Shown: one piece after another, positions 1 to 64,000 of the stretch
How the letters are laid out: every line of letters starts with the position of its first letter
Numbering within the stretch: the stretch's first letter is position 1
Origin: Burkholderiales bacterium
GTDB taxonomy: Bacteria > Pseudomonadota > Gammaproteobacteria > Burkholderiales > SG8-39
Reading direction: 5' to 3'
NCBI GenBank assembly: GCA_035454685.1
Contig: DATIGN010000127.1
Span: 56,269 to 120,268 of the forward strand
DNA length: 64,000 nt
The notes under the pieces: generated by a model
Told to the model about the DNA's origin: nothing
Databases searched by the model: none
What the model saw: only the letters and a program-made list of their open reading frames with translations
Made by a program: the position numbers and the translations under genes

Positions 1-1659
1 ACGGCCGTAGACTGCGCCGGTCAGCACGATGTCGCCGCGCCGCAGGGTTCCCGACTGCACGAGCAGCGTGGCGACCGGGCCGCGGCCCTTGTCGAGGCGC
101 GCCTCGATCACCACGCCCTTGGCCGGCGCCTCGGTTGCCGCCCGCAGCTCGAGCACTTCGGCCTGCAGCAGCACCTGCTCGAGCAGGCTATCGACCCCCT
201 CGCCGGTTTTAGCGGAGACCGGGACTACCGGGGAGTCGCCGCCGTATTCCTCGGGCACCACCCCGTGGGCGAGAAGCTCCTGCTTCACCTTGTCGGGGTT
301 CGCCTCGTGCTTGTCGATCTTGTTCATCGCCACGACGAGGGGCACGTTCGCTGCCTTGGCGTGATTGATCGCCTCGATCGTCTGCGGCATGACACCGTCG
401 TCGGCGGCGACCACGAGCACGACGATGTCGGTCGCCTTGGCGCCGCGTGCGCGCATGGCGGTGAAAGCTTCGTGGCCAGGGGTGTCGAGAAACGTGATTA
501 CGCCGCGTGGCGTCTCGACGTGGTAGGCGCCGATATGCTGGGTGATGCCGCCAGCCTCGCCCGCCGCCACCTTGGTGCGACGGATGAAGTCGAGGAGCGA
601 GGTCTTTCCGTGGTCGACGTGACCCATGACCGTAACGACCGGCGGGCGCGGCGTGAGCTCCGCAGCTGCATGCTCTTCACTCGCGGCGAGATAAGCTTCG
701 GGGTCGTCGAGCTTGGCCGCCTTCGCCTTGTGTCCCATCTCCTCGACCACGATCATCGCCGTCTCCTGATCGAGGACCTGGTTGATGGTCGCCATGGTGC
801 CGAGCTTCATCAGCGCCTTGATGACTTCCGCCGCCTTGACCGACATGCGATGGGCGAGCTCGCCCACGGTAATCGTCTCGGGCACGGCGATCTCGCGCAC
901 CATCGGCTCCGTGGGCTGGGCGAACGTCGTCTCGCTCGCCGCAGCGCCGCCCGTGCGGTGCCGCGTGCCGCCGCGCGCGTGCCAGCCGGCCACGCCGCCG
1001 CCCGCATCCCCGCGGGTCTTGATCTGGCGCCGGCGCACCGAGTCGTCGCGCAGTACCGTGGTGGGCTTCGCTTTCTTCGGCTTCTTCTCGGTCTTCGCCT
1101 CGGCGGTCTTCGGCGCGTGCAGCGTGGTCGGCGCGGCGGGAGCCGCGGGCGCGGCTTGCGCCGCCTCGGCGGCGGCCTTCTGCTCTGCCTCCTTGCGCTC
1201 GCGCTCCTGCTTCTCGCGCAGCTCGGCAGCCTGCAGCTCGGCCAGCTGCTGCTGGCGGCGCGCCTCTTCCTCGCGCAGCTCGATCTCTCTTGCATCCACC
1301 GCTGGCGGCGGCGCCGGCGGCGGCGCCTCAGCGGCCACCGCCTGAGCTGCGACCTCGGCCGGGTCGCGCTTGACGAAGACGCGCTTCTTCCGCACCTCAA
1401 CCTGCACCGTGCGGTACTTGCCGCTTGCGTCGGTTTTCTTGATTTCGCTCGTGTGCTTGCGCGTGAGCGTGATCTTGTTCTTCTGCTCTGCCGAGCCGTG
1501 CATCTTGCGCAAGTGCTCGAGCAGCCGCGATTTGTCCTGCTCGGTGAGCGCGTCCTCGGGCGCCTTCTTGTCGACCCCGGCGGCGCGCAGCTGCTCGAGC
1601 AGCACCGACGGCGGGACTCTGAGCTCGCTCGCGAATTGCGCTACGCTCGTGTGCGCCAC
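1..1659 (-). CDS. infB: Translation initiation factor IF-2, N-terminal ~553 codons; the 3' end runs off the window
   Basis: Minus-strand GTG at 1659 sits directly after the nusA stop. Translation reads [29 protein letters not shown]. The G-domain [19 protein letters not shown] was read at about 585-640. The ORF is absent from the track because there is no in-window stop. Position downstream of nusA fits. Confidence 0.95.
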
Positions 1660-3153
1660 TTACGCGGTCTCCTTTTTCTCGAACCAGTGTGCGCGCGCGG
1701 CCATGATCAGCTTCTTCGCGGCCTCGCTTTCCATCGCGGTCATCTCTGAAAGCTCGTCGACCGCGAGATCGGCCAGGTCGTCGCGGGTCTTGATGCCGCC
1801 CTCGGCCAGCTTGGCCGCGAGCTGGGTTGTCATGCCCTCGAGCTTGAGAAGCTCCGGGTCCACGCCCTCGACCTTCTCTTCGTTCGCGATCGCCGCGACG
1901 AGCAGCGCGTTGCGCGCCCGATTACGTAGCTCGCTCACCGTCTCCTGGTCGAAAGCCTCGATCTCGTTCAGCTCGTTGATCGGCACGTAGGCGATCTCTT
2001 CCAGCGTCGAGAAGCCTTCCTCGATCAGGATGTTGGCCACTTCCTCGTCGACGTCTAGCTTCTCCATGAAATGCTGCTTGATGCGACCGCTCTCCTCCTG
2101 CTGTTTCTTGGTCGACTCCTCTTCGGTCATGAGGTTGATCTGCCAGCCGGTGAGCTCGGAGGCGAGGCGCACGTTCTGCCCGCTGCGGCCAATCGCCACG
2201 GCCAGGTTCTCCTCGTCCACCACCACGTCCATCGCGTGCTTTTCCTCGTCGACCACGATCGATGAGACCTCGGCGGGCGCCAGCGCGCCGATCACGAACT
2301 GCGCCGGGTCGGCCGACCAGAGCACGATGTCGACGCGCTCGCCGGCGAGCTCCTGAGTCACCGCCTGCACGCGAGAGCCGCGCATGCCGACGCAGGTGCC
2401 GATCGGGTCGATGCGCCTGTCGTTCGTGAAGACCGCGATCTTGGCGCGCACGCCGGGGTCGCGCGCGGCCGACTTGATCTCGAGCAGGCCGTCCTCGATC
2501 TCGGGCACCTCGAGCTCGAACAGCTTCATGATGAACTGTGGTGCGGTGCGCGAAAGGATGAGCTGCGGTCCCCTCGCCTGGCGGTCGATTTTCATCACCC
2601 ATGCGCGCACGCGATCGCCGACGCGCAGATTCTCTTTCGGGATCATGTGCTCGCGCGGCAGCAGGGCCTCGAGGCGTCCGGACTCGATCACCGCGTTGCC
2701 GCGCTCCATGCGCTTAACCGTTCCGGTGACGAGCTCGTCGCCTCGCGACAGGAAGTCGTTCAGGATCTGCTCGCGCTCGGCGTCGCGGATGCGCTGCAGC
2801 AAGACCTGCTTGGCGGTCTGCGCGCCGATCCGCCGCGGATCGATCGGCTCGATCGGCTCCTCGATAAACTCTTCGGCCTTGGCCGCCGGCTTCTTCTTGG
2901 CCGCTTCGGACACCGCGATCTGCTGCGCGGCGATTTCGACCGTGCCGTCGGGCACGATCTTCCAGCGCCGGAAGGCGTTGTAGTTGCCGGTATTGCGGTC
3001 GATCGCGACCCGCACGTCCACATCCTCGAGATAGCGCTTCTTCAGCGCCGAGGCGAGCGCGAGCTCGAGCGCAGAGAACACGATGTCGCGCGTCACGTTC
3101 TTCTCGCGCGCGAGCGCGTCAGCTTGCAGCAGCAGCTCTCTACCGAAACTCAT
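1660..3153 (-). CDS. nusA: Transcription termination/antitermination factor NusA
   Basis: 497-aa ORF with an N-terminal NusA domain, S1/KH region and acidic C-terminal repeats. Lies in rimP-nusA-infB order. Confidence 0.97.
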
Positions 3154-3162
3154 CCACCCTCT

Positions 3163-3594
3163 CTACAGTTCGGGCACCAGCCGCGCCCGCTCCACGTTCT
3201 CGAGCTCGAGCGCGACGGTCTGTCCGTCGAGCTCCATTCGCACCCGCCCGGCTTCCGCGCCGCGCAGCACGCCAACGAAGCGCCGCCGCCCCGATGCGTC
3301 CGGCGTGCGCATCCGCACCTCGGCCTTGCGGCCGGCGAAGCGCTCGAAGTCGGCCCCCTTACGCAGCGGCCGGTCGAGACCCGGCGAAGACACTTCCAGC
3401 CGCTCGTAGTCGATTCGCTCGACCGCCAGCACCCGCGTGAGGTGCCGGCTGACCGCCGCGCAGTCATCCACGGTAACGCCGCCGGGCTTGTCGATAAAGA
3501 GGCGCAGCATGCGCCCGCCGTTCGACGCCTGCACGTCGACCAGCTCGAAACCCAGCCCGGTCAGCGCCGGCTCCACGACTTTTTCGAGGCTCAA
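3163..3594 (-). CDS. rimP: Ribosome maturation factor RimP
   Basis: 143 aa with RimP-like N-terminus (VEPALTGLGFELVDV...FIDKPGGVTVDDCAAVSRHL). Apparent TTG start. Sits directly upstream of nusA. Confidence 0.9.
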   Translation of the reverse strand: MSLEKVVEPALTGLGFELVDVQASNGGRMLRLFIDKPGGVTVDDCAAVSRHLTRVLAVERIDYERLEVSSPGLDRPLRKGADFERFAGRKAEVRMRTPDASGRRRFVGVLRGAEAGRVRMELDGQTVALELENVERARLVPEL

Positions 3595-3620
3595 AACAAA
3601 AAATGGGCCCGCAGCCCATT
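3592..3620 (-). terminator. Intrinsic terminator/attenuator-like hairpin plus U-tract between rluB and rimP
   Basis: Minus-strand RNA reads AAUGGGC-ugcgg-GCCCAUU (arms at 3602-3608 and 3614-3620), followed by UUUUGUUUUG. The U-tract runs into the rimP TTG start. Confidence 0.5.
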
Positions 3621-3637
3621 CTCCTTACCCCATCTCT

Positions 3638-4261
3638 CTAAAGCCTTTGAAGTATAGCCGGATTTGGCAGCTCTCGCCAGCTTTTGGGCGGTAGATCCGC
3701 GGGCAACTCGATCGGGCCGTAACGCATTCGGACCAGCCGGCTCACGGGGTGGCCGAGCGCCTCGAAAATGCGCCGCACCTCGCGGTTGCGGCCCTCGCGA
3801 AGCACCACCCGATACCACCGATTGGTGCCCGCACCGGATTTCATCTCCTCGATGCGATCGAAGCGAGCAGGCAAACCGTCCAGCGGGATGCCCTGCAGAA
3901 GCCGCTTTTCCTCCGCGGCACTGAGCGGTCTGCGAATTCGCGCGGAGTATTCTCGCTCCAGGCCATATCTCGGGTGCATCAGCCGGTTTGCAAGCTCGCC
4001 AGAGTCAGTGAAGAGCAGCAGACCGGAGCTGTTCAGGTCGAGTCGCCCCACCGAGATCCAGCGCCCGGGCGGCAGGTTGGAGAACACCGTGGGCCTGCCC
4101 TGCGGGTCGCTGCGTGTGACGAGCTCGCCGACGGGCTTGTGGTAGAGCAGCACGCGCGGCTGCGTGCGCGCCGCGGCGACGACGGGCTTCCCATCCAGAA
4201 GTATGGAATCCGCAGGACCTGCGCGGTCGCCGAGCTTGGCCAGGCGTCCGTTTACGCTCAC
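3638..4261 (-). CDS. rluB: 23S rRNA pseudouridine synthase, RluB-like; the true start is probably upstream of 4261
   Basis: RsuA/RluB core motifs are present (YHKPVGELVTRSDPQGRPTVF, GRLDLNSSGLLLFTDSGELANRLMHP). The S4-domain residues continue in frame upstream of the listed GTG; see findings. Confidence 0.85.
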   Translation of the reverse strand: MSVNGRLAKLGDRAGPADSILLDGKPVVAAARTQPRVLLYHKPVGELVTRSDPQGRPTVFSNLPPGRWISVGRLDLNSSGLLLFTDSGELANRLMHPRYGLEREYSARIRRPLSAAEEKRLLQGIPLDGLPARFDRIEEMKSGAGTNRWYRVVLREGRNREVRRIFEALGHPVSRLVRMRYGPIELPADLPPKSWRELPNPAILQRL

Positions 4262-4337
4262 CCGCCCGGCGGAGATCCAGCTCTCGATCTCGCGCCGCGA
4301 GGCGAGCCCGGCGCCAGCGAGCAGCTTCTGGATCCGC

Positions 4338-4940
4338 TCAGCCGTCGGTGCCGGTGGCGGGATGTGCTTCGGGTTCCCGGACCTCGGCTTTGCCAGTGGA
4401 GACGACCTCCAGTTGGAGGGTCCTGGCGATCTCCTCGAGCGGTGGCAGCTCCTCCAGCGATCGCAGCCCCAAGTCGTCCAGGAACTTGGTGGTGGTGGCG
4501 TAAAGCGCCGGCCGGCCGGGGGTTTCCCGGTGGCCGACCACGTCGATCCAGCCCCGAGTCTCGAGCGCCTGGATGATCTGCGTGGAGACGCCGACGCCGC
4601 GCACGTCTTCTATGTCCCCGCGGGTCACCGGCTGCCGGTAGGCAATGATCGCGAGCGTCTCCATCACGGCCCGCGAATAGCGCGGCGGCCGCTCCGGGAG
4701 CAGACGCTCGAGGTACGGCTGGAACTCCGGGCGCGTCTGAAAACGCCAGCCGCTGGAAAGGCTTACGAGCTCGACCGCCCGGCCGCGCCATTCGTCGGCA
4801 AGCTCGGCGAGGAGGCTGCGGATGGTGTCGACGCCCAGCTCGTCGTCGAACAGGCGCTTCAAGTCGATCGCGCTGACCGGTTCCTGCGAGGCGAGAAGCG
4901 CCGCTTCCAGGATCCGCTTCGCCTCAGGCGGATTGAGCAT
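4338..4940 (-). CDS. scpB: Segregation and condensation protein B
   Basis: 200 aa, ScpB-like ([14 protein letters not shown]..., two winged-helix halves). Overlaps the scpA end by 17 nt. Confidence 0.9.
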
Positions 4941-5697
4941 GCGCCAATTTTACGTAAATCGGGCCGAAGCCCGCAGACTGCGTGATCTCGATCAGAAGCT
5001 CACGCGCGAGCTCGAGCAGCGCGAGGAAGGTGACGACCAGTACCGCGATGCCGCGCTGGGGCTCGAACAGCTCGCCGAACTCCACCACGCGTCGCTCGCG
5101 CAGCGCGCGCAGGATCGAGCTCATATGTGCGCGCACCGAGAGCTCTTCGCGGCTTACGCGATGATGCGCCGAAAGCCGCGCCCGGTGCAGCAGCCCGCGC
5201 CAGGCTTCCGCCAAGTCTCTCGCGTTAACTTCGGGAAGGCGCTGCGACACTTGCTTCTCGATCCACACCGAGATGGCGATCACGTCGCGGCCCAGCTGCG
5301 GCAGCTCGTCGAGGCCCTGGGCCGCCTTTTTCATGCGCTCGTACTCCAGGAGCCTGCGCACCAGCTCCGCTCTCGGGTCGTCCTCGATCGGCTCGGCGGC
5401 CGGTGGCCGCGGCAGCAGCAGGCGCGACTTGATCTCCATCAGCATCGCCGCCATGACCAAGTATTCGGCGGCGAGCTCGAGATTTGTCGAGCGCATCATG
5501 TCGACATACTCGAGATACTGGCGCGTAAGCGGCGCCATCGGGATGTCGAGGATGTCGAGGTTCTCCTTGCGGATGAGATAGAGCAGCAGGTCGAGCGGCC
5601 CTTCGAACGCCTCGAGCACCACTTCCAGCGCGTCGGGCGGGATATAGAGGTCATGCGGCAGCTCGATAACGGGTTCGCCGTAGACCTTGGCCATCAT
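4924..5697 (-). CDS. scpA: Segregation and condensation protein A (kleisin)
   Basis: Start taken at the internal ATG ([14 protein letters not shown]...[28 protein letters not shown]). It overlaps the trpS stop as ATGA. The longer track ORF to 5976 overlaps trpS. Confidence 0.9.
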
Positions 5698-6896
5698 GAA
5701 TAGCTTAATCCCATGGCTTCGCGCACATCGCGCATCGTCTCGGCAGCCAGGCGCCTCGCCTTTTCGCAGCCGTCGGCGATGATGTTCTTCACAAGCGCAG
5801 AATCCTCCAGGTAAGGCTGCGCTCTGGCGCGCATCGGCGCGAGCTCGAGATTGATGGCGTCGATGACCGGCTGCTTGCACTCCAGGCAGCCGATGCCGGC
5901 GGTAGTGCAACCCCTCATCACCCAGTCCTTGCGCGCCGCGTCCGAGTAGACTTTGTGCAGCTCCCAGACCGGGCACTTCTCGGGGTTTCCTGGATCGGAG
6001 CGCTTTACCCGCGCCGGGTCGGTCGGCATCGTCTTGATCTTCTTCGCCACGACCTCCGGCTCCTCGCGCAGCGAGATCGTGTTGCCGTAGGACTTCGACA
6101 TTTTTTGTCCGTCGAGCCCTGGCATCTTGGACGCCTCGGTGAGAAGCGCCTCCGGCCCGACCAGGATCTTCTTGCCCATTCCCTCGAGCCAGCCGTAGAG
6201 GCGTTCGCGGTCGCCGCGCGACAGGTTCTGCTGCTCCTTGAGGAGCGCCTGGCCGCGCGCCAGCGCGCCGGCGTCGCCCTGCTCGATGAACTTGGTGCGC
6301 AGCTCGTTCAGGAGCCGGGCTTTCTTCGTTCCCATCTTCTTGACCGCGGTCTTCGCCTTGTCCTCAAAGCCCGGCTCGCGGCCATAGAGATGGTTGAAGC
6401 GCCGCGCCACCTCGCGCGCGAACTCGAGGTGCGGCACCTGGTCTTCGCCGACCGGGACATATTTCGCCCGGTAGACGAGGATGTCGGCCGCCTGCAGCAG
6501 CGGGTAACCGAGAAAGCCGTAGGTGGCGAGGTCCTTGTCGGCCAGCTTCTGCTGCTGGTCCCGGTACGTCGGCACGCGCTCGAGCCACCCGAGCGGCGCC
6601 ATCATCGAAAGCAACAGGTGCAGCTCGGCGTGCTCGGTCACCTGCGATTGCACAAAGATCATCGCCTGTGCCGGGTCGACCCCCGCGGCGAGCCAGTCGA
6701 TCACCATGTCGATCCCGGTCTGCTGCAGATCGCCAGGCTTCTCGTAGTCGGTGGTCAGCGCGTGCCAGTCGGCAACGAAGAAGAGACACGGGTACTCTGC
6801 CTGCAAGCGGATCCAGTTCTTCAGAACGCCATGGTAGTGGCCGAGGTGCAAGCTCCCGGTAGGCCGCATGCCGGACAGCACCCGGGTTTCGTACAT
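5694..6896 (-). CDS. trpS: Tryptophan--tRNA ligase (400-aa long form)
   Basis: Class I motifs are present: HLGHYHG (HIGH-type) and KMSKSYGN (KMSKS). An insertion of about 70 aa precedes KMSKS. Confidence 0.95.
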   Translation of the reverse strand: MYETRVLSGMRPTGSLHLGHYHGVLKNWIRLQAEYPCLFFVADWHALTTDYEKPGDLQQTGIDMVIDWLAAGVDPAQAMIFVQSQVTEHAELHLLLSMMAPLGWLERVPTYRDQQQKLADKDLATYGFLGYPLLQAADILVYRAKYVPVGEDQVPHLEFAREVARRFNHLYGREPGFEDKAKTAVKKMGTKKARLLNELRTKFIEQGDAGALARGQALLKEQQNLSRGDRERLYGWLEGMGKKILVGPEALLTEASKMPGLDGQKMSKSYGNTISLREEPEVVAKKIKTMPTDPARVKRSDPGNPEKCPVWELHKVYSDAARKDWVMRGCTTAGIGCLECKQPVIDAINLELAPMRARAQPYLEDSALVKNIIADGCEKARRLAAETMRDVREAMGLSYS

Positions 6897-7646
6897 CTAG
6901 AGCAGCACCATGGCACGCACCAGCGCTTCGGACTCGAAAAGCAGCGGGCTCAGGATCAGGCTGAGCAGATTGGACCCGTAGACCGGCACGAACAGCAGGA
7001 GCAGGAGCAGTGGCAAGCCGAACGGCTCGAGCTTCGCGAACCGCCACGCCGCCCGGCTGGGCAGCAGGCTCGCGACAATGCGCCCGCCATCGAGCGGCAG
7101 GATCGGAAGGAGGTTGAGCAGCATGAGGAGCAGGTTCACGAGAATCCCAGCGGCGCTCACCCCGATCAGGAACTCGGCGGCCCCGTTGCCGTGTCCCATG
7201 ACTGCGTCGATCAGGCCGCTTACGCCGTATTGCCGTGCGATTTCCAGCCAGGCATCAGCGCGACTCGTCATGCTCACTGAGGCGCGCAGCGCCAAAGCCC
7301 AGAAAAGCGCCATCAGCAAATTGGCGCCAGGACCGGCCGCAGCCACCCACGCCATATGCTGGCGCGGCTTTCGCAGAGCCGAGTAATTGACAGGCACGGG
7401 TTTGGCCCAGCCGAAAAGAAACTTGCCGTACGAGACGAGCAGGATGAGCAGCGGAACCACGATAGTGCCGATGACGTCGATATGCCGCACCGGGTTGAGG
7501 CTGATGCGCCCCTGCGCGTGCGCGGTCATGTCCCCGAAGTGCCGCGCCACGTAGCCGTGGGCGGCCTCGTGCAGCGTGATGGCGAATAGTACCGGGAGCG
7601 CGTAAATGGCCAGGGTCTGGGCGACCTGGCTGAGGTCGAAGTCCAT
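6897..7646 (-). CDS. Site-2 protease family (peptidase M50) membrane metalloprotease
   Basis: HEAAHGYVA (HExxH) lies in TM1, with multiple TM segments and LNLLPILPLDGG. Confidence 0.85.
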   Translation of the reverse strand: MDFDLSQVAQTLAIYALPVLFAITLHEAAHGYVARHFGDMTAHAQGRISLNPVRHIDVIGTIVVPLLILLVSYGKFLFGWAKPVPVNYSALRKPRQHMAWVAAAGPGANLLMALFWALALRASVSMTSRADAWLEIARQYGVSGLIDAVMGHGNGAAEFLIGVSAAGILVNLLLMLLNLLPILPLDGGRIVASLLPSRAAWRFAKLEPFGLPLLLLLLFVPVYGSNLLSLILSPLLFESEALVRAMVLL

Positions 7647-7665
7647 TCTTGCGTCCGGGATCTTA

Positions 7666-8292
7666 TCAGACGCGCTCTACCGCAAAGGGCGCGAGCGAGC
7701 CCTTGCCTGCGCGCAACACGGTCGGCGTTTTCTCGGTGAGGTCGATCACGGTGCTCGGCTGCGTTCCGCACGGCCCGCCGTCGATCACGAGCTCGAGCTC
7801 ATGCTCGAGTGCTTCCCTGATTTCAAGAGGATCGGAAAGCGGCGCGGGCGTGTCGGGAAGAAGCAAGGTCGCCGACAGCATCGGCTCGCCCAGCTCGGCC
7901 AGCAAGGCGTGCGCCACGGGGTGTCCGGGCACGCGCACGCCGATGGTCTTCTTCCTCGTCAGGCGGCGCGGCACTTCGCGGCGCGCCCGCAGGATGAAGG
8001 TATAGCTGCCCGGCGTCACGCTCTTCAGCAGCTTGAACTGCGCGTCGTCCACGATCGCATAGCGCGCGATCTCCGAAAGATCGCGGCACATGAACGTAAG
8101 CCGGTGCCGCTCATCGATGCCGCGGATGCGCCGCAGACGCCCGGCGCCGGCGGCGTTCCCACGGTCGCAGCCGAATGCGTAGCACGAATCCGTCGGGTAC
8201 GCGATCAGGCCCCCGCCGCGCACGATATCGGCCGCCTGCCGCACGAGGCGCTTTTGCGGATTTGTGGGATGGATCGAGAAGTACTGTGCCAT
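7666..8292 (-). CDS. yciO: YciO/Sua5/YrdC-family threonylcarbamoyl-AMP synthase-like protein
   Basis: Collinear by eye with E. coli YciO along its whole length (FSIHPTNPQKRLVRQAADIVRGGGLIAYPTDSCYAFGC...TFMCRDLSEI...GEPMLSATL). Confidence 0.88.
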   Translation of the reverse strand: MAQYFSIHPTNPQKRLVRQAADIVRGGGLIAYPTDSCYAFGCDRGNAAGAGRLRRIRGIDERHRLTFMCRDLSEIARYAIVDDAQFKLLKSVTPGSYTFILRARREVPRRLTRKKTIGVRVPGHPVAHALLAELGEPMLSATLLLPDTPAPLSDPLEIREALEHELELVIDGGPCGTQPSTVIDLTEKTPTVLRAGKGSLAPFAVERV

Positions 8293-9161
8293 CAGCGCTC
8301 TAGGAATCGTTCCAGCAGCCGCGCCAGCGCCGCGGGCTGGTCATGGTGCAGCATGTGGCCGCAATCGGCCAGTACCTCATATCGCAGATTTCGGAAGGCC
8401 GCGCGGCGCTCGGTGATATCGTCGGCGCCGAGCTTAAGCCGCTCCAGCGTCTCGGACTCCGCGGCTTCCACCCAGAGCACAGGCGCGGTGACCTCGCGCC
8501 AGCAGGCGCGCACCTCCTCGTAGCGGTACAGCACCGGGTTCACAATCTTGTGCGCGGGGTCGCTGCGTAAAACGACTCCCTCCCCCTCGACCTCGCGTCC
8601 CCAATGCCGCGCGAGGAACTCTGCCTTCTCGGGGGAGAGCCTGGGGTTGCTGTTGCGCAAGCGCTGCGCGAGCTCCGAGAAGGCCTCATAGCTCTTGAAG
8701 CCCGGCGGGCTGCGCAGCTCCTCAAGCCAGCGCGCATAGCGCTTCGGCGCCTGCTCGGACCGTGTCGGCGCCATGCCGAACCCCTCGAGGTTCGCGAGCC
8801 TCGCCACACGCGCGGGACGTACGCCGGCATATAACGCAGCGACGTTTCCGCCCAGGCTATGGCCGACGAGGTTCAGAGGCTTTACCTGCTCTATCTCGCC
8901 CAGCAGAAAATCGAGGTCGGCGATGTAGTCAGGGAACCAGTAGCAGTCCGCCTTTCCCCATTCGGTAAGCCCGTAACCGCGCCAGTCGGGGGCGTACACA
9001 TCCCAGTCCTGCCCGAGCTCATCCACGACAAATTGGAACGACGCCGACACGTCCATCCAGCCGTGTAGCAGCATGATCTTCGGCGCGCCGGGCGCGGGCC
9101 AGCGCCGTACGTGGTAGCGCAGCCCGCGAATTTGGACAAAGCGAGACTCGCTCTCTCTCAT
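8292..9161 (-). CDS. Alpha/beta-fold hydrolase
   Basis: HGW oxyanion region and nucleophile elbow GHSLGG. C-terminal His in CGHMLHHDQP. Confidence 0.8.
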   Translation of the reverse strand: MRESESRFVQIRGLRYHVRRWPAPGAPKIMLLHGWMDVSASFQFVVDELGQDWDVYAPDWRGYGLTEWGKADCYWFPDYIADLDFLLGEIEQVKPLNLVGHSLGGNVAALYAGVRPARVARLANLEGFGMAPTRSEQAPKRYARWLEELRSPPGFKSYEAFSELAQRLRNSNPRLSPEKAEFLARHWGREVEGEGVVLRSDPAHKIVNPVLYRYEEVRACWREVTAPVLWVEAAESETLERLKLGADDITERRAAFRNLRYEVLADCGHMLHHDQPAALARLLERFLER

Positions 9162-10402
9162 GCGAAGGGAAACGCTACCTGGGGCTCGCGGCCGGAGACG
9201 AGATCGGCGAGCGCACTTCCCGAGCCGCAGGCGAGGGTCCAGCCGAGCGTGCCGTGGCCTGTATTCAGAAACAGGTTCTTCAGGCGAGTTCGCCCAATCA
9301 CGGGCACGTTGTTCGGCGTGGCCGGGCGCAGCCCGGTCCAGTTCTCCACCGTGGTCACGGCACCGAGCGCCGGAAAGAGGCTGCGCACGCGGCGCGCGAT
9401 TGCCGCGCAGCGGCCAGGATCTACCGAAGTGTCGTAGCCCGCGAGCTCCGCGGTGCCGGCGGCGCGCAGCCGGCTGCCGAGCCTCGAGATCACGATCTTG
9501 TACGCCTCGTCGGTAAGGCTGACGGTGGGCGCGGCGCCAAACTCGGCCGGACCGAGCGGCAGGGTGATGGAATAGCCCTTCATCGGATACACCGGGATGC
9601 GGATGGCGAGCGGCTTGAGCAGGAGCGGGCTATAGCTTCCGAGAGAAACAACGTAGGCGTCCGCTGTTTCCACCGACTGCGTGTGCAGGCGGATTCCACC
9701 GACCCGATCACCCTCGGCCTCGATTGCGTCCACTGCGCAACCAAAGCGAAATGAGACCCCACGCGAAGCGGCGATGCGCGCAAGCTCCTGGGTAAAGCGG
9801 TACGCGTCGCCGGACTCGTCATCCGGGTCGTAGACGCCGCCGAGCACCGGCTCGTTCGAGTGCCGGAGGGCCGGCTCGAGCGCGAGGCACTCGGCGCCCG
9901 ATTTGATTTCGGGAGCCGCGCCAAGTGCGCGCAGCGCCTCGGCGTGGCGCGCCATCGCGTCGAAGTCGCTCTGGCGCGTGGCGAACTGCAGGATTCCACG
10001 CTCGAGCTCGTCGTAGCGCAGGCCGAGCTCACGGCGCAGCGCACGCAGGCACTCGCGGCTGTAGCGCGCCAGCGCGCCGAGCGTGCGCACGTGGCGCTCG
10101 AAGCGCCCGGGAAGGCATTCGTACAGGAAACGCAGGCCCCATTCCCATTGCGACCAGCTCGCGCGCGGACGGAAAAGCAGCGGCGCGTCCTCGCGCCCCA
10201 GCCAGCGCAGGATCTGCGGCACCGCGGCCGGCTTCGCCCACGGCTGGGCGTGCCCGGCGGCGATCTGCCCGCCGTTCGCGAACGAGGTCTCCAGCCCTGG
10301 CGCCTCACGCCGCTCGATCAACGTGACTTCGTGACCGGCCGCGGCGAGATACCAGGCGCCGGCGACGCCGACCACGCCGCCCCCGAGAACAATGACTTTC
10401 AC
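9158..10402 (-). CDS. dadA: D-amino acid dehydrogenase-like FAD oxidoreductase
   Basis: GGGVVGVAGAWYLAAAGHEVTLIE dinucleotide fold. DadA-like blocks IPVYPMKGYSITLPL and TGLRPATPNNVPVIGRT...NTGHGTLGWTLACGSG. Confidence 0.82.
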   Translation of the reverse strand: MKVIVLGGGVVGVAGAWYLAAAGHEVTLIERREAPGLETSFANGGQIAAGHAQPWAKPAAVPQILRWLGREDAPLLFRPRASWSQWEWGLRFLYECLPGRFERHVRTLGALARYSRECLRALRRELGLRYDELERGILQFATRQSDFDAMARHAEALRALGAAPEIKSGAECLALEPALRHSNEPVLGGVYDPDDESGDAYRFTQELARIAASRGVSFRFGCAVDAIEAEGDRVGGIRLHTQSVETADAYVVSLGSYSPLLLKPLAIRIPVYPMKGYSITLPLGPAEFGAAPTVSLTDEAYKIVISRLGSRLRAAGTAELAGYDTSVDPGRCAAIARRVRSLFPALGAVTTVENWTGLRPATPNNVPVIGRTRLKNLFLNTGHGTLGWTLACGSGSALADLVSGREPQVAFPFA

Positions 10403-10419
10403 TGGATTATGATAGTCGC

Positions 10420-10939
<520 letters not shown>

Positions 10940-10947
<8 letters not shown>

Positions 10948-11701
10948 GCGCCATCCGGATCGCGCCGTCGAGGCGGATCGTCTCGGCGTTCAGCATCTCG
11001 ATCTCGACGATCGCCTTAACGAGCTGCGCATATTCCGCCGGCCGGCCGAGCCGCGAAGGAAACGGCACCTGCTTGCCGAGCGATTCCTGCGCCTCCTTCG
11101 GCAGGCCCATCAGCATCGGGGTCTCGAAAATTCCCGGCGCTATAGTGCATACGCGAATGCCGTTGCGCGATAGGTCGCGCGCGATCGGCAGCGTCATGCC
11201 CACCACGCCGCCCTTGGACGCCGAGTAGGCCACCTGGCCGATTTGCCCGTCGAAGGCGGCGACCGAAGCGGTGTTCACGATGACGCCGCGTTCGCCGGAC
11301 GCATTCGGCACGGCTTTCGCCATCGCGTCGGCGGCGAGGCGGATCATGTTGAACGTGCCGATCAGGTTGACGTTGATCACGCGGCTGAACCGCTGCAGGT
11401 CATGGGGCGCTTCCTTGCCCAGCGTGCGCTCGGCGATCGCGATGCCCGCGCAGTTCACGAGGACATGAAGCCCGCCGAACTCTTTCAGGGCGAGCTGCAC
11501 GGCGGCGCGACCCTCGGCCTCGCTCGCGACATCGGTCTTGATGAAGCGCCCGTTGAGATCCTTCGCGAGCTTGTCGCCGGCTTCGGCCTGCATGTCGGCG
11601 ATGACGACTTTCGCACCGCCTTCGGCCGCCATGCGTGCGGTTGCCGCGCCGAGGCCGGATGCGCCGCCAGTAACGAGGAATATGCTATTTCGGATTTGCA
11701 T
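10940..11701 (-). CDS. Short-chain dehydrogenase, HSD17B10-like 3-hydroxyacyl-CoA dehydrogenase
   Basis: TGGASGLG cofactor motif and catalytic [12 protein letters not shown]. Start taken at the internal ATG ([13 protein letters not shown]). Confidence 0.85.
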
Positions 11702-11740
11702 CGGGAACTCCGCAGTGAATTCGCCGATAATTCTAACCGC

Positions 11741-14700
11741 ATGCAACTCGGTTTCGGCGTTCGTTTCAACGACCTGTACGAGCGCGAAGGCCTGCTTCGC
11801 GTCGACGCCGCGTTCCTGCGTTTCCTCGGCGAAGCCGACACCGCTTTACGAGACAGGCTAACCGCTGGGCGAAGCAATTCCCAGAAAGGCAGGGACGAGT
11901 CTGACTTGCTCGTTGCACTTGCGCCGCACGTTGAGGACTTCCTCGCAAAGCTCTTCGGCATCGAAGCCGAGGGGCGCGCGCTCGCCGAGCGGCACAACGA
12001 GCTCGCGCCTCTGTACTCGGTGAAGCGCCTGTTCGTGCAGCGGCGCGCGCTGCACAAGGTCAAGCCCGAGGATGTGAGGCCCGACGGCTTCAGCTTCACT
12101 ACGGAGCTCGACTTCGCGCGGCAGGTGACGGCGTGGCTCAAGGACGAAGCGAAACATCGAAACGAGCTCGAGACCGCTGCCCGCTACGCCGCATGGGCGA
12201 CGACCACCCCGGAGGGCAAGGCGAAGCACCGAGGCGGGGTGCTGTTCAAAGCGCCGCGCAAGCTCGACTACATGAAGCTCATTCCCCACACCGAGCCGCG
12301 GCATCGCGAGGGCTTCAAGCTGACCGACTCCGGCACCGACCTCGCCGGGGCGCTCGACGAGGCGAACTACTGCATCTGGTGCCACGAGCAGGGCAAGGAT
12401 TCCTGCTCCAAGGGGCTGCGGGAAAAACCCCCGGCCGAAGGATTCCGCAAGACCGTGTTCGGCGTCCCGCTCGCCGGCTGCCCGCTCGAGGAAAAGATCT
12501 CGGAATTCCACATGGTCAAGGCGCGCGGCGAGCCGCTGGCGGCGCTCGGCATCGTCGCGGTGGACAACCCCATGGCCGCGGCGACCGGCCACCGCATCTG
12601 CAATGACTGCATGAAATCCTGCATTTACCAGAAGCAGGACCCGGTGGACATTCCGCAGGCCGAGACGCGCACGCTGAAGGATGTGCTCGAGCTGCCGTGG
12701 GGATTCGAAATCTATTCGCTACTCACGCGCTGGAACCCCTTCGACCTCAGGCGGCCGTACCCAAAATCCCCTTCCGGGAAAAGAATCCTCGTCGTCGGCC
12801 TCGGCCCGGCGGGCTTCACCGTCGCGCACCACCTCATGAACGACGGCCACACGGTGGTCGGCATCGACGGCCTGAAGATCGAGCCGCTCGACGCTGCAAT
12901 CTCCGGCGTCGACCCCCTGGGGAACCGCGTTCCCTTCCGGCCGATCAAGGACGTCAAGGAACTGTGGGAACCGCTCGACCAGCGCGTGATGGCCGGCTTT
13001 GGCGGCGTGGCCGAGTACGGCATCACCGTGCGCTGGGACAAGAACTTCCTCAAAGTGATCCGCCTGATCCTCGAGCGGCGGCGGCAATTCGCCATGTTCG
13101 GCGGCGTGCGCTTCGGCGGCACGCTCACGATCGACGAGGCCTTTGCCGACGGATTCGATCACATTGCGCTGTGCGCCGGCGCGGGCCGCCCGACGGTGCT
13201 CGAAATTCCGAACGGGTTCGCGCGCGGGGTACGAGCGGCTTCGGACTTCTTGATGGCGTTGCAGCTCACCGGCGCGGCCAAGCGCGAATCGATCGCCAAC
13301 CTGCAGATCCGCCTTCCGATCGTCGTAATCGGCGGCGGCCTCACCGCCATCGATACCGCGACCGAATCGCTCGCCTACTATGCGGTGCAGGTGGAGAAGT
13401 TCCTGGCGCGCTACGAGGCGCTCGAGCACAAGCCCGAGTGGACGGCCGAAGAGCGCGAGATTGCCGAAGAGTTCATCGCTCACGCCAAGGCCCTGCGCGC
13501 TGCCGCGCCATCCCAGCGATTGTCATTACTGAAATCGTGGGGCGGCGCGACGATTGCCTATCGCCGGCGGATGATCGACAGCCCCTCCTACACGCTCAAC
13601 CACGAGGAAGTCGCGAAGGCGCTCGAAGAGGGCATTACCTTCCTCGAGAACCTCGCCCCCGCGCGTATCGAAGTCGACCGGCATGGGCATGCCCGAGCCG
13701 TGGTCTTCGCCAACGGCGAGGAGCTCCCGGCCAGGTCGGTACTCGTCGCCGCCGGCACCCAGCCGAACACGGTGCTCGCGCGCGAGGAAGGCGTGAGCCT
13801 CGAGCTCGACGGCAAGTACTTTCTAGCGTGCGACGGGTCCGGTGCATCGGTGAGGCCCGAGCGGCACACGTCCAAGCCGAAGCAGGTCGAGGTGCTGCTG
13901 CACCGCTACCCCGACGGGCGCTTCATGAGCTTCTTCGGCGACCTGCATCCTTCCTACTTCGGCAACGTGGTGAAGGCCATGGGCAGCGCCAAGCAAGGCT
14001 ATCCCGTCGTGAGCCGAGTGCTTTCACGAGGCAAGCCGTCCTCGTCCTCGGACGACACGTCTTTCCTCGCAAGGCTCAATCGCGATCTGCGCGCGGTGGT
14101 ACACGAAGTGCGGCGCCTTACGCCGACGATCATTGAGGTCGTGCTGCGCGCCCCGGTGGCGGCGCGGCGCTTCGAGCCGGGCCAGTTCTACCGCATGCAG
14201 AACTTCGAGACCCTCGCGCTGCGCGTGCCTGGCACTACCCTCGCCATGGAAGGCCTGGCGCTCACGGGCGCCTGGGTCGACCGCGACCAGGGGCTGATCT
14301 CGGTGATCGCGCTCGAGATGGGCGGCTCGGCCGATCTCCTCGCCTACCTACGCCCGGGCGAGCCGGTCATCCTCATGGGGCCCACCGGGACGCCGACCGA
14401 GATCCCCCATGGCCAGAACGTGGTGCTCGCCGGCGGAGGCTTGGGCAATGCGGTCCTCTTCTCCATCGGCCGCGCGTTGCGTGCCGCCGGCTCCCGGGTC
14501 GTGTACTTCGCCGGCTACCGGCGCGCCGCCGACCGCTACCGCGTTGACGACATCGAGGCGGCTTCGGACGTGGTCGTCTGGTGCTGCGACGAGCCGCCTG
14601 GCTTCGCTGCCCGCAGGCCCCAGGACCGGGCGTTCGTCGGCAACATCGTCGAAGCGATGCACGCCTATGCCTCAGGCGCGCTCGGCAAGCAGGAGATCCC

Positions 14701-15073
14701 CTTCTCGAGCACGGATCGGATCATCGCCATCGGCTCCGACCAGATGATGGCCGCGGTGGCGCGAGCACGCCACGAAGTACTTTCTGGTTACTTGAAGAAG
14801 AACCATGTGGCCATTGGGTCCATCAACAGCCCGATGCAATGCATGATGAAAGAGATCTGCGCGCAGTGCCTGCAGCCGCACGTCGACCCGGCAACCGGCA
14901 AGACCACCTACGTCTTCTCCTGCTTCAACCAGGACCAGCCCCTCGACCAGGTGGACTTCGCCGCCCTCGCCCAGCGCCTGGCGCAGAACGGGGTGCAGGA
15001 GAAGCTCACCGCTCTCTGGATCGACCGCTGCCTGAAGCTCCTCCCCCCGCCCGCCGAGCGCAAGGCCGCCTAG
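11741..15073 (+). CDS. 1110-aa fusion: unknown N-domain + GltD/NfnB-like Fe-S/FAD-NAD(P) oxidoreductase + PyrK/NfnA-like FNR module with a C-terminal 2Fe-2S motif
   Basis: Start at ATG 11741 ([14 protein letters not shown]); the track ORF start at 11243 overlaps the opposite-strand SDR gene. Cys clusters [12 protein letters not shown] and CNDCMKSC. Rossmann motifs [12 protein letters not shown] and [12 protein letters not shown]-terminal [10 protein letters not shown]...SC. Confidence 0.75.
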
Positions 15074-15119
15074 CTCGAGGCAAGACGCTGCGCTGGTTTC
15101 GCTAGCTTGTCCGGCAAGC

Positions 15120-15148
15120 TTGACGCGCCGTCGGGTGAGGAGTATAAG
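15120..15148 (+). promoter_or_regulatory. Sigma-70-like promoter: TTGACG-N17-TATAAG
   Basis: TTGACG at 15120-15125, a 17-nt spacer, then TATAAG at 15143-15148. It lies in the only AT-rich intergenic stretch of this region, upstream of the RHH gene. Confidence 0.4.
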
Positions 15149-15167
15149 ATTTATATAAGTATTATAT

Positions 15168-15365
15168 ATGCAAAAGACCAAGGTCCGCACCTTTTCGGCT
15201 ACGCCCCGTGACCTCGCGATGCTCGAAGCGGTGGCGCGCTATCACGGCCTGAACAAGAGCGCGACGATCGCGAGCTTGGTGCGCAGGGAGTTCTGGCGCA
15301 TTTTCCCCGGCGGAACGGACAAGATCCGGCCCGATCGAGGAGCTAAAGTTGAAGGTGAGGCATGA
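15168..15365 (+). CDS. Small ribbon-helix-helix (CopG/Arc-like) putative regulator
   Basis: 65 aa. KVRTFSAT (beta strand) followed by two helices (PRDLAMLEAVARYHGL, NKSATIASLVRREF). The stop overlaps the next start as ATGA. No SD sequence. Confidence 0.55.
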   Translation: MQKTKVRTFSATPRDLAMLEAVARYHGLNKSATIASLVRREFWRIFPGGTDKIRPDRGAKVEGEA

Positions 15366-16552
15366 TTCCTAAGCTATTAATCTCATGCGTTTTAGCTGCG
15401 TCCGCAACATTCGCCTTTGCACAGAGCGTGGTCAAGGTGGGCGAGCTGAACAGCTACAAGGTGTTCCCCGCCTTTCTCGAGCCGTACAAGAAAGGCATGG
15501 AGCTCGCGCTCGAGGAGATCAACCGCTCGGGCGGCGTGGCGGGACGAAAGCTCGAGCTCATCACCCGCGATGACGGCGGGACCCCGGGCGACGCAGTGAG
15601 GGTGGCGGAGGAACTGATCGCGCGGGAGCGCGTGAATGTCCTTATGGGCACGTTCGCCTCCAACGTCGGCCTCGCCGTCGCGAACCTGGCGAACCAGCGC
15701 AAGATCCTTTTCCTCGCCTCGGAGCCGCTCACCGACAAGATCGTTTGGGAGAACGGCAACCGCTATACGTTCCGGCTGCGACCGTCGACCTACATGCAGA
15801 CCGCGATGCTGGTGCCGGAAGCGGCGAAGCTCAAGAAGCAGCGCTGGGCGATCGTCTACCCGAACTACGAGTACGGCCAATCGGCGAGCGCGTCGTTCAA
15901 GAAGCTGCTCTCGCAGGCGCAGCCGGGGGTGCAGTTCGTCGCCGAGCAGGCGCCCGCCCTGGGCAAGATCGAGGCCGGCGCCGTGGTGCAGGCGCTTGCC
16001 GAGGCGAACCCCGACGCGATCTTCAGCTCGCTGTTCGCCGCCGACCTGCAGAAGTTCGTGCGCGAAGGAAATACGCGCGGCCTTTTCAAGAACACTGTCG
16101 TGTTCAACCTGCTGGGCGGAGAGCCGGAATACCTCGATCCGCTCAAGGACGAGACCCCCGCAGGCTGGTGGGTCACGGGCTATCCCTGGAGCGAGATCAA
16201 TACGCCGGAGCACAAGGCGTTCCGCGACGCGTACCAGAAGCGCTGGAACGACTATCCGCGGCTCGGCTCGGTGGTCGGCTATTCCGCGCTCTACGCCGTG
16301 GCGAATGCCATCCGCAAGGCGAAATCGGCTGACACCGAGAAGCTGGTCGAAGCGCTCAAGGGCCTGCAGATGCAGACGCCCTTCGGCCCCATCACGTGGC
16401 GCGCCATCGACCACCAGTCGACCATGGGCGCGTATGTCGGCCAGCTCGCGAAGAAGGACGGCAAAGGCACCATGGTGAACTGGCGCTATGCCGACGGCGC
16501 GAAGCACCAGCCCTCCGACGAGGAAATCCGCAAGCTGAGGAAAGAAGACTAG
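15362..16552 (+). CDS. LIV-type (type 1 PBP) ABC substrate-binding protein
   Basis: Signal peptide (LLISCVLAASATFAFA). LivJ/K-family architecture. First gene of the transporter operon. Confidence 0.9.
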   Translation: MIPKLLISCVLAASATFAFAQSVVKVGELNSYKVFPAFLEPYKKGMELALEEINRSGGVAGRKLELITRDDGGTPGDAVRVAEELIARERVNVLMGTFASNVGLAVANLANQRKILFLASEPLTDKIVWENGNRYTFRLRPSTYMQTAMLVPEAAKLKKQRWAIVYPNYEYGQSASASFKKLLSQAQPGVQFVAEQAPALGKIEAGAVVQALAEANPDAIFSSLFAADLQKFVREGNTRGLFKNTVVFNLLGGEPEYLDPLKDETPAGWWVTGYPWSEINTPEHKAFRDAYQKRWNDYPRLGSVVGYSALYAVANAIRKAKSADTEKLVEALKGLQMQTPFGPITWRAIDHQSTMGAYVGQLAKKDGKGTMVNWRYADGAKHQPSDEEIRKLRKED

Positions 16553-16560
16553 GCTCAGGA

Positions 16561-18375
16561 TTGAGCGGCTCGGCCGTACTCCTGCAATTCCTGAACGGGC
16601 TCGCGGGCGCGAGTTCGCTCTTCCTGGTCGCGGCGGGGCTGTCGCTCATCTTTGGCGTCAGCCGGATCGTCAACTTCGCCCACGGCTCGCTCTACATGCT
16701 CGGCATGTACTTGGCCGTGTGGCTGTCGGAGAAGCTCGGCTTCTGGGCGAGCGTTCCGCTCGCGGCGCTGGTTGTCGGTTTTTCCGGTGTCTTCATAGAA
16801 CTTCTCCTGCTGAGAAGGCTCTATCGCGCGCCCGAGTTGCTGCAGCTGCTCGCAACATTCGCGCTGGTGCTCGTCATCAAGGACCTCGCGCTCTGGGCGT
16901 GGGGACCGGAAGACATGCTCGGTCCGCGCGCGCCGGGGTTGAGCGGCGCGGTCACCATCGCCGGCCGGCAGTTCCCGCAGTACGACCTGTTCCTGATCGT
17001 GCTCGGTCCGGCGGTGTTCGTGCTTCTCCACCTGCTGCTTACGAGGACCCGCTTCGGCATCCTGGTTCGCGCGGCGACCGAGGATCGCGAAATGGCCGGC
17101 GCTCTGGGCGTGAACCAGCGTCTGCTCTTCACCACTGTGTTCGCGCTCGGCGCCGCGCTTGCCGGGCTAGGGGGCGCGATGGCGATCCCTCGCGAGCCGG
17201 CCAACCTCGAGGTCGACCTCGCGGTCGTTTCCGACGCCTTCGTGGTGGTGGTGCTCGGCGGCCTGGGCTCGATACCCGGAGCGTTCCTCGCTGCGCTGCT
17301 GATCGCGGAGGTGAAAGCGTTCTGCATCGGACTGGGCTTTTCCAAGCTCACGCTAGTCGCCGAGTTCATCGTCATGGCGGTGGTCCTGGTGCTGCGCCCG
17401 TGGGGACTGCTCGGGCGGCCGCTCGCCGAAGCCCGCGCTCTGCCGGCCGAGCAGGCGCTCGCCGCTTCCCTCCCGCAACGCGCCCTCCTCGCGGGCTTGG
17501 CCGCGCTCGCGTTGGTGCCGCTGCTCGCCGACGCGTACACGCTCGTGCTTCTCACCGACGTGTTCGTGTTCGCGCTCTTTGCCGTCAGCCTGCATTTCAT
17601 CCTCGGACCGGGAGGGATGGTTTCGTTCGGCCATGCCGCCTACTTCGGGCTCGGCGCCTATGCCGCCGCGCTTCTCCTGCTGCGCTATCGCCTGCCGATG
17701 GAGGGGGCGCTGCTGGCGGCGCCGCTCGCCGCGCTGGCGGGCGCCGCGGTGTTCGGCTGGTTGTGCGTGCGGCTCTCGGGCATCTATCTCGCGATGCTGA
17801 CGCTCGCGCTGGCGCAAATCGTCTGGTCGGTCGCGTTTCAGTGGGATGCGGTCACGGGCGGCTCAAACGGGCTGGTTGGGATCTGGCCCGCGTCGTGGCT
17901 GGCGTCAAGGACCGCCTACTTCTACGCCACGCTGGCATTGAGCGCCGCGGCGATTGCCTGCCTCTGGCGAATCCTTGCCTCGCCGTTCGGTAATGCCTTG
18001 CGCGCGAGCCGCGACTCTCCGGTGCGTGCGGAAGCCATCGGCATCGATGTGCGCGCCCAGCGCTGGACCGCTTTCATGATCGCCGGCACAGCCGCCGGGC
18101 TTGCCGGCGCCCTGTTCGCTTTCTCCAAGGGCTCGATCTCGCCCGAAACGCTGTCGGTGCCGCGCTCAGTGGACGGACTGGTGATGGTCCTGCTCGGCGG
18201 CGTTCAGACCCTGACCGGGCCGGTGTGGGGAGCGGCGCTTTTCACCTGGCTGGAGGACGCGGTCGCGCGCGAGATCGCATATTGGCGCGCCGCCATCGGG
18301 GCGGTAATTCTGCTCCTGGTGCTCGCCGTTCCCCAAGGCATCGCCGGCGCCCTCGGCAAATGGCGCTCTCGGTAA
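16561..18375 (+). CDS. Fused LivH/LivM-type ABC permease
   Basis: TTG start at 16561 just after the SBP stop. Two LIV permease halves in about 604 aa. Confidence 0.85.
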   Translation: MSGSAVLLQFLNGLAGASSLFLVAAGLSLIFGVSRIVNFAHGSLYMLGMYLAVWLSEKLGFWASVPLAALVVGFSGVFIELLLLRRLYRAPELLQLLATFALVLVIKDLALWAWGPEDMLGPRAPGLSGAVTIAGRQFPQYDLFLIVLGPAVFVLLHLLLTRTRFGILVRAATEDREMAGALGVNQRLLFTTVFALGAALAGLGGAMAIPREPANLEVDLAVVSDAFVVVVLGGLGSIPGAFLAALLIAEVKAFCIGLGFSKLTLVAEFIVMAVVLVLRPWGLLGRPLAEARALPAEQALAASLPQRALLAGLAALALVPLLADAYTLVLLTDVFVFALFAVSLHFILGPGGMVSFGHAAYFGLGAYAAALLLLRYRLPMEGALLAAPLAALAGAAVFGWLCVRLSGIYLAMLTLALAQIVWSVAFQWDAVTGGSNGLVGIWPASWLASRTAYFYATLALSAAAIACLWRILASPFGNALRASRDSPVRAEAIGIDVRAQRWTAFMIAGTAAGLAGALFAFSKGSISPETLSVPRSVDGLVMVLLGGVQTLTGPVWGAALFTWLEDAVAREIAYWRAAIGAVILLLVLAVPQGIAGALGKWRSR

Positions 18376-19097
18376 GGAACCTGTCGAAGGCCTACGGCGG
18401 CGTCGAAGCCGTGCGCGACGTGTCGTTCAGCGTCGAGCCCGGAGAGATCGTGGCGATCATCGGCCCCAACGGCGCCGGCAAGACGACCTGCTTCAACATG
18501 CTGAACGGGCAGCTCGCGCCGGACCGCGGCGACATCCGGCTGGACGGAACGAGCCTCCTCGGGCTGCCGCCGCACCGCGTTTCGCGCCTCGGCGTGGGAC
18601 GCACTTTCCAGGTGACGGCCACCTTCGGCTCCATGAGCGTGCGCGAGAACGTGCAGACCGCGCTTCTCTCGCACCATGGGCGGAACTACTCGATGTGGAG
18701 CCGCGCGCGGGCGTTCTTCATCAAGGAGGCGGAAGCCCTTCTCGACCGCGTCGGCATGCGCAGTCAGGCCGACCGGTCGTGCGCCGTACTCGCCTATGGC
18801 GACCTCAAGCGCGTGGAGCTCGCAATGGCGCTCGCCAACGAGCCCCGCCTTCTCCTCATGGACGAGCCGACCGCGGGAATGGCCCCGGAGGAGCGCGGCG
18901 CGCTGATGGGGCTTGCCGAGGCGCTCGCGCGCCATGACCGGATCGCGGTGCTTTTCACCGAGCACGACATGAGCGTCGTGTTCGGCTTCGCGAGTCGCGT
19001 CATCGTCATGCACCTCGGGGAAATCATCGCGCAAGGCTCGCCGGACGAGGTGCGCGGCGACCCGCGCGTACGCGAGGTGTACCTTGGCGATGCTTGA
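18360..19097 (+). CDS. LIV-type ABC ATP-binding protein (LivG-like)
   Basis: Start at the internal ATG (MALSVRNLSKAYGG). Walker A GPNGAGKTT and Walker B LLLMDEP. Confidence 0.9.
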   Translation: MALSVRNLSKAYGGVEAVRDVSFSVEPGEIVAIIGPNGAGKTTCFNMLNGQLAPDRGDIRLDGTSLLGLPPHRVSRLGVGRTFQVTATFGSMSVRENVQTALLSHHGRNYSMWSRARAFFIKEAEALLDRVGMRSQADRSCAVLAYGDLKRVELAMALANEPRLLLMDEPTAGMAPEERGALMGLAEALARHDRIAVLFTEHDMSVVFGFASRVIVMHLGEIIAQGSPDEVRGDPRVREVYLGDA

Positions 19098-19734
19098 GGT
19101 GCGCGGCCTGAACGCCGGCTACGGCCGCGCCCAGGTACTCTTCGACGTCGATCTCGACGTCGGCCAGGGGGAAGTCGTCGCGCTCCTCGGCCGCAACGGG
19201 GCCGGCAAGTCGACCTCGCTCAAGGCGATCATGGGCCTCGTGCCGCGGCTCTCCGGCGAGATCGTTTTCGACGCCAAGCCCATCCGCAACCTCGAGCCTT
19301 ACGAAATCGCGCGTCTCGGTCTGGGCTACGTCCCCGAGGATCGGCGTATCTTCACGGACCTGACCGTGATCGAGAACCTCGAAGTCGCCCGCCAGGCGCC
19401 ACGGGGCGCCGCGCCGCCGTGGACGGAAGAACGGCTGTTTGCGCTCTTTCCTGCGCTCGCCCGCTTGCGCGATCGCCGCGGCGCCCGCATGTCGGGCGGC
19501 GAGCAGCAGATGCTTTGCATCGCGCGCACTCTGGCGGGCAATCCCTCCGCGATCCTGCTGGACGAGCCTTCCGAAGGACTGGCCCCGCTCGTCGTAGCGC
19601 AGGTGGCGCAGGCCATCCGCGAGATCAGGCGCGCGGGCGTGGCGGTCCTGCTCGCCGAGCAGAGCCGGCATTTCACCGACCGGGTCGCCGATCGGGCGTA
19701 CGTGCTGGAGAAAGGCGTAATCGGTCGAGGATGA
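19084..19734 (+). CDS. LIV-type ABC ATP-binding protein (LivF-like)
   Basis: GRNGAGKST, signature SGGEQQML, Walker B ILLDEPSEGL. Confidence 0.9.
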   Translation: MAMLEVRGLNAGYGRAQVLFDVDLDVGQGEVVALLGRNGAGKSTSLKAIMGLVPRLSGEIVFDAKPIRNLEPYEIARLGLGYVPEDRRIFTDLTVIENLEVARQAPRGAAPPWTEERLFALFPALARLRDRRGARMSGGEQQMLCIARTLAGNPSAILLDEPSEGLAPLVVAQVAQAIREIRRAGVAVLLAEQSRHFTDRVADRAYVLEKGVIGRG

Positions 19735-19744
19735 TCAATTCAGG

Positions 19745-20218
19745 ATGAGCCGCGGCCTGCTTCTCACGCTCACCGAGCCGCCGCCGGCGATGGAGGAGGA
19801 GTTCAACGCCTGGTACGACAGCGAGCACCTTGCCGAGCGCCTGGCGATCTCGGGCTTCCGTTCCGCGCGGCGCTGGGTGCGCGGCGCCACCTATCTTGCG
19901 ACCTATGAGCTGGACTCGCCTGAAGTACTGCAGTCAAGGCCCTACCTGGAAAGGTTTCGCAACCAGACCCCATGGTCGCGCCGCTGCCTGGGCAGGTGCC
20001 TGACGTTCAAGCGCTGGGCATGCACGCAGATCGAGCCCGGCGACGCCGACCCGCATGGCGCGGCCGCGGCCCTGGCTTTCACGCTCAAGCCGGAAAGGTT
20101 TTCGGCAGTACTGCAATCAAGGCAGTTCGCCGCCGAATCGGGCGAAGCGATTTTCCTCTACGAGCTTTCCGACGCGCGACAGCACAGCGAGGATGTTTAC
20201 CGCCTCTACGGAACTTGA
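19745..20218 (+). CDS. Hypothetical protein, possibly of the EthD/DUF4286-like alpha+beta barrel type
   Basis: 157-aa ORF 10 nt after livF. N-terminal EEEFNAWYDSEHLAERL is reminiscent of that family. The family assignment is weak. Confidence 0.45.
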   Translation: MSRGLLLTLTEPPPAMEEEFNAWYDSEHLAERLAISGFRSARRWVRGATYLATYELDSPEVLQSRPYLERFRNQTPWSRRCLGRCLTFKRWACTQIEPGDADPHGAAAALAFTLKPERFSAVLQSRQFAAESGEAIFLYELSDARQHSEDVYRLYGT

Positions 20219-21101
20219 GCGCTACGCGTGGCTGTCGATCGCGGCGGCGCTCGCGACGATCACGCTGAAGACGCTCGCCTGGTGGCTCACCGGCTCCGTC
20301 AGCCTGCTTTCCGACGCGCTCGAATCGATCGTGAACCTGGCCGCCGCGCTGCTTGCGCTTACCATGCTGCGCGTTGCGGCATCGCCTCCCGACGAGAACC
20401 ATCCGTACGGCTTCTCCAAGGCGGAGTATTTCGCCGCCGGCATCGAAGGCGCGCTCATCGTGCTCGCCGCAGGCGGGATTCTCGCGAGTGCCATCCCCCG
20501 CCTGGTCGAGCCGCAGCCGATCCAGGCGCCGCTCCTGGGCCTTGCGCTCAGCGCTGCGGCGTCGGGCATCAATCTGGGCGTCGGCATGCTGCTGATCCGG
20601 GTCGGACGCCGGGAGCACAGCATCGCGCTCGAGGCCGACGGCCACCACCTGATGACCGACGTCTGGACCTCGGCCGGTGTGATCGCCGGCGTGGCGCTCG
20701 TATTCCTGACCGGCTGGCTGCGGCTCGACCCGCTGGTTGCGCTCGCCGTGGCGGTGCACATCGTCTGGATCGGACTGCGGCTGATGCGCCGCTCCTGGAA
20801 AGGACTTCTCGACGCCGCGATCTCGATCGAGGACACCGGCGAAGTGACCAGGCTGTTCACCGAGTACTCCAAGCGCTATGGCGTGAGCTTCCATGCCTTG
20901 CGCACGCGCCAGGCCGGCGCGCGCCGCTTCATCTCGTTTCACTTCCTGGTGCCCGATGCCTGGACCGTGGCGCAGGCGCACCGGCTCTCGGAGGAGGTCG
21001 AGGCGCGCATCCGCTCGATGGTGCCCAACGCCGCCGTGTTCACCCACATCGAGCCGATTTCCGATCCCTCCTCCTACGACGACCAGGAGCTGGACCGCTA
21101 G
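20193..21101 (+). CDS. Cation diffusion facilitator (CDF) family metal efflux transporter
   Basis: Start at the internal ATG (MFTASTELERYAWLSI...). CDF TM2/TM5 motifs SLLSDALESIVN and HLMTDVWTS. Cytoplasmic C-domain present. Confidence 0.85.
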   Translation: MFTASTELERYAWLSIAAALATITLKTLAWWLTGSVSLLSDALESIVNLAAALLALTMLRVAASPPDENHPYGFSKAEYFAAGIEGALIVLAAGGILASAIPRLVEPQPIQAPLLGLALSAAASGINLGVGMLLIRVGRREHSIALEADGHHLMTDVWTSAGVIAGVALVFLTGWLRLDPLVALAVAVHIVWIGLRLMRRSWKGLLDAAISIEDTGEVTRLFTEYSKRYGVSFHALRTRQAGARRFISFHFLVPDAWTVAQAHRLSEEVEARIRSMVPNAAVFTHIEPISDPSSYDDQELDR

Positions 21102-21111
21102 AGCGGTTTAG

Positions 21112-22815
21112 TCAGAGCGCCTTGGCGCGTTCGCGCAGGACGTACTTCTGGATCTTGCCGGTGGCCGTCGTCGGCACTGGGCCGAACACCACCTTCTTCG
21201 GGATCTTGAAGCGCGCCAGGTTCTCCCGGCACCAGTCGAGGTAGTCCTGCTCGGTGGCGCTGGCACCCGGCTTGAGCTGCACGAAGGCGCACGGCGTCTC
21301 GCCCCACTTCTCGTCCGGCCGCGCCACCACGGCGGCGAGCTGCGTTGCCGGGTGCTTGTAAAGCGCGATCTCCACTTCGACCGAGGAGATATTCTCGCCT
21401 CCCGAAATGATGATGTCCTTCTTTCGGTCTTTGATCTCGACATAGTTGCTCGGGTGCCACACCGCGAGGTCGCCGGTGTGCATCCAGCCTCCCTCGAACG
21501 CCTCCGCGGTGGCTTTGCCGTCCTTCAGGTAGCCGAGCATTACGGTATTGCCGCGCACCAGGATCTCGCCGATCGACTTTCCGTCCTTCGGCACCGGCTT
21601 GCAGGTCTTCGGATCGGCGACGATGTGGCCTTCGACAACCGGGTAGCGAACGCCTTGACGGGCCATATGGTTCGCTCTTTCTTCCAGGGAAAGATTGCCC
21701 CACTCATCCTGAGATGCACAGAAGGTGGAAGGCCCCTGGAGCTCGGTCATGCCGTAGATGTGCAGCACCTGGAAGCCGAGCTCCTCCATCGCCTTGATGA
21801 CCTTTGCCGGCGGCGGCGAGCCGCCGGTCTGGATGTGCACCGGGTGTGGGAACCTGCGCCGCTCCTCTTCCGGCGCGGCGATCAGCATGCCGAGCACGGT
21901 GGGCGCTCCGCACATGTGAGTGACGCCGTGCTCGACGATGAGCTCGAAGATGTGCCGGGGCTCGACCGCGCGCAGGCAGACATGGGTTCCGGCCATGGCG
22001 GTGACCGACCACGGGAAGCACCAGCCGTTGCAGTGGAACATGGGTAACGTCCAGAGGTACACGGGATTCGCTGGCATGGCCCACGCCATCACGTTGCCGC
22101 AGGCCTCCACGAACGTGCCGCGGTGGTGATAGACCACGCCTTTCGGCCGGCCCGTGGTTCCGGAGGTGTAATTGAGCGCTATCGGATCAGATTCGGACTC
22201 GGGAAGCGACCAGGGAAAGTCCGCATTTCCCGCCGCAATGAATTTTTCATACTCGATTTTGCCGAGCAGCTCGCCAGGGCCGGTGTATTGCGGGTCGTCG
22301 ACATCGACCACCAGCGGCTTTTTCCTGAGCTTTGACAGCGCCGGCCCGGTCACGGCCGCGAATACGCGGTCGGTAATGAAGACTTTGGCCTCGGCGTGCT
22401 CGAGTATGTAGGCGACCGTGTCGGCGTCGAGGCGCGTGTTAATGGTGTTGAGCACCGCCCCCAGCATCGGCACGCCATAGTGCACCTCGAGCATGGCCGG
22501 AATGTTCGGCAGCATTGCCGAGACGACGTCGCCCCGCTTCACTCCGGCTTTCTGCAACGCAGAGGCAAGGCGCCGCGCCCGCTCGAAAAGTTCCTTGTAA
22601 GTGAAACGGGTGCCGCCATGGAGGATGGCGGTCCGCTCGGGGTAGATCTCCGCTGCGCGGGGCAGGAAGACGATCGGCGAAAGCGCAGTGTAGTTGGCCG
22701 GACCCGGCTGCAGCGCCGCCCACATGGAAACAGCTTTCGACGGCGACTTCCGCGCTGCAGCAACCTTTTTTCTCAAACGGGCGCGACGGGCGTGTCGGCT
22801 CGCTCGCTTTGCCAT
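21112..22815 (-). CDS. AMP-forming acyl-CoA synthetase (medium-chain type)
   Basis: AMP-binding motifs YTSGTTGRPKGV and GWMHTGDLA. ATG 22815 has a strong GGAGGGAG SD. The alternative ATG at 22725 lacks one. Confidence 0.85.
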   Translation of the reverse strand: MAKRASRHARRARLRKKVAAARKSPSKAVSMWAALQPGPANYTALSPIVFLPRAAEIYPERTAILHGGTRFTYKELFERARRLASALQKAGVKRGDVVSAMLPNIPAMLEVHYGVPMLGAVLNTINTRLDADTVAYILEHAEAKVFITDRVFAAVTGPALSKLRKKPLVVDVDDPQYTGPGELLGKIEYEKFIAAGNADFPWSLPESESDPIALNYTSGTTGRPKGVVYHHRGTFVEACGNVMAWAMPANPVYLWTLPMFHCNGWCFPWSVTAMAGTHVCLRAVEPRHIFELIVEHGVTHMCGAPTVLGMLIAAPEEERRRFPHPVHIQTGGSPPPAKVIKAMEELGFQVLHIYGMTELQGPSTFCASQDEWGNLSLEERANHMARQGVRYPVVEGHIVADPKTCKPVPKDGKSIGEILVRGNTVMLGYLKDGKATAEAFEGGWMHTGDLAVWHPSNYVEIKDRKKDIIISGGENISSVEVEIALYKHPATQLAAVVARPDEKWGETPCAFVQLKPGASATEQDYLDWCRENLARFKIPKKVVFGPVPTTATGKIQKYVLRERAKAL

Positions 22816-22888
22816 GACTCCCTCCTCGTTCTACACTCGCTTCGGGTCTGCGGAAATCTACCAGACAGTCCACACGAGGAGGAGTCTC

Positions 22889-24079
22889 ATGAAGAAGCTT
22901 GCTTTGGCGGTCGCTGCCGCTTTTGCGGTCACCGCGTATACCGGCGCGGCGTTCACGCAAGAAAAGACGGTGCGTATTACCGGGTTCGGTGCGAAATCCG
23001 GCGTGGTGCGCTCGTTCGGGATCAACAGCGAGGCGGCGATGCTCGCCGCGGCCGACATGATCAACAAGCAGGGCGGCGTGAAGCTCGCCGACGGGTCCAA
23101 GGCGAAGATGGTGGTCGATTTCCTCGACGACCGCTGCACGGCAGAGGAAGGCATCTCGGTCCTGCGCCGCATCTACGGCACCGACGCGCTGGTCGCGGTC
23201 GGACCGACCTGTTCCAACGTGGCGGAGCCGCTCTTCGGCATCCTGCAGAAGAAGGTCGGCGACTCCGGTGACTCCGGGCTGCAGATGCCGGTGTTCACCG
23301 ACGTCGCGATCAAGGTGGGGCTCGCGAAGATCTCGGAGTGGGCGTTCCGCAACGTGCCCAACGAGACCATCATGTACAACTCGCTCTTCTACTGGCTGAA
23401 GACGAAACACCCGAACACCCAGACCGTGTACGGCGGCGTGGAAGAGGATTTCGCGCATTCGCGCGCCTCGTGGTACGCGGTCATGAAGGACCGCGCCGAG
23501 ATCAACGGCTACAAGGTCCTCGGCAACTCGAAGTGGCTCCTGAACGACACCAATTTCGCCACCCAGGTACGCGAGATGAAGGCCGCCAACGCCGACATCG
23601 TCGCGATCGCGGCGCATCCCTTCACGACCTGCGGCGTGCTGAAGGAGATGCAGCGCCAGGGCGTGAAGCCGAAGGTGCTGGTCGGGCTGACGAGCTCCTC
23701 GAGCCTCGAGACCCTGCAGGGCTGCGCCAAGCAGGCCGAAGGGATGATCATCCCGACCTCGTTCGCGCCGGTCACCAAGGAAGGCAAGCAGGCGGCCGAG
23801 ATCACCGCCAAGTTCAAGGGCGCGGCCGATCTCCACTCCATGGCGGCCTGGGAGAACATGTTCATCCTGAAGCAGGTGATGGAGTCCGAGAAGATCTCGG
23901 GCGACAAGAGCCAGCTCCAGGCCGACCGCCGCAAGGTCCGCGACGGCCTCGCCAAGCTGAAGGAGACGAAGGGCCTTCTGGGGGTGACCAAGCGCACCGA
24001 CGATCGCGAGGCGGACAAGCCGTACCTCTTCGTCCACGCGAACAAGGGCGAGTGGAAGGTGCTGCATAACCCCTTGTAG
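22889..24079 (+). CDS. LIV-type ABC substrate-binding protein
   Basis: ATG 22889 follows GAGGAGGAG. Signal peptide MKKLALAVAAAFAVTAYTGAAFT. Type 1 PBP. Confidence 0.9.
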   Translation: MKKLALAVAAAFAVTAYTGAAFTQEKTVRITGFGAKSGVVRSFGINSEAAMLAAADMINKQGGVKLADGSKAKMVVDFLDDRCTAEEGISVLRRIYGTDALVAVGPTCSNVAEPLFGILQKKVGDSGDSGLQMPVFTDVAIKVGLAKISEWAFRNVPNETIMYNSLFYWLKTKHPNTQTVYGGVEEDFAHSRASWYAVMKDRAEINGYKVLGNSKWLLNDTNFATQVREMKAANADIVAIAAHPFTTCGVLKEMQRQGVKPKVLVGLTSSSSLETLQGCAKQAEGMIIPTSFAPVTKEGKQAAEITAKFKGAADLHSMAAWENMFILKQVMESEKISGDKSQLQADRRKVRDGLAKLKETKGLLGVTKRTDDREADKPYLFVHANKGEWKVLHNPL

Positions 24080-24085
24080 GGGTTC

Positions 24086-24949
24086 TTGCTCGACTTCCTC
24101 CAGGCCGTCTCCGACGGCTTACTGTTCGGCGCGACCTATGCGCTGATCGGTATCGGCTTCACGCTGGTGTTCGGCGTGATGCACAAGCTGAACCTCGCGT
24201 ACGCCGCGGCCTCCATCGGCGCGGCGTACGCCGGGCTGCTCATCCTGCAGGTAAGCCCCGGCGCGCCGGCCTGGATCGTCTTCCTGTGCGCGTTCCTCGC
24301 AGGCGGCGTTGTGGGCTGGCTCGTGTACCTCACCTGCTTCCACTTCATCCCGCTTTCGAATCCGCTGGCGCCGCTGATGGCGACCGTCGGCATGCTGCTC
24401 CTGATCGATGAGATCGTCGTGCACGCCACGGCCGGCATGCCGCAGAACTATCCCGCGATGTTCGACGACGTGATGCTGAGGATCGGGGAGTTCACGTTGC
24501 GCGGCGACCTGCTCCTGGTGGCCGGGATCTCGGTGCTTTGCATGGTCGGGCTTCTCGCCCTGCTCTACCGGACGCGCCTCGGGCTCGCCACGCGAGCGGT
24601 TTCTCAGCAGGCGGTCGCCTCGCAGCTCTGCGGCATCCACGTCGGCCGGGTGAACGGCACGACGTTCGTGATTACCGGGCTCCTCGGCGGGATCGCCGGC
24701 GCGCTCATCGGCGCGTCCGTGGGCGCGCTGTCGCCGCTTCTTACCGCGCCGCTCACGGTGAAAGGGCTGATCGTCACGGTGATCGGCGGGCTCGGCAGCA
24801 TCCCGGGCGCGATCATCGCCGGGCTTCTGGTCGGCGCGTTCGAGAACGTGTTCCAGCAGTTCCGCGGCGTCACGGAGAGGGACCTTTACGTGATGCTCCT
24901 GCTCTTTGCGTTCCTTGTCTTCCGCCCTTCCGGCCTGTTCAGGAACTGA
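24086..24949 (+). CDS. LivH-type ABC permease
   Basis: 287 aa, with the typical N-terminus LLFGATYALIGIGFTLVFGV. Confidence 0.9.
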   Translation: MLDFLQAVSDGLLFGATYALIGIGFTLVFGVMHKLNLAYAAASIGAAYAGLLILQVSPGAPAWIVFLCAFLAGGVVGWLVYLTCFHFIPLSNPLAPLMATVGMLLLIDEIVVHATAGMPQNYPAMFDDVMLRIGEFTLRGDLLLVAGISVLCMVGLLALLYRTRLGLATRAVSQQAVASQLCGIHVGRVNGTTFVITGLLGGIAGALIGASVGALSPLLTAPLTVKGLIVTVIGGLGSIPGAIIAGLLVGAFENVFQQFRGVTERDLYVMLLLFAFLVFRPSGLFRN

Positions 24950-25812
24950 TGGACTTCTACTACGGGCTGGCGCAGACGGTAGGGATCCACACGCTCCTTG
25001 GCCTGTCCGCGTACATCGTCCTCCTTACCGGCCAGGTCACCATGGCGCAGGCCGCGTTCTTCGCGGTCGGCGCGTACACCGCCGGCATGCTCACCGTCCT
25101 TGGCGGATGGCCGATCGTGCCCGCGCTCGGCGCGGGCGCGGTCCTCGGAGCGGCGACGGCGTGCGCGGTGGGATTCCCGGCGCTGCGCGTCAAGGGGCTG
25201 ATGCTGGTAGTGGCGACGCTCGCTTTCGGCGAGGGTGTACGCCTTTTCTTCTTCAATTTCGACTATCAAGTCGCAAAGGGCGACATCAAAGTCGGTCCGC
25301 TCGGCGGTGAAGGCTTCCGCCAGATCCGCTACTTCCAGGAGAACGGCTGGACCACCGGCGAAGTGATGGTCTTCATCTGGTTCTTCGTCGTGGCTGCGAT
25401 GGCGGCGCTGTGGTGGTTCGATCGCTCGCGCTACGGCGCCGTGCTGCGCGCCGTGGGCGAGGACGAGCTTGCGGCCCAGTCGGTAGGCGTCAACCTCACC
25501 GCGGTCAAGGTGAGCGCGATGACCGTGGGCGGCGCGATTGCCGGAATCGGCGGCGGGCTCTACGCCCACTACACGACGCACATCGAGCACGCGAACTTCA
25601 ACGTGCTGCTCGCCACCTTCGCGATCGCTTACCCGATCGTCGGCGGGCTGAGGAACGTGTTCGGCACCCTTGCCGCGGTGATCTTCGTGCAGGCCTTCCT
25701 GATCGAGGGCCTGCGCTTTCTCGGCGACTGGCGCAACCTGCTCTTCGGCGCGCTCATCGTGGCGGCGATGAACCTGCGCCCGTACGGCTTCCTCGGAGGC
25801 CGCCGTGCTTGA
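24949..25812 (+). CDS. LivM-type ABC permease
   Basis: ATG overlaps the upstream TGA (TGATG). MDFYYGLAQTVGIHTLLGLSAYIVLLTGQVTMAQAAFFAVGAY. Confidence 0.9.
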   Translation: MDFYYGLAQTVGIHTLLGLSAYIVLLTGQVTMAQAAFFAVGAYTAGMLTVLGGWPIVPALGAGAVLGAATACAVGFPALRVKGLMLVVATLAFGEGVRLFFFNFDYQVAKGDIKVGPLGGEGFRQIRYFQENGWTTGEVMVFIWFFVVAAMAALWWFDRSRYGAVLRAVGEDELAAQSVGVNLTAVKVSAMTVGGAIAGIGGGLYAHYTTHIEHANFNVLLATFAIAYPIVGGLRNVFGTLAAVIFVQAFLIEGLRFLGDWRNLLFGALIVAAMNLRPYGFLGGRRA

Positions 25813-26547
25813 GCTTCAGGGACTCTCGCGCCACTTCGGCGGCGTGAAAGCGATCGACGGCCTTGACCTGATCGTGCGCAAAGGCGAGATCGTCGGCCTG
25901 ATCGGCCCGAACGGTTCCGGCAAGAGCACCACGGTCAACGTCATTGCCGGGGTTTTCCCGCCCACTTCCGGCGAAATTCGATTCGAGGGGGAAAACTTCG
26001 AGGGGCTTCCCACTCACAAGCGGCTGCAGCACGGCATCGCGCGCACGTTCCAGAACATCCGGCTCTTCGGCCAGCTCTCGGTCTGGCAGAACCTCTGGGT
26101 GGCGCAGAATGCGCCCGAGGAGCGCGCGCGCCGCGGCTTCCTCTCCCGCTGGCTCGGCGGCCAGGGTCGGGTGCGCGCCGAGATCCGCGAGCTGCTCGAG
26201 TTCAGCGGCCTCGCACACAAGCAAGACGAGCTTGCGGCGAACCTCGCCTTCGGCGAGCAGCGCAGGCTGGAGCTCGCGCGGGCGCTCGCCGCGAGGCCGA
26301 AGCTGCTCCTCCTGGACGAGCCGGCAGCCGGGATGAACAGCGAGGAGATCGGCCAGCTGCGCGAGCGCATCCTGAAGCTGCGCGCGCAGGGCATCACCAT
26401 CGTGCTGATCGAGCACGTGATGGAGCTGGTGATGGGCGTCACCGACCGCATCGCGGTGCTCAACTTCGGCCAGAAAATCGCCGAGGGCACTCCGGCCGAG
26501 ATCCAGGCCGATCCGCTAGTGCGCAAAGCCTACCTGGGTGGCATCTG

Positions 26548-26548
<1 letters not shown>
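25805..26548 (+). CDS. LivG-type ABC ATP-binding protein
   Basis: GPNGSGKST, LAFGEQRRLELARAL, LLLLDEPAAGM. Confidence 0.92.
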
Positions 26549-27251
<703 letters not shown>

Positions 27252-27255
<4 letters not shown>

Positions 27256-28118
27256 TCGATCTCATCCAGAACACCCTCGACGGGCTGTCCGCCGGGGCTT
27301 CATACGCGCTCCTCGGCGTAGGTTTCACCCTGATCTTCGGCGTTCTGCGGCGCGCGAACCTGTCCTACGGGCCGGCGATCATGCTCGGTGTGTACCTCGC
27401 CACGTGGGCCAGCTTCAGCTTTCATAGCCTGGTCTTGCTGGCCGTAATTGCGGTGGCCGGCACCATGCTCACCGGCGCCTATGTCGAGAGACTGTGCTTC
27501 GCGCCCCACCGCCGCGGCCCGGCGGTGGCCGCCATGGCGGCGAGCTTCGCCATCTGGATGCAGCTCGAGGAGGCTGCAACGCTGCTCCTTCCGCGGCACC
27601 TCTATTCCTTCCCTGCGCTGTACGAAGGCGCAGCGCTCGCCCTGGGTCCTTTCACGCTGCGCGTTGAGTCGCTTGTCATGCTGGCGGCCGCGGTCGCCGT
27701 CTGCTTCCTCCTCTGGAAGATGCTCTACGCGACGCGCTTCGGCATAGCCGTGCGAGCGGTGATCGACGATCCGCGCGCGGCGGAGCTGGCGGGCATCAAC
27801 GTCGGCGGGGTGTCGCTCGGCATCTTCGCCCTCGCCTCCGCGATCGGCGGACTGACCGGGTTTCTGATCGTCGCGAGCCATGAGCAGGTGACGCCGATGC
27901 TCGGCATGTGGTCCACTCTGAAAGGATTGCTCGCCATGATGCTCGGGGGCCTCGGCTCGCTGCCGGGCGCGGTCGCCGGCGGGCTGGCGCTCGGCCTGCT
28001 CGAGGCGCACAGCCAGTGGTACCTCGGCCCGCAGTTCCGCGACTTCATCGCCTATCTCCTGCTTTTCGCCCTGCTTGCCGTGAGGCCACCGTGGATGAAT
28101 ACGCGATCGGCGTATTGA
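27252..28118 (+). CDS. Second LivH-type ABC permease
   Basis: 288 aa, ASYALLGVGFTLIFGV. 4-nt overlap with livF. Confidence 0.85.
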
Positions 28119-28975
28119 CGAACATCGGCCTGCTCTCGTTCGTCGCCGCGTCGGCCTACCTGTTGCTCATCGCGGGCGAGCTTTCGTTCGGCCAGCAAGG
28201 ATTTTTCGGTGTCGGCGCCTACGCCGCGGGTATTGCCACCGCGATGCTGAGCCTGCCACTTTTTGCAGGAATTCTTGTAGCCATCCTTGCCGGCGCGGCC
28301 GCAGCGGCGCTCGTCGGCGCGACCACGCTGCGGCTGCGGGGGCTGCATTTCGCCATGGCCACCCTCGCCGCAGCCGAGATGCTGCGCATCCTGTTCGAGC
28401 TCTTCCATTGGCAGGTTGAAGTCGGCGGCGAGCGCGTGGGCCCCGACGGCACGCAGGGCTTCCGCGGCATCCGCTGGGTGTTCGAGCGCGGGCTCGAGCC
28501 GCTCGAATTCATGCTCATGGTCTATGGCATGCTTGCGCTCGTGGTGCTCGCTTTCCTCTTCCTCGAGCGCTCAAAGCTCGGCGCCTCGATCCGAGCCCTC
28601 GGCCAGGACCCCGACCTTGCCGGTATGCTTGGCATCGATGTCGTGCGTCTCAAGCTCGGGGTCGCGGCCGCCGCGGGCGCCCTCGCCGCGCTCGGCGGCG
28701 CGCTCTTCGCGCACCACAATACCTACATCGAGCCGCGCAACTTCGACATCATGCTCGGCGTGCACAGCCTGGCCTACGCGCTCATCGGCGGCCTCGGCAC
28801 GGTGTTCGGGCCGCTCCTCGGCGTGGCGCTCGACCTCGGCTTGCTCGAGGGCACGCGATTCTTCCAGGGCTATCGCATGATTGTCTTCGGCGGGCTGGTC
28901 GCCCTGCTCCTCGCCTGGCGCCCGCGCGGTCTGCTCGACGAGCAGGCAGTGCATTGGCTAAGGACGCGGCCATGA
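28091..28975 (+). CDS. Second LivM-type ABC permease
   Basis: GTG start at 28091, in frame with track ORF 27908. GELSFGQQGFFGVGAYAAG. Confidence 0.8.
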   Translation: MDEYAIGVLTNIGLLSFVAASAYLLLIAGELSFGQQGFFGVGAYAAGIATAMLSLPLFAGILVAILAGAAAAALVGATTLRLRGLHFAMATLAAAEMLRILFELFHWQVEVGGERVGPDGTQGFRGIRWVFERGLEPLEFMLMVYGMLALVVLAFLFLERSKLGASIRALGQDPDLAGMLGIDVVRLKLGVAAAAGALAALGGALFAHHNTYIEPRNFDIMLGVHSLAYALIGGLGTVFGPLLGVALDLGLLEGTRFFQGYRMIVFGGLVALLLAWRPRGLLDEQAVHWLRTRP

Positions 28976-29343
28976 GATGGTCGGCGCTTTTTCTGGTTCT
29001 GGTCTGCGCGCAAGCCTCGGCCCAAGAAGTGAATGGCAAGCTCGATTGCAAGTACACCGGCACCGACTTCGTCTATGACTGCAGGATCACGCTCGAGCGT
29101 GGGGGCCAGCCGCTTTCTGGAGCGCAAGTCACCGTCGGCGCTGACATGCCGTCGATGCCGATGGCCCATAACATCAAGTCTGTCAAGGCAAAGCCGACCA
29201 GCATGCCCGGCGAGTACCAGGCACGGCTTGACCTCGAAATGACGGGAGAATGGGCGGTCAAGCTGCGCATCGCCGGCCCTGTGCGCGACCAGCTTGTCCT
29301 TCACTACGTCTTCACAGAAACCGGCACTGCTCCTCGAAAGTGA
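28972..29343 (+). CDS. Secreted YtkA/FixH-like domain protein
   Basis: ATGA overlap with the permease stop. Signal peptide MRWSALFLVLVCAQASA. Met-rich DMPSMPMAHN and PGEYQARLDLEMTGEWAVKL resemble the YtkA-like fold signature. Confidence 0.6.
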   Translation: MRWSALFLVLVCAQASAQEVNGKLDCKYTGTDFVYDCRITLERGGQPLSGAQVTVGADMPSMPMAHNIKSVKAKPTSMPGEYQARLDLEMTGEWAVKLRIAGPVRDQLVLHYVFTETGTAPRK

Positions 29344-29890
29344 AGCGCGGGTTGCGCGGCGGCAGGCCTTCGCCGGTGCCGTAGCCGATGTTGATGAGGA
29401 AGTTGGATTTCAGCCGTCCGTCCGGGAAAAAGGCGGCGTCCACCTTGGCGTTGTCGAAGCCGGACATCGCGCCGCAGTCGAGGCCCACCGCGCGCAGCGC
29501 GATGATGAGGTAGGCACCTTGCAGGCTCGAGTTGCGGAACGCATTCGGCTCGGCGACGTTGGGCTTGTTGTACCAGTTGATCGCATCGGGGTTGTGATAC
29601 AGGCGCGGCAGGTGCTCGTAGAAGCGCGTGTCGTAGGCGACGAGCGCAACGAGGGGCGCCTTCATTGTCTTCTCCACGTTGACCGCGGAAAGCGCCGGGC
29701 GCAGCTTCTCGCGCGAGTCCTTCGAGTACAGGTAGAAGATGCGCGCGGGCTGGCTGTTCGCCGTGGTCGGCCCCCATTTCATGATCTCGTGCGCGGCGCG
29801 CAGCAGCACCGGGTCCACCGGCCGGTCGTGAAACTTTCCGTGCGAACGCGCTTCGCGCAGGATCAGGTCGAGCGTTTTTTCGTCAGCCAT
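29312..29890 (-). CDS. RutE-family nitroreductase (malonic semialdehyde reductase-like)
   Basis: Collinear by eye with E. coli RutE (MKWGPTTANSQPARI...FRNSSLQGAYLIIALRAVGLDCGAMSGFD...NIGYG). Start at the internal ATG (MADEKTLD). Confidence 0.85.
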   Translation of the reverse strand: MADEKTLDLILREARSHGKFHDRPVDPVLLRAAHEIMKWGPTTANSQPARIFYLYSKDSREKLRPALSAVNVEKTMKAPLVALVAYDTRFYEHLPRLYHNPDAINWYNKPNVAEPNAFRNSSLQGAYLIIALRAVGLDCGAMSGFDNAKVDAAFFPDGRLKSNFLINIGYGTGEGLPPRNPRFTFEEQCRFL

Positions 29891-29900
29891 AATCGCCCCC

Positions 29901-31052
29901 GTGGTGGACCTCTCTAGTGTAATTCGCCCGCGAGACGCGATCATGTGGGGCCAGGCCTGTGCCGAGCCGCAGACGCTCGTCGAAGCGCTCGTCGCCCAAC
30001 GCGCGAACCTCGGTGCAGTGGGGTGCTTCCTCGGCTCGAGCTACTCGGGGATCGTCAAGCGGGAGCACGCGGACCACCTGCGGCTTGCCTCCTACTGCGG
30101 TACGGGCACCAACCGCGCGCTGGCCGATGCCGGCGTGCTCGAGATCCTGCCGGTGCCTTACTCGCAGCTCGGGCCGCTCATCCGCGACGGGAAAATACGC
30201 TGCGACGTGCTCATGCTCCAGGTGAGCCCGCCGAACGCGCGCGGCGAATATAGCCTCGGCCTCGCCGCCGACTACCTGGTGCCCGCAATCGACGTCTGCC
30301 GGGCGATCGTCGCCGAGGTGAACGAGCAGGTTCCGTGGACGCATACCGAGCGCTTGCTGGCAAAGGGAGATTTCGACCTTCTGGCGAATAGCTCCAGACC
30401 ACCCGCCATGCCGCAGGTACGGCCGCCGGCCGGGCTTGAGCGGGCCATTGCTCGCAACGCGGCGGATTTCGTGCCGCACGGGGCGGTGCTGGAGTTCGGC
30501 ATCGGCAGCCTGCCCGACGCGGTCTGCGCCGAGCTCGGTCGGCATGAAGGCTTGCGTGTGCACTCAGGCACCGTCGGCGACGGGGTCGTCGAGCTCGCCG
30601 AGCGCAAGGTGGTCACCCAGGTCGACGCCGCGATGTTGATCGGGTCGAGGCTACTGTTCGACTTCGCGCACTACAACGAGCGCGTGCGCCTTTACAGCAG
30701 CGAGTACACCCACAACGCCGGGGTCCTTTCCCGCCAGCCCTCCTTCGTCGCCATCAACGCCGCCGTCGAAGTGGACCTGACGGGTCAGATCAACGGCGAG
30801 TACGCCGGGACGAGCTACGTCGGCGCGGTAGGAGGGGCGCTCGATTTCGCTCGCGCAGCCAGCCAGTCGCCGGGCGGAGCGTCGATCATCGTGATTCCCA
30901 GCGCGCGGATCGTGGAGCGGCTGTCCGCCCCCGTCTCGGTCCCGCGCAGCGAAGCGGGTGTCGTGGTCACCGAGAAAGGCGCGGCCGACCTGCGCGGCTG
31001 CAGCCTGCGCGAGCGTGAACGGCGCATGCGTGCAATCAGCGGAAATTCCTGA
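29901..31052 (+). CDS. Acetyl-CoA hydrolase/transferase family protein
   Basis: 383 aa, GTG start. Family-typical blocks (VLEFGIGSLPDAV, INAAVEVDLTGQINGE, GGALDFARAA). Confidence 0.75.
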   Translation: MVDLSSVIRPRDAIMWGQACAEPQTLVEALVAQRANLGAVGCFLGSSYSGIVKREHADHLRLASYCGTGTNRALADAGVLEILPVPYSQLGPLIRDGKIRCDVLMLQVSPPNARGEYSLGLAADYLVPAIDVCRAIVAEVNEQVPWTHTERLLAKGDFDLLANSSRPPAMPQVRPPAGLERAIARNAADFVPHGAVLEFGIGSLPDAVCAELGRHEGLRVHSGTVGDGVVELAERKVVTQVDAAMLIGSRLLFDFAHYNERVRLYSSEYTHNAGVLSRQPSFVAINAAVEVDLTGQINGEYAGTSYVGAVGGALDFARAASQSPGGASIIVIPSARIVERLSAPVSVPRSEAGVVVTEKGAADLRGCSLRERERRMRAISGNS

Positions 31053-32193
31053 GCGCCGGCACGGTCCAGAATGGCATGGCTGCGACGGCGATCAGCACGA
31101 GCGCCATTGCGAGGCCGGCGCGATACCCGCCCGTCAGATCGTGCAGCAGGCCGCCCGCGAATGAACCCAGCGCCGCGCCAACGGCGTTGCTGGCATAGAT
31201 AAGGCCGTAGATCGTGGCCACCCGAGGGCCCGCGAAATAGCGGGCGCAGACCGACGACACGATAGGTCCCCGTACCCCCATGCATAGGCCGAAGACTGCG
31301 ACGAACACCGCGAGCAATATCGTCAAAGGGTACGCCGTGATCGCAAGCAGGGTCAGCATGCCGGCTGCCGTGCCGGCAAAGCTTGCGGTGACCGTCTGCC
31401 GGTAGCCGAAGCGCTCGGACGCGAAGCCGCTGCCCATCACACTCGCCGCGGATAGAAGCCCAACGATGCCGAACGCGGTGGCGGCGCTGAGGGGTGGGAA
31501 GCCGGCATCGACCAGAAACGCCACGAGCTGCACCACGATGGAGAACATGGCGGCCGCGGTGCAGCCGAAAACCTGAACGAGGCCCCAGAACACCGGCGTG
31601 CGTACGGCCGTAGCGAGCGTCCAGCCCGCCCCGTGTTTTCCTTTTGCCTGTGGGCGGGAGGCCGGGTGTCCCGCGGCAAACCTGCGCCAGGGTAGCCCGA
31701 TCACCACCACGGGCGCAGCAAGCAGTAGCGCAAGACCCATGAATCGATAGGTCGCGCGCCAGTCGAACGCTCCGACCAGATACTGGACGAGCGGCACGAA
31801 AAGCACGGTACCCACGCCAAAGGCCGAGTACGCGATCCCTATGGCGCTCGAGAGCCGCTCGCGGTACCAGCGACCGAGGAGCGCGGACGCGGGAACCATG
31901 CCATTCATGCTGACGCCGATGCCGACCAGCACGCCGATGAAGAGATAGAACTGCCACAGCACGGTGAGCCCGCTCGCGAGGAAGAACGCCGCGCCGAGGC
32001 TTGCCATCCCGGTGCCGTAGACCCAGCGCGGCCCAAACCGGTCGAAGATGAGCCCCACGAACGGCGCGGTGCAGCCGTTCACCAGGAGGTAGATCGAATA
32101 GACGCTCGTCAACTGCGAGCGGGTCCAGCCGAAATCGCGCTCGAGCGGGAGCAGGAATACCGCGTAGGTGTCGCCCAGGCCCCGCCCGAACAT
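31036..32193 (-). CDS. MFS transporter; the N-terminus is probably longer than listed
   Basis: About 11 TM segments follow the listed ATG. A TM1-like segment is encoded in frame upstream without a canonical start; see findings. Confidence 0.8.
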   Translation of the reverse strand: MFGRGLGDTYAVFLLPLERDFGWTRSQLTSVYSIYLLVNGCTAPFVGLIFDRFGPRWVYGTGMASLGAAFFLASGLTVLWQFYLFIGVLVGIGVSMNGMVPASALLGRWYRERLSSAIGIAYSAFGVGTVLFVPLVQYLVGAFDWRATYRFMGLALLLAAPVVVIGLPWRRFAAGHPASRPQAKGKHGAGWTLATAVRTPVFWGLVQVFGCTAAAMFSIVVQLVAFLVDAGFPPLSAATAFGIVGLLSAASVMGSGFASERFGYRQTVTASFAGTAAGMLTLLAITAYPLTILLAVFVAVFGLCMGVRGPIVSSVCARYFAGPRVATIYGLIYASNAVGAALGSFAGGLLHDLTGGYRAGLAMALVLIAVAAMPFWTVPALRNFR

Positions 32194-32233
32194 GTTCAGG
32201 ACGAAGCAGGCCGCGAGGACGGCGGCCGCGGTA

Positions 32234-33427
32234 CTAGATCTTTTCGGCAGGCTCGAGGCCGAAAACCTGACGCAGGTAGCGCAGGTAGCCCGGATCCTTG
32301 CTGATCGTCTTGCCGGGCGAGTCCGACACCTTGGCGACCGGCTGGCCGTTGCACTCGGTCATCTTGAGCACGATGTTGATCGGCTCGTAGCCGAGGTCGT
32401 TGGTGAGGTTGGTACCGATGCCGAACGACGTGCGCGCACGGCCGTAGAAACGTCGCGCGATCTCGATCGCAAGGGGAAACGAGAGCTGATCGGAGAAGAT
32501 GAGCGTCTTGGTGCGCGGATCGACGCGGTTCGCGCGGTAATGAGCGATCATCTTCTCGCCCCACTCGAAGGGATCGCCCGAGTCGTGCCGCGCCCCGTCG
32601 AAAAGCTTGCAGAAGTACATGTCGAAGTCGCGCAGGAAGGCCTCCAGCCCGTACGTATCGGCGATCGCGATGCCGAGGTCGCCGCGGTATTCCTGCGCCC
32701 ATTTGTCGAAGGCGAAGGTCTGCGAGTCGCGCAGCCGCGGTCCGAGCGCCTGGCAGGCCTGCATGTACTCGTGGGCCATGGTGCCGAGCGGCGTGAGCTG
32801 ATTGCGCATGGCGAACCAGACGTTGGAGGTGCCGGCGAAGTACTGCGGGACCTCGCGCTTGAGCGCCTGCACCACCTCCTCGTGCCACGCGAGCGAGAAG
32901 CGCCGGCGCGTGCCGAAGTCGGAAATCTTGAAGTCGAGCTCAGGCTCGACTGTGCGCACGAGATCGATCTTCGCCTTGAGGCGCCGCCGGCCCTCGTCGA
33001 GGTTCGGGCGCGGCTGCGTGCGCCGGAAGTACAGCTCCGACACGATCGCGAGCACCGGGATCTCATAGAGAATGGTATGCAACCACGGGCCGCGGATCGT
33101 GATGTCGATCTCGCCCGGCTTTTCGCCCAGTCCCGTGCCAACGTACTTCTCGTTGAACTGGAACAGGGCCAGGAAGTCGACGAAGTCGGACTTCATGAAA
33201 CGCAGGCCGCGCAGGTAAGCAAGCTCCTCGTCGCGGAAGCGCAGGCGGCAGAGCTCGGCGAGCTCGCGTTCGATGCGGTCGAGGTCGGAGCGCAGGTCCA
33301 CGCCCTCGGTACGGCACCTGAACCTGTATTCGACCTGCGCGCCAGGGAAGTGATGCAGCACCACCTGCATCATGGTGTACTTGTACAGGTCGGTGTCGAG
33401 CAGCGACTGGATGATCATCGCGCGCAA
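32234..33427 (-). CDS. pncB: Nicotinate phosphoribosyltransferase
   Basis: [25 protein letters not shown]-terminus and PncB-typical length. Confidence 0.92.
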
Positions 33428-33456
33428 ATTGTACCCGGGGCGGTTATCCTCCCGGC

Positions 33457-34038
33457 ATGTGCGGCCGCTACGCGCTGCATGCGAATCCCGAGGTGCTGGC
33501 GCTGCAGTTCGGGCTCGATTCGGTGCCCGAATTCAGGCCGAGCTACAACATCGCGCCCGCGGCTGAAATCCTCGTGGTGCGGGCCGGGGCTGCGGCGCGC
33601 GCGCGCTGGGGCCTGCGCGGCCGGTTCGTCAACCTGCGCGCGGAAACCGTGCTCTCACGATTCGGAGCGAGCGGCCGCTGCCTCGTGCCGGCGAGCGGCT
33701 TCTATGAATGGAAAGCCGAACGCCGGCGCAAGCAGCCTTACTACTTTTGGCCCCCGCGCAATGCGCTGCTCGCGCTCGCCGCTCTGTGGGAACGGGATAC
33801 CTGCTCGCTCATTACTACGCATCCGAACCCGGTGGTACGCGCCGTTCACGATCGAATGCCCCTCATGGTGCCGAGGAGCCTTTATCAGGCGTGGCTGCAC
33901 GGCGACGAAACCATCCTCCGGTCAGCGCCCGAGATCGAGCTGCGCGCTCATCCAGTCAGTATGGCGGTAAACCAGGCCGCGAACGATTCGCCGGAGATGA
34001 TCGAGCCGGTCGAGCTAGCCCGCGGCCTGTTCGACTAA
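33457..34038 (+). CDS. yedK: SOS-response-associated peptidase (SRAP, YedK-like abasic-site processing protein)
   Basis: Invariant N-terminal [20 protein letters not shown] and HDRMPLMV motifs. Confidence 0.9.
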
Positions 34039-35055
34039 TCCCTGCACGCGCACACCGAGGAGCCGCACCGCCTTCATTCCCGCCTGAGTGCGCGCGGCGA
34101 GCTCCACCGCCCACGAGGCAATGAGGTCCGCATCCGCTGTCGGGCGCGACAGCGTATGACTGCGCGTCACGGTCTTGAAATCGGAATAGCGCACCTTGAT
34201 CGTCACGGTGCGCGCTGCGAGCCGCCGCCGCGCGAGCCAGTCGGCGTTCTCGCGCGCCATGCGATCGAGCTCGGCGCGGATGGCATCCGCATCGACCAGA
34301 TCGTGCGCATACGTATTCTCCGTGCTGGAAGACTTCGACTCGCGGTCCGGCACCACCGGCCGCGGATCGTCGCCTTGCGAGAGCTGGCGCAGCCAGTCGG
34401 CGAGACTGCCCACGGTGTCGCGCAGGAGCTGCGCATCCGCGGTGCGGATCTGCACCAGCCGTTCTATCCCGAGTCCGCGCAGCTTGCGGGCAGTCACCGG
34501 CCCCACTCCCCACAGCGCTTCCACCGGCAGCTCCTGCAGGAAGCTCTCCACGCGCTCAGGCGAGATCACGGTAAGCCCGTCGGGCTTGCGGTAGCCGGAG
34601 GCGATCTTGGCCAGGAACTTGTTCGGCGCGACGCCCGCCGAAGCGGTGAGCCCCGTCTGCTCGACGATTTGCTGCTTCAGCCGTCGGGCGACGCGGCTAC
34701 CGAACTCCTCGCCCCAGGCGTTCTCGGTGACGTCCAGATAAGCCTCGTCGAGCGAAAGCGGCTCCACCAGCGGCGTGCAAGCTCGCAGAATGGCCATCAC
34801 CTGGCTCGACACGCGCCGGTAGCGCTCGAAGTCCGGAGACACGATCATGAGCTCGGGGCAGAGTCTCAGCGCGCGCGCCATCGGCATCGCCGAGCGCACG
34901 CCGAACGCGCGCGCCTCGTAGCTCGCGGCCGCCACCACGCCGCGCGCCTGCGGCCGGCCCCCGACCGCCACCGGCTTGCCGCGCAGTTCCGGTTGGTCGC
35001 GTTGCTCGACCGAGGCGTAGAACGCGTCCATGTCCAGATGGACAACCCGCCGCAT
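34015..35055 (-). CDS. dinB: DNA polymerase IV
   Basis: Start at the internal ATG ([20 protein letters not shown]). [10 protein letters not shown] and Y-family palm/little-finger blocks. Confidence 0.92.
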
Positions 35056-35056
35056 A

Positions 35057-35072
35057 CTGTATATATTGCCAC
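35057..35072. promoter_or_regulatory. Imperfect LexA-box-like site (CTGT-N8-CCAC) in the 19-bp dinB/lexA divergent spacer
   Basis: CTGTATATATTGCCAC. The left half is perfect; the right half matches 2 of 4 positions of ACAG. It overlaps the TATATT -10 candidate. Confidence 0.45.
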
Positions 35073-35074
35073 TA

Positions 35075-35704
35075 ATGGACGGACTTACAGAGCGGCAAGC
35101 GCAGATCCTGCGCCTCGTCCGGGAGCTGACCGAGGTCTCGGGTTTTCCGCCGACCCGCGCCGAGATCGCCGAGCGCATGGGCTTTCGCTCTGTGAACGCC
35201 GCCGAGCAACACCTGCGCGCGCTGGAGAAAAAGGGCGCGATCGAAATCTCTTCCGGAGCCTCGCGCGGCATCCGGGTGCGCGATGGCCGCCCTGCCGCCC
35301 GCCTCGGGCGGCTGCTCGAGCTGCCATTGGTCGGCCGCGTCGCCGCGGGCAGCCCGATCCTCGCCGAGGAGAACCTGCAGGGCCGCTACCAGGTCGATCC
35401 CAATCTGTTCACGCCGCGCGCCGACTACCTGTTGCGCGTGCGCGGCATGTCGATGCGCGATGCGGGAATCCTCGAGGGCGACCTGCTCGCCGTGCACAAG
35501 ACGAGCGAAGCGCGCAGCGGGCAGATCGTGGTCGCCCGGCTCGCCGACGAGGTCACCGTGAAGCGCTATCGCCGGCGCGGGCATACGGTGGAGCTCGAAG
35601 CGGAGAATCCGGATTACAAGCCCATCGAGATCGACCTGCGGCGTGAGCCGCTCACCATTGAAGGAACCGCCGTTGGCGTAATACGCAACGGCAAGGCCCT
35701 CTAA
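35075..35704 (+). CDS. lexA: LexA repressor
   Basis: [15 protein letters not shown]...[36 protein letters not shown] cleavage site (VAAGSP). Ser/Lys dyad region (GMSMRDAGI...VKR). Confidence 0.95.
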
Positions 35705-35741
35705 GACATCTTAGAATGGCGCTGGCCCCAGGCCCGCGCCG

Positions 35742-37550
<1,809 letters not shown>

Positions 37551-37563
37551 GATCGAAGACCCC

Positions 37564-37953
37564 ATGCCAGACCGGCCTCTCAACCGCATCTGCTACGTCG
37601 AGGACGACGAGGACATCCAGCGCATCGTGCGCATGTCGCTCGAGCGGGTCGGCAAGATGACCGTCGCGGTGGTCGGCGATCCAACCCAGGCGATCGAAAC
37701 CATGGCTGAGTTTCGCCCCGACTTGGTGATGCTCGACTGGATGATGCCGGTGATGGACGGCCCGACGCTATTCCGGCAGATGAAGCTGCGTCCGGAAACG
37801 AGCAGCCTGCCGGTGGTGTTCATTACCGCCCGCGCCTCGCCGCGCGACCTGGACGACCTAAAAAACCTCGGGGCCGCTGGGACCATCTCGAAGCCGTTCT
37901 CGCCCAAGGACCTGCCCGACCAGCTGCGCGCGATCTGGGCCGCGCTCCCCTGA
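37564..37953 (+). CDS. Stand-alone receiver (CheY-like) response regulator
   Basis: 129 aa. EDDEDI acidic pocket, phospho-acceptor in LVMLDWMMP, T/K positions (FITA, ISKPF). No output domain. Confidence 0.85.
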   Translation: MPDRPLNRICYVEDDEDIQRIVRMSLERVGKMTVAVVGDPTQAIETMAEFRPDLVMLDWMMPVMDGPTLFRQMKLRPETSSLPVVFITARASPRDLDDLKNLGAAGTISKPFSPKDLPDQLRAIWAALP

Positions 37954-38006
37954 CGCACATCGCCGCTCTTACCGCGCGATCTGACCGTCTCGCCGTGACC
38001 TGACCT

Positions 38007-39248
38007 CTATTGCGCGGCGGGCTGCTGCTCGAACTTGCGCGCGAGAAAGCCGATGACCTCGTCTGCGTTACGGAACCGGGCATCGCGGTCCTTCTCCACC
38101 AGCTTGTCCAGCAAAGGCTGGTACTGCGCGAGCTCCGGCGGCAACGACGGCGGGATGGTGTTCAAATGGTGCATGGCGATCTCCATGGCGGTCTCGCCAT
38201 CGAACATGTGCCTGCCGGTGAGCATCTGGTAGAGCAGCACGCCCGCGCTGTAGATGTCTGTGCGCAGGTCGAGCGCACGCCCTTGCACCTGCTCCGGGCT
38301 CATGTAGCGCGGCGTGCCTAGCACTTCGCCGGCCCCGGTGCGGTCCGCTGCCGCGATGTTCTTCGCGATGCCAAAGTCCACGATCGAGAGCGTGCCGTCG
38401 CGGCGGAACATCAGATTCTGGGGCTTGAGGTCGCGGTGCAGGATGCCCTTCTCGTGAATGTCGCCGAGCGCGAACATGAGCTCGCGGAAGAGTCTCAGCG
38501 CCTCCTGCGGCGGCACCGGCCGGTTGCCCAGGCGCTTGCTCAGGTCGCCGCCCTCGAAAAACTCCATCACCAGATAGACGTTGTTCTCGTACCTACCGTG
38601 CCCGAGGATGCGGGCGACGTGGCGGCTCTGGATCCGCTCGACCATGGCGAACTCTTCCATGAACCGCTCCATCGCTTTGCGGTTGACCACGGCGTCCTGG
38701 CGCAGGATTTTGACCACGAGCGGCTCGTCGTCGTCCTCGCGCGAGGCGAGGTAAACCCGGGCCGTGCCGCCTTCGCCGATCAGGTGCAGGATCCTGATGC
38801 CAGGGATGCGCACCTTGACGCGCAGGTTCTGGCCTTCCATGCGCGACGCCAGGTCGGGCGACACGGTGCGCTCCACCGGAGTCGCGGTGAGCTCCCGGAT
38901 CGAGGCAATCAGCTTTTCGCGGGTGAGCTCCTGCTTGCGCTGATAGTCGTCCGCGCCGGCCTTGATCGCGCGCACGGCGATGATCTCGTTGCCGGCGCCG
39001 GTCAGAAACAGGACCTTCGGGCAGTCGTCGCGCCGCTTGAGCGCTTTCAGCCACTCCAGGCCGTCGCCGCGGCCGAGCATGTAGTCGAGCACGATGACGT
39101 CGTAGGAGCGCAGCGGAAAAGCGGCGCTCGGCAGGTCGTGCTCAAGCGGATCGTAGCCATCGATCTGGGCGTCTGGCCACTGGCTGCGGACGTAGCGCGA
39201 TACGAGGTTGCGCAGATCTTCGTCGTCATCGATCAGCAGGATGCGCAT
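38007..39248 (-). CDS. Receiver domain fused to a Hanks-type Ser/Thr protein kinase
   Basis: REC: MRILLIDDDEDL, VIVLDYML, GADDYQRK. Kinase: GEGGTARVY, VVKIL, HRDLKPQNLMF, DFGIAK, GTPRYMSPEQ. Confidence 0.9.
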   Translation of the reverse strand: MRILLIDDDEDLRNLVSRYVRSQWPDAQIDGYDPLEHDLPSAAFPLRSYDVIVLDYMLGRGDGLEWLKALKRRDDCPKVLFLTGAGNEIIAVRAIKAGADDYQRKQELTREKLIASIRELTATPVERTVSPDLASRMEGQNLRVKVRIPGIRILHLIGEGGTARVYLASREDDDEPLVVKILRQDAVVNRKAMERFMEEFAMVERIQSRHVARILGHGRYENNVYLVMEFFEGGDLSKRLGNRPVPPQEALRLFRELMFALGDIHEKGILHRDLKPQNLMFRRDGTLSIVDFGIAKNIAAADRTGAGEVLGTPRYMSPEQVQGRALDLRTDIYSAGVLLYQMLTGRHMFDGETAMEIAMHHLNTIPPSLPPELAQYQPLLDKLVEKDRDARFRNADEVIGFLARKFEQQPAAQ

Positions 39249-39258
39249 CGGCTACGCA

Positions 39259-39564
39259 TCACTCATACGCGATCTGCACTTTGGAGAGGTAGTCGCCGTA
39301 CTCGCTGATGCTCGCGTGCAGCGCGGCGCGGTCGCCGCTGCGCGCCCCTTCCTCGATGTACTTGCCGAGCGTGGAGACGTGAACGAAGCCGTATGAGCTC
39401 CCGACTCCCTTCATGCGGTGTCCAAGCTGGCGAAGCTTCTCGAAGTCGGCAGCGGCGAGCGCCGCGCGCAGAGCGTCGAGCTCCTGGTGCCGGTTGCTCA
39501 TGAACACCGGGATAAGGTCCTGCAGGTCCTTCGCTACAGTCACCGAGTAGTGATCCACGCTCAT
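39259..39564 (-). CDS. Histidine phosphotransfer (Hpt) domain protein
   Basis: 101 aa, four-helix pattern with LRQLGHRMKGVGSSYGF (consensus HxxKG). Confidence 0.8.
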   Translation of the reverse strand: MSVDHYSVTVAKDLQDLIPVFMSNRHQELDALRAALAAADFEKLRQLGHRMKGVGSSYGFVHVSTLGKYIEEGARSGDRAALHASISEYGDYLSKVQIAYE

Positions 39565-39570
39565 GGCGGC

Positions 39571-39576
39571 ATTATA
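39571..39576 (-). promoter_or_regulatory. Perfect TATAAT hexamer 6 nt upstream of the Hpt ATG (possible internal, leaderless-type promoter)
   Basis: Minus strand reads TAACTATAATGCCGCCATG. There is no SD and no convincing -35. Confidence 0.3.
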
Positions 39577-39598
39577 GTTACCGGATCTGCCCGACTAG

Positions 39599-40096
39599 TC
39601 AGGGATTGTCAGCAGGGACGGCGAGGTGGGGATGGATCGAGCGCGCCGTCTGCACGGCGAAGCGGGCTTCCGCGGCGGCCCGCGCCGAGCGCAGGATCTC
39701 GGCGAAATGCAGCATCGCCCCAAAGTGCCGCGGCTCGAGCTCGAGGGTGCGCCGAATGTCGCGCATGCATTCGTCATCGCGCCCGAGCAAATAGTGCAGC
39801 GCGGCCCGCTTGTGCCACGCCTCGGCGAAGTCCGGAGCCCGGCGCAGGAGCACGGTAAGGCGCGTCTCGGCAATATCGTAGCGGCGCGCGGCGATGTCGC
39901 TGGTCGCGAGGTCGAGCTCGCGCGCCGCGGCGTGATGCGGATGATGCATCCAGACATCCCAGATACGCTCTTCGGTCGGGGTTGCCTCGTCGGGAGCGCA
40001 GCGCGCAAGCTGGCGGAAAAGCGCGTCGAGCAGCGGCGAGGCGCGGGCCGGGCGCCGGGTGCGATAGCTACTGATGAGCCTCAGGATCTCGGTCAA
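39599..40096 (-). CDS. Small TPR-repeat protein
   Basis: 165 aa with an apparent TTG start. APDFAEAWHKRAALHYLLGRDDECMRDIRRTLELEPRHFGAM resembles TPR units. Confidence 0.65.
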   Translation of the reverse strand: MTEILRLISSYRTRRPARASPLLDALFRQLARCAPDEATPTEERIWDVWMHHPHHAAARELDLATSDIAARRYDIAETRLTVLLRRAPDFAEAWHKRAALHYLLGRDDECMRDIRRTLELEPRHFGAMLHFAEILRSARAAAEARFAVQTARSIHPHLAVPADNP

Positions 40097-40108
40097 GCGA
40101 GGCAGATC

Positions 40109-43090
40109 TTAGTGGAAATCGCGCGAGCCGGTAGCGAGCGGCCCGAGCAGCGCGCTATAGTCCGAGAGGCGCTGGGCGACGAGATGCACTACTTCACCAT
40201 CGCGCTCGACCACGCCCGCCACGCCCATCAGCCGGGCGCCGAGCAGCTCGCGCCGCTGGCGCTCGAGCAGGTCGCGCCACACCACGATGTTCATGCATCC
40301 GGTTTCGTCCTCTAGCGTGACGAATATCACTCCGCTTGCCGTGTCGGGCCGCTGCCGGCAGGTGACCAGCCCGGCGACGCGCGCCGGGGCGCCGTGCGGT
40401 CTTGATTTGAGCTCTTCAGCCTTGAGGAGCCGCATCTTGTCCAGGCGTTTCCTCAGCAAAGCCAGAGGATGGCGGCCAAGCGTGAGCCCGAGGCTCGCGT
40501 AGTCGGCGACGATCTCCTCGCCTTCGGGCGGGGCTTCGAGCGCCGGTACGCACTCGTGCGCCGGGATGTCGAGCGGCGCGCGTTGCACCGCGCCCGCGGC
40601 TACCCAGCGCGCGAAGCGCCGGTGCCCGGCAAGCGACTCCAGCGCACCGGCGGCCGCCAAGCAGCGCAGATCGCCTTTGTTCAATTTCAGATCATGAATG
40701 GAGCGATACGGCCGGCCTGCCGCGATGCGCCTGCCTTCTCCTTCGGCAAGGCCGCTCACCATGCGCAAGCCCAGGCGCACGGCCCCGCCCTCGAGCGTGC
40801 AGTCCCACTCGCTCAGCTGCACATCGGGCGGACGCACCTCCACGCCGTGCCGGCGGGCATCCTGCACGAGCTGCGCCGGCGCGTAAAAGCCCATCGGCTG
40901 GCTGTTCAGCAGCGCGGCGCAGAATGCCGCCGGATAATGGCACTTGATCCAGGACGAGACGTACACGAGCAGCGCGAAGCTGGCCGAGTGCGACTCCGGG
41001 AAGCCATACTCGCCGAAGCCGAGGATCTGCCGGTAGATGGAATCGGCAAACGCCTCGCTGTAGCCGTTGCGTCGCATCCCGGTTTTTAATCGTTCTTCAA
41101 AAGGCTCGAGGCCGCCGCTGCGCTTCCATGCCGCCATCGACCGGCGCAGCCGGTCGGCCTCGCCCGGCGTGAAGCCCGCCGCCACCATCGCAAGCTCCAT
41201 CACCTGCTCCTGAAAGATGGGAACGCCCAGCGTTCTCTTCAAAACCGCTTCCACTTCGGGGCTCGGATAAACCACGGGCTCCAGGCCGCGCCGGCGCCGC
41301 AGGTAGGGATGCACCATGCCGCCCTGGATCGGTCCCGGGCGCACGATCGCCACCTCGATGACCAGATCGTAGAAATTCTGCGGCCGAAGGCGCGGCAGCA
41401 TGCTCATCTGGGCGCGTGACTCGATCTGGAACACGCCCACGGTGTCGGCCTTCTGGATCATGCGGTAGACCGCGGGATCTTCCGGCGGAACCTCGTGGAT
41501 TGGGAGATTGATGAATTGCAAAGCCCTTCTTATGGCGCTCAGCATGCCGAGGGCGAGCACATCGACCTTGAGCAGACCGAGCGCCTCGAGGTCGTCCTTG
41601 TCCCACTGGATGACGCTGCGATCCGGCATCGCGGCGTTCTCGATCGGCACGAGCTGCGCAAGCGGACCGCGCGAGATGACGAAGCCGCCGACGTGCTGCG
41701 AAAGATGGCGCGGAAAGCCGACGAGGGTCTGCACGAGCTCCAGGAACTGGCCGTCCAGGCACCCGGGCAATGCGCTGCGGGTATCCCAGAATGTCAAGCC
41801 CTTCGCCAGACGATCCACCTCGTCGAGCGGCAGGCCGAGTGCCTTGCCGACATCGCGCACGGCGCTTTTCGGGCGATAGCAGATCACCGTCGCGGCAAGC
41901 GCGGCGCGCTCGCGGCTGTACTTGCGGTAGACGTACTGGATCACCTCCTCGCGCCGCTGGTGCTCGAAGTCGACGTCGATATCGGGCGGCTCGTTGCGCT
42001 CGCGCGACACGAAGCGCTCGAACAGCATGTTCATGCGCGCCGGGTCGACCTCGGTGATGCCGAGCGCGTAGCACACCACCGAGTTTGCCGCTGAACCCCT
42101 GCCCTGGCAGAGAATTTCTTGGTCTCGAGCGTAACGCACCACGTCGTGCACGGTAAGGAAGAAGGGCTCGTAGCCGAGCTCGGCGATGAGCCTAAGCTCA
42201 TGCTCCATCAGCTCGGCGACCTTCGCCGGCGCGCCCGCCGGGAAGCGCCGGCGCAGTCCCTGTTCGGCAAGCATCCTCAGCCACGAAGCAGGGGTATGGC
42301 CCTCCGGCACGAGCTCCGCGGGATACTCATACTTGAGGCAATCCAAGGAGAAGCCGCAACGTTCGGCGATGACGAGCGTTTCGGCGAGGAGCTCGGTCGG
42401 ATAAAGCTGCGCGAGGCGCATGCGCAGGCGCAAGTGCCGCTCGGCATTGGGAAAGAGCGCTTGCCCGCATTGCGCGACCGGTCTGCCCAAGCGCACCGCG
42501 GTGAGGACATCCTGCAGGCGCCGGCGCGAGCGCACGTGCATGTGCACGTCGCCGCTCGCCACCAAGGGAAGCATGCTTTTTCTGGAGATGTTCTTCAGAA
42601 AAGCCATCCTTGCCCGATCGTTCGGCCCGCAATGCAGCTCGGTCCCGATCCATGCATGGCCGTGGAAACGTTCCGCGATCCACGCTGCAGGAGCCGGATC
42701 CTGTCCGGGAATCCAGAGCATCAGCGCGCCGGTGCCGGAAACCGATTCCACGTCCGCAAGCTTGAGGGAGTAAGCACCCTTCTTGCTGCGTCGTCTTCCG
42801 GTGGTGATAAGAGAGGAGATCGCCCCATACGAGCGCCGGTCGGCGGCGAGCAGCACGAGCTTGACTCCCTCGGCGAGGATCTCGGTGCCGAGGATGAGCG
42901 GCAGGCCGCAATCCTTCGCTTGCTGGTGCGCGCGCACCGCGCCGGCTAGCGAGCACTCGTCGGTCAGCGCGAGCGCCCTGTAGCCGAGCGCCTGCGCGCG
43001 CGACACGAGCTCCTCGGGATGCGACGCGCCGCGCAGGAAGCTGAAGTTGGAGAGGCAGTGCAGCTCGGCGTAATCAGGCAAAGAGGCCAT
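40109..43090 (-). CDS. dnaE2: Error-prone DNA polymerase DnaE2 (ImuC)
   Basis: Start at the internal ATG ([29 protein letters not shown]). PHP and Pol III alpha core blocks. 993 aa. Confidence 0.95.
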
Positions 43091-44261
43091 GCAGGTACCA
43101 TTCGTAGGTCGAGCTGCCGCCAGCTTCCCGGTAGACCCAGGCGAGCGCGCCGTCGGACAGCCGGGCGACGAAGTAATCGCGCCTCGCGTCATCGCCGTCC
43201 CACCAGCCCGACTCGATGCGCTCAGGACCGGCGAGCGCAGTGAATTCGCTTTCTTTGAGCTTTTTCGGTTCAAGAAGCCAAACTGGGCGCGGGCCGGGAG
43301 CCGCATACGTTCGCGGATCCCATTCGCCGGGCTCGACGCGCCGCCAGGCGTGCTCCGGGCGATGATCCGGCAGCGCGGCGAAGCCGTGCACGGCGGCATT
43401 GCCCAGCCGGGCGCGCAACCGCTCGAGGAGCTCGGCCCAGTCTTCGACTGCGCGCGCCGCATCGCCGAACATCCCTGCGCTGGCCGCCTGGAGCGGGGCG
43501 AAGTCGCCGGCCTCGAGCCGCATCGCCGTTACCGGCTCGGCCAGCTGCACCTGGGCAAGACGCTCGCGCAGCACTCGCGCCATGCGCTCGGCATCCCGAG
43601 TCGCGGAAGCGAGCGTGATCTCGACGCTGCTCGCGCGGCTTTCGTGCAGCAGGACGAGCCGGAAGGCGCGAATGCCCTCGTGTCGCGCCGCAAGCAGGCC
43701 TGCGAGCTGCATGAGCAGCCGGCGGGCGCCGAAAAGCAGGCTTTCGGCGTGAGCCACTTCCGCGGGCAGCTCGAGCCTTGCATCGAAGCGCCGCGGCGGC
43801 GCGAAAAAGCTGCGCGGTTCGGGAGCCGCCCCAAGCGCCCGGTCGAGGTCTTTAACCACCGCCGCGCCGCAGCGCAGCGCAAGCCCTTCGCGCGGCAGCT
43901 CGAGCAGCGCTCCGACGGTAGAGATCCCGACTGCGCGGAGCAATTCGACGTCGAAGCCGGTCACCTCGACCGGGAGCGACTCCAGCTGGGTTTCGCCTTC
44001 GCCGCGCGCGAGCCACAGCGCGGCGCGCGCGGTGGACGCGGCCGCGAGGTAAAACGGGTAGCCGAGCTCGCCCAGCCCGGCCGCCAACTTCTGCGTGAGC
44101 GGCCTGAATCCTCCGAGCAATCGCAGGCTGCCGTGCACTTCCAGCAGCAACTCCTGCGGCGGCTCGAGCGAGACTCTAGGCGTGAACTGGCACGTCCAGG
44201 CGGCAATCGGCGCGAGCGCCTGCGGCGGCAGGCACGGGAAGTGGAGTGCGACCCAAAACAT
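43074..44261 (-). CDS. imuB: ImuB, Y-family-polymerase-like mutasome subunit
   Basis: [17 protein letters not shown]-terminus is typical of ImuB. Position between imuA and dnaE2. Confidence 0.85.
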
Positions 44262-44883
44262 GGAAAGGCCTGTTCACGGAAACGAGGAGCGGCGCCACCG
44301 CAGGCGCTCCCCTGCGCTTGAGGATGCGCAGCGCGAGCGCGCCGCCCTCAGGCTCGATAGCGATGCGCAGGGCGGCGGGCGAGGTCTCGCGCGCAGCTTC
44401 GGGCGGGCGAAAAAGCGTCACCCAGGCCGGGCCACCTTGCGCGGCGAGCGCGAGGCGCCGCAGCTCTCGGTAGCCCGGGCGGCGCAACCAGGCGAGCAAG
44501 GCATGGCAGCTTCTCGAGCGCAGCACTTGTTCTGCGGCCCACAGCGCATCGCGCCGGCCGGGCGTACGCATCACCACGAGGTTGGCGAGATCCACGCCCA
44601 CGGCGGCGAGCGCCGGCGCGTAGGGAAGATGCGGCGGCGCGAGCCATACCACGCGCTTGCCGGCCCAGGAAAGCGCCGCCAGGGTCGGCAGCACGATGCC
44701 GAGCTCGCCTATGCCTTCATGCCCGCAAAGGATCTCGGTGAGCGCGCCGGTCGGCCAGCCGTCTCCGGGCAAGGCGCGGTCCAGGTCTGGATATGTCGTT
44801 GAAAGGGTGGGGGAAAAATAACCGGCGACCCGACCGCGCCAGACCGGGTGCCGCTCGAGAATATGTTTCAGGGCAGCGTTCAT
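44176..44883 (-). CDS. imuA: ImuA, RecA/SulA-like mutasome subunit
   Basis: GWPTGALTEILCGHEGIGELGIVLP is typical of ImuA. Start is ambiguous (ATG 44883 or 44895). The 3' end overlaps imuB by 86 nt. Confidence 0.8.
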   Translation of the reverse strand: MNAALKHILERHPVWRGRVAGYFSPTLSTTYPDLDRALPGDGWPTGALTEILCGHEGIGELGIVLPTLAALSWAGKRVVWLAPPHLPYAPALAAVGVDLANLVVMRTPGRRDALWAAEQVLRSRSCHALLAWLRRPGYRELRRLALAAQGGPAWVTLFRPPEAARETSPAALRIAIEPEGGALALRILKRRGAPAVAPLLVSVNRPFHVLGRTPLPVPAAAGARADCRLDVPVHA

Positions 44884-44885
44884 GA

Positions 44886-44905
44886 TACTGTACATAAATA
44901 CAGTA
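44886..44905. promoter_or_regulatory. LexA (SOS) box, perfect CTGT-N8-ACAG palindrome
   Basis: TACTGTACATAAATACAGTA lies immediately upstream of, or overlapping, the imuA start. Confidence 0.85.
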
Positions 44906-44970
44906 TCGGATCAGCGTCCCCCTTTCAAGCGCCGCGGGGGTCGTCTGGCGATGTGCCGGGCCCTCGCCTG

Positions 44971-45858
44971 CTACTCGCAGAAGAACTCGACCACATCGGT
45001 CGCGCCGGCGCGCGACTGGCCGAACGCGATCCAACCGTGACCGCGCAGCGTGAACTCCTCGCGGCGCAGGGTGATTTCCTTGTCGCCCTCGATAGTGACG
45101 AACGTCCCGTTTGCGCTGTGATCGGTGAGCACGAACCTGTCGAGGCGCCGCTCGATCTTGCCGTGCGCGCGCGACGCCATGCGCTCCGTGATCACGAGGT
45201 CGGCCGACTGGTCCCGGCCCATGGCGAGCGACGGGCGCTGCGCCGAGAGCACAACCTCGGTCTCGTGCATCTTCAGCCGCAATGTGGTGTTGCGCGGCCT
45301 GAAAACGGCCTTGTGCGAGGCGAGTGTGGTCATGTCCTGGCTGTGCTGCCACATCAGCTCGTAGACCTGGATCTCGTGCGCCTTGCCTTTCGCCTGAATG
45401 GTGGTGATGGTGCGCGTGCTGGCCTTGAGCCTCGGCGACATCATCAACACGGTGTCGCGTGCAGTGATGATCTGACCCTTGCTCGCGACGGCGGCGAGGC
45501 GCGAAGCCACGTTCACCGCGTCGCCGAACACGTCGCCGTCGCGCTCGACCACCTGGCCGTAGTTGAAGCCGATGCGGATCCCGAGCGTAGTGCTGCCGAT
45601 GGGGGGCAGCTCGGAAATCGCGAGCTGCATCTCCATCGCGGCGCTGGCCGCGTCGTCCGCGCTGCGAAAGGCGGACATCACTTCGTCGCCGATCGTCTTG
45701 ATCACGCGGCCCTTCGCGGCCTGCGTCTTCTGGCGCATGATGTTGACGCAGCTTTCCACCGCCGCGTGCGCGACCGCGTTGCCCGCGGTCTCGTAGAGCT
45801 TGGTGCTGCCGCTGACGTCGGCGAAAAGAATCGCTGCCTCGCTAGCCTGTTCCGCCAT
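44971..45858 (-). CDS. Class III adenylate/guanylate cyclase domain fused to a C-terminal FHA domain
   Basis: Cyclase: ILFADVSGSTKLY, IKTIGDEVMSAF, FGDAVNVASRL. FHA: GRDQSADLVI...SRAHGKI...LTDHSANGTFV. Confidence 0.85.
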   Translation of the reverse strand: MAEQASEAAILFADVSGSTKLYETAGNAVAHAAVESCVNIMRQKTQAAKGRVIKTIGDEVMSAFRSADDAASAAMEMQLAISELPPIGSTTLGIRIGFNYGQVVERDGDVFGDAVNVASRLAAVASKGQIITARDTVLMMSPRLKASTRTITTIQAKGKAHEIQVYELMWQHSQDMTTLASHKAVFRPRNTTLRLKMHETEVVLSAQRPSLAMGRDQSADLVITERMASRAHGKIERRLDRFVLTDHSANGTFVTIEGDKEITLRREEFTLRGHGWIAFGQSRAGATDVVEFFCE

Positions 45859-45909
45859 CCAGAACGTCTGCCCCCGGTGGTCGGATTGTACTCTGCGCGC
45901 CAGCGTGCC

Positions 45910-47118
45910 TTAATTACGTGTGCGCACGCCGATCACGAAAAGGTTGGCGACCACGATCGTCGCCGCGAGGAAGTAGAACGCGGCGGCAAGGCCGAACCTA
46001 TCCGCCACCATTCCGCCGAGCAGCGGGCCGAGCGCGCCGCCGACCGCCTGCGCTCCGAACAGCACGCCGATGCTGGAGCCGCCCATGTCCTTGGGCGTCG
46101 CTTCAAGCATCCACGCCTGGATCACGGGCCGCGTCGCGTAGAGGAAGAACCCGAGCACGGCGACCAGCGCGACAAAGAGCGGCGAGCCGCCGCTGAGCGC
46201 CATCGCCGCGAGCACGAGCGCGCTCGCCGCCATGCTGGTCATGAGGATGTGCTTGCGCCCCATGCGATCGGAGAGGTGGCCCGCCACCGGCGAGGCAGCG
46301 AAGCCGGCAGCCTGCAGCGCAAAAAGGCACGCCCCGACCCAGAACGGCGAATATCCCATGTCATTGGCGAGGTAGACCGGCAGGAAGGTGAGCAGCGCGC
46401 TCTGCGTCATGGTACGGAACGCCGAGCCGGTTGAGAGCAGCACGAGCGAGCGGCTGAGGAAAAGATTCTTGAGCCCGGCGAGATACGCGCCGAAAGACTG
46501 CGTCTTCTCTTCGGTCTTTTTCGAGCTAAGACGCATGCTGCCGAGAAATACGAACAGAAGCGCGGCCACGACGAGCCCGGGGACCACGTTGAGCATCACG
46601 ACTTCGCGCCAGGTGAAAACGGTCAACGCCGCGCCGATTACTACCGGCGCGACGGCGTCGCCGACGTTACCGCCCATGCCGTGGACCGAGAGCACAAGGC
46701 CCTTGCGCTCCGGATAGCGCCGGCCGAGCGTCGGGATCGCGGTGGGGTGCCAGAGGCTGTTGCCGAACCCGACCAGCGCGATGCACGCGAGCAGCATGAC
46801 GTAGCTGTGAGTAAAACCGATGAGGAGGTAGGGAAAGCCGATCCAGAAGAGCGACAGGCCCATCAGCAGCCCTTTGCGGCCCACAGTGTCCACCAGCACC
46901 CCGCCCGGAACATTCGCGACCGCCGAGGCGATGTACTTGCACGTCATAATGAGGCCGATCTGGCTGTAGGACAGACCGAGCTCCGCGCCGATGAGCGGCA
47001 GCAGGAGATAGAACGTGGCTGGGTACCAGTGCGTGAGGCCGTGGCCGACGGTGATCAGCCAAAGCTCGCGCCACGGCCGCGGCGGCGCGGGGTGCTGCGG
47101 CAGTACGGCCGCGCTCAA
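45910..47118 (-). CDS. MFS transporter
   Basis: 402 aa, 12 predicted TM segments. D-R/K-x-G-R-K-like loop (VDTVGRKG). Confidence 0.85.
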   Translation of the reverse strand: MSAAVLPQHPAPPRPWRELWLITVGHGLTHWYPATFYLLLPLIGAELGLSYSQIGLIMTCKYIASAVANVPGGVLVDTVGRKGLLMGLSLFWIGFPYLLIGFTHSYVMLLACIALVGFGNSLWHPTAIPTLGRRYPERKGLVLSVHGMGGNVGDAVAPVVIGAALTVFTWREVVMLNVVPGLVVAALLFVFLGSMRLSSKKTEEKTQSFGAYLAGLKNLFLSRSLVLLSTGSAFRTMTQSALLTFLPVYLANDMGYSPFWVGACLFALQAAGFAASPVAGHLSDRMGRKHILMTSMAASALVLAAMALSGGSPLFVALVAVLGFFLYATRPVIQAWMLEATPKDMGGSSIGVLFGAQAVGGALGPLLGGMVADRFGLAAAFYFLAATIVVANLFVIGVRTRN

Positions 47119-47729
47119 GCCGGCGTCTTTTCCTTCACGCGCAGGAATTTCTCCACCAGCTCGGCGGTGAGCACGACCTTCGGGTCATACTCCGGCGCGT
47201 CCTCGAGCTGCTCGAGGTCATTCAGGCCGCAGGCCTTGTAGATCCGGTTGGTGGCCGAGATAAGTCGCACCGGCCGCTCGGCGCTCGCGTTGAAGTGCTG
47301 GTGGATCGTATTCGGCGGAATGTAGATCACGTCGCCCGCCTCCCACTCGTAGCGCTTCACCTCGGCTTGCGGCTTCCAGTGATAGGTGTCGGTGATCTCG
47401 ACGTCGCAGTCCTGGTGCAGGTCGTAGCCGCGGCCCTCGAGGACATAGAGGCATTCCTCGGCAAGGTGGCGGTGCTTGCCCGAGCGGCTGCCCGGCGGAA
47501 TGATCAGCATGTACGCGTCCACCGTCTCCATGCGGGTGTTCATGCCTTCGTTGATGAGGTGCTTGAGCAGCCCCTGGCGCGACATCTCCCACGGCATGTC
47601 CTCGGGGCGCACGATTTTCTTCCGCTTGGCGTTGCGCGCCGGCGCGGCCGCGGCATCGTCCAGCAGCGCCTGATAGAGCTTCTGGTTGTGTCGGCCCTTC
47701 CTCCACGCCCTCGACTCGTCCCAAGCCAT
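47115..47729 (-). CDS. Cupin-domain protein (HQHFN family)
   Basis: GKHRHLAEECLYVLEGRG and PPNTIHQHFN cupin motifs. Confidence 0.75.
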   Translation of the reverse strand: MAWDESRAWRKGRHNQKLYQALLDDAAAAPARNAKRKKIVRPEDMPWEMSRQGLLKHLINEGMNTRMETVDAYMLIIPPGSRSGKHRHLAEECLYVLEGRGYDLHQDCDVEITDTYHWKPQAEVKRYEWEAGDVIYIPPNTIHQHFNASAERPVRLISATNRIYKACGLNDLEQLEDAPEYDPKVVLTAELVEKFLRVKEKTPA

Positions 47730-47730
47730 G

Positions 47731-48288
47731 TCAATCCTCGGAATGATTGAAGTTATGCTCTGCTGGTCGCACCTCGTAGCCTTCCGCTCCGGGCGCCGGC
47801 GTCTTCGGGCGCGGCTCTACCAGCTGCTGGAACAGCATGTTCATGAACATGAACATCGGCTTCGTCTTGATCACGAGCGCACGCGCCGGCTTGTCGGGGC
47901 TCGCGTTGAAGTGCTGGTGCACGCAGTTGTTGTGCACGATCGCGACGTCGCCCGCCTGCCAGTCGTAGCGGATGCCGTCGTGAATTTCAAAGCCTTTTCC
48001 ATCCAATATATAAAAGGCTGCCTCGTTGACGTGCCCGTGCTTCTGCGACTTGCCGCCGGGCGCGTATTCCTCGAGGTGCAGGTGGAACATCTGGGTGACG
48101 CCGTCCTTGGGCTCGACGTAATGGCGGCTGTAGGTCTGCGGGCCGTCGACGAACTTGAGCTCCCTGCCCTTGCGCACGCGCGGCATCGCGCGCAGCCGCG
48201 CGAGCTCCTCTTTCAGGCTGTACTGCCCCTGTATCGCGCGGACGAAAATCCGGTCCTTCTTGCTGTGATAGTGCGACTCGGTGCTCAT
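47731..48288 (-). CDS. Cupin-domain protein (HQHFN family), paralog of 51839-52393
   Basis: QKHGHVNEAAFYILDGKG and NCVHQHFN. Start at the internal ATG (MSTESHY). Confidence 0.75.
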   Translation of the reverse strand: MSTESHYHSKKDRIFVRAIQGQYSLKEELARLRAMPRVRKGRELKFVDGPQTYSRHYVEPKDGVTQMFHLHLEEYAPGGKSQKHGHVNEAAFYILDGKGFEIHDGIRYDWQAGDVAIVHNNCVHQHFNASPDKPARALVIKTKPMFMFMNMLFQQLVEPRPKTPAPGAEGYEVRPAEHNFNHSED

Positions 48289-48313
48289 TCGCGCTTCAGT
48301 ATACATTTATCCG

Positions 48314-49441
48314 ATGACCGTTTACCTCGTGGTCTTGCTGTCGATGCTGAACTCGATCGGCCAGCGCGGCAGCAAGGTCGCGATTTCGCTCTACGCGCTG
48401 GAGCTCGGCGCCGGCGCCGCCGCGGTCGGCATGCTGGCGGCGCTGTTTGCCACGTTCCCGCTCCTTCTTGCCGTGCAGGCCGGAAAGATCTCGGACCGCT
48501 TCGGCGTGCGCATTCCCATTATTTGCGGCGCGCTCACCATGGCTGTCGGGCTCGCGGTCGCCTACATGGTTTCGGACATTCATTGGCTGTTCGTCTGCCC
48601 CGCGCTCATCGGGCTGGGGCACATCTTCTTCCACGTCTCGATCCACAACCTGGTCGGCTCGCTCGGCGCCGATGCCGAGCGCACGCGCAATTTCGCGACT
48701 TTCGCCCTCGGCAGCTCGCTCGCCGCCTTCGTCGGGCCGTCGCTCGCCGGCTTCGCCATCGACCTCGCCGGCTTCAGGCCGGCCTTTGCCGTCCTGGCGG
48801 CGGTGGCAGCCGTGCCGGCGCTGATCGTGCTGCTCTACCGTAGCCTGATCCCGACACGCGTGCGCCATGATGAGGAAGAGCAGGCGAGGAGCGCTTTCGA
48901 CTTGCTGGCGATCCCGGCGCTGCGCCGCACGCTCGTCATGAGCGGCGTCACGCTGACCGGTATCGAGCTCTTCTCCTTCTATCTGCCGATCTACGGTCGC
49001 TCCATCGGCCTTGCGCCCTCGGTGATCGGCATGATCCTGTCGAGCTACGCGGTCGCCGGGTTTATCGTGCGCTCCTTCATGCACCGGCTCGCGCAGCGCT
49101 ACACCGAGGTCGGCGTGCTCACCGGTTCGCTATTCGTCGCGGCCCTCGCCTATTTCATCGTGCCCGGCCTCGCGGACGGCTGGCTGCTGGCGGCGGCCGC
49201 GTTCGCCCTCGGGCTCGCGCTCGGCTCCGCGCAGCCGCTTACGATCATCCTCACTTATAACCACGCGCCCGCCGGGCGCGCAGGGGAGGCGCTCGGCATG
49301 CGCATCATGGCGAACAAGGTGACCCAGATCGCGGTTCCGCTCGCCTTCGGCGGGTTCGGCGCCGCGCTCGGCGCCGTGCCCGTGTTCCTTGCCACCGGCG
49401 CGTTCCTGCTTGTGGCTGGATTGATCTCGCTGAAACGGTAA
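48314..49441 (+). CDS. MFS transporter
   Basis: Start at ATG 48314 (MTVYLVVLLSMLN). 12 TM pattern. Confidence 0.8.
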   Translation: MTVYLVVLLSMLNSIGQRGSKVAISLYALELGAGAAAVGMLAALFATFPLLLAVQAGKISDRFGVRIPIICGALTMAVGLAVAYMVSDIHWLFVCPALIGLGHIFFHVSIHNLVGSLGADAERTRNFATFALGSSLAAFVGPSLAGFAIDLAGFRPAFAVLAAVAAVPALIVLLYRSLIPTRVRHDEEEQARSAFDLLAIPALRRTLVMSGVTLTGIELFSFYLPIYGRSIGLAPSVIGMILSSYAVAGFIVRSFMHRLAQRYTEVGVLTGSLFVAALAYFIVPGLADGWLLAAAAFALGLALGSAQPLTIILTYNHAPAGRAGEALGMRIMANKVTQIAVPLAFGGFGAALGAVPVFLATGAFLLVAGLISLKR

Positions 49442-49483
49442 ACTGCGCTCATATGGAACAACCCGGTTCCGAGATGAGGAACA

Positions 49484-50767
49484 ATGCGCGCGGAACAGAA
49501 TGAATTCCTGACGCGCACCGGCCCGGGCACGCCGATGGGCGAGCTTTTCCGCCGCTACTGGCTGCCGGCGCTGCTCGCAGCCGAGCTTCCCGAGCCTGAC
49601 TGCCCGCCGGCGCGGGTACGGATCCTGTCAGAGAAGCTGATTGCGTTTCGCGACACGCAGGGCCGCCTCGGCCTCATCGACGAGTTCTGCGCGCACCGCG
49701 GCGTATCGCTCTGGTTCGGGCGCAACGAGGAAGGCGGCCTGCGCTGCTCCTACCACGGCTGGAAGTACGACGTGACCGGCCAGTGCCTCGAGATCCCTTC
49801 CGAGCCCGACAATCCGAAGCTGTGCCAGCGCATGAAGCTCAAGTCCTACCCGCTGGTCGAGCGGGGCGGCGTGCTCTGGACCTACATGGGCCCGCGCCAG
49901 CTGCAGCCGCCGCTGCCGGAGCACGAGTGGGCGATGGTTCCGCAAAGCCATCGCTTCGTCTCCAAGCGCTGGCAGGAATGCAACTACCTGCAGGCGATGG
50001 AAGGCGGGATCGACTCGAGCCATGTGTCCTTCCTCCACCGCGAGACCATCAAAGTTGACCCGATGTTCAAGGGCGCGGCGCAGAGCCACCAGTACAACCT
50101 TCAGGACCTCGCGCCGCACTTCGAGGTGGTGGAATCGGCCGGCGGCCTCTATATCGGCGCGCGGCGCAACGCTGGCGACGGGAAGCACTATTGGCGCATC
50201 ACGCAATGGGTGATGCCGAGCTTCACGCTGATCCCGCCGCGCGGCGACCACCCGATCGGCGGCCACTGCTGGGTGCCGATGGATGATGAGAATTGCTGGG
50301 CCTGGAGCACGAACCACCACGCGGCCCGCGCCTTGACTCAAGAGGAGCGCGAAGCGATGGAAGCCGGCAAAGGCATCCATGTTCCGGTCATCCCCGGCAC
50401 CTTTCGTCCGGTCGCCAACAAAGACAACGACTACCTGATGGACCGCAGGGCGCAAAAGGAACGCCGCACGTTCTCGGGAGTCGAGGGCTTCGCGATGCAG
50501 GATGCGTCGGTGCAGGAAAGCATGGGACCGATCCAAGATCGCACCAAAGAGAACCTCATGCCGACGGACCAGGGGATCATCATGGCGCGCCGCCGCCTCC
50601 TCGCCGCCGCCCAGGGACTGCAAGAAGGCGCGACGCCGCCCGGGACCGACCCGCGCCATCAACGCGTGCGCTCGGTGTCGATCATCCTTCCCCAGGGCGT
50701 CTCGTTCAGCGAGGCGGCAGAAGACGCACTCGTCCCGGAGCCGGGATCGGCGCACGCCACAGTCTAG
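49484..50767 (+). CDS. Rieske [2Fe-2S] non-haem-iron oxygenase, alpha/oxygenase component
   Basis: CAHRG...CSYHGW Rieske motif. Mononuclear iron motif NYLQAMEGGIDSSHVSFLH. Confidence 0.9.
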   Translation: MRAEQNEFLTRTGPGTPMGELFRRYWLPALLAAELPEPDCPPARVRILSEKLIAFRDTQGRLGLIDEFCAHRGVSLWFGRNEEGGLRCSYHGWKYDVTGQCLEIPSEPDNPKLCQRMKLKSYPLVERGGVLWTYMGPRQLQPPLPEHEWAMVPQSHRFVSKRWQECNYLQAMEGGIDSSHVSFLHRETIKVDPMFKGAAQSHQYNLQDLAPHFEVVESAGGLYIGARRNAGDGKHYWRITQWVMPSFTLIPPRGDHPIGGHCWVPMDDENCWAWSTNHHAARALTQEEREAMEAGKGIHVPVIPGTFRPVANKDNDYLMDRRAQKERRTFSGVEGFAMQDASVQESMGPIQDRTKENLMPTDQGIIMARRRLLAAAQGLQEGATPPGTDPRHQRVRSVSIILPQGVSFSEAAEDALVPEPGSAHATV

Positions 50768-50778
50768 GAGGAGGACCA

Positions 50779-51837
50779 ATGCTTGCTCGAACGATTGCCG
50801 TTGCTTTGCTGCTCGTTTCCACCGCCGCCACCGCCCAGCCGGCGCCAGGACCTCACCGCAGCCTCTACATGTACCAGGGCGCCGACCGCGACCAGCGCAT
50901 CATTGAGGGTGCGAAGAAGGAAAAGCAGATGGTCGTCTATACCTCGCTTAACACCAAGGACTCGGTGCCGATCTCGCAGGCGTTCGAGAAGAAGTACGGC
51001 GTCAAGGTCGAGCTCTGGCGCTCCTCCAGCGAGAAGGTGCTGCAGCGGGCGCTCACCGAGGCGCGCGCCGGTCGCCACGCGGTGGATGCTTTCGAGCTGA
51101 ACGGACCGGAGATGGAGGCGCTCTACCGCGAAGGGCTGCTGGAGGAGTTCTGGAGCCCGTACTTCAAGAATCTCCCGCCGGCGGCGTTCGCCAAGCACAA
51201 GCACTACGTCGCCGACCGCTTCAACTTCTTCACCATCGCCTACAACACGAAGCTGGTGAAACCGGAGGAGGTGCCGAACAGCTACGAAGACCTGCTGCAC
51301 CCGCGCTGGGTGGGCAAGATCGGCATCGAGGCGAGCGACGACGACTGGTTCGCTTCGATCGTAAAGCACATGGGCGAGCAGAAGGGACTTGCTTTCTTCC
51401 GCAAGCTTGCTGAAATGAAGCCGCAGGTGCGCACCGGGCATACGCTTCTCGCCGAACTCGTCGCCGCCGGCGAGATTCCGCTCGTTGCCACGATCTACAA
51501 CCACAACGCCGAGCGGCTGCTCGTCAACGGCGCGCCGATCAAGTGGAAGGCGCTCGACCCGACCTTTGGTCGGCCGAACGCGGTCGCGGTGACCAAGCGT
51601 GCGCCGCGCCCGTATGCGGCAATGCTTTTTGTCGACTTCATGCTCTCGCCAGAGGGCCAGGAGCTTCTCAAGCAGCGCAACCGCGTGCCGGCGAGCACCG
51701 CGGTCGAGACCAACCTCAACAAGTTCCCCTTCCATATGATCGACCCGGTGATCGTGCTGGATGAGCAGGCGAAGTGGGAAAAGATCTGGTCGGAGCTCTT
51801 CCTCAAAGGCCAGGCGATCAAGCGCGAGGCCGACTGA
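50779..51837 (+). CDS. Family-1 (Fe3+/polyamine-type) ABC substrate-binding protein, orphan copy
   Basis: ATG 50779 follows GGAGGAGGA. Signal peptide. Paralog of 60565-61587. Confidence 0.85.
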   Translation: MLARTIAVALLLVSTAATAQPAPGPHRSLYMYQGADRDQRIIEGAKKEKQMVVYTSLNTKDSVPISQAFEKKYGVKVELWRSSSEKVLQRALTEARAGRHAVDAFELNGPEMEALYREGLLEEFWSPYFKNLPPAAFAKHKHYVADRFNFFTIAYNTKLVKPEEVPNSYEDLLHPRWVGKIGIEASDDDWFASIVKHMGEQKGLAFFRKLAEMKPQVRTGHTLLAELVAAGEIPLVATIYNHNAERLLVNGAPIKWKALDPTFGRPNAVAVTKRAPRPYAAMLFVDFMLSPEGQELLKQRNRVPASTAVETNLNKFPFHMIDPVIVLDEQAKWEKIWSELFLKGQAIKREAD

Positions 51838-51838
51838 A

Positions 51839-52393
51839 ATGGGCAAGGAGTCGCACTATTCGAGCAAGAAGGACCGGGTCTTCGTCCGGGCGATTCAGGG
51901 CCAGTACAGCCTAAAGGACGAGCTCAAGCGCCTGCGCTCCCTGCCCCGTGTCATCCGGGGCAAGGAGATGAAGTTCCAGGACGGCCCGCAGTCCTTTTCC
52001 AAGCACTTCGTCGAGCCGGTCGACGGGATGACGCAGACGCTGCACATCCACCTAGAGGAGTACGCCCCCGGCGGCCGCACGCAGAAGCACGGCCACGTCA
52101 ACGAGGCGGCGTTCTACATCCTGGACGGCAAGGGCTACGAGATCCACGACGGCGTGCGCTACGACTGGCAGGCCGGCGACGTCGCGATCGTGCACAACAA
52201 CTGCGTGCACCAGCACTTCAACGCCGACCCGGACAAGCCTGCGCGCGCGCTCGTGCTGAAATCGAAGCCCATGTTCATGTTCATGAACATGCTGTTCCAG
52301 CAGTCGGTGATCCCGCGGCCCACCGAGCCGGCGACGCCGGCCGGCGCGGGCTTCGAGCCGCGGCACGACGAGACGCACTACAACCACGAATGA
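51839..52393 (+). CDS. Cupin-domain protein (HQHFN family)
   Basis: Close paralog of 47731-48288, collinear from ESHYxSKKDR to MFMFMNMLFQQ. Confidence 0.75.
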   Translation: MGKESHYSSKKDRVFVRAIQGQYSLKDELKRLRSLPRVIRGKEMKFQDGPQSFSKHFVEPVDGMTQTLHIHLEEYAPGGRTQKHGHVNEAAFYILDGKGYEIHDGVRYDWQAGDVAIVHNNCVHQHFNADPDKPARALVLKSKPMFMFMNMLFQQSVIPRPTEPATPAGAGFEPRHDETHYNHE

Positions 52394-53505
52394 AGTCCGC
52401 CGTCGTCTCGCAGGATTTCGCCGCCAAGTTCGCGACCGAAAGGGAGACTCCGTACACGCGCTGGGTGCGCGAGGAAGGGCTCGACATCATCGGCTCGTTC
52501 TACGTCCAGAACCTCCACACGGTCGAGCTCAAACCCTGGCCGCGGCGCGGTGGCAAGGGGGTGTTCCTCAATCACGACGCCTCGCGCACCTCCAACGACT
52601 GCTACGTGTGCGAGATTCCGCCCGGCAAGAGCCTCGCGCCGCAGCGCCAGCTCTTCGAGGAGATGATCTACGTGCTCGACGGGCGCGGCTCGACCGCGGT
52701 GTGGAACAACGCTGGCAACCGCGCGAGCTTCGAGTGGAAGGCAGGAGCGATCTTCGCGATTCCGCTCAACTGCTGGCATCAGCACTTCAACGGCTCGGGC
52801 AAGGACCCGGTGCGCTACGTCGCCGTGACTAACGCGCCGGTGATCATCAACGCGTTCGGCGACCTCGACTTCGTCTTCAACTGCGATCACGACTTCAAGG
52901 AGCGCTTCGCAGGCGAGCCCGAGTACTTCGCGAACAAGGGCGAGCAGAAAGGGCTCCTGCTCGACACCAACTTCGTCGCCGACGCGATCAACCTGCCGCT
53001 TTTCGCCGCCAAGGAGCGAGGCGCAGGCGGCGGCCACACACGCTTCAGCATGGCGAAGGGCTCGATGAACAGCCACATCTCCCAGTTTCCCGTCGGCACC
53101 TACAAGAAGGCACACGCCCACGGGCCCGGCGCGCACGTCATCGTGCTTTCCGGCGAAGGCTTCAGCCTGATGTGGCCCGAGGGCGAGGCGCCGAAGCGCT
53201 ACGACTGGCGCGAAGGCACGATGATCGTTCCGCCGAACCTGTGGTTCCACCAGCACTTCAACACCGGCACCACGCCGGCGCGCTACCTCGCCTTCAAGGC
53301 TGAGGGCGTAGCCGTGCGCAACGCGCAGGGCGTGCCCAAGGCCTGGATCAGCCGTCGCCTCGGTGGCGACCAGATCGACTACGCCGACGAGCGGCCCGAG
53401 ATCCGGCAGTGGTTCGCCGAGGCGCTCGCGAAGCATGGCGTCAAGCCGAACATGGACAAGGCCTACGCCACGGAGCGCGGCGAGCTGCCAGAAAAAGCCG
53501 CTTAG
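52390..53505 (+). CDS. Bicupin protein (HQHFN family; gentisate-dioxygenase-like architecture)
   Basis: Two cupin modules ending NCWHQHFN and NLWFHQHFN. Confidence 0.75.
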   Translation: MKSAVVSQDFAAKFATERETPYTRWVREEGLDIIGSFYVQNLHTVELKPWPRRGGKGVFLNHDASRTSNDCYVCEIPPGKSLAPQRQLFEEMIYVLDGRGSTAVWNNAGNRASFEWKAGAIFAIPLNCWHQHFNGSGKDPVRYVAVTNAPVIINAFGDLDFVFNCDHDFKERFAGEPEYFANKGEQKGLLLDTNFVADAINLPLFAAKERGAGGGHTRFSMAKGSMNSHISQFPVGTYKKAHAHGPGAHVIVLSGEGFSLMWPEGEAPKRYDWREGTMIVPPNLWFHQHFNTGTTPARYLAFKAEGVAVRNAQGVPKAWISRRLGGDQIDYADERPEIRQWFAEALAKHGVKPNMDKAYATERGELPEKAA

Positions 53506-54293
53506 TACTTGTCGAGCCGGAAGCGGCGCGGCTTGAGCGCGCGGCAGATCTCCCGCGTGAGCCCTGCCTGCGGCAGCGCGAGACCGCACTCCGCGGCCAT
53601 CTGCGCGACGATCGCCATGTCATCCTCGGCCCACGCCATGGTCTGCGTACCCCACTTCTCGAGCGCCGAGTTCGCCGCGCTCGACATGCCGAGCGCTCGG
53701 CGCAGCATCTGGACATCTACGCCATAGCGCTGCGCCAGAGCGAGGCCTTCGTGGTCCGCTACCAGGCAGGCCCACATGATGAGGTTGTTCACCGCCTTCG
53801 CGACCTGCGCCGAGCCTACAGCGCCAGTGTGGACTACCTCGGATGAATAGGCCTTCAGCACCGGAGTGACGCGCTCGACCACCTCCTTCCGTCCGCCCAC
53901 GAACGAAAGCAGCGTCCCCTGGTCCGCCGCCTCCCCTCCGCGGCAAACCGTCGAGTCGATCAGCGAAATCTCCCGGTTGGCTTTGGCCAGCTCTTGCACG
54001 GTTTTCGGCAGGATTGTGCTCAGGATAGCGACGATCTTCCCCTTCAAGGGCTCGCGGTTTTTCTCGAGCAGCTGGCGCACCTCGTGATCGAAGCCGACGC
54101 AGACAAGAACAATGTCGCTCTCTCTTGCCAAGACAGCGGCATCGCTCCGCCACGACGCAGACTTCCTTTCCACCTCGCCCTTCTTTCCTGGGTCAACGTC
54201 GGTCGCAAGAGTCCGAAACCCTTTTCTTGCCAAGTGCCCGATGATCGGCAGCCCCATGCGCCCCGCTCCGACGACGCCGACGGTGTCGCTCAT
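53502..54293 (-). CDS. NAD(P)-dependent 3-hydroxyisobutyrate-dehydrogenase-family oxidoreductase
   Basis: Start at the internal ATG (MSDTVGVVGAGRMGLPIIGHL). AKAVNN motif. Confidence 0.85.
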   Translation of the reverse strand: MSDTVGVVGAGRMGLPIIGHLARKGFRTLATDVDPGKKGEVERKSASWRSDAAVLARESDIVLVCVGFDHEVRQLLEKNREPLKGKIVAILSTILPKTVQELAKANREISLIDSTVCRGGEAADQGTLLSFVGGRKEVVERVTPVLKAYSSEVVHTGAVGSAQVAKAVNNLIMWACLVADHEGLALAQRYGVDVQMLRRALGMSSAANSALEKWGTQTMAWAEDDMAIVAQMAAECGLALPQAGLTREICRALKPRRFRLDKY

Positions 54294-56002
54294 CGTTTCT
54301 GGGTAATCGTGTCGAGGAGCGCCGGCTGGCCGGCCTTGACGCGCGCGATGGCGCGCCTGAGCGCGGCGGCGACATCGCCGGGACGGCCGATAGGACCCTC
54401 GGCGTACCAGCCCATGGACTTCGCCAGCGCGGCGAAATCCGGGGCCGGGTCGTCCATGTCCATGCCGATGTGCGCGCGCTCCACCGGCGTGCCGCGCAGC
54501 TTCGCCATGCGGATCTGGTGCTCCCAGTCGTTGTAATAGGCGCGGTTGTTGTACATCACCACGAGCAGCGGAATGCGGTGCTTTGCCGCCACCCACAGCG
54601 CGCCTGCGTCGAACATGAGGTCGCCGTCGGGCTGAAGGTCGACGACCAGCCGCTTTGCATCGCGGTGCGCGAGCGCGACGCCAAGCGAAATTCCGATCTG
54701 CGTCGCCGTGCCGAGAGACTTTCCGGCATGGCGATACGGCTTGTCGAAGTCCCAGATCTGCCGCGCCCGGTCGTCCAGGGTCCCCGCCGCGAGCACCCAG
54801 TCTTCGGACTTGATCGCGTTCCACACTTCCGTCGCGAGCCGCGGCAAGGTAATCGGGCTCGCGTCCCAGTCCTCCTTCGCTTCCGCCTGCCACTTCGCAT
54901 GCGCTTTTTGGCGCAGCTCGGCCACGGTTCTTAGCCAGGAATCGCGCTTAACGGGTCTTGATGCAAGAAGCTTCGTTAGCGTAGGAATCGCAAGCGTGGT
55001 ATCCGCGAGAATGCGCAGGTCGGCGTGCGCAAGGCGCTGGTAGTCCATCGCCCAGCTCGAAATCTCGAGGTCGCCGAAGCCGATGTCGATCCATTTGCAG
55101 TCCGCCGGAACGAGCGAGGTCACCTCGCGCGTCGTGCTCACGAGCTCGGTCGTGGGGCGCTCCCAGTCCCGCGTATCGAGGCAAAGGATGAGGTCCGCGT
55201 CGCGAAAGACATGCTTCACCATGCTCAGGTTGAGCGGATGCCGGCTCGGGAAGTTGAGGCGGCTGTTGACGTCGTAGACCGGTGCGCCGAGCGTCTCGGC
55301 GAGCTCGACCAGGGCATGGAAGCCAGCGGGCTCGCGGCCGACATACTCGGCGATGATCGCCGGGCGTTTCGCGGCAGCAAGCATCTCGGCCGCTCTTTCC
55401 AGCGCTGCGGGGTCCGGTGCGAGCGGGCTCGGCACTTTGGCGGCGGACGATTTTGGAAGCGCGACCTCATGCTCGAGCGGCTGCTCCTGGAGCCAGGCGT
55501 CGTAGCACATGTAGATCGGGCCGCGCGGCTCGGTCATCATCACCGCATAGGCGCGCGCGAAAGATTCGGGCACGCCGTCGATCACGGTCGGCTGATAGTC
55601 CCACTTGGTGTATGCGCGCACCGCCTCGCCCTGCACCAGCGCGCTGTGGATCCAGTCGATGCGCGGCCGGCGTTTGGTCTCGTCCATAGGCCCCGTGGCG
55701 CCGATGATGAACACCGGCGCGCGGTCGGCGTAGGCGTAGTAGATCGCCATGTTGGCGTGCAGGAGGCCGACCAGGTTATGCAGGATGGCGACCATCGGTC
55801 TTCCGCTCGCCTTGGCGTAGCCGTGAGCGATCTGCACCGCGGTCTCCTCATGCTGGCAGAGCATCATGGCCGGCCGGTTGCCGCCGTAATTCACCATCGA
55901 GTCGTGCAGCCCGCGGTAGGAGGCGCCCGGGTTGAGTGCCGCATAGGGAAAATCGTAGGCATGCAGCATGTCCACGATCACGTCGGAAGCCCAGCGCTTC
56001 AT
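54290..56002 (-). CDS. Thiamine-diphosphate-dependent enzyme (acetolactate-synthase/benzoylformate-decarboxylase superfamily)
   Basis: Start at the internal ATG (MKRWASDVIVDML). HEETAVQIAHGYA Pyr-domain Glu. GDLMFDAGALWVAAKHRIPLLVVMYNN ThDP-binding motif. Confidence 0.85.
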   Translation of the reverse strand: MKRWASDVIVDMLHAYDFPYAALNPGASYRGLHDSMVNYGGNRPAMMLCQHEETAVQIAHGYAKASGRPMVAILHNLVGLLHANMAIYYAYADRAPVFIIGATGPMDETKRRPRIDWIHSALVQGEAVRAYTKWDYQPTVIDGVPESFARAYAVMMTEPRGPIYMCYDAWLQEQPLEHEVALPKSSAAKVPSPLAPDPAALERAAEMLAAAKRPAIIAEYVGREPAGFHALVELAETLGAPVYDVNSRLNFPSRHPLNLSMVKHVFRDADLILCLDTRDWERPTTELVSTTREVTSLVPADCKWIDIGFGDLEISSWAMDYQRLAHADLRILADTTLAIPTLTKLLASRPVKRDSWLRTVAELRQKAHAKWQAEAKEDWDASPITLPRLATEVWNAIKSEDWVLAAGTLDDRARQIWDFDKPYRHAGKSLGTATQIGISLGVALAHRDAKRLVVDLQPDGDLMFDAGALWVAAKHRIPLLVVMYNNRAYYNDWEHQIRMAKLRGTPVERAHIGMDMDDPAPDFAALAKSMGWYAEGPIGRPGDVAAALRRAIARVKAGQPALLDTITQKR

Positions 56003-57117
56003 TCGTAAGCCCACTCCCCGGACGCCTTGAGCGCCACGCACTTCTCCGGATCGATGCGCACGTAGAGGCTCGCGCCGACCGGCGTGCGCAGCGACGGATG
56101 CGCGCGCGACTGCACCGAGCGGCGGCCGATCATTACCTGGAAGTCAACGACCTCGCCGAGGAATACCTTCTGGTCCACGGTGGCCTGGTAGACGTTCTCG
56201 CCGTCGCGGCGGCTCTCGGAAAGCTCCACGTCTTCCGGCCGGATCGAGAGCACCACCTCCTCGCCGCTCTTCAGCGAATCGACACCGCGCGCCTTCAGTT
56301 CGCCGATCTCGGAGCGGATGCGGTAGAAGCCGCCCGCCGGGTCGGCTGCGCTCACGTCACCCTTGATGAAGTTGGTGGTGCCGACGAAGTCTGCGACGAA
56401 CTGGTTGCGCGGGCGCTCGTACACCTCGCGCGGCGAGCCGAGCTGCTCGATGCGCCCCGCGTTCATCACCGCGATCGAGTGCGACAGCGCGAGCGCCTCG
56501 CTCTGGTCGTGCGTGACGTAGACGGTGGTGATGCCGAGCTCGCGCTGCAGCCGCTTGAGCTCGAAGCGCATGCGCTCGCGCAGCTTGGCGTCGAGGTTGG
56601 AAAGCGGCTCGTCGAGGAGCAGGAGCGACGGCTCCATGACAAGGGCCCTCGCGAGCGCCAGGCGCTGCTGCTGCCCGCCGGAGAGCTTGGTCGCCTCGCG
56701 ATCGGCCATTTCCTCCAGCGCCACCACCTTGAGCACGCGGTGCACGCGCTCGTGGATCTGGATTTTCGGCATGCTTTTCCTGGAAACCTGCAACGGAAAG
56801 GCCGCGTTGTCGAACACCGTCATGTGGGGCCAGATGGCATAGGACTGGAACACCATGCCGAGTCCGCGGCGGTTCGGCGGCACGAACACCCGCTGTGTCG
56901 AGGAATAGATGACGCGGCCCCCGACGACGATTTCCCCGGAACGCGGCTTTTCCAGCCCGGCGATCGAGCGCAGCGTAGTGGTCTTGCCGCATCCGCTCGG
57001 GCCGAGCAGCGTGAAGAGCTTGCCCTGCGGCACGTCGAAGCTCACGTCCTGCGCGGCGCGGATTGTCTGGCCGTGCTCGCCGGCGTACTCCGTGCACAGA
57101 GCCGAAACGCTGAGCAA
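55999..57117 (-). CDS. ABC importer ATP-binding protein (PotA/FbpC-like, with a C-terminal regulatory domain)
   Basis: TTG start at 57117, just after the permease stop. GPSGCGKTT, LSGGQQQRLALARAL, LLLLDEPLSNLD. Confidence 0.88.
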   Translation of the reverse strand: MLSVSALCTEYAGEHGQTIRAAQDVSFDVPQGKLFTLLGPSGCGKTTTLRSIAGLEKPRSGEIVVGGRVIYSSTQRVFVPPNRRGLGMVFQSYAIWPHMTVFDNAAFPLQVSRKSMPKIQIHERVHRVLKVVALEEMADREATKLSGGQQQRLALARALVMEPSLLLLDEPLSNLDAKLRERMRFELKRLQRELGITTVYVTHDQSEALALSHSIAVMNAGRIEQLGSPREVYERPRNQFVADFVGTTNFIKGDVSAADPAGGFYRIRSEIGELKARGVDSLKSGEEVVLSIRPEDVELSESRRDGENVYQATVDQKVFLGEVVDFQVMIGRRSVQSRAHPSLRTPVGASLYVRIDPEKCVALKASGEWAYE

Positions 57118-57119
57118 GC

Positions 57120-58862
57120 CTAGTGCTCCTTGATCCCGAACTTGCTGCCGACCCACTGCGCGATCATCACCAGGATGAACAGCGCGATGATGAACATCAC
57201 CCCGAGCGCCGAGAGCTCGACGTACTGGCCGTTCTCCCACAGCTCCCAGATGAGGATCGAGAGCACCTCGTTGCCCGGGCTATAGAGAAGGATCGAGCTC
57301 GAGAGCTCGCGGATCGACACGATCATGATGTAGATCCAGCCGGCGACCAGCCCCGGTTTGAGCAGCGGCAGAATGATGCGCCTGAAGCTCGTCGTCCAGG
57401 AAGCGCCGCTCATGGCCGCCGATTCCTCGAGCTCCTTGTGGATCTGCAGCATCGAGGTCGTGTTGTAGCGCAGCCCGTAGGGCAGGAAGCGCGTCACGTA
57501 GGCGATGACCAGGATCCAGATCGTGCCGTAGACGCCGATCGGCACGTAGAGGTAGAGGATCATGATCGACAGGCCAAGCACGATGCCCGGAAACACCATC
57601 GGCAGCGAGGCGATGTTGTCGAGCAGCCAGCGGCCGGGCAGCCGGGTCTTGACCACGATCCAGCAGATCACCGAGGTCACGAGCATGATGAGCGTGGCTG
57701 AGCCGACAGCGAGCACCAGGCTGTTCCACACCGAGCGCCACAGTCCCGGGTGATCGAGCACGGTGCGGTAGGGCTCGAACGTCATGCGCTGGATCGCTTC
57801 GATGGAGGGCACGGAGTAGAACTTCTGGAACGACGACCACAGCAGGACCGCGAACGGCAGCAGCACGATGAGCAGGAAGTAGACCAGGAACACCGCGACC
57901 GCGAGGTAACGCCACGGGCCGAGGTCGATCTGGCGCGGCCGGAAGCCCTTGCCGGTCATGGTCGCGTACTTGTTGCCCCGGCTCGACAGCACCGACTGAA
58001 AGTACACGCCGATAGTGGTGAGCAGCAGCAGCGTGACCGCGTAGGCGGAAGCGAGGCCGATCTGGCTTGGATAGCGGTGCACCGCCTGGTAGATCGCCGA
58101 GGTGAAGACCTGAATGCCGACCGGAAGCCCGAGCAGCGCCGGCACCTCGAACGATTCGATCGCCCGCACGAAAAGAATGAGCAACGTGGCGAAGATCGCG
58201 GGCCATACCAATGGCAATGTCACCCGGGTGAGCACCTGCCACACGCTCGCGCCGCTCATCACGGCCGACTCTTCGAGCGCCGGATCCATCGCGCGGAACG
58301 CCGCGGTCATCAGCAGGAAAGCCATCGGCGAGTAGTGCAGCGCGTCGACCCAGATCATTCCCCAGAGCGAGTAGACGTTGATGAACACCGCTTCGGTGTC
58401 GAAGACCTTCTGCAGCGCCAGGTTGATGAGGCCGATCTTCGGGCTGCCCAGCAGGATCCACGAGACGGTGAAGAGAATTCCCGGGATCACGAGCGGAATG
58501 AGCGAGAGCGCGAAAAAGAGCGCCTTGAACGGGGTATTGGTGCGCTCGTTCATCCACGCGAGCAGCGTCCCGAGCACGAAAGCGAGCACGGCGGTGCCCG
58601 AGGCAAACTTGACCGAGTTCCAGAACAGCACCCAGGTTTCCGCCGAGCCGTAGGCCTCGCGGTAGTTGCCGAGCGTGAACTCGGCCGCCTTGGCCGCGGT
58701 GTGGGGCGTGAAGAAGCTCTGCCAGAGCAGGAAGCCGAGCGGCACGATGCCGAGGTAAACCGTGACGGCGACACAGACGCCGATGATCAGCCATTTCGGG
58801 TCGAAGGCGAGCCGCGGCGCAGCGGCCGCCGGCGCCCTAGCGAGGGTGGTGGTGCTCGGCAT
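57120..58862 (-). CDS. Fused two-module ABC importer permease (FbpB/ThiP-type)
   Basis: 580 aa, two MalFG-type halves. Confidence 0.85.
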   Translation of the reverse strand: MPSTTTLARAPAAAAPRLAFDPKWLIIGVCVAVTVYLGIVPLGFLLWQSFFTPHTAAKAAEFTLGNYREAYGSAETWVLFWNSVKFASGTAVLAFVLGTLLAWMNERTNTPFKALFFALSLIPLVIPGILFTVSWILLGSPKIGLINLALQKVFDTEAVFINVYSLWGMIWVDALHYSPMAFLLMTAAFRAMDPALEESAVMSGASVWQVLTRVTLPLVWPAIFATLLILFVRAIESFEVPALLGLPVGIQVFTSAIYQAVHRYPSQIGLASAYAVTLLLLTTIGVYFQSVLSSRGNKYATMTGKGFRPRQIDLGPWRYLAVAVFLVYFLLIVLLPFAVLLWSSFQKFYSVPSIEAIQRMTFEPYRTVLDHPGLWRSVWNSLVLAVGSATLIMLVTSVICWIVVKTRLPGRWLLDNIASLPMVFPGIVLGLSIMILYLYVPIGVYGTIWILVIAYVTRFLPYGLRYNTTSMLQIHKELEESAAMSGASWTTSFRRIILPLLKPGLVAGWIYIMIVSIRELSSSILLYSPGNEVLSILIWELWENGQYVELSALGVMFIIALFILVMIAQWVGSKFGIKEH

Positions 58863-60417
58863 GCCGATGCGGCACGCGGGGATCCTGGCTGAAGACCAGG
58901 GACTTGATCGTGACCGGCACGGTATTCGAAGGCACCCGGATGCGGCCGAGATCGATGTAGTCGAAGTCGCGCAGCGCGACGCCGTCGATCACCAGCACTT
59001 CGGAGCGCAGTCTCCAGTCTTCCTTGAGGATCGCGCCGAGCGTATGCGCGACGTCGCCTTCGAGGACGAGGTAGATCGGCTTCTCCCGCTCAATTGTGGC
59101 GCGCAGAGCAAGGGTGATTGCGCGGGCCAACGTCGACAGGCGCTCGAACGAAGGTTCGCCGCGCCACTTGAACGCGAGTGCGACCTCGGTTTCGCCTTCG
59201 GCTATATCGAAAGCTTCGAAATGCGCGCGGATGGCCGCAGCCACGGTCGCGGCGTCGATCGGCCCTTCGAGCCGTACGGGCGGCTGCAGCGCCGGCAGGT
59301 TCTTGCGCGGCAGCAGCGCCCCCGGCTCGGACACATATACCGTGTTGCCGGAAAGCTGAACGCTGTACTCGGAGGCGCCGAACGCCGTCGCGCGGATGCA
59401 CTCTCCGGCGGGAAGCAGTTTCCCCGGCAGGCGGTCGAGGCGCTGCGCGAGCGCCCGGCCCAGTCGCCTGCCCAGGTCGCCGAAATCGCGCTCCTCGCGT
59501 CCGTAGACGTATTCACCGACCCCGCCGGAAAACATGACGCCGTGGACGGCGCGCAGCTCCCTGAGCGGCTCGGTGAGATAGCCGCGCCGCTCGCCCAGTA
59601 TCGCCATGCAGAGCGATTCAGCCATCCATTCGCACAAGAAATCCAGCTCAGCCGGTGCGACCCGGCCGCCGAGCTGTAAATCGAGCCCTGCCTGCCGTGC
59701 CAGCGCGCGCCCTTGGGGATCAAGGCGTGTGATGCGACCCTCGGCGTCCGCGACGAGCAGCCGGCCGCCGATGTGGATCGCGGCCGTCTCGAGGACGCGG
59801 CCGTGCTCGATCAGGGCGAGCTTGGTGGTGCCGCCGCCGATATCGATGTTGAGCACGCGCAGGCCGCGGTCGTGCGATACCTGCGCCGCGCCCGAGCCGT
59901 ACGCCGCAAGCATCGCTTCCATGTGATGCCCGGCGGTCGCGCAAACAAACTCTCCGCCCATCTCGGCGAGCAGCTCGCCGATCGCCTGGGCATTCTCGCG
60001 GCGCAACGCTTCGCCGGTCAGGATCACCGAGCCGGTATCGACCTGGTCGGGATGCAGGCCGGCGGCCGCGTACGCCTCGTCGATGACGCGGCCAACGGCC
60101 TCTTCGTCGATGCGCGTCTCGCTCGCATAAGGCGTGAGCGCTACCGGCGACTGGTAGAGCGTCTCGCGGTTGACGACGAAATAGCGGCTCGACAGGTCCT
60201 CCCCCATGCGTCGCATATGCAGCCGCGAGAAGATCACCTGGGTACCAGCCGAGCCGATGTCGATGCCCACGCTTGTCAGCGAGACGTTGTCTTGCAGCCA
60301 GAGCGCGTCGTGCTCGGACGAAGCATCGTGCTCGTGGTCGGCGTCGTGATCGTGATCATGATCGTGATCCACCCCGTGAACGTGGTCGGCGAGCGTATGG
60401 CGTTTCTCACTCGCCAT
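58837..60417 (-). CDS. EutA-family (ASKHA-fold reactivase-like) ATPase with His/Asp-rich termini
   Basis: SVGIDIGSAGTQ, VILTGEALRRENA, LNIDIGGGTTKLAL and MFSGGVGEY resemble EutA. N-terminal HVHGVDHDHDHDHDADHEHD and C-terminal HRHAEHHH. Confidence 0.72.
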   Translation of the reverse strand: MASEKRHTLADHVHGVDHDHDHDHDADHEHDASSEHDALWLQDNVSLTSVGIDIGSAGTQVIFSRLHMRRMGEDLSSRYFVVNRETLYQSPVALTPYASETRIDEEAVGRVIDEAYAAAGLHPDQVDTGSVILTGEALRRENAQAIGELLAEMGGEFVCATAGHHMEAMLAAYGSGAAQVSHDRGLRVLNIDIGGGTTKLALIEHGRVLETAAIHIGGRLLVADAEGRITRLDPQGRALARQAGLDLQLGGRVAPAELDFLCEWMAESLCMAILGERRGYLTEPLRELRAVHGVMFSGGVGEYVYGREERDFGDLGRRLGRALAQRLDRLPGKLLPAGECIRATAFGASEYSVQLSGNTVYVSEPGALLPRKNLPALQPPVRLEGPIDAATVAAAIRAHFEAFDIAEGETEVALAFKWRGEPSFERLSTLARAITLALRATIEREKPIYLVLEGDVAHTLGAILKEDWRLRSEVLVIDGVALRDFDYIDLGRIRVPSNTVPVTIKSLVFSQDPRVPHRHAEHHHPR

Positions 60418-60568
60418 TGGCGCGTCGGTGGTACTCGAGGCGGTGCACGGTGCTCTTTACGAAGCGCAGCTGGCTGGCGAGGGTAGTAATGCCGAGTTCG
60501 TCCTCCTCGCCCGAAAACGAAGTTAGCAACCGGATCGAGTTCGCGACCGAGGACAGCGCCTTCGTCAC
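60407..60568 (-). CDS. Candidate 53-codon stand-alone IclR-type HTH mini-protein (or gene remnant)
   Basis: The GTG overlaps the SBP stop as GTGA, and the TGA overlaps the eutA-like start (ATGGCGAGTGA). Translation: VTKALSSVANSIRLLTSFSGEEDELGITTLASQLRFVKSTVHRLEYHRRANGE. It is hidden inside spurious track ORF 60407-61072. Confidence 0.45.
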   Translation of the reverse strand: MTKALSSVANSIRLLTSFSGEEDELGITTLASQLRFVKSTVHRLEYHRRANGE

Positions 60569-61587
60569 TTCCGAATGAATAGGCCCTCCCAGAGCCTGTT
60601 CCACTTTTCCTGCTCGTCGAGCACCGTGACCGGATCCACCATGGTGTACGGGAAGCGGTTGAGGTCGGTCCTGACTTTGGTGCTCACCGGCACGCGCCCC
60701 ATAGAGTTGAGCAGCTCCTGACCTTCCGGTGAGAGCACGAAATCGACGAAGAGCAGCGCGGCGTGAGGATGCGGCGCGTTGCGCGCCACCGCTATCCCCT
60801 GCGGCCGGCCGACCACCGGCTCGACTGGCAGCCAGTCGATCGGCGCGCCGCGGCGCTTGAGCGATTCGGCGTTGCTGTTGTAGACGGTAAGGCCGACCGG
60901 GATCTCGCCCGCGGCGATGAGTTCGGCAAGCAGCACATGGCCCTTGCGCACGTCGGGCTTCATCTCCGCGAGGCTGCGGAAGTACGCCATGCCCGCCGCC
61001 TCCCCCCAGGTCTTCACCAGCGTCGCCATCCATTCCGCGTCGGTGGCTTCGATGCCGATGCGCCCTCTCCACTTCGGATCCGTGAATCCAGTATAGCTTT
61101 TCGGGATCTCGTCACGCTTTACCTTTGCGGTGTTGTAGGCCACCACGAAGAAATTCACCCGATCCGGAATCCACTGGCGGTGCGACGGAATCGCGCTTGC
61201 CGGCAGGTCGGCGAGGTGGGGCGAGTGGAAATCGGCGAAGAGTTTCTCGCGCGCCATGATCTCCATCTCCGGGCCATTGGTCTCGACCACGTCGACCGCA
61301 AAGCGCCGCGCGCGCGCCTCGGTCACGGCGCGCTGCACGACCTTCTCGCTGATCGTGCGGAAAATCTCGACCTTCACGCCGGTTTTCCTCTCGAATGCCT
61401 GGCCCAGCGGCCCGGATTCGGTCGGAGCGAGCGAGGTGTAGAGGACGACGCTCCCCTCTTTGCGCGCGTTCTCTAGCAGGCGGCGGTCGCGATCGGCGCC
61501 GCTATAGCGGTAGACGGCTTCACTGGCGAAGCTCGCGCTTCCGATGCACAGCACGAGCCCCGCAATCAATTTCAATGGGCGATTCAT
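60565..61587 (-). CDS. Family-1 ABC substrate-binding protein
   Basis: Signal peptide MNRPLKLIAGLVLCIGSASFA. Paralog of 50779-51837. First gene of the importer operon. Confidence 0.85.
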   Translation of the reverse strand: MNRPLKLIAGLVLCIGSASFASEAVYRYSGADRDRRLLENARKEGSVVLYTSLAPTESGPLGQAFERKTGVKVEIFRTISEKVVQRAVTEARARRFAVDVVETNGPEMEIMAREKLFADFHSPHLADLPASAIPSHRQWIPDRVNFFVVAYNTAKVKRDEIPKSYTGFTDPKWRGRIGIEATDAEWMATLVKTWGEAAGMAYFRSLAEMKPDVRKGHVLLAELIAAGEIPVGLTVYNSNAESLKRRGAPIDWLPVEPVVGRPQGIAVARNAPHPHAALLFVDFVLSPEGQELLNSMGRVPVSTKVRTDLNRFPYTMVDPVTVLDEQEKWNRLWEGLFIRK

Positions 61588-61634
61588 TGACCCTCGTACT
61601 ATTCTATGGTGAAGTGAGCCGAGGAGAACGCGGT

Positions 61635-61644
61635 TCTATATAGA
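61635..61644. promoter_or_regulatory. 10-bp perfect palindrome TCTATATAGA in a divergent intergenic region (candidate operator/-10)
   Basis: Read directly. A second TTCTAT lies 32 bp upstream (61602-61607). Confidence 0.3.
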
Positions 61645-61672
61645 GAAACCTCGGAAACGCCGGTCCAGCCTC

Positions 61673-62731
61673 GTGAGCACCAAGACCACCACGGCCGTCA
61701 CGCATTACCACATCCAGAAGAAACGGCGGGCCGAGTTCATCGAGCAGTGGCGCAAGAACCGGCGCACCGTGATCCGCGGCGAAGATGTCGCGCTGCAGCG
61801 CACTGCGCGAGGTTTGCGGAGCGGCGTCTACATGGGGTGGGACGGCGACTCGCCGACGCGCTGCCTCGACGCTCTGGTACACGAGATCGACCCGGGCACG
61901 GTGGCGACGATCCACCGTCATTCATGGGACGCGCAGCTTTTTATCGTCGAGGGCTCCGGCTGGAGCGAGATCGACGGCCGCCGCTTCGAATGGAAGCCTT
62001 GGGACGCGATCCACATCCCGGCGTGGAGCTGGCACCGACACGGCAACGACGGCTCGAGGCGCGCCCGCTTCATGAGCTATTCGTCCGAGCCGATGCTCTG
62101 GACGCTGGGTCTCTGCGTGCTCGAAGACCGAGGGTACGAGGATGTGCGCGACCTCCCCCCGCCGCCGGCTTCAAGCCCGGGTATTGACGGTGACGATCCA
62201 TATTCCCGCCGAAGACGACGGATTTTTCAGGAAACCAAGAAACGACGTGGCGGCCGCATCCATACGCCCTACGACGAGCAGGATCTGCTCGCCACGCCGC
62301 GCGGCACGCGCACCAAGTTCCTGGTCGACCGCGCCATCGGCAGCGAATCCTCGGGCATCACCCAGGTCATGATCCAGTTCGCGCCAGGCAAGACGCAGTC
62401 GCTGCACCGCCATCCCGGCGAAGCGTGGCTCTACGTTGTCGAAGGTTACGGCCACAGCTTCATGGGCACTGCTCCGGACCGCGGGCAGCACTACCGCTGG
62501 AAAAAAGGCGATCTCATCGTGGTCGACCATTTCCTGTGGCACCAGCACTTCAACGACGATCCCAAGGGGGAGGCTCGACTCGTGCGCGTCCACATGTTCG
62601 ACTCGATCCTGGAAACCATGCGCGCGCTCACCGACCCGTTGGTGCTTTTCGAGGAGGCGGAGGATACGCTCCTCAGCATGCAGGAAATCTCGCAGATCGA
62701 GTGGCCGGACGATCGGCGGCCGGAAGGTTGA
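61673..62731 (+). CDS. Bicupin protein
   Basis: IHRHSWDAQLFIVEGSG...WSWHRHGN and HRHPGEAWLYVVEGYG...FLWHQHFN. GTG start. Confidence 0.75.
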   Translation: MSTKTTTAVTHYHIQKKRRAEFIEQWRKNRRTVIRGEDVALQRTARGLRSGVYMGWDGDSPTRCLDALVHEIDPGTVATIHRHSWDAQLFIVEGSGWSEIDGRRFEWKPWDAIHIPAWSWHRHGNDGSRRARFMSYSSEPMLWTLGLCVLEDRGYEDVRDLPPPPASSPGIDGDDPYSRRRRRIFQETKKRRGGRIHTPYDEQDLLATPRGTRTKFLVDRAIGSESSGITQVMIQFAPGKTQSLHRHPGEAWLYVVEGYGHSFMGTAPDRGQHYRWKKGDLIVVDHFLWHQHFNDDPKGEARLVRVHMFDSILETMRALTDPLVLFEEAEDTLLSMQEISQIEWPDDRRPEG

Positions 62732-62744
62732 AGCGGCTCCGCCG

Positions 62745-63716
62745 ATGGCCGCGCCCGCCCCTGCTCTCCCGCCTGGCATCGTCTCGCTGCACACCTTACC
62801 GGCGGAACACCACGACAAGGACTGGGACGCGATCATCGTGCCAGCCGGGGTCAAGGAGCGGCTGCTCGCGCAGGCGCTGCTCACGCTCAAGCACGGGCGC
62901 AAGCTCGCCACCCTTGCGGGGCTGCCGCACGGGCTCATTGTGCTCGCCGGCCCCCCGGGCACCGGTAAGACGACGCTCGCACGCGGCCTCGCGCAGGTAT
63001 CGGCGCTGGCGCTGGCGCGCGAAGGGGCGACCACGCTCTTGGAAATCAACCCGCACGCCTTCCCGAGCGACATGCTGGGCGAGAGCCAGCGCAACATCAT
63101 GCGGCTTCTCACCGACACGATCCCGGAGATTGCGGCGCGGCGCCCGCATACCGTGGTTCTGATCGACGAGGTCGAGAGCTTCGCGGTGCGGCGCAGCACC
63201 GCCTCATTCGAGACCAACCCGGTCGACGTGCACCGCGCCACCGATGCGGTGATGCTCGGCATCGACGAGGTCGCGCGCAAGCTTCCCGCAGTGCTCTTCG
63301 TGACTACCACGAACTTCATCGACGCCATAGACGAGGCGTTCCTGTCGCGCGCCGACCTGGTGATGCATTTCGCGCTGCCCGATCCTGGGACGATCGCCCG
63401 CATCCTGCATGACTCGCTCGCGGAGCTCGCCGTACAATGGCCCGCGCTGAAACCGCTCCTGCAATCCGAGGATGAAATCAATGAGGTCGCGAGGCTCTGC
63501 GGAGGCTGGAGCGGGCGTCAGGTGCGCAAGCTCGTCCTCGCGGCGCTCGCCCAGCGCCTGGAGGTGGCGAAGGATCCGGCGCGCCTTACCTTCGAAGACC
63601 TGCGCGAGGCGGCGCGCAAGCGCGGCGGCGTCGAGTGGGTCGGGGCCGCCGGCCCGTCGTCCAAGGAGCTCTTTCCCGACGTCCCGAAGCATTTGATGCA
63701 CGACCATCATCACTAG
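62745..63716 (+). CDS. AAA+ ATPase, TRIP13/Pch2-like core, with a His-rich C-terminus
   Basis: ATG 62745. Walker A GPPGTGKTT, Walker B VVLIDEVESF, sensor region TTTNFIDAIDEAFLSRADLVMHFALPD. C-terminal KHLMHDHHH. Confidence 0.85.
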   Translation: MAAPAPALPPGIVSLHTLPAEHHDKDWDAIIVPAGVKERLLAQALLTLKHGRKLATLAGLPHGLIVLAGPPGTGKTTLARGLAQVSALALAREGATTLLEINPHAFPSDMLGESQRNIMRLLTDTIPEIAARRPHTVVLIDEVESFAVRRSTASFETNPVDVHRATDAVMLGIDEVARKLPAVLFVTTTNFIDAIDEAFLSRADLVMHFALPDPGTIARILHDSLAELAVQWPALKPLLQSEDEINEVARLCGGWSGRQVRKLVLAALAQRLEVAKDPARLTFEDLREAARKRGGVEWVGAAGPSSKELFPDVPKHLMHDHHH

Positions 63717-63726
63717 GAGGAGGCTC

Positions 63727-64000
63727 ATGAGGCTGGTTTTGGGATTGATTGCCGCGCTCGCCGCGGCGCCGGCGCCCGCGCAGTACTACTCCGGCAAGAC
63801 AGTCACCATCGTCGTCGGCTACAAGACCGGCGGCGGCTACGACGCCACCGCGCGCGTGCTGGCGCGCCATCTGCCCAAGCACATCCCCGGCAAGCCGAGC
63901 GTGATCGTGCAGAACATGCCCGGCGCGAACAGCATCATCGCTGCGAACCACGTCTATGCCGTCACCAAGCCGGATGGCCTGACGATCGGCACGTTCAACC
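63727..64000 (+). CDS. Periplasmic solute-binding protein, Bug/TctC-like; 5' part only, runs off the window
   Basis: ATG follows GGAGGAGG. Signal peptide MRLVLGLIAALAAAPAPA. GGGYDATARVLARHL and NMPGAN...KPDGLTIG resemble Bug-family blocks. Confidence 0.55.
   Translation, partial: MRLVLGLIAALAAAPAPAQYYSGKTVTIVVGYKTGGGYDATARVLARHLPKHIPGKPSVIVQNMPGANSIIAANHVYAVTKPDGLTIGTFN

Follow-up and report, generated by a model that had tools for sequence, protein, structure and literature searches.

A TRIP13/Pch2-family AAA+ ATPase encoded beside a bicupin, with a possible role as remodeler of a metalloenzyme

This work concerns two adjacent genes in a 64-kb window, the window being the whole stretch of DNA that was analyzed. 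The first gene encodes a bicupin and opens with a GTG start codon; the second encodes an AAA+ ATPase and starts 13 nt past the bicupin stop codon (Table 1). The ORF list and translation bear out this arrangement as it was given in an earlier, preliminary description of the DNA, and the motifs quoted there for the ATPase are all present (W27-D28, VKERLL, GLIVLAGPPGTGKTT, VVLIDEVESF, and TTTNFIDAIDEAFLSRADLV), as is the reported C-terminal end, HLMHDHHH. Both ORFs are genuine genes rather than chance ORFs, because GC3 is 0.82, homologues of both number in the thousands, and orthologues in another phylum remain 57 to 71% identical. The base composition of the pair equals that of its flanks. In the divergent promoter region ahead of the bicupin gene, an alignment of 11 distinct metagenome variants contains a conserved TATTCTATGGT box together with GAACRCGGTTCC and TTCCG..CGGAA palindromes. 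On the other side of the pair, longer contigs of the same organism extend beyond the window and carry tctA and tctB next after tctC; these three genes are probably cotranscribed with the pair, in this lineage only.

Table 1. Position of the gene pair, its sequence features, and its neighbors in the window
Feature	Position	Strand	Basis
Co-conserved neighbors, whole block	52390..61587	.	Pfam + NCBIfam
Bicupin paralogue	52390-53505	+	Pfam/NCBIfam
NAD_binding_2 dehydrogenase	53502-54293	-	Pfam/NCBIfam
ThDP enzyme	54290-56002	-	Pfam/NCBIfam
ABC ATPase	55999-57117	-	Pfam/NCBIfam
Fused permease	57120-58862	-	Pfam/NCBIfam
His-rich EutA-like ATPase	58837-60417	-	Pfam/NCBIfam
PhnS/Fe3+-type SBP	60565-61587	-	Pfam/NCBIfam
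Divergent promoter region between SBP gene and bicupin gene; candidate operator	61588..61672	.	11-variant alignment
Bicupin gene, 352 aa, gentisate/salicylate 1,2-dioxygenase-like; proposed ATPase client	61673..62731	+	Cupin_2, structure matches
Bicupin N-terminal tail, residues 1-13, VSTKTTTAVTHYH; proposed ATPase-pore handle	61673..61711	+	Consensus, AF2
N-terminal cupin metal motif, H81-R-H83...W-H121-R-H	61913..62035	+	Alignments A3, A4
C-terminal cupin metal motif, H245-R-H247-P-G-E250...W-H290-Q-H292	62405..62548	+	Invariant in A3, A4
AAA+ ATPase gene, 323 aa, bacterial TRIP13/Pch2 (Cap6) family, cupin-linked clade	62745..63716	+	PADLOC, fold, tree
Clade-specific N-terminal His cluster, H16...H22-H23-D24, directly ahead of W27-D28	62790..62813	+	A2
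Walker A, GPPGTGKT (K75)	62949..62972	+	Translation; invariant in A1
Walker B, VVLIDE (D141, E142)	63153..63170	+	Translation, alignment
His-rich C-terminal tail, HLMHDHHH, predicted disordered	63690..63713	+	Translation, pLDDT
tctC start, 10 nt past ATPase stop, GGAGGAGG ahead of it	63727..64000	+	ORF list

Two stretches of the bicupin match Pfam Cupin_2 (E=9e-26), and its top sequence matches among solved structures are gentisate/salicylate 1,2-dioxygenases, including 3bu7 and 2d40. The best fold matches of a predicted AF2 model (pLDDT 82) are likewise salicylate and gentisate dioxygenases; MncA (2vqa) is also among the structure matches. Six histidines (H83, H121, H245, H247, H290, and H292) are invariant across 33 orthologues. 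The N-terminal cupin motif, which is the known HRH...WHxH signature of the gentisate-dioxygenase type, has R82, H83, S84, W85, D86, W120, and H121 invariant in alignments A3 and A4, and its H81 is replaced by Asn in the Actinoallomurus bicupin. On the best explanation, the bicupin would be a metalloenzyme that resembles gentisate dioxygenases and has one metal site per barrel; its substrate, metal, and activity are not established. In the NCBIfam search, the bicupin reached no equivalog cutoff (TIGR02272 gave 67 bits against a cutoff of 442, and MabB gave 69 against 650). The known gentisate/salicylate dioxygenases (3bu7, 2d40, and 2phd) share its fold and the HRH...WHxH residues but are only 17 to 23% identical to it over the fold alignment, and the bicupin goes beyond them in having a Thr-rich tail with an HYH helix, a linker of basic character (DPYARRxRR...RRxGR), and, at the third position past the second His, an acidic residue. 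Mean column identity across phyla is 77 to 78%, from which strong purifying selection is inferred. To our knowledge, the gentisate dioxygenases characterized so far need no ATPase helper, a point that tells against a dedicated remodeler.

The ATPase is a member of the bacterial TRIP13/Pch2 (CBASS Cap6) family. Over its full length it scores 319 bits (E=5.9e-96) against the PADLOC TRIP13 model PDLC00915; the next-best PADLOC family, IetA, gives 53 bits, and PDLC00914, which fits the one-HORMA class of Escherichia coli MS115-1, gives only 62 bits. A phmmer search of solved-structure sequences places human TRIP13 and Caenorhabditis elegans PCH-2 on top (1e-26), with VAT/Cdc48 at 1e-19, and the nine top Foldseek matches of the ATPase model are all TRIP13/PCH-2 entries (including 5vq9 and 4xgu), the tenth being 6p8v. 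Pfam AAA matches at an E value of 1.7e-19, and the Pfam TRIP13 lid domain remains below threshold (19.8 bits, cutoff 27). The preliminary description had likened the protein to the TRIP13/Pch2 clade and had named CbbX or the FtsH-like clade as placements that would refute it; CbbX and FtsH score only 16.7 and 21 bits, and membership in TRIP13/Pch2 over other AAA+ families stands. The classic-clade AAA+ module is complete, comprising the two Walker motifs, sensor-1 N190, Arg finger R202, and sensor-2 R258, and its catalytic residues are invariant or nearly so in alignments A1 and A2. Past Walker B lies the pore-loop-2 region (R149-H163), within which the model has low pLDDT at residues 149-154, as expected of a flexible pore loop.

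Within the family, three known kinds of protein invite comparison. Eukaryotic TRIP13/PCH-2, an N-tail unfoldase, is the best structure match by both sequence and fold at about 27% identity; it differs in its extra N-terminal domain of about 100 aa, its p31comet adapter, and its HORMA-only clients (Ye et al., bioRxiv 10.1101/694695, and general knowledge). The Trip13 of E. coli MS115-1 (6p8v), from a one-HORMA system, is a full-length fold match (TM 0.64 to 0.69) and sets the precedent for threading of a tail with Ser/Thr at positions 3, 5, and 7, but identity is only about 21%, its pore loops have diverged, its Arg finger is double, and it lacks the sensor-2 Arg. The third kind is Cap6 of two-HORMA type III CBASS (Cap8 + HORMA2 + CD-NTase, e.g., in Pseudomonas aeruginosa ATCC 27853), which belongs to the same AAA+ family, has about 300 aa without a large N-domain, and shares all ATPase motifs as well as the segment NPxDVHRATDA. 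Identity to the ATPases of verified Cap8-bacHORMA_2-SMODS operons is 44 to 50%.

The cupin-linked ATPases form a separate clade, with a bootstrap value of 92/100 in a neighbor-joining (NJ) tree and 81/100 when a eukaryotic outgroup is included. Rooting of the NJ tree on human and C. elegans TRIP13 places the clade inside the bacterial TRIP13-like radiation, adjoining the verified two-HORMA CBASS ATPases; all ATPase trees were distance based (NJ) only. CBASS Trip13 proteins from the same orders (Polaromonas, Rhodococcus) are only 45 to 46% identical to the ATPase, compared with 66 to 71% for its orthologues from another phylum. The pore loops differ as well, reading PS[DE][LM]LGESQRN in the clade and [AT]S[SA]xLG[KR][ST]Q in the CBASS members, and the clade carries extra His clusters.

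The genomic surroundings of the clade are also unlike those of CBASS. A tblastn search (E<=1) whose positive control worked found no HORMA, Cap8, or CD-NTase in either the 64-kb window or the 259 kb of related loci, which agrees with the absence of such partners noted in the preliminary description. No bacHORMA or Cap8 Pfam family occurs among the neighbors of clade members, and the type III CBASS set (SMODS CD-NTase, HORMA, and effector) does not stand beside their ATPases; the partner is instead a bicupin of 350 aa. The adjacent HORMA/CD-NTase operon in relatives that was to count against the original proposal is thus missing inside the clade, and it is relatives outside the clade that sit in CBASS operons (8/8 sampled relatives with recognizable neighbors, a count that leaves out the basal branches P0142, P0148, P0151, P0225, and others, whose context is undetermined). 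Because no HORMA client gene lies near clade members, the ATPase belongs to the TRIP13 family by descent and not by known function. We know of no published TRIP13/Pch2 work in which the protein is other than a HORMA specialist, be it in eukaryotic checkpoints, meiosis, or bacterial CBASS.

Because the nearest relatives are CBASS Cap6 proteins and the PADLOC TRIP13 match is strong, the pair could be read as an offshoot of type III CBASS, either a decayed or a new anti-phage module in which the bicupin serves as the sensor or the effector. We find this hardly credible, given that CD-NTase, HORMA, and effector are all lacking from the loci searched, that PADLOC returned no match for the bicupin, and that the bicupin appears to be under the strong purifying selection described above. 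Moreover, the pair is not mobile: it is chromosomal and lies among catabolic and transport genes, its base composition matches the flanks, and the cupin-type ATPase was found on 0 of 72,556 plasmids. CBASS members, in contrast to the clade, lie among mobile genes.

The conserved pairing with a cupin on which the preliminary description had staked its case is well supported. A bicupin orthologue lies directly upstream of the ATPase gene in 13/13 independent clade loci (the window, L007-L010, L087/88, L089, L091, L092, L097, L098, L099, and L100), with ATPase identity down to 42%; the clade taxa sampled are Burkholderiales, Mycolicibacterium, Streptomyces, Amycolatopsis, Actinoallomurus, and deep metagenomic branches. 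A scan of genome contigs with alignment A1, keyed on a generic Walker A peptide, mostly retrieved unrelated AAA+ proteins and was useful only for L007-L013. When the search was started from the bicupin, the ATPase was directly downstream in 71 of 72 metagenome loci having a downstream flank of at least 300 nt, the remaining locus being a split match; these loci are close relatives only (80 to 92% identity) and add no diversity. Spacing between the two genes ranges from -10 to +75 nt across the clade. Judged from the loci compared, the pairing is strict and ancient and spans two bacterial phyla. The flanking genes of L089, L091, L097, and L098 are unrelated, and only the bicupin accompanies the ATPase there, which shows that conservation attaches to the pair and not to its surroundings. 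At L089, GntR-type regulators stand beside the pair. A literature search found no publication on TRIP13/Pch2 or an AAA+ ATPase with a cupin, nor on EutA with a cupin.

Since a link between the two proteins lacks physical evidence and several cupins and transport systems are encoded in the wider cluster, the true client of the ATPase might be one of the cupin paralogues, a transporter, or a protein encoded elsewhere, the adjacency to the bicupin then reflecting coregulation alone. This seems very unlikely to us in view of the four loci just named, which keep the bicupin and none of the other cluster genes, of gene overlaps of 4 or 10 nt in four lineages, and of the parallel divergence of ATPase and bicupin across phyla.

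The neighbor families listed in Table 1 recur near the pair in Mycolicibacterium, Streptomyces, and Amycolatopsis. None of them surrounds the pair in L089, L091, L097, or L098, which marks them as accessory and outside the core pair. NCBIfam analysis of 20 cluster proteins gave a single call above cutoff, a LigK/PcmE-type aldolase in Mycolicibacterium goodii only. Inositol, phosphonate, siderophore, protocatechuate, and gallate pathways were considered for the cluster, and none accounts for every gene. The neighboring EutA-like ATPase is, like the TRIP13-family ATPase, rich in His (a metal theme).

Two sets of histidines distinguish the clade ATPases. In the N-terminal cluster, H16, H22, H23, and D24 are invariant in A2, and HH[DE] is found in 120/120 Burkholderiales-type and 107/120 actinobacterial homologues. 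The N-terminal segment contains two to four His residues in 13 of 14 clade members, compared with zero to two in verified CBASS relatives, and P0128, P0131, and P0132 have His-rich N-terminal extensions. The second set is the C-terminal tail. In the model, pLDDT is low from about residue 295 and below 50 at residues 321-323. A His-rich C-tail occurs in all 120 Burkholderiales-type homologues, where its sequence varies and its His richness stays constant. The tail invites comparison with His-rich metallochaperones bearing UreE/HypB/SlyD-type tails, from which metal binding could be ascribed to it by analogy only. To judge from its absence in all 120 actinobacterial orthologues examined, the core mechanism must be able to do without it.

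The remaining clue is the N-terminus of the bicupin, where an unstructured leader rich in Thr gives way to an opening helix (residues 11-29) that begins HYH. The consensus of this tail is M-[AST]-[TS]-[RK]-T-T-T-x-V-[TS]-H-Y-H and the tail length is invariant; Thr5 and Thr7 are present in 102-103 of 104 sequences and His11 is present in 94 of 104. The AF2 model predicts residues 1-10 to be coil, with low pLDDT. The motif is found in all deep branches. The deepest (L097) carries its alternating Thr residues in the other register relative to HWH, which counts against a threading model. Threading is known from the E. coli system, in which the HORMA tail, with Ser/Thr at positions 3, 5, and 7, is threaded by the pore loops of Pch2, deletion of HORMA residues 1-12 abolishes Pch2 action, and the Ser/Thr ladder is recognized by His173 in pore loop 2 (Ye et al., bioRxiv 10.1101/694695). 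The HORMA substrates of CBASS Trip13 have alternating-Thr N-tails similar to that of the bicupin; Thr alternates likewise in the HORMA2 tails of the sister CBASS operons, where the presumed client also has a short, free, Thr-rich N-tail. In pore loop 2 of the clade (RRSTASFETN) there is no obvious His. H163 (in NPVDVHR) was considered as the counterpart of E. coli His173, but the offsets calculated from Walker A, Walker B, and the Arg finger disagree (10 to 17), and the equivalence is therefore not claimed. The tail-threading idea is accordingly an inference by analogy from the one-HORMA E. coli enzyme, without a shown equivalence of these two residues.

The reading that we favor, to which we would give close to an even chance, is that bicupin and ATPase form a dedicated enzyme-plus-remodeler pair in which the ATPase, acting as an unfoldase, pulls on the bicupin tail and opens the metal center for loading or repair. 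That the two proteins bind directly, that the tail is threaded, and that the purpose concerns metal are all inferences. The AAA+ protein would be a hexameric TRIP13/Pch2 (Cap6) unfoldase whose HORMA client has been exchanged for the bicupin. The Thr-rich tail (residues 1-10) would enter the central pore as the HORMA N-tail does in CBASS Trip13, and ATP hydrolysis would pull out the N-terminal helix, briefly loosening the cupin barrel or oligomer. A buried, kinetically trapped metal might then be inserted, exchanged, or rereduced, which would amount to activation or repair. The His clusters of the clade would hold or pass on the metal ion, with H16, H22, and H23 situated near the pore entrance and the His-rich N- or C-terminal extensions of several subclades serving the same metal-holding role. 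A role as remodeler, activase, or metallochaperone, as raised in the preliminary description, remains an inference from circumstantial sequence evidence only. In favor of a metal-related purpose, the 2008 work of Tottey et al. on MncA is reported to have found that the metal of a cupin site is set as the protein folds.

The same tail and pairing evidence would also suit a negative regulator, that is, an ATPase that disassembles or inactivates the bicupin oligomer so as to limit flux or a wasteful or harmful oxygenase reaction, with no metal loading involved. Disassembly or inactivation of HORMA:partner complexes is, after all, the sole experimentally established activity of the family (Ye et al., bioRxiv 10.1101/694695). 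We nonetheless consider this unlikely: it leaves the clade-specific His clusters and His-rich extensions unexplained, the start/stop overlaps suggest a roughly coordinated synthesis that would be odd for an off-switch, and no sensor or adapter is co-conserved with the pair at L089, L091, L097, or L098.

A further alternative is a repair activity like that of Rubisco activase, whereby the ATPase would expel a dead-end ligand or reset a suicide-inactivated bicupin without delivering metal. AAA+ activases of this sort exist (CbbX, Rca, and CbbQO; general knowledge). In the CbbX/CbbQO, NorQ/NorD, and CoxD systems, the ATPase gene lies beside that of a metalloenzyme or inhibition-prone enzyme that the ATPase remodels; those ATPases, however, belong to other AAA+ clades (CbbX-type and MoxR), and the clade ATPase has no VWA partner. 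Ethanolamine ammonia-lyase has EutA as its reactivase, and the cluster holds a paralogue of EutA whose gene in actinobacteria is fused in one operon with a further bicupin paralogue; this suggests a shared reactivation theme. Repair without metal delivery nevertheless shares every step of the favored explanation that lacks a test, and it accounts less well than metal handling for the His enrichment. It also overlaps heavily with loading or repair of the metal center, because oxidation or loss of the metal also inactivates the enzyme; as a separate explanation we rate it quite unlikely.

Going by the sequence comparisons, the pairing with a bicupin points to a new, nonimmune job for the TRIP13/Pch2 family. 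In its widest form, the proposal is that the family has a second, non-HORMA client class and that the whole clade, widespread in soil Actinomycetota and Burkholderiales, is an ATP-driven maturase or repair factor for the metal center of a cupin recognized through a HORMA-like Thr-rich tail; we regard this generalization as plausible, though somewhat short of an even chance. A sister clade locked to a metalloenzyme would widen the client range of TRIP13/Pch2 and would offer a two-protein bacterial system in which to ask how TRIP13-type motors choose a substrate tail. If the proposal is true, the spindle-checkpoint and CBASS remodeler has lent its tail-threading logic to ordinary metabolism, or that logic first arose there, and certain cupin enzymes acquire the right metal only through active unfolding. 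It would also show concretely how the buried metal site of an already folded cupin comes to be loaded or repaired. Since the PADLOC TRIP13 model gives proteins of this metabolic clade scores at the level of E=5.9e-96, automated defense annotation could mislabel them. Orthologues occur in the tractable Mycolicibacterium smegmatis MKD8 and M. goodii as well as in Streptomyces and Amycolatopsis, making the idea directly testable.

The preliminary description had placed the AAA+ protein encoded behind the bicupin in the TRIP13/Pch2 clade on the basis of its motifs. All of these are present in the 323-aa translation, which ends in HLMHDHHH, and database comparison upholds the assignment. The TRIP13 model PDLC00915 from PADLOC, a defence-system model set, matches the entire protein (E=5.9e-96, 319 bits), with the next family at 53 bits. 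Among solved structures, human TRIP13 and C. elegans PCH-2 are the best matches by sequence (1e-26), followed by VAT/Cdc48 (1e-19), and the ranking held for a profile built from 33 bacterial relatives. The top fold matches of the AF2 model (pLDDT 80) are TRIP13, PCH-2, and E. coli MS115-1 Trip13 (6p8v). CbbX and FtsH, which the preliminary description had offered as alternatives, scored only 17 and 21 bits. The catalytic motifs are all intact, and both ORFs of the pair show the codon bias of real genes (genome, 66% G+C). By descent, the ATPase is thus confirmed to belong to the bacterial TRIP13/Pch2 (Cap6) family. The functional hallmark of that family, a HORMA client, is lacking for this ATPase, whose locus meets none of the criteria for type III CBASS. 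In public annotation, the two proteins go by the names "AAA family ATPase," "pachytene checkpoint protein 2," and "cupin domain-containing protein."

Features of the window and of related loci
Locus	Feature	Position	Strand	Remarks
Window	Small cupin paralogue	47731-48306	-	about 190-210 aa
Window	Rieske oxygenase	49484-50767		beyond the divergent genes
Window	Small cupin paralogue	51761-52393	+	about 190-210 aa
Window	Bicupin paralogue	52390-53505	+	considered together with the EutA paralogue
Window	EutA paralogue	58837-60417	-	NCBIfam 336 bits, under the 598 cut-off
Window	Divergent promoter region	61588-61672		between binding-protein and bicupin genes
Window	Bicupin	61673-62731	+	352 aa; GTG start
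Window	AAA+ ATPase	62745-63716	+	323 aa; begins 13 nt past bicupin ORF
L087 (Mycolicibacterium goodii)	LigK/PcmE-type aldolase	4983-5681		above cut-off
L087 (Mycolicibacterium)	Bicupin paralogue and EutA paralogue	18427-20903
L099 (Streptomyces)	Bicupin paralogue and EutA paralogue	563-3272
L183 (Haloarcula halophila plasmid)	TRIP13-like ATPase	3905-4912

Relatives were sampled through a scan of species-representative genomes, contigs encoding representatives at 42-59% identity, look-ups of bicupin orthologues, annotated plasmids, and a bicupin-based scan of metagenomes. Eight relatives outside the cupin-linked clade (39-50% identity) all lie in canonical type III CBASS operons with the gene order ATPase, Cap8, HORMA2, CD-NTase, and effector; they are the homologues P0135 and P0141, those of Herpetosiphon and a Rhizobiales genome, and those on plasmids of Polaromonas, Rhodococcus, Pseudosulfitobacter, and Methylobacterium. 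HORMA2, Cap8, and CD-NTase queries from these operons found no match in cupin-type loci totalling 259 kb, the whole window among them; in a control locus, the same queries readily picked up their counterparts. The lack of HORMA and CD-NTase partners that had been asserted for the window was thus borne out, and the pairing with a cupin proved to be conserved. A bicupin orthologue lies immediately upstream of every sampled clade ATPase (42-100% identical to that of the window), at spacings that range between an overlap of 10 nt and a gap of 75 nt. In addition to the window, these loci come from a Burkholderiales MAG (L007), an Actinomycetota MAG (L009), Actinoallomurus (L008), Mycolicibacterium wolinskyi and M. 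goodii (L010, L087/88), Streptomyces (L099), Amycolatopsis (L100), and five deep metagenomic branches (L089, L091, L092, L097, and L098). For L092 and L098, the contig holds just the C-terminal end of the upstream gene, recognisable as a bicupin C-terminus. Where metagenome loci had enough sequence downstream of the bicupin, the ATPase followed directly in 71 of 72, the remaining one being a split ATPase match. Because the genes around the pair are unrelated to those of the window in four deep-branch loci (L089, L091, L097, and L098), the pair itself is the conserved unit.

In a neighbour-joining tree, the cupin-linked clade is monophyletic (bootstrap 92/100); with human and worm TRIP13 as the outgroup, its support is 81/100 and it nests among bacterial TRIP13-like proteins. 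The window ATPase is 66-71% identical to actinobacterial cupin-linked ATPases but only 45-46% identical to the CBASS Trip13 of Polaromonas, from the same order, a sequence pattern that fits a distinct orthologous function. We judge that the bicupin is probably the direct client of the ATPase and find it improbable that the ATPase acts on a different one.

The bicupin comprises two Cupin_2 domains (Pfam). Its closest solved relatives by sequence are gentisate and salicylate 1,2-dioxygenases (3bu7, 1.6e-18), which its AF2 model (pLDDT 82) also matches in fold. Both barrels retain a His-based metal motif, with H83 and H121 of the first and H245, H247, H290, and H292 of the second invariant in 33 orthologues. 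Although gentisate-dioxygenase-like in fold and motif, the bicupin scores far under the curated equivalog cut-offs.

The N-terminal tail of the bicupin has a fixed length in 104 orthologues, with Thr/Ser at position 3 (100/104), Thr at positions 5 (102/104) and 7 (103/104), and an invariant H-Y-H starting at position 11 in 94. Residues 1 to 10 are low-confidence coil in the AF2 model, and a helix begins at residue 11. Every deep branch has T-x-T-x-T inside the first ten residues, with the register off by one in the deepest. E. coli Trip13 threads the disordered N-terminus of HORMA, its pore loop 2 reading Ser/Thr at positions 3, 5, and 7, and deletion of HORMA residues 1 to 12 abolishes remodelling (Ye et al., bioRxiv 10.1101/694695). 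Alternating-Thr tails also occur in HORMA2 of the two-HORMA operons nearest the clade (e.g., LSTHTYTLTQTRT and MSTSTSTTTYTRTHT). Because of these parallels, the bicupin tail looks like a substrate handle for the TRIP13 family. The likeness is an analogy rather than proof, and H163 could not be aligned with E. coli His173. Whether the ATPase threads the tail is, in our estimation, evenly balanced. A rival reading, a TRIP13-style off-switch acting on the bicupin, seems unlikely.

Cupin-linked ATPases show an enrichment in His that is missing at the corresponding places of their CBASS cousins. H16, H22, and H23 sit in the N-terminal segment ahead of the AAA+ core, and three homologues (P0128, P0131, and P0132) have His-rich N-extensions. 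The C-tail varies in sequence but is always His-rich in Burkholderiales-type homologues (120/120) and the metagenome set; since actinobacterial orthologues lack it, it is an accessory feature. The bicupin also matches the MncA structure in solved-structure searches by sequence and fold. For MncA, folding is said to bury the cupin metal sites in a kinetically trapped state (attributed to Tottey et al. 2008), which would give a rationale for an unfoldase. The best-supported reading is a dedicated client-remodeller pair, in which the TRIP13-like hexamer would engage the N-tail and partially unfold the bicupin, most plausibly to load, exchange, or repair its metal centre. As a whole, we hold this inferred mechanism tentatively, just short of an even call; a metal-related purpose, taken alone, is possible but somewhat more doubtful. 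A role like that of Rubisco activase, in which the ATPase would free the bicupin of an inhibitor, appears quite unlikely.

A defence module derived from CBASS is barely credible, because conservation of the bicupin is very strong (mean column identity of 77-78% between phyla), metabolic genes surround the pair, no effector is present, and none of 72,556 plasmids searched carries a cupin-type ATPase. The client-remodeller pair would instead place a motor family that is already known in a partnership that is new, conserved, and outside immunity; the association is solid, and the mechanism is still inferred. Full-text literature searches found no description of a TRIP13-like ATPase paired with a bicupin, and the association would surprise specialists. 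As PDLC00915 gives a non-CBASS ATPase 319 bits (E about 1e-96), pipelines that annotate defence systems automatically could tally such genes as CBASS components. Separately, the TRIP13-like ATPase of the archaeon Haloarcula halophila (31% identity to the window ATPase, 41% to the homologue P0225) precedes genes that are all hypothetical, none of them annotated as a CBASS cyclase, and may represent yet another family context.

Downstream of the pair, tctC begins 10 nt past the ATPase stop, with tctA and tctB next on longer contigs encoding an identical ATPase. Divergent genes on the opposite strand encode a PhnS/Fe3+-type binding protein, a His-rich EutA paralogue, a fused ABC permease, an ABC ATPase, a ThDP enzyme, and a dehydrogenase; more cupin paralogues lie beyond, and the cluster has at least four related cupin genes. 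In the promoter region, a TATTCTATGGT box and two palindromes that overlap, GAACRCGGTTCC and TTCCG(N5)CGGAA, are retained in 11 distinct metagenome variants and may be an operator for the cluster's regulator. The small cupin paralogues have N-termini (MSTESHYHSKKDR and ..ESHYSSKKDR) that recall the bicupin helix start THYHIQKKRR, without the longer Thr-rich leader.

EutA is the ethanolamine ammonia-lyase reactivase. The window paralogue has His-rich termini (HVHGVDHDHDHDHDADHEHD ... PHRHAEHHHPR), and no ethanolamine ammonia-lyase or B12 genes lie near it. Several lineages carry, in the same cluster, a His-rich EutA paralogue adjoining another bicupin paralogue; in the Mycolicibacterium and Streptomyces loci, the EutA gene comes directly after, or overlaps, that of a gentisate-dioxygenase-like bicupin paralogue of 375-383 aa. 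The two would constitute a second cupin-plus-ATPase pair of the conserved cluster.

The M. goodii cluster encodes a LigK/PcmE-type aldolase for 4-carboxy-4-hydroxy-2-oxoadipate, an Amidohydro_2 protein, a Zn-dehydrogenase, an isochorismatase-family hydrolase, and a ferredoxin with its reductase, which hint at carboxylated-aromatic catabolism; none of these genes adjoins the pair in the window. A protein identical to the window ATPase has been deposited from MAGs labelled "Gemmatimonadales bacterium" as well as from ones labelled "Burkholderiales bacterium." Because the many TctC genes and the close relatives indicate Burkholderiales, one bin is probably contaminated.
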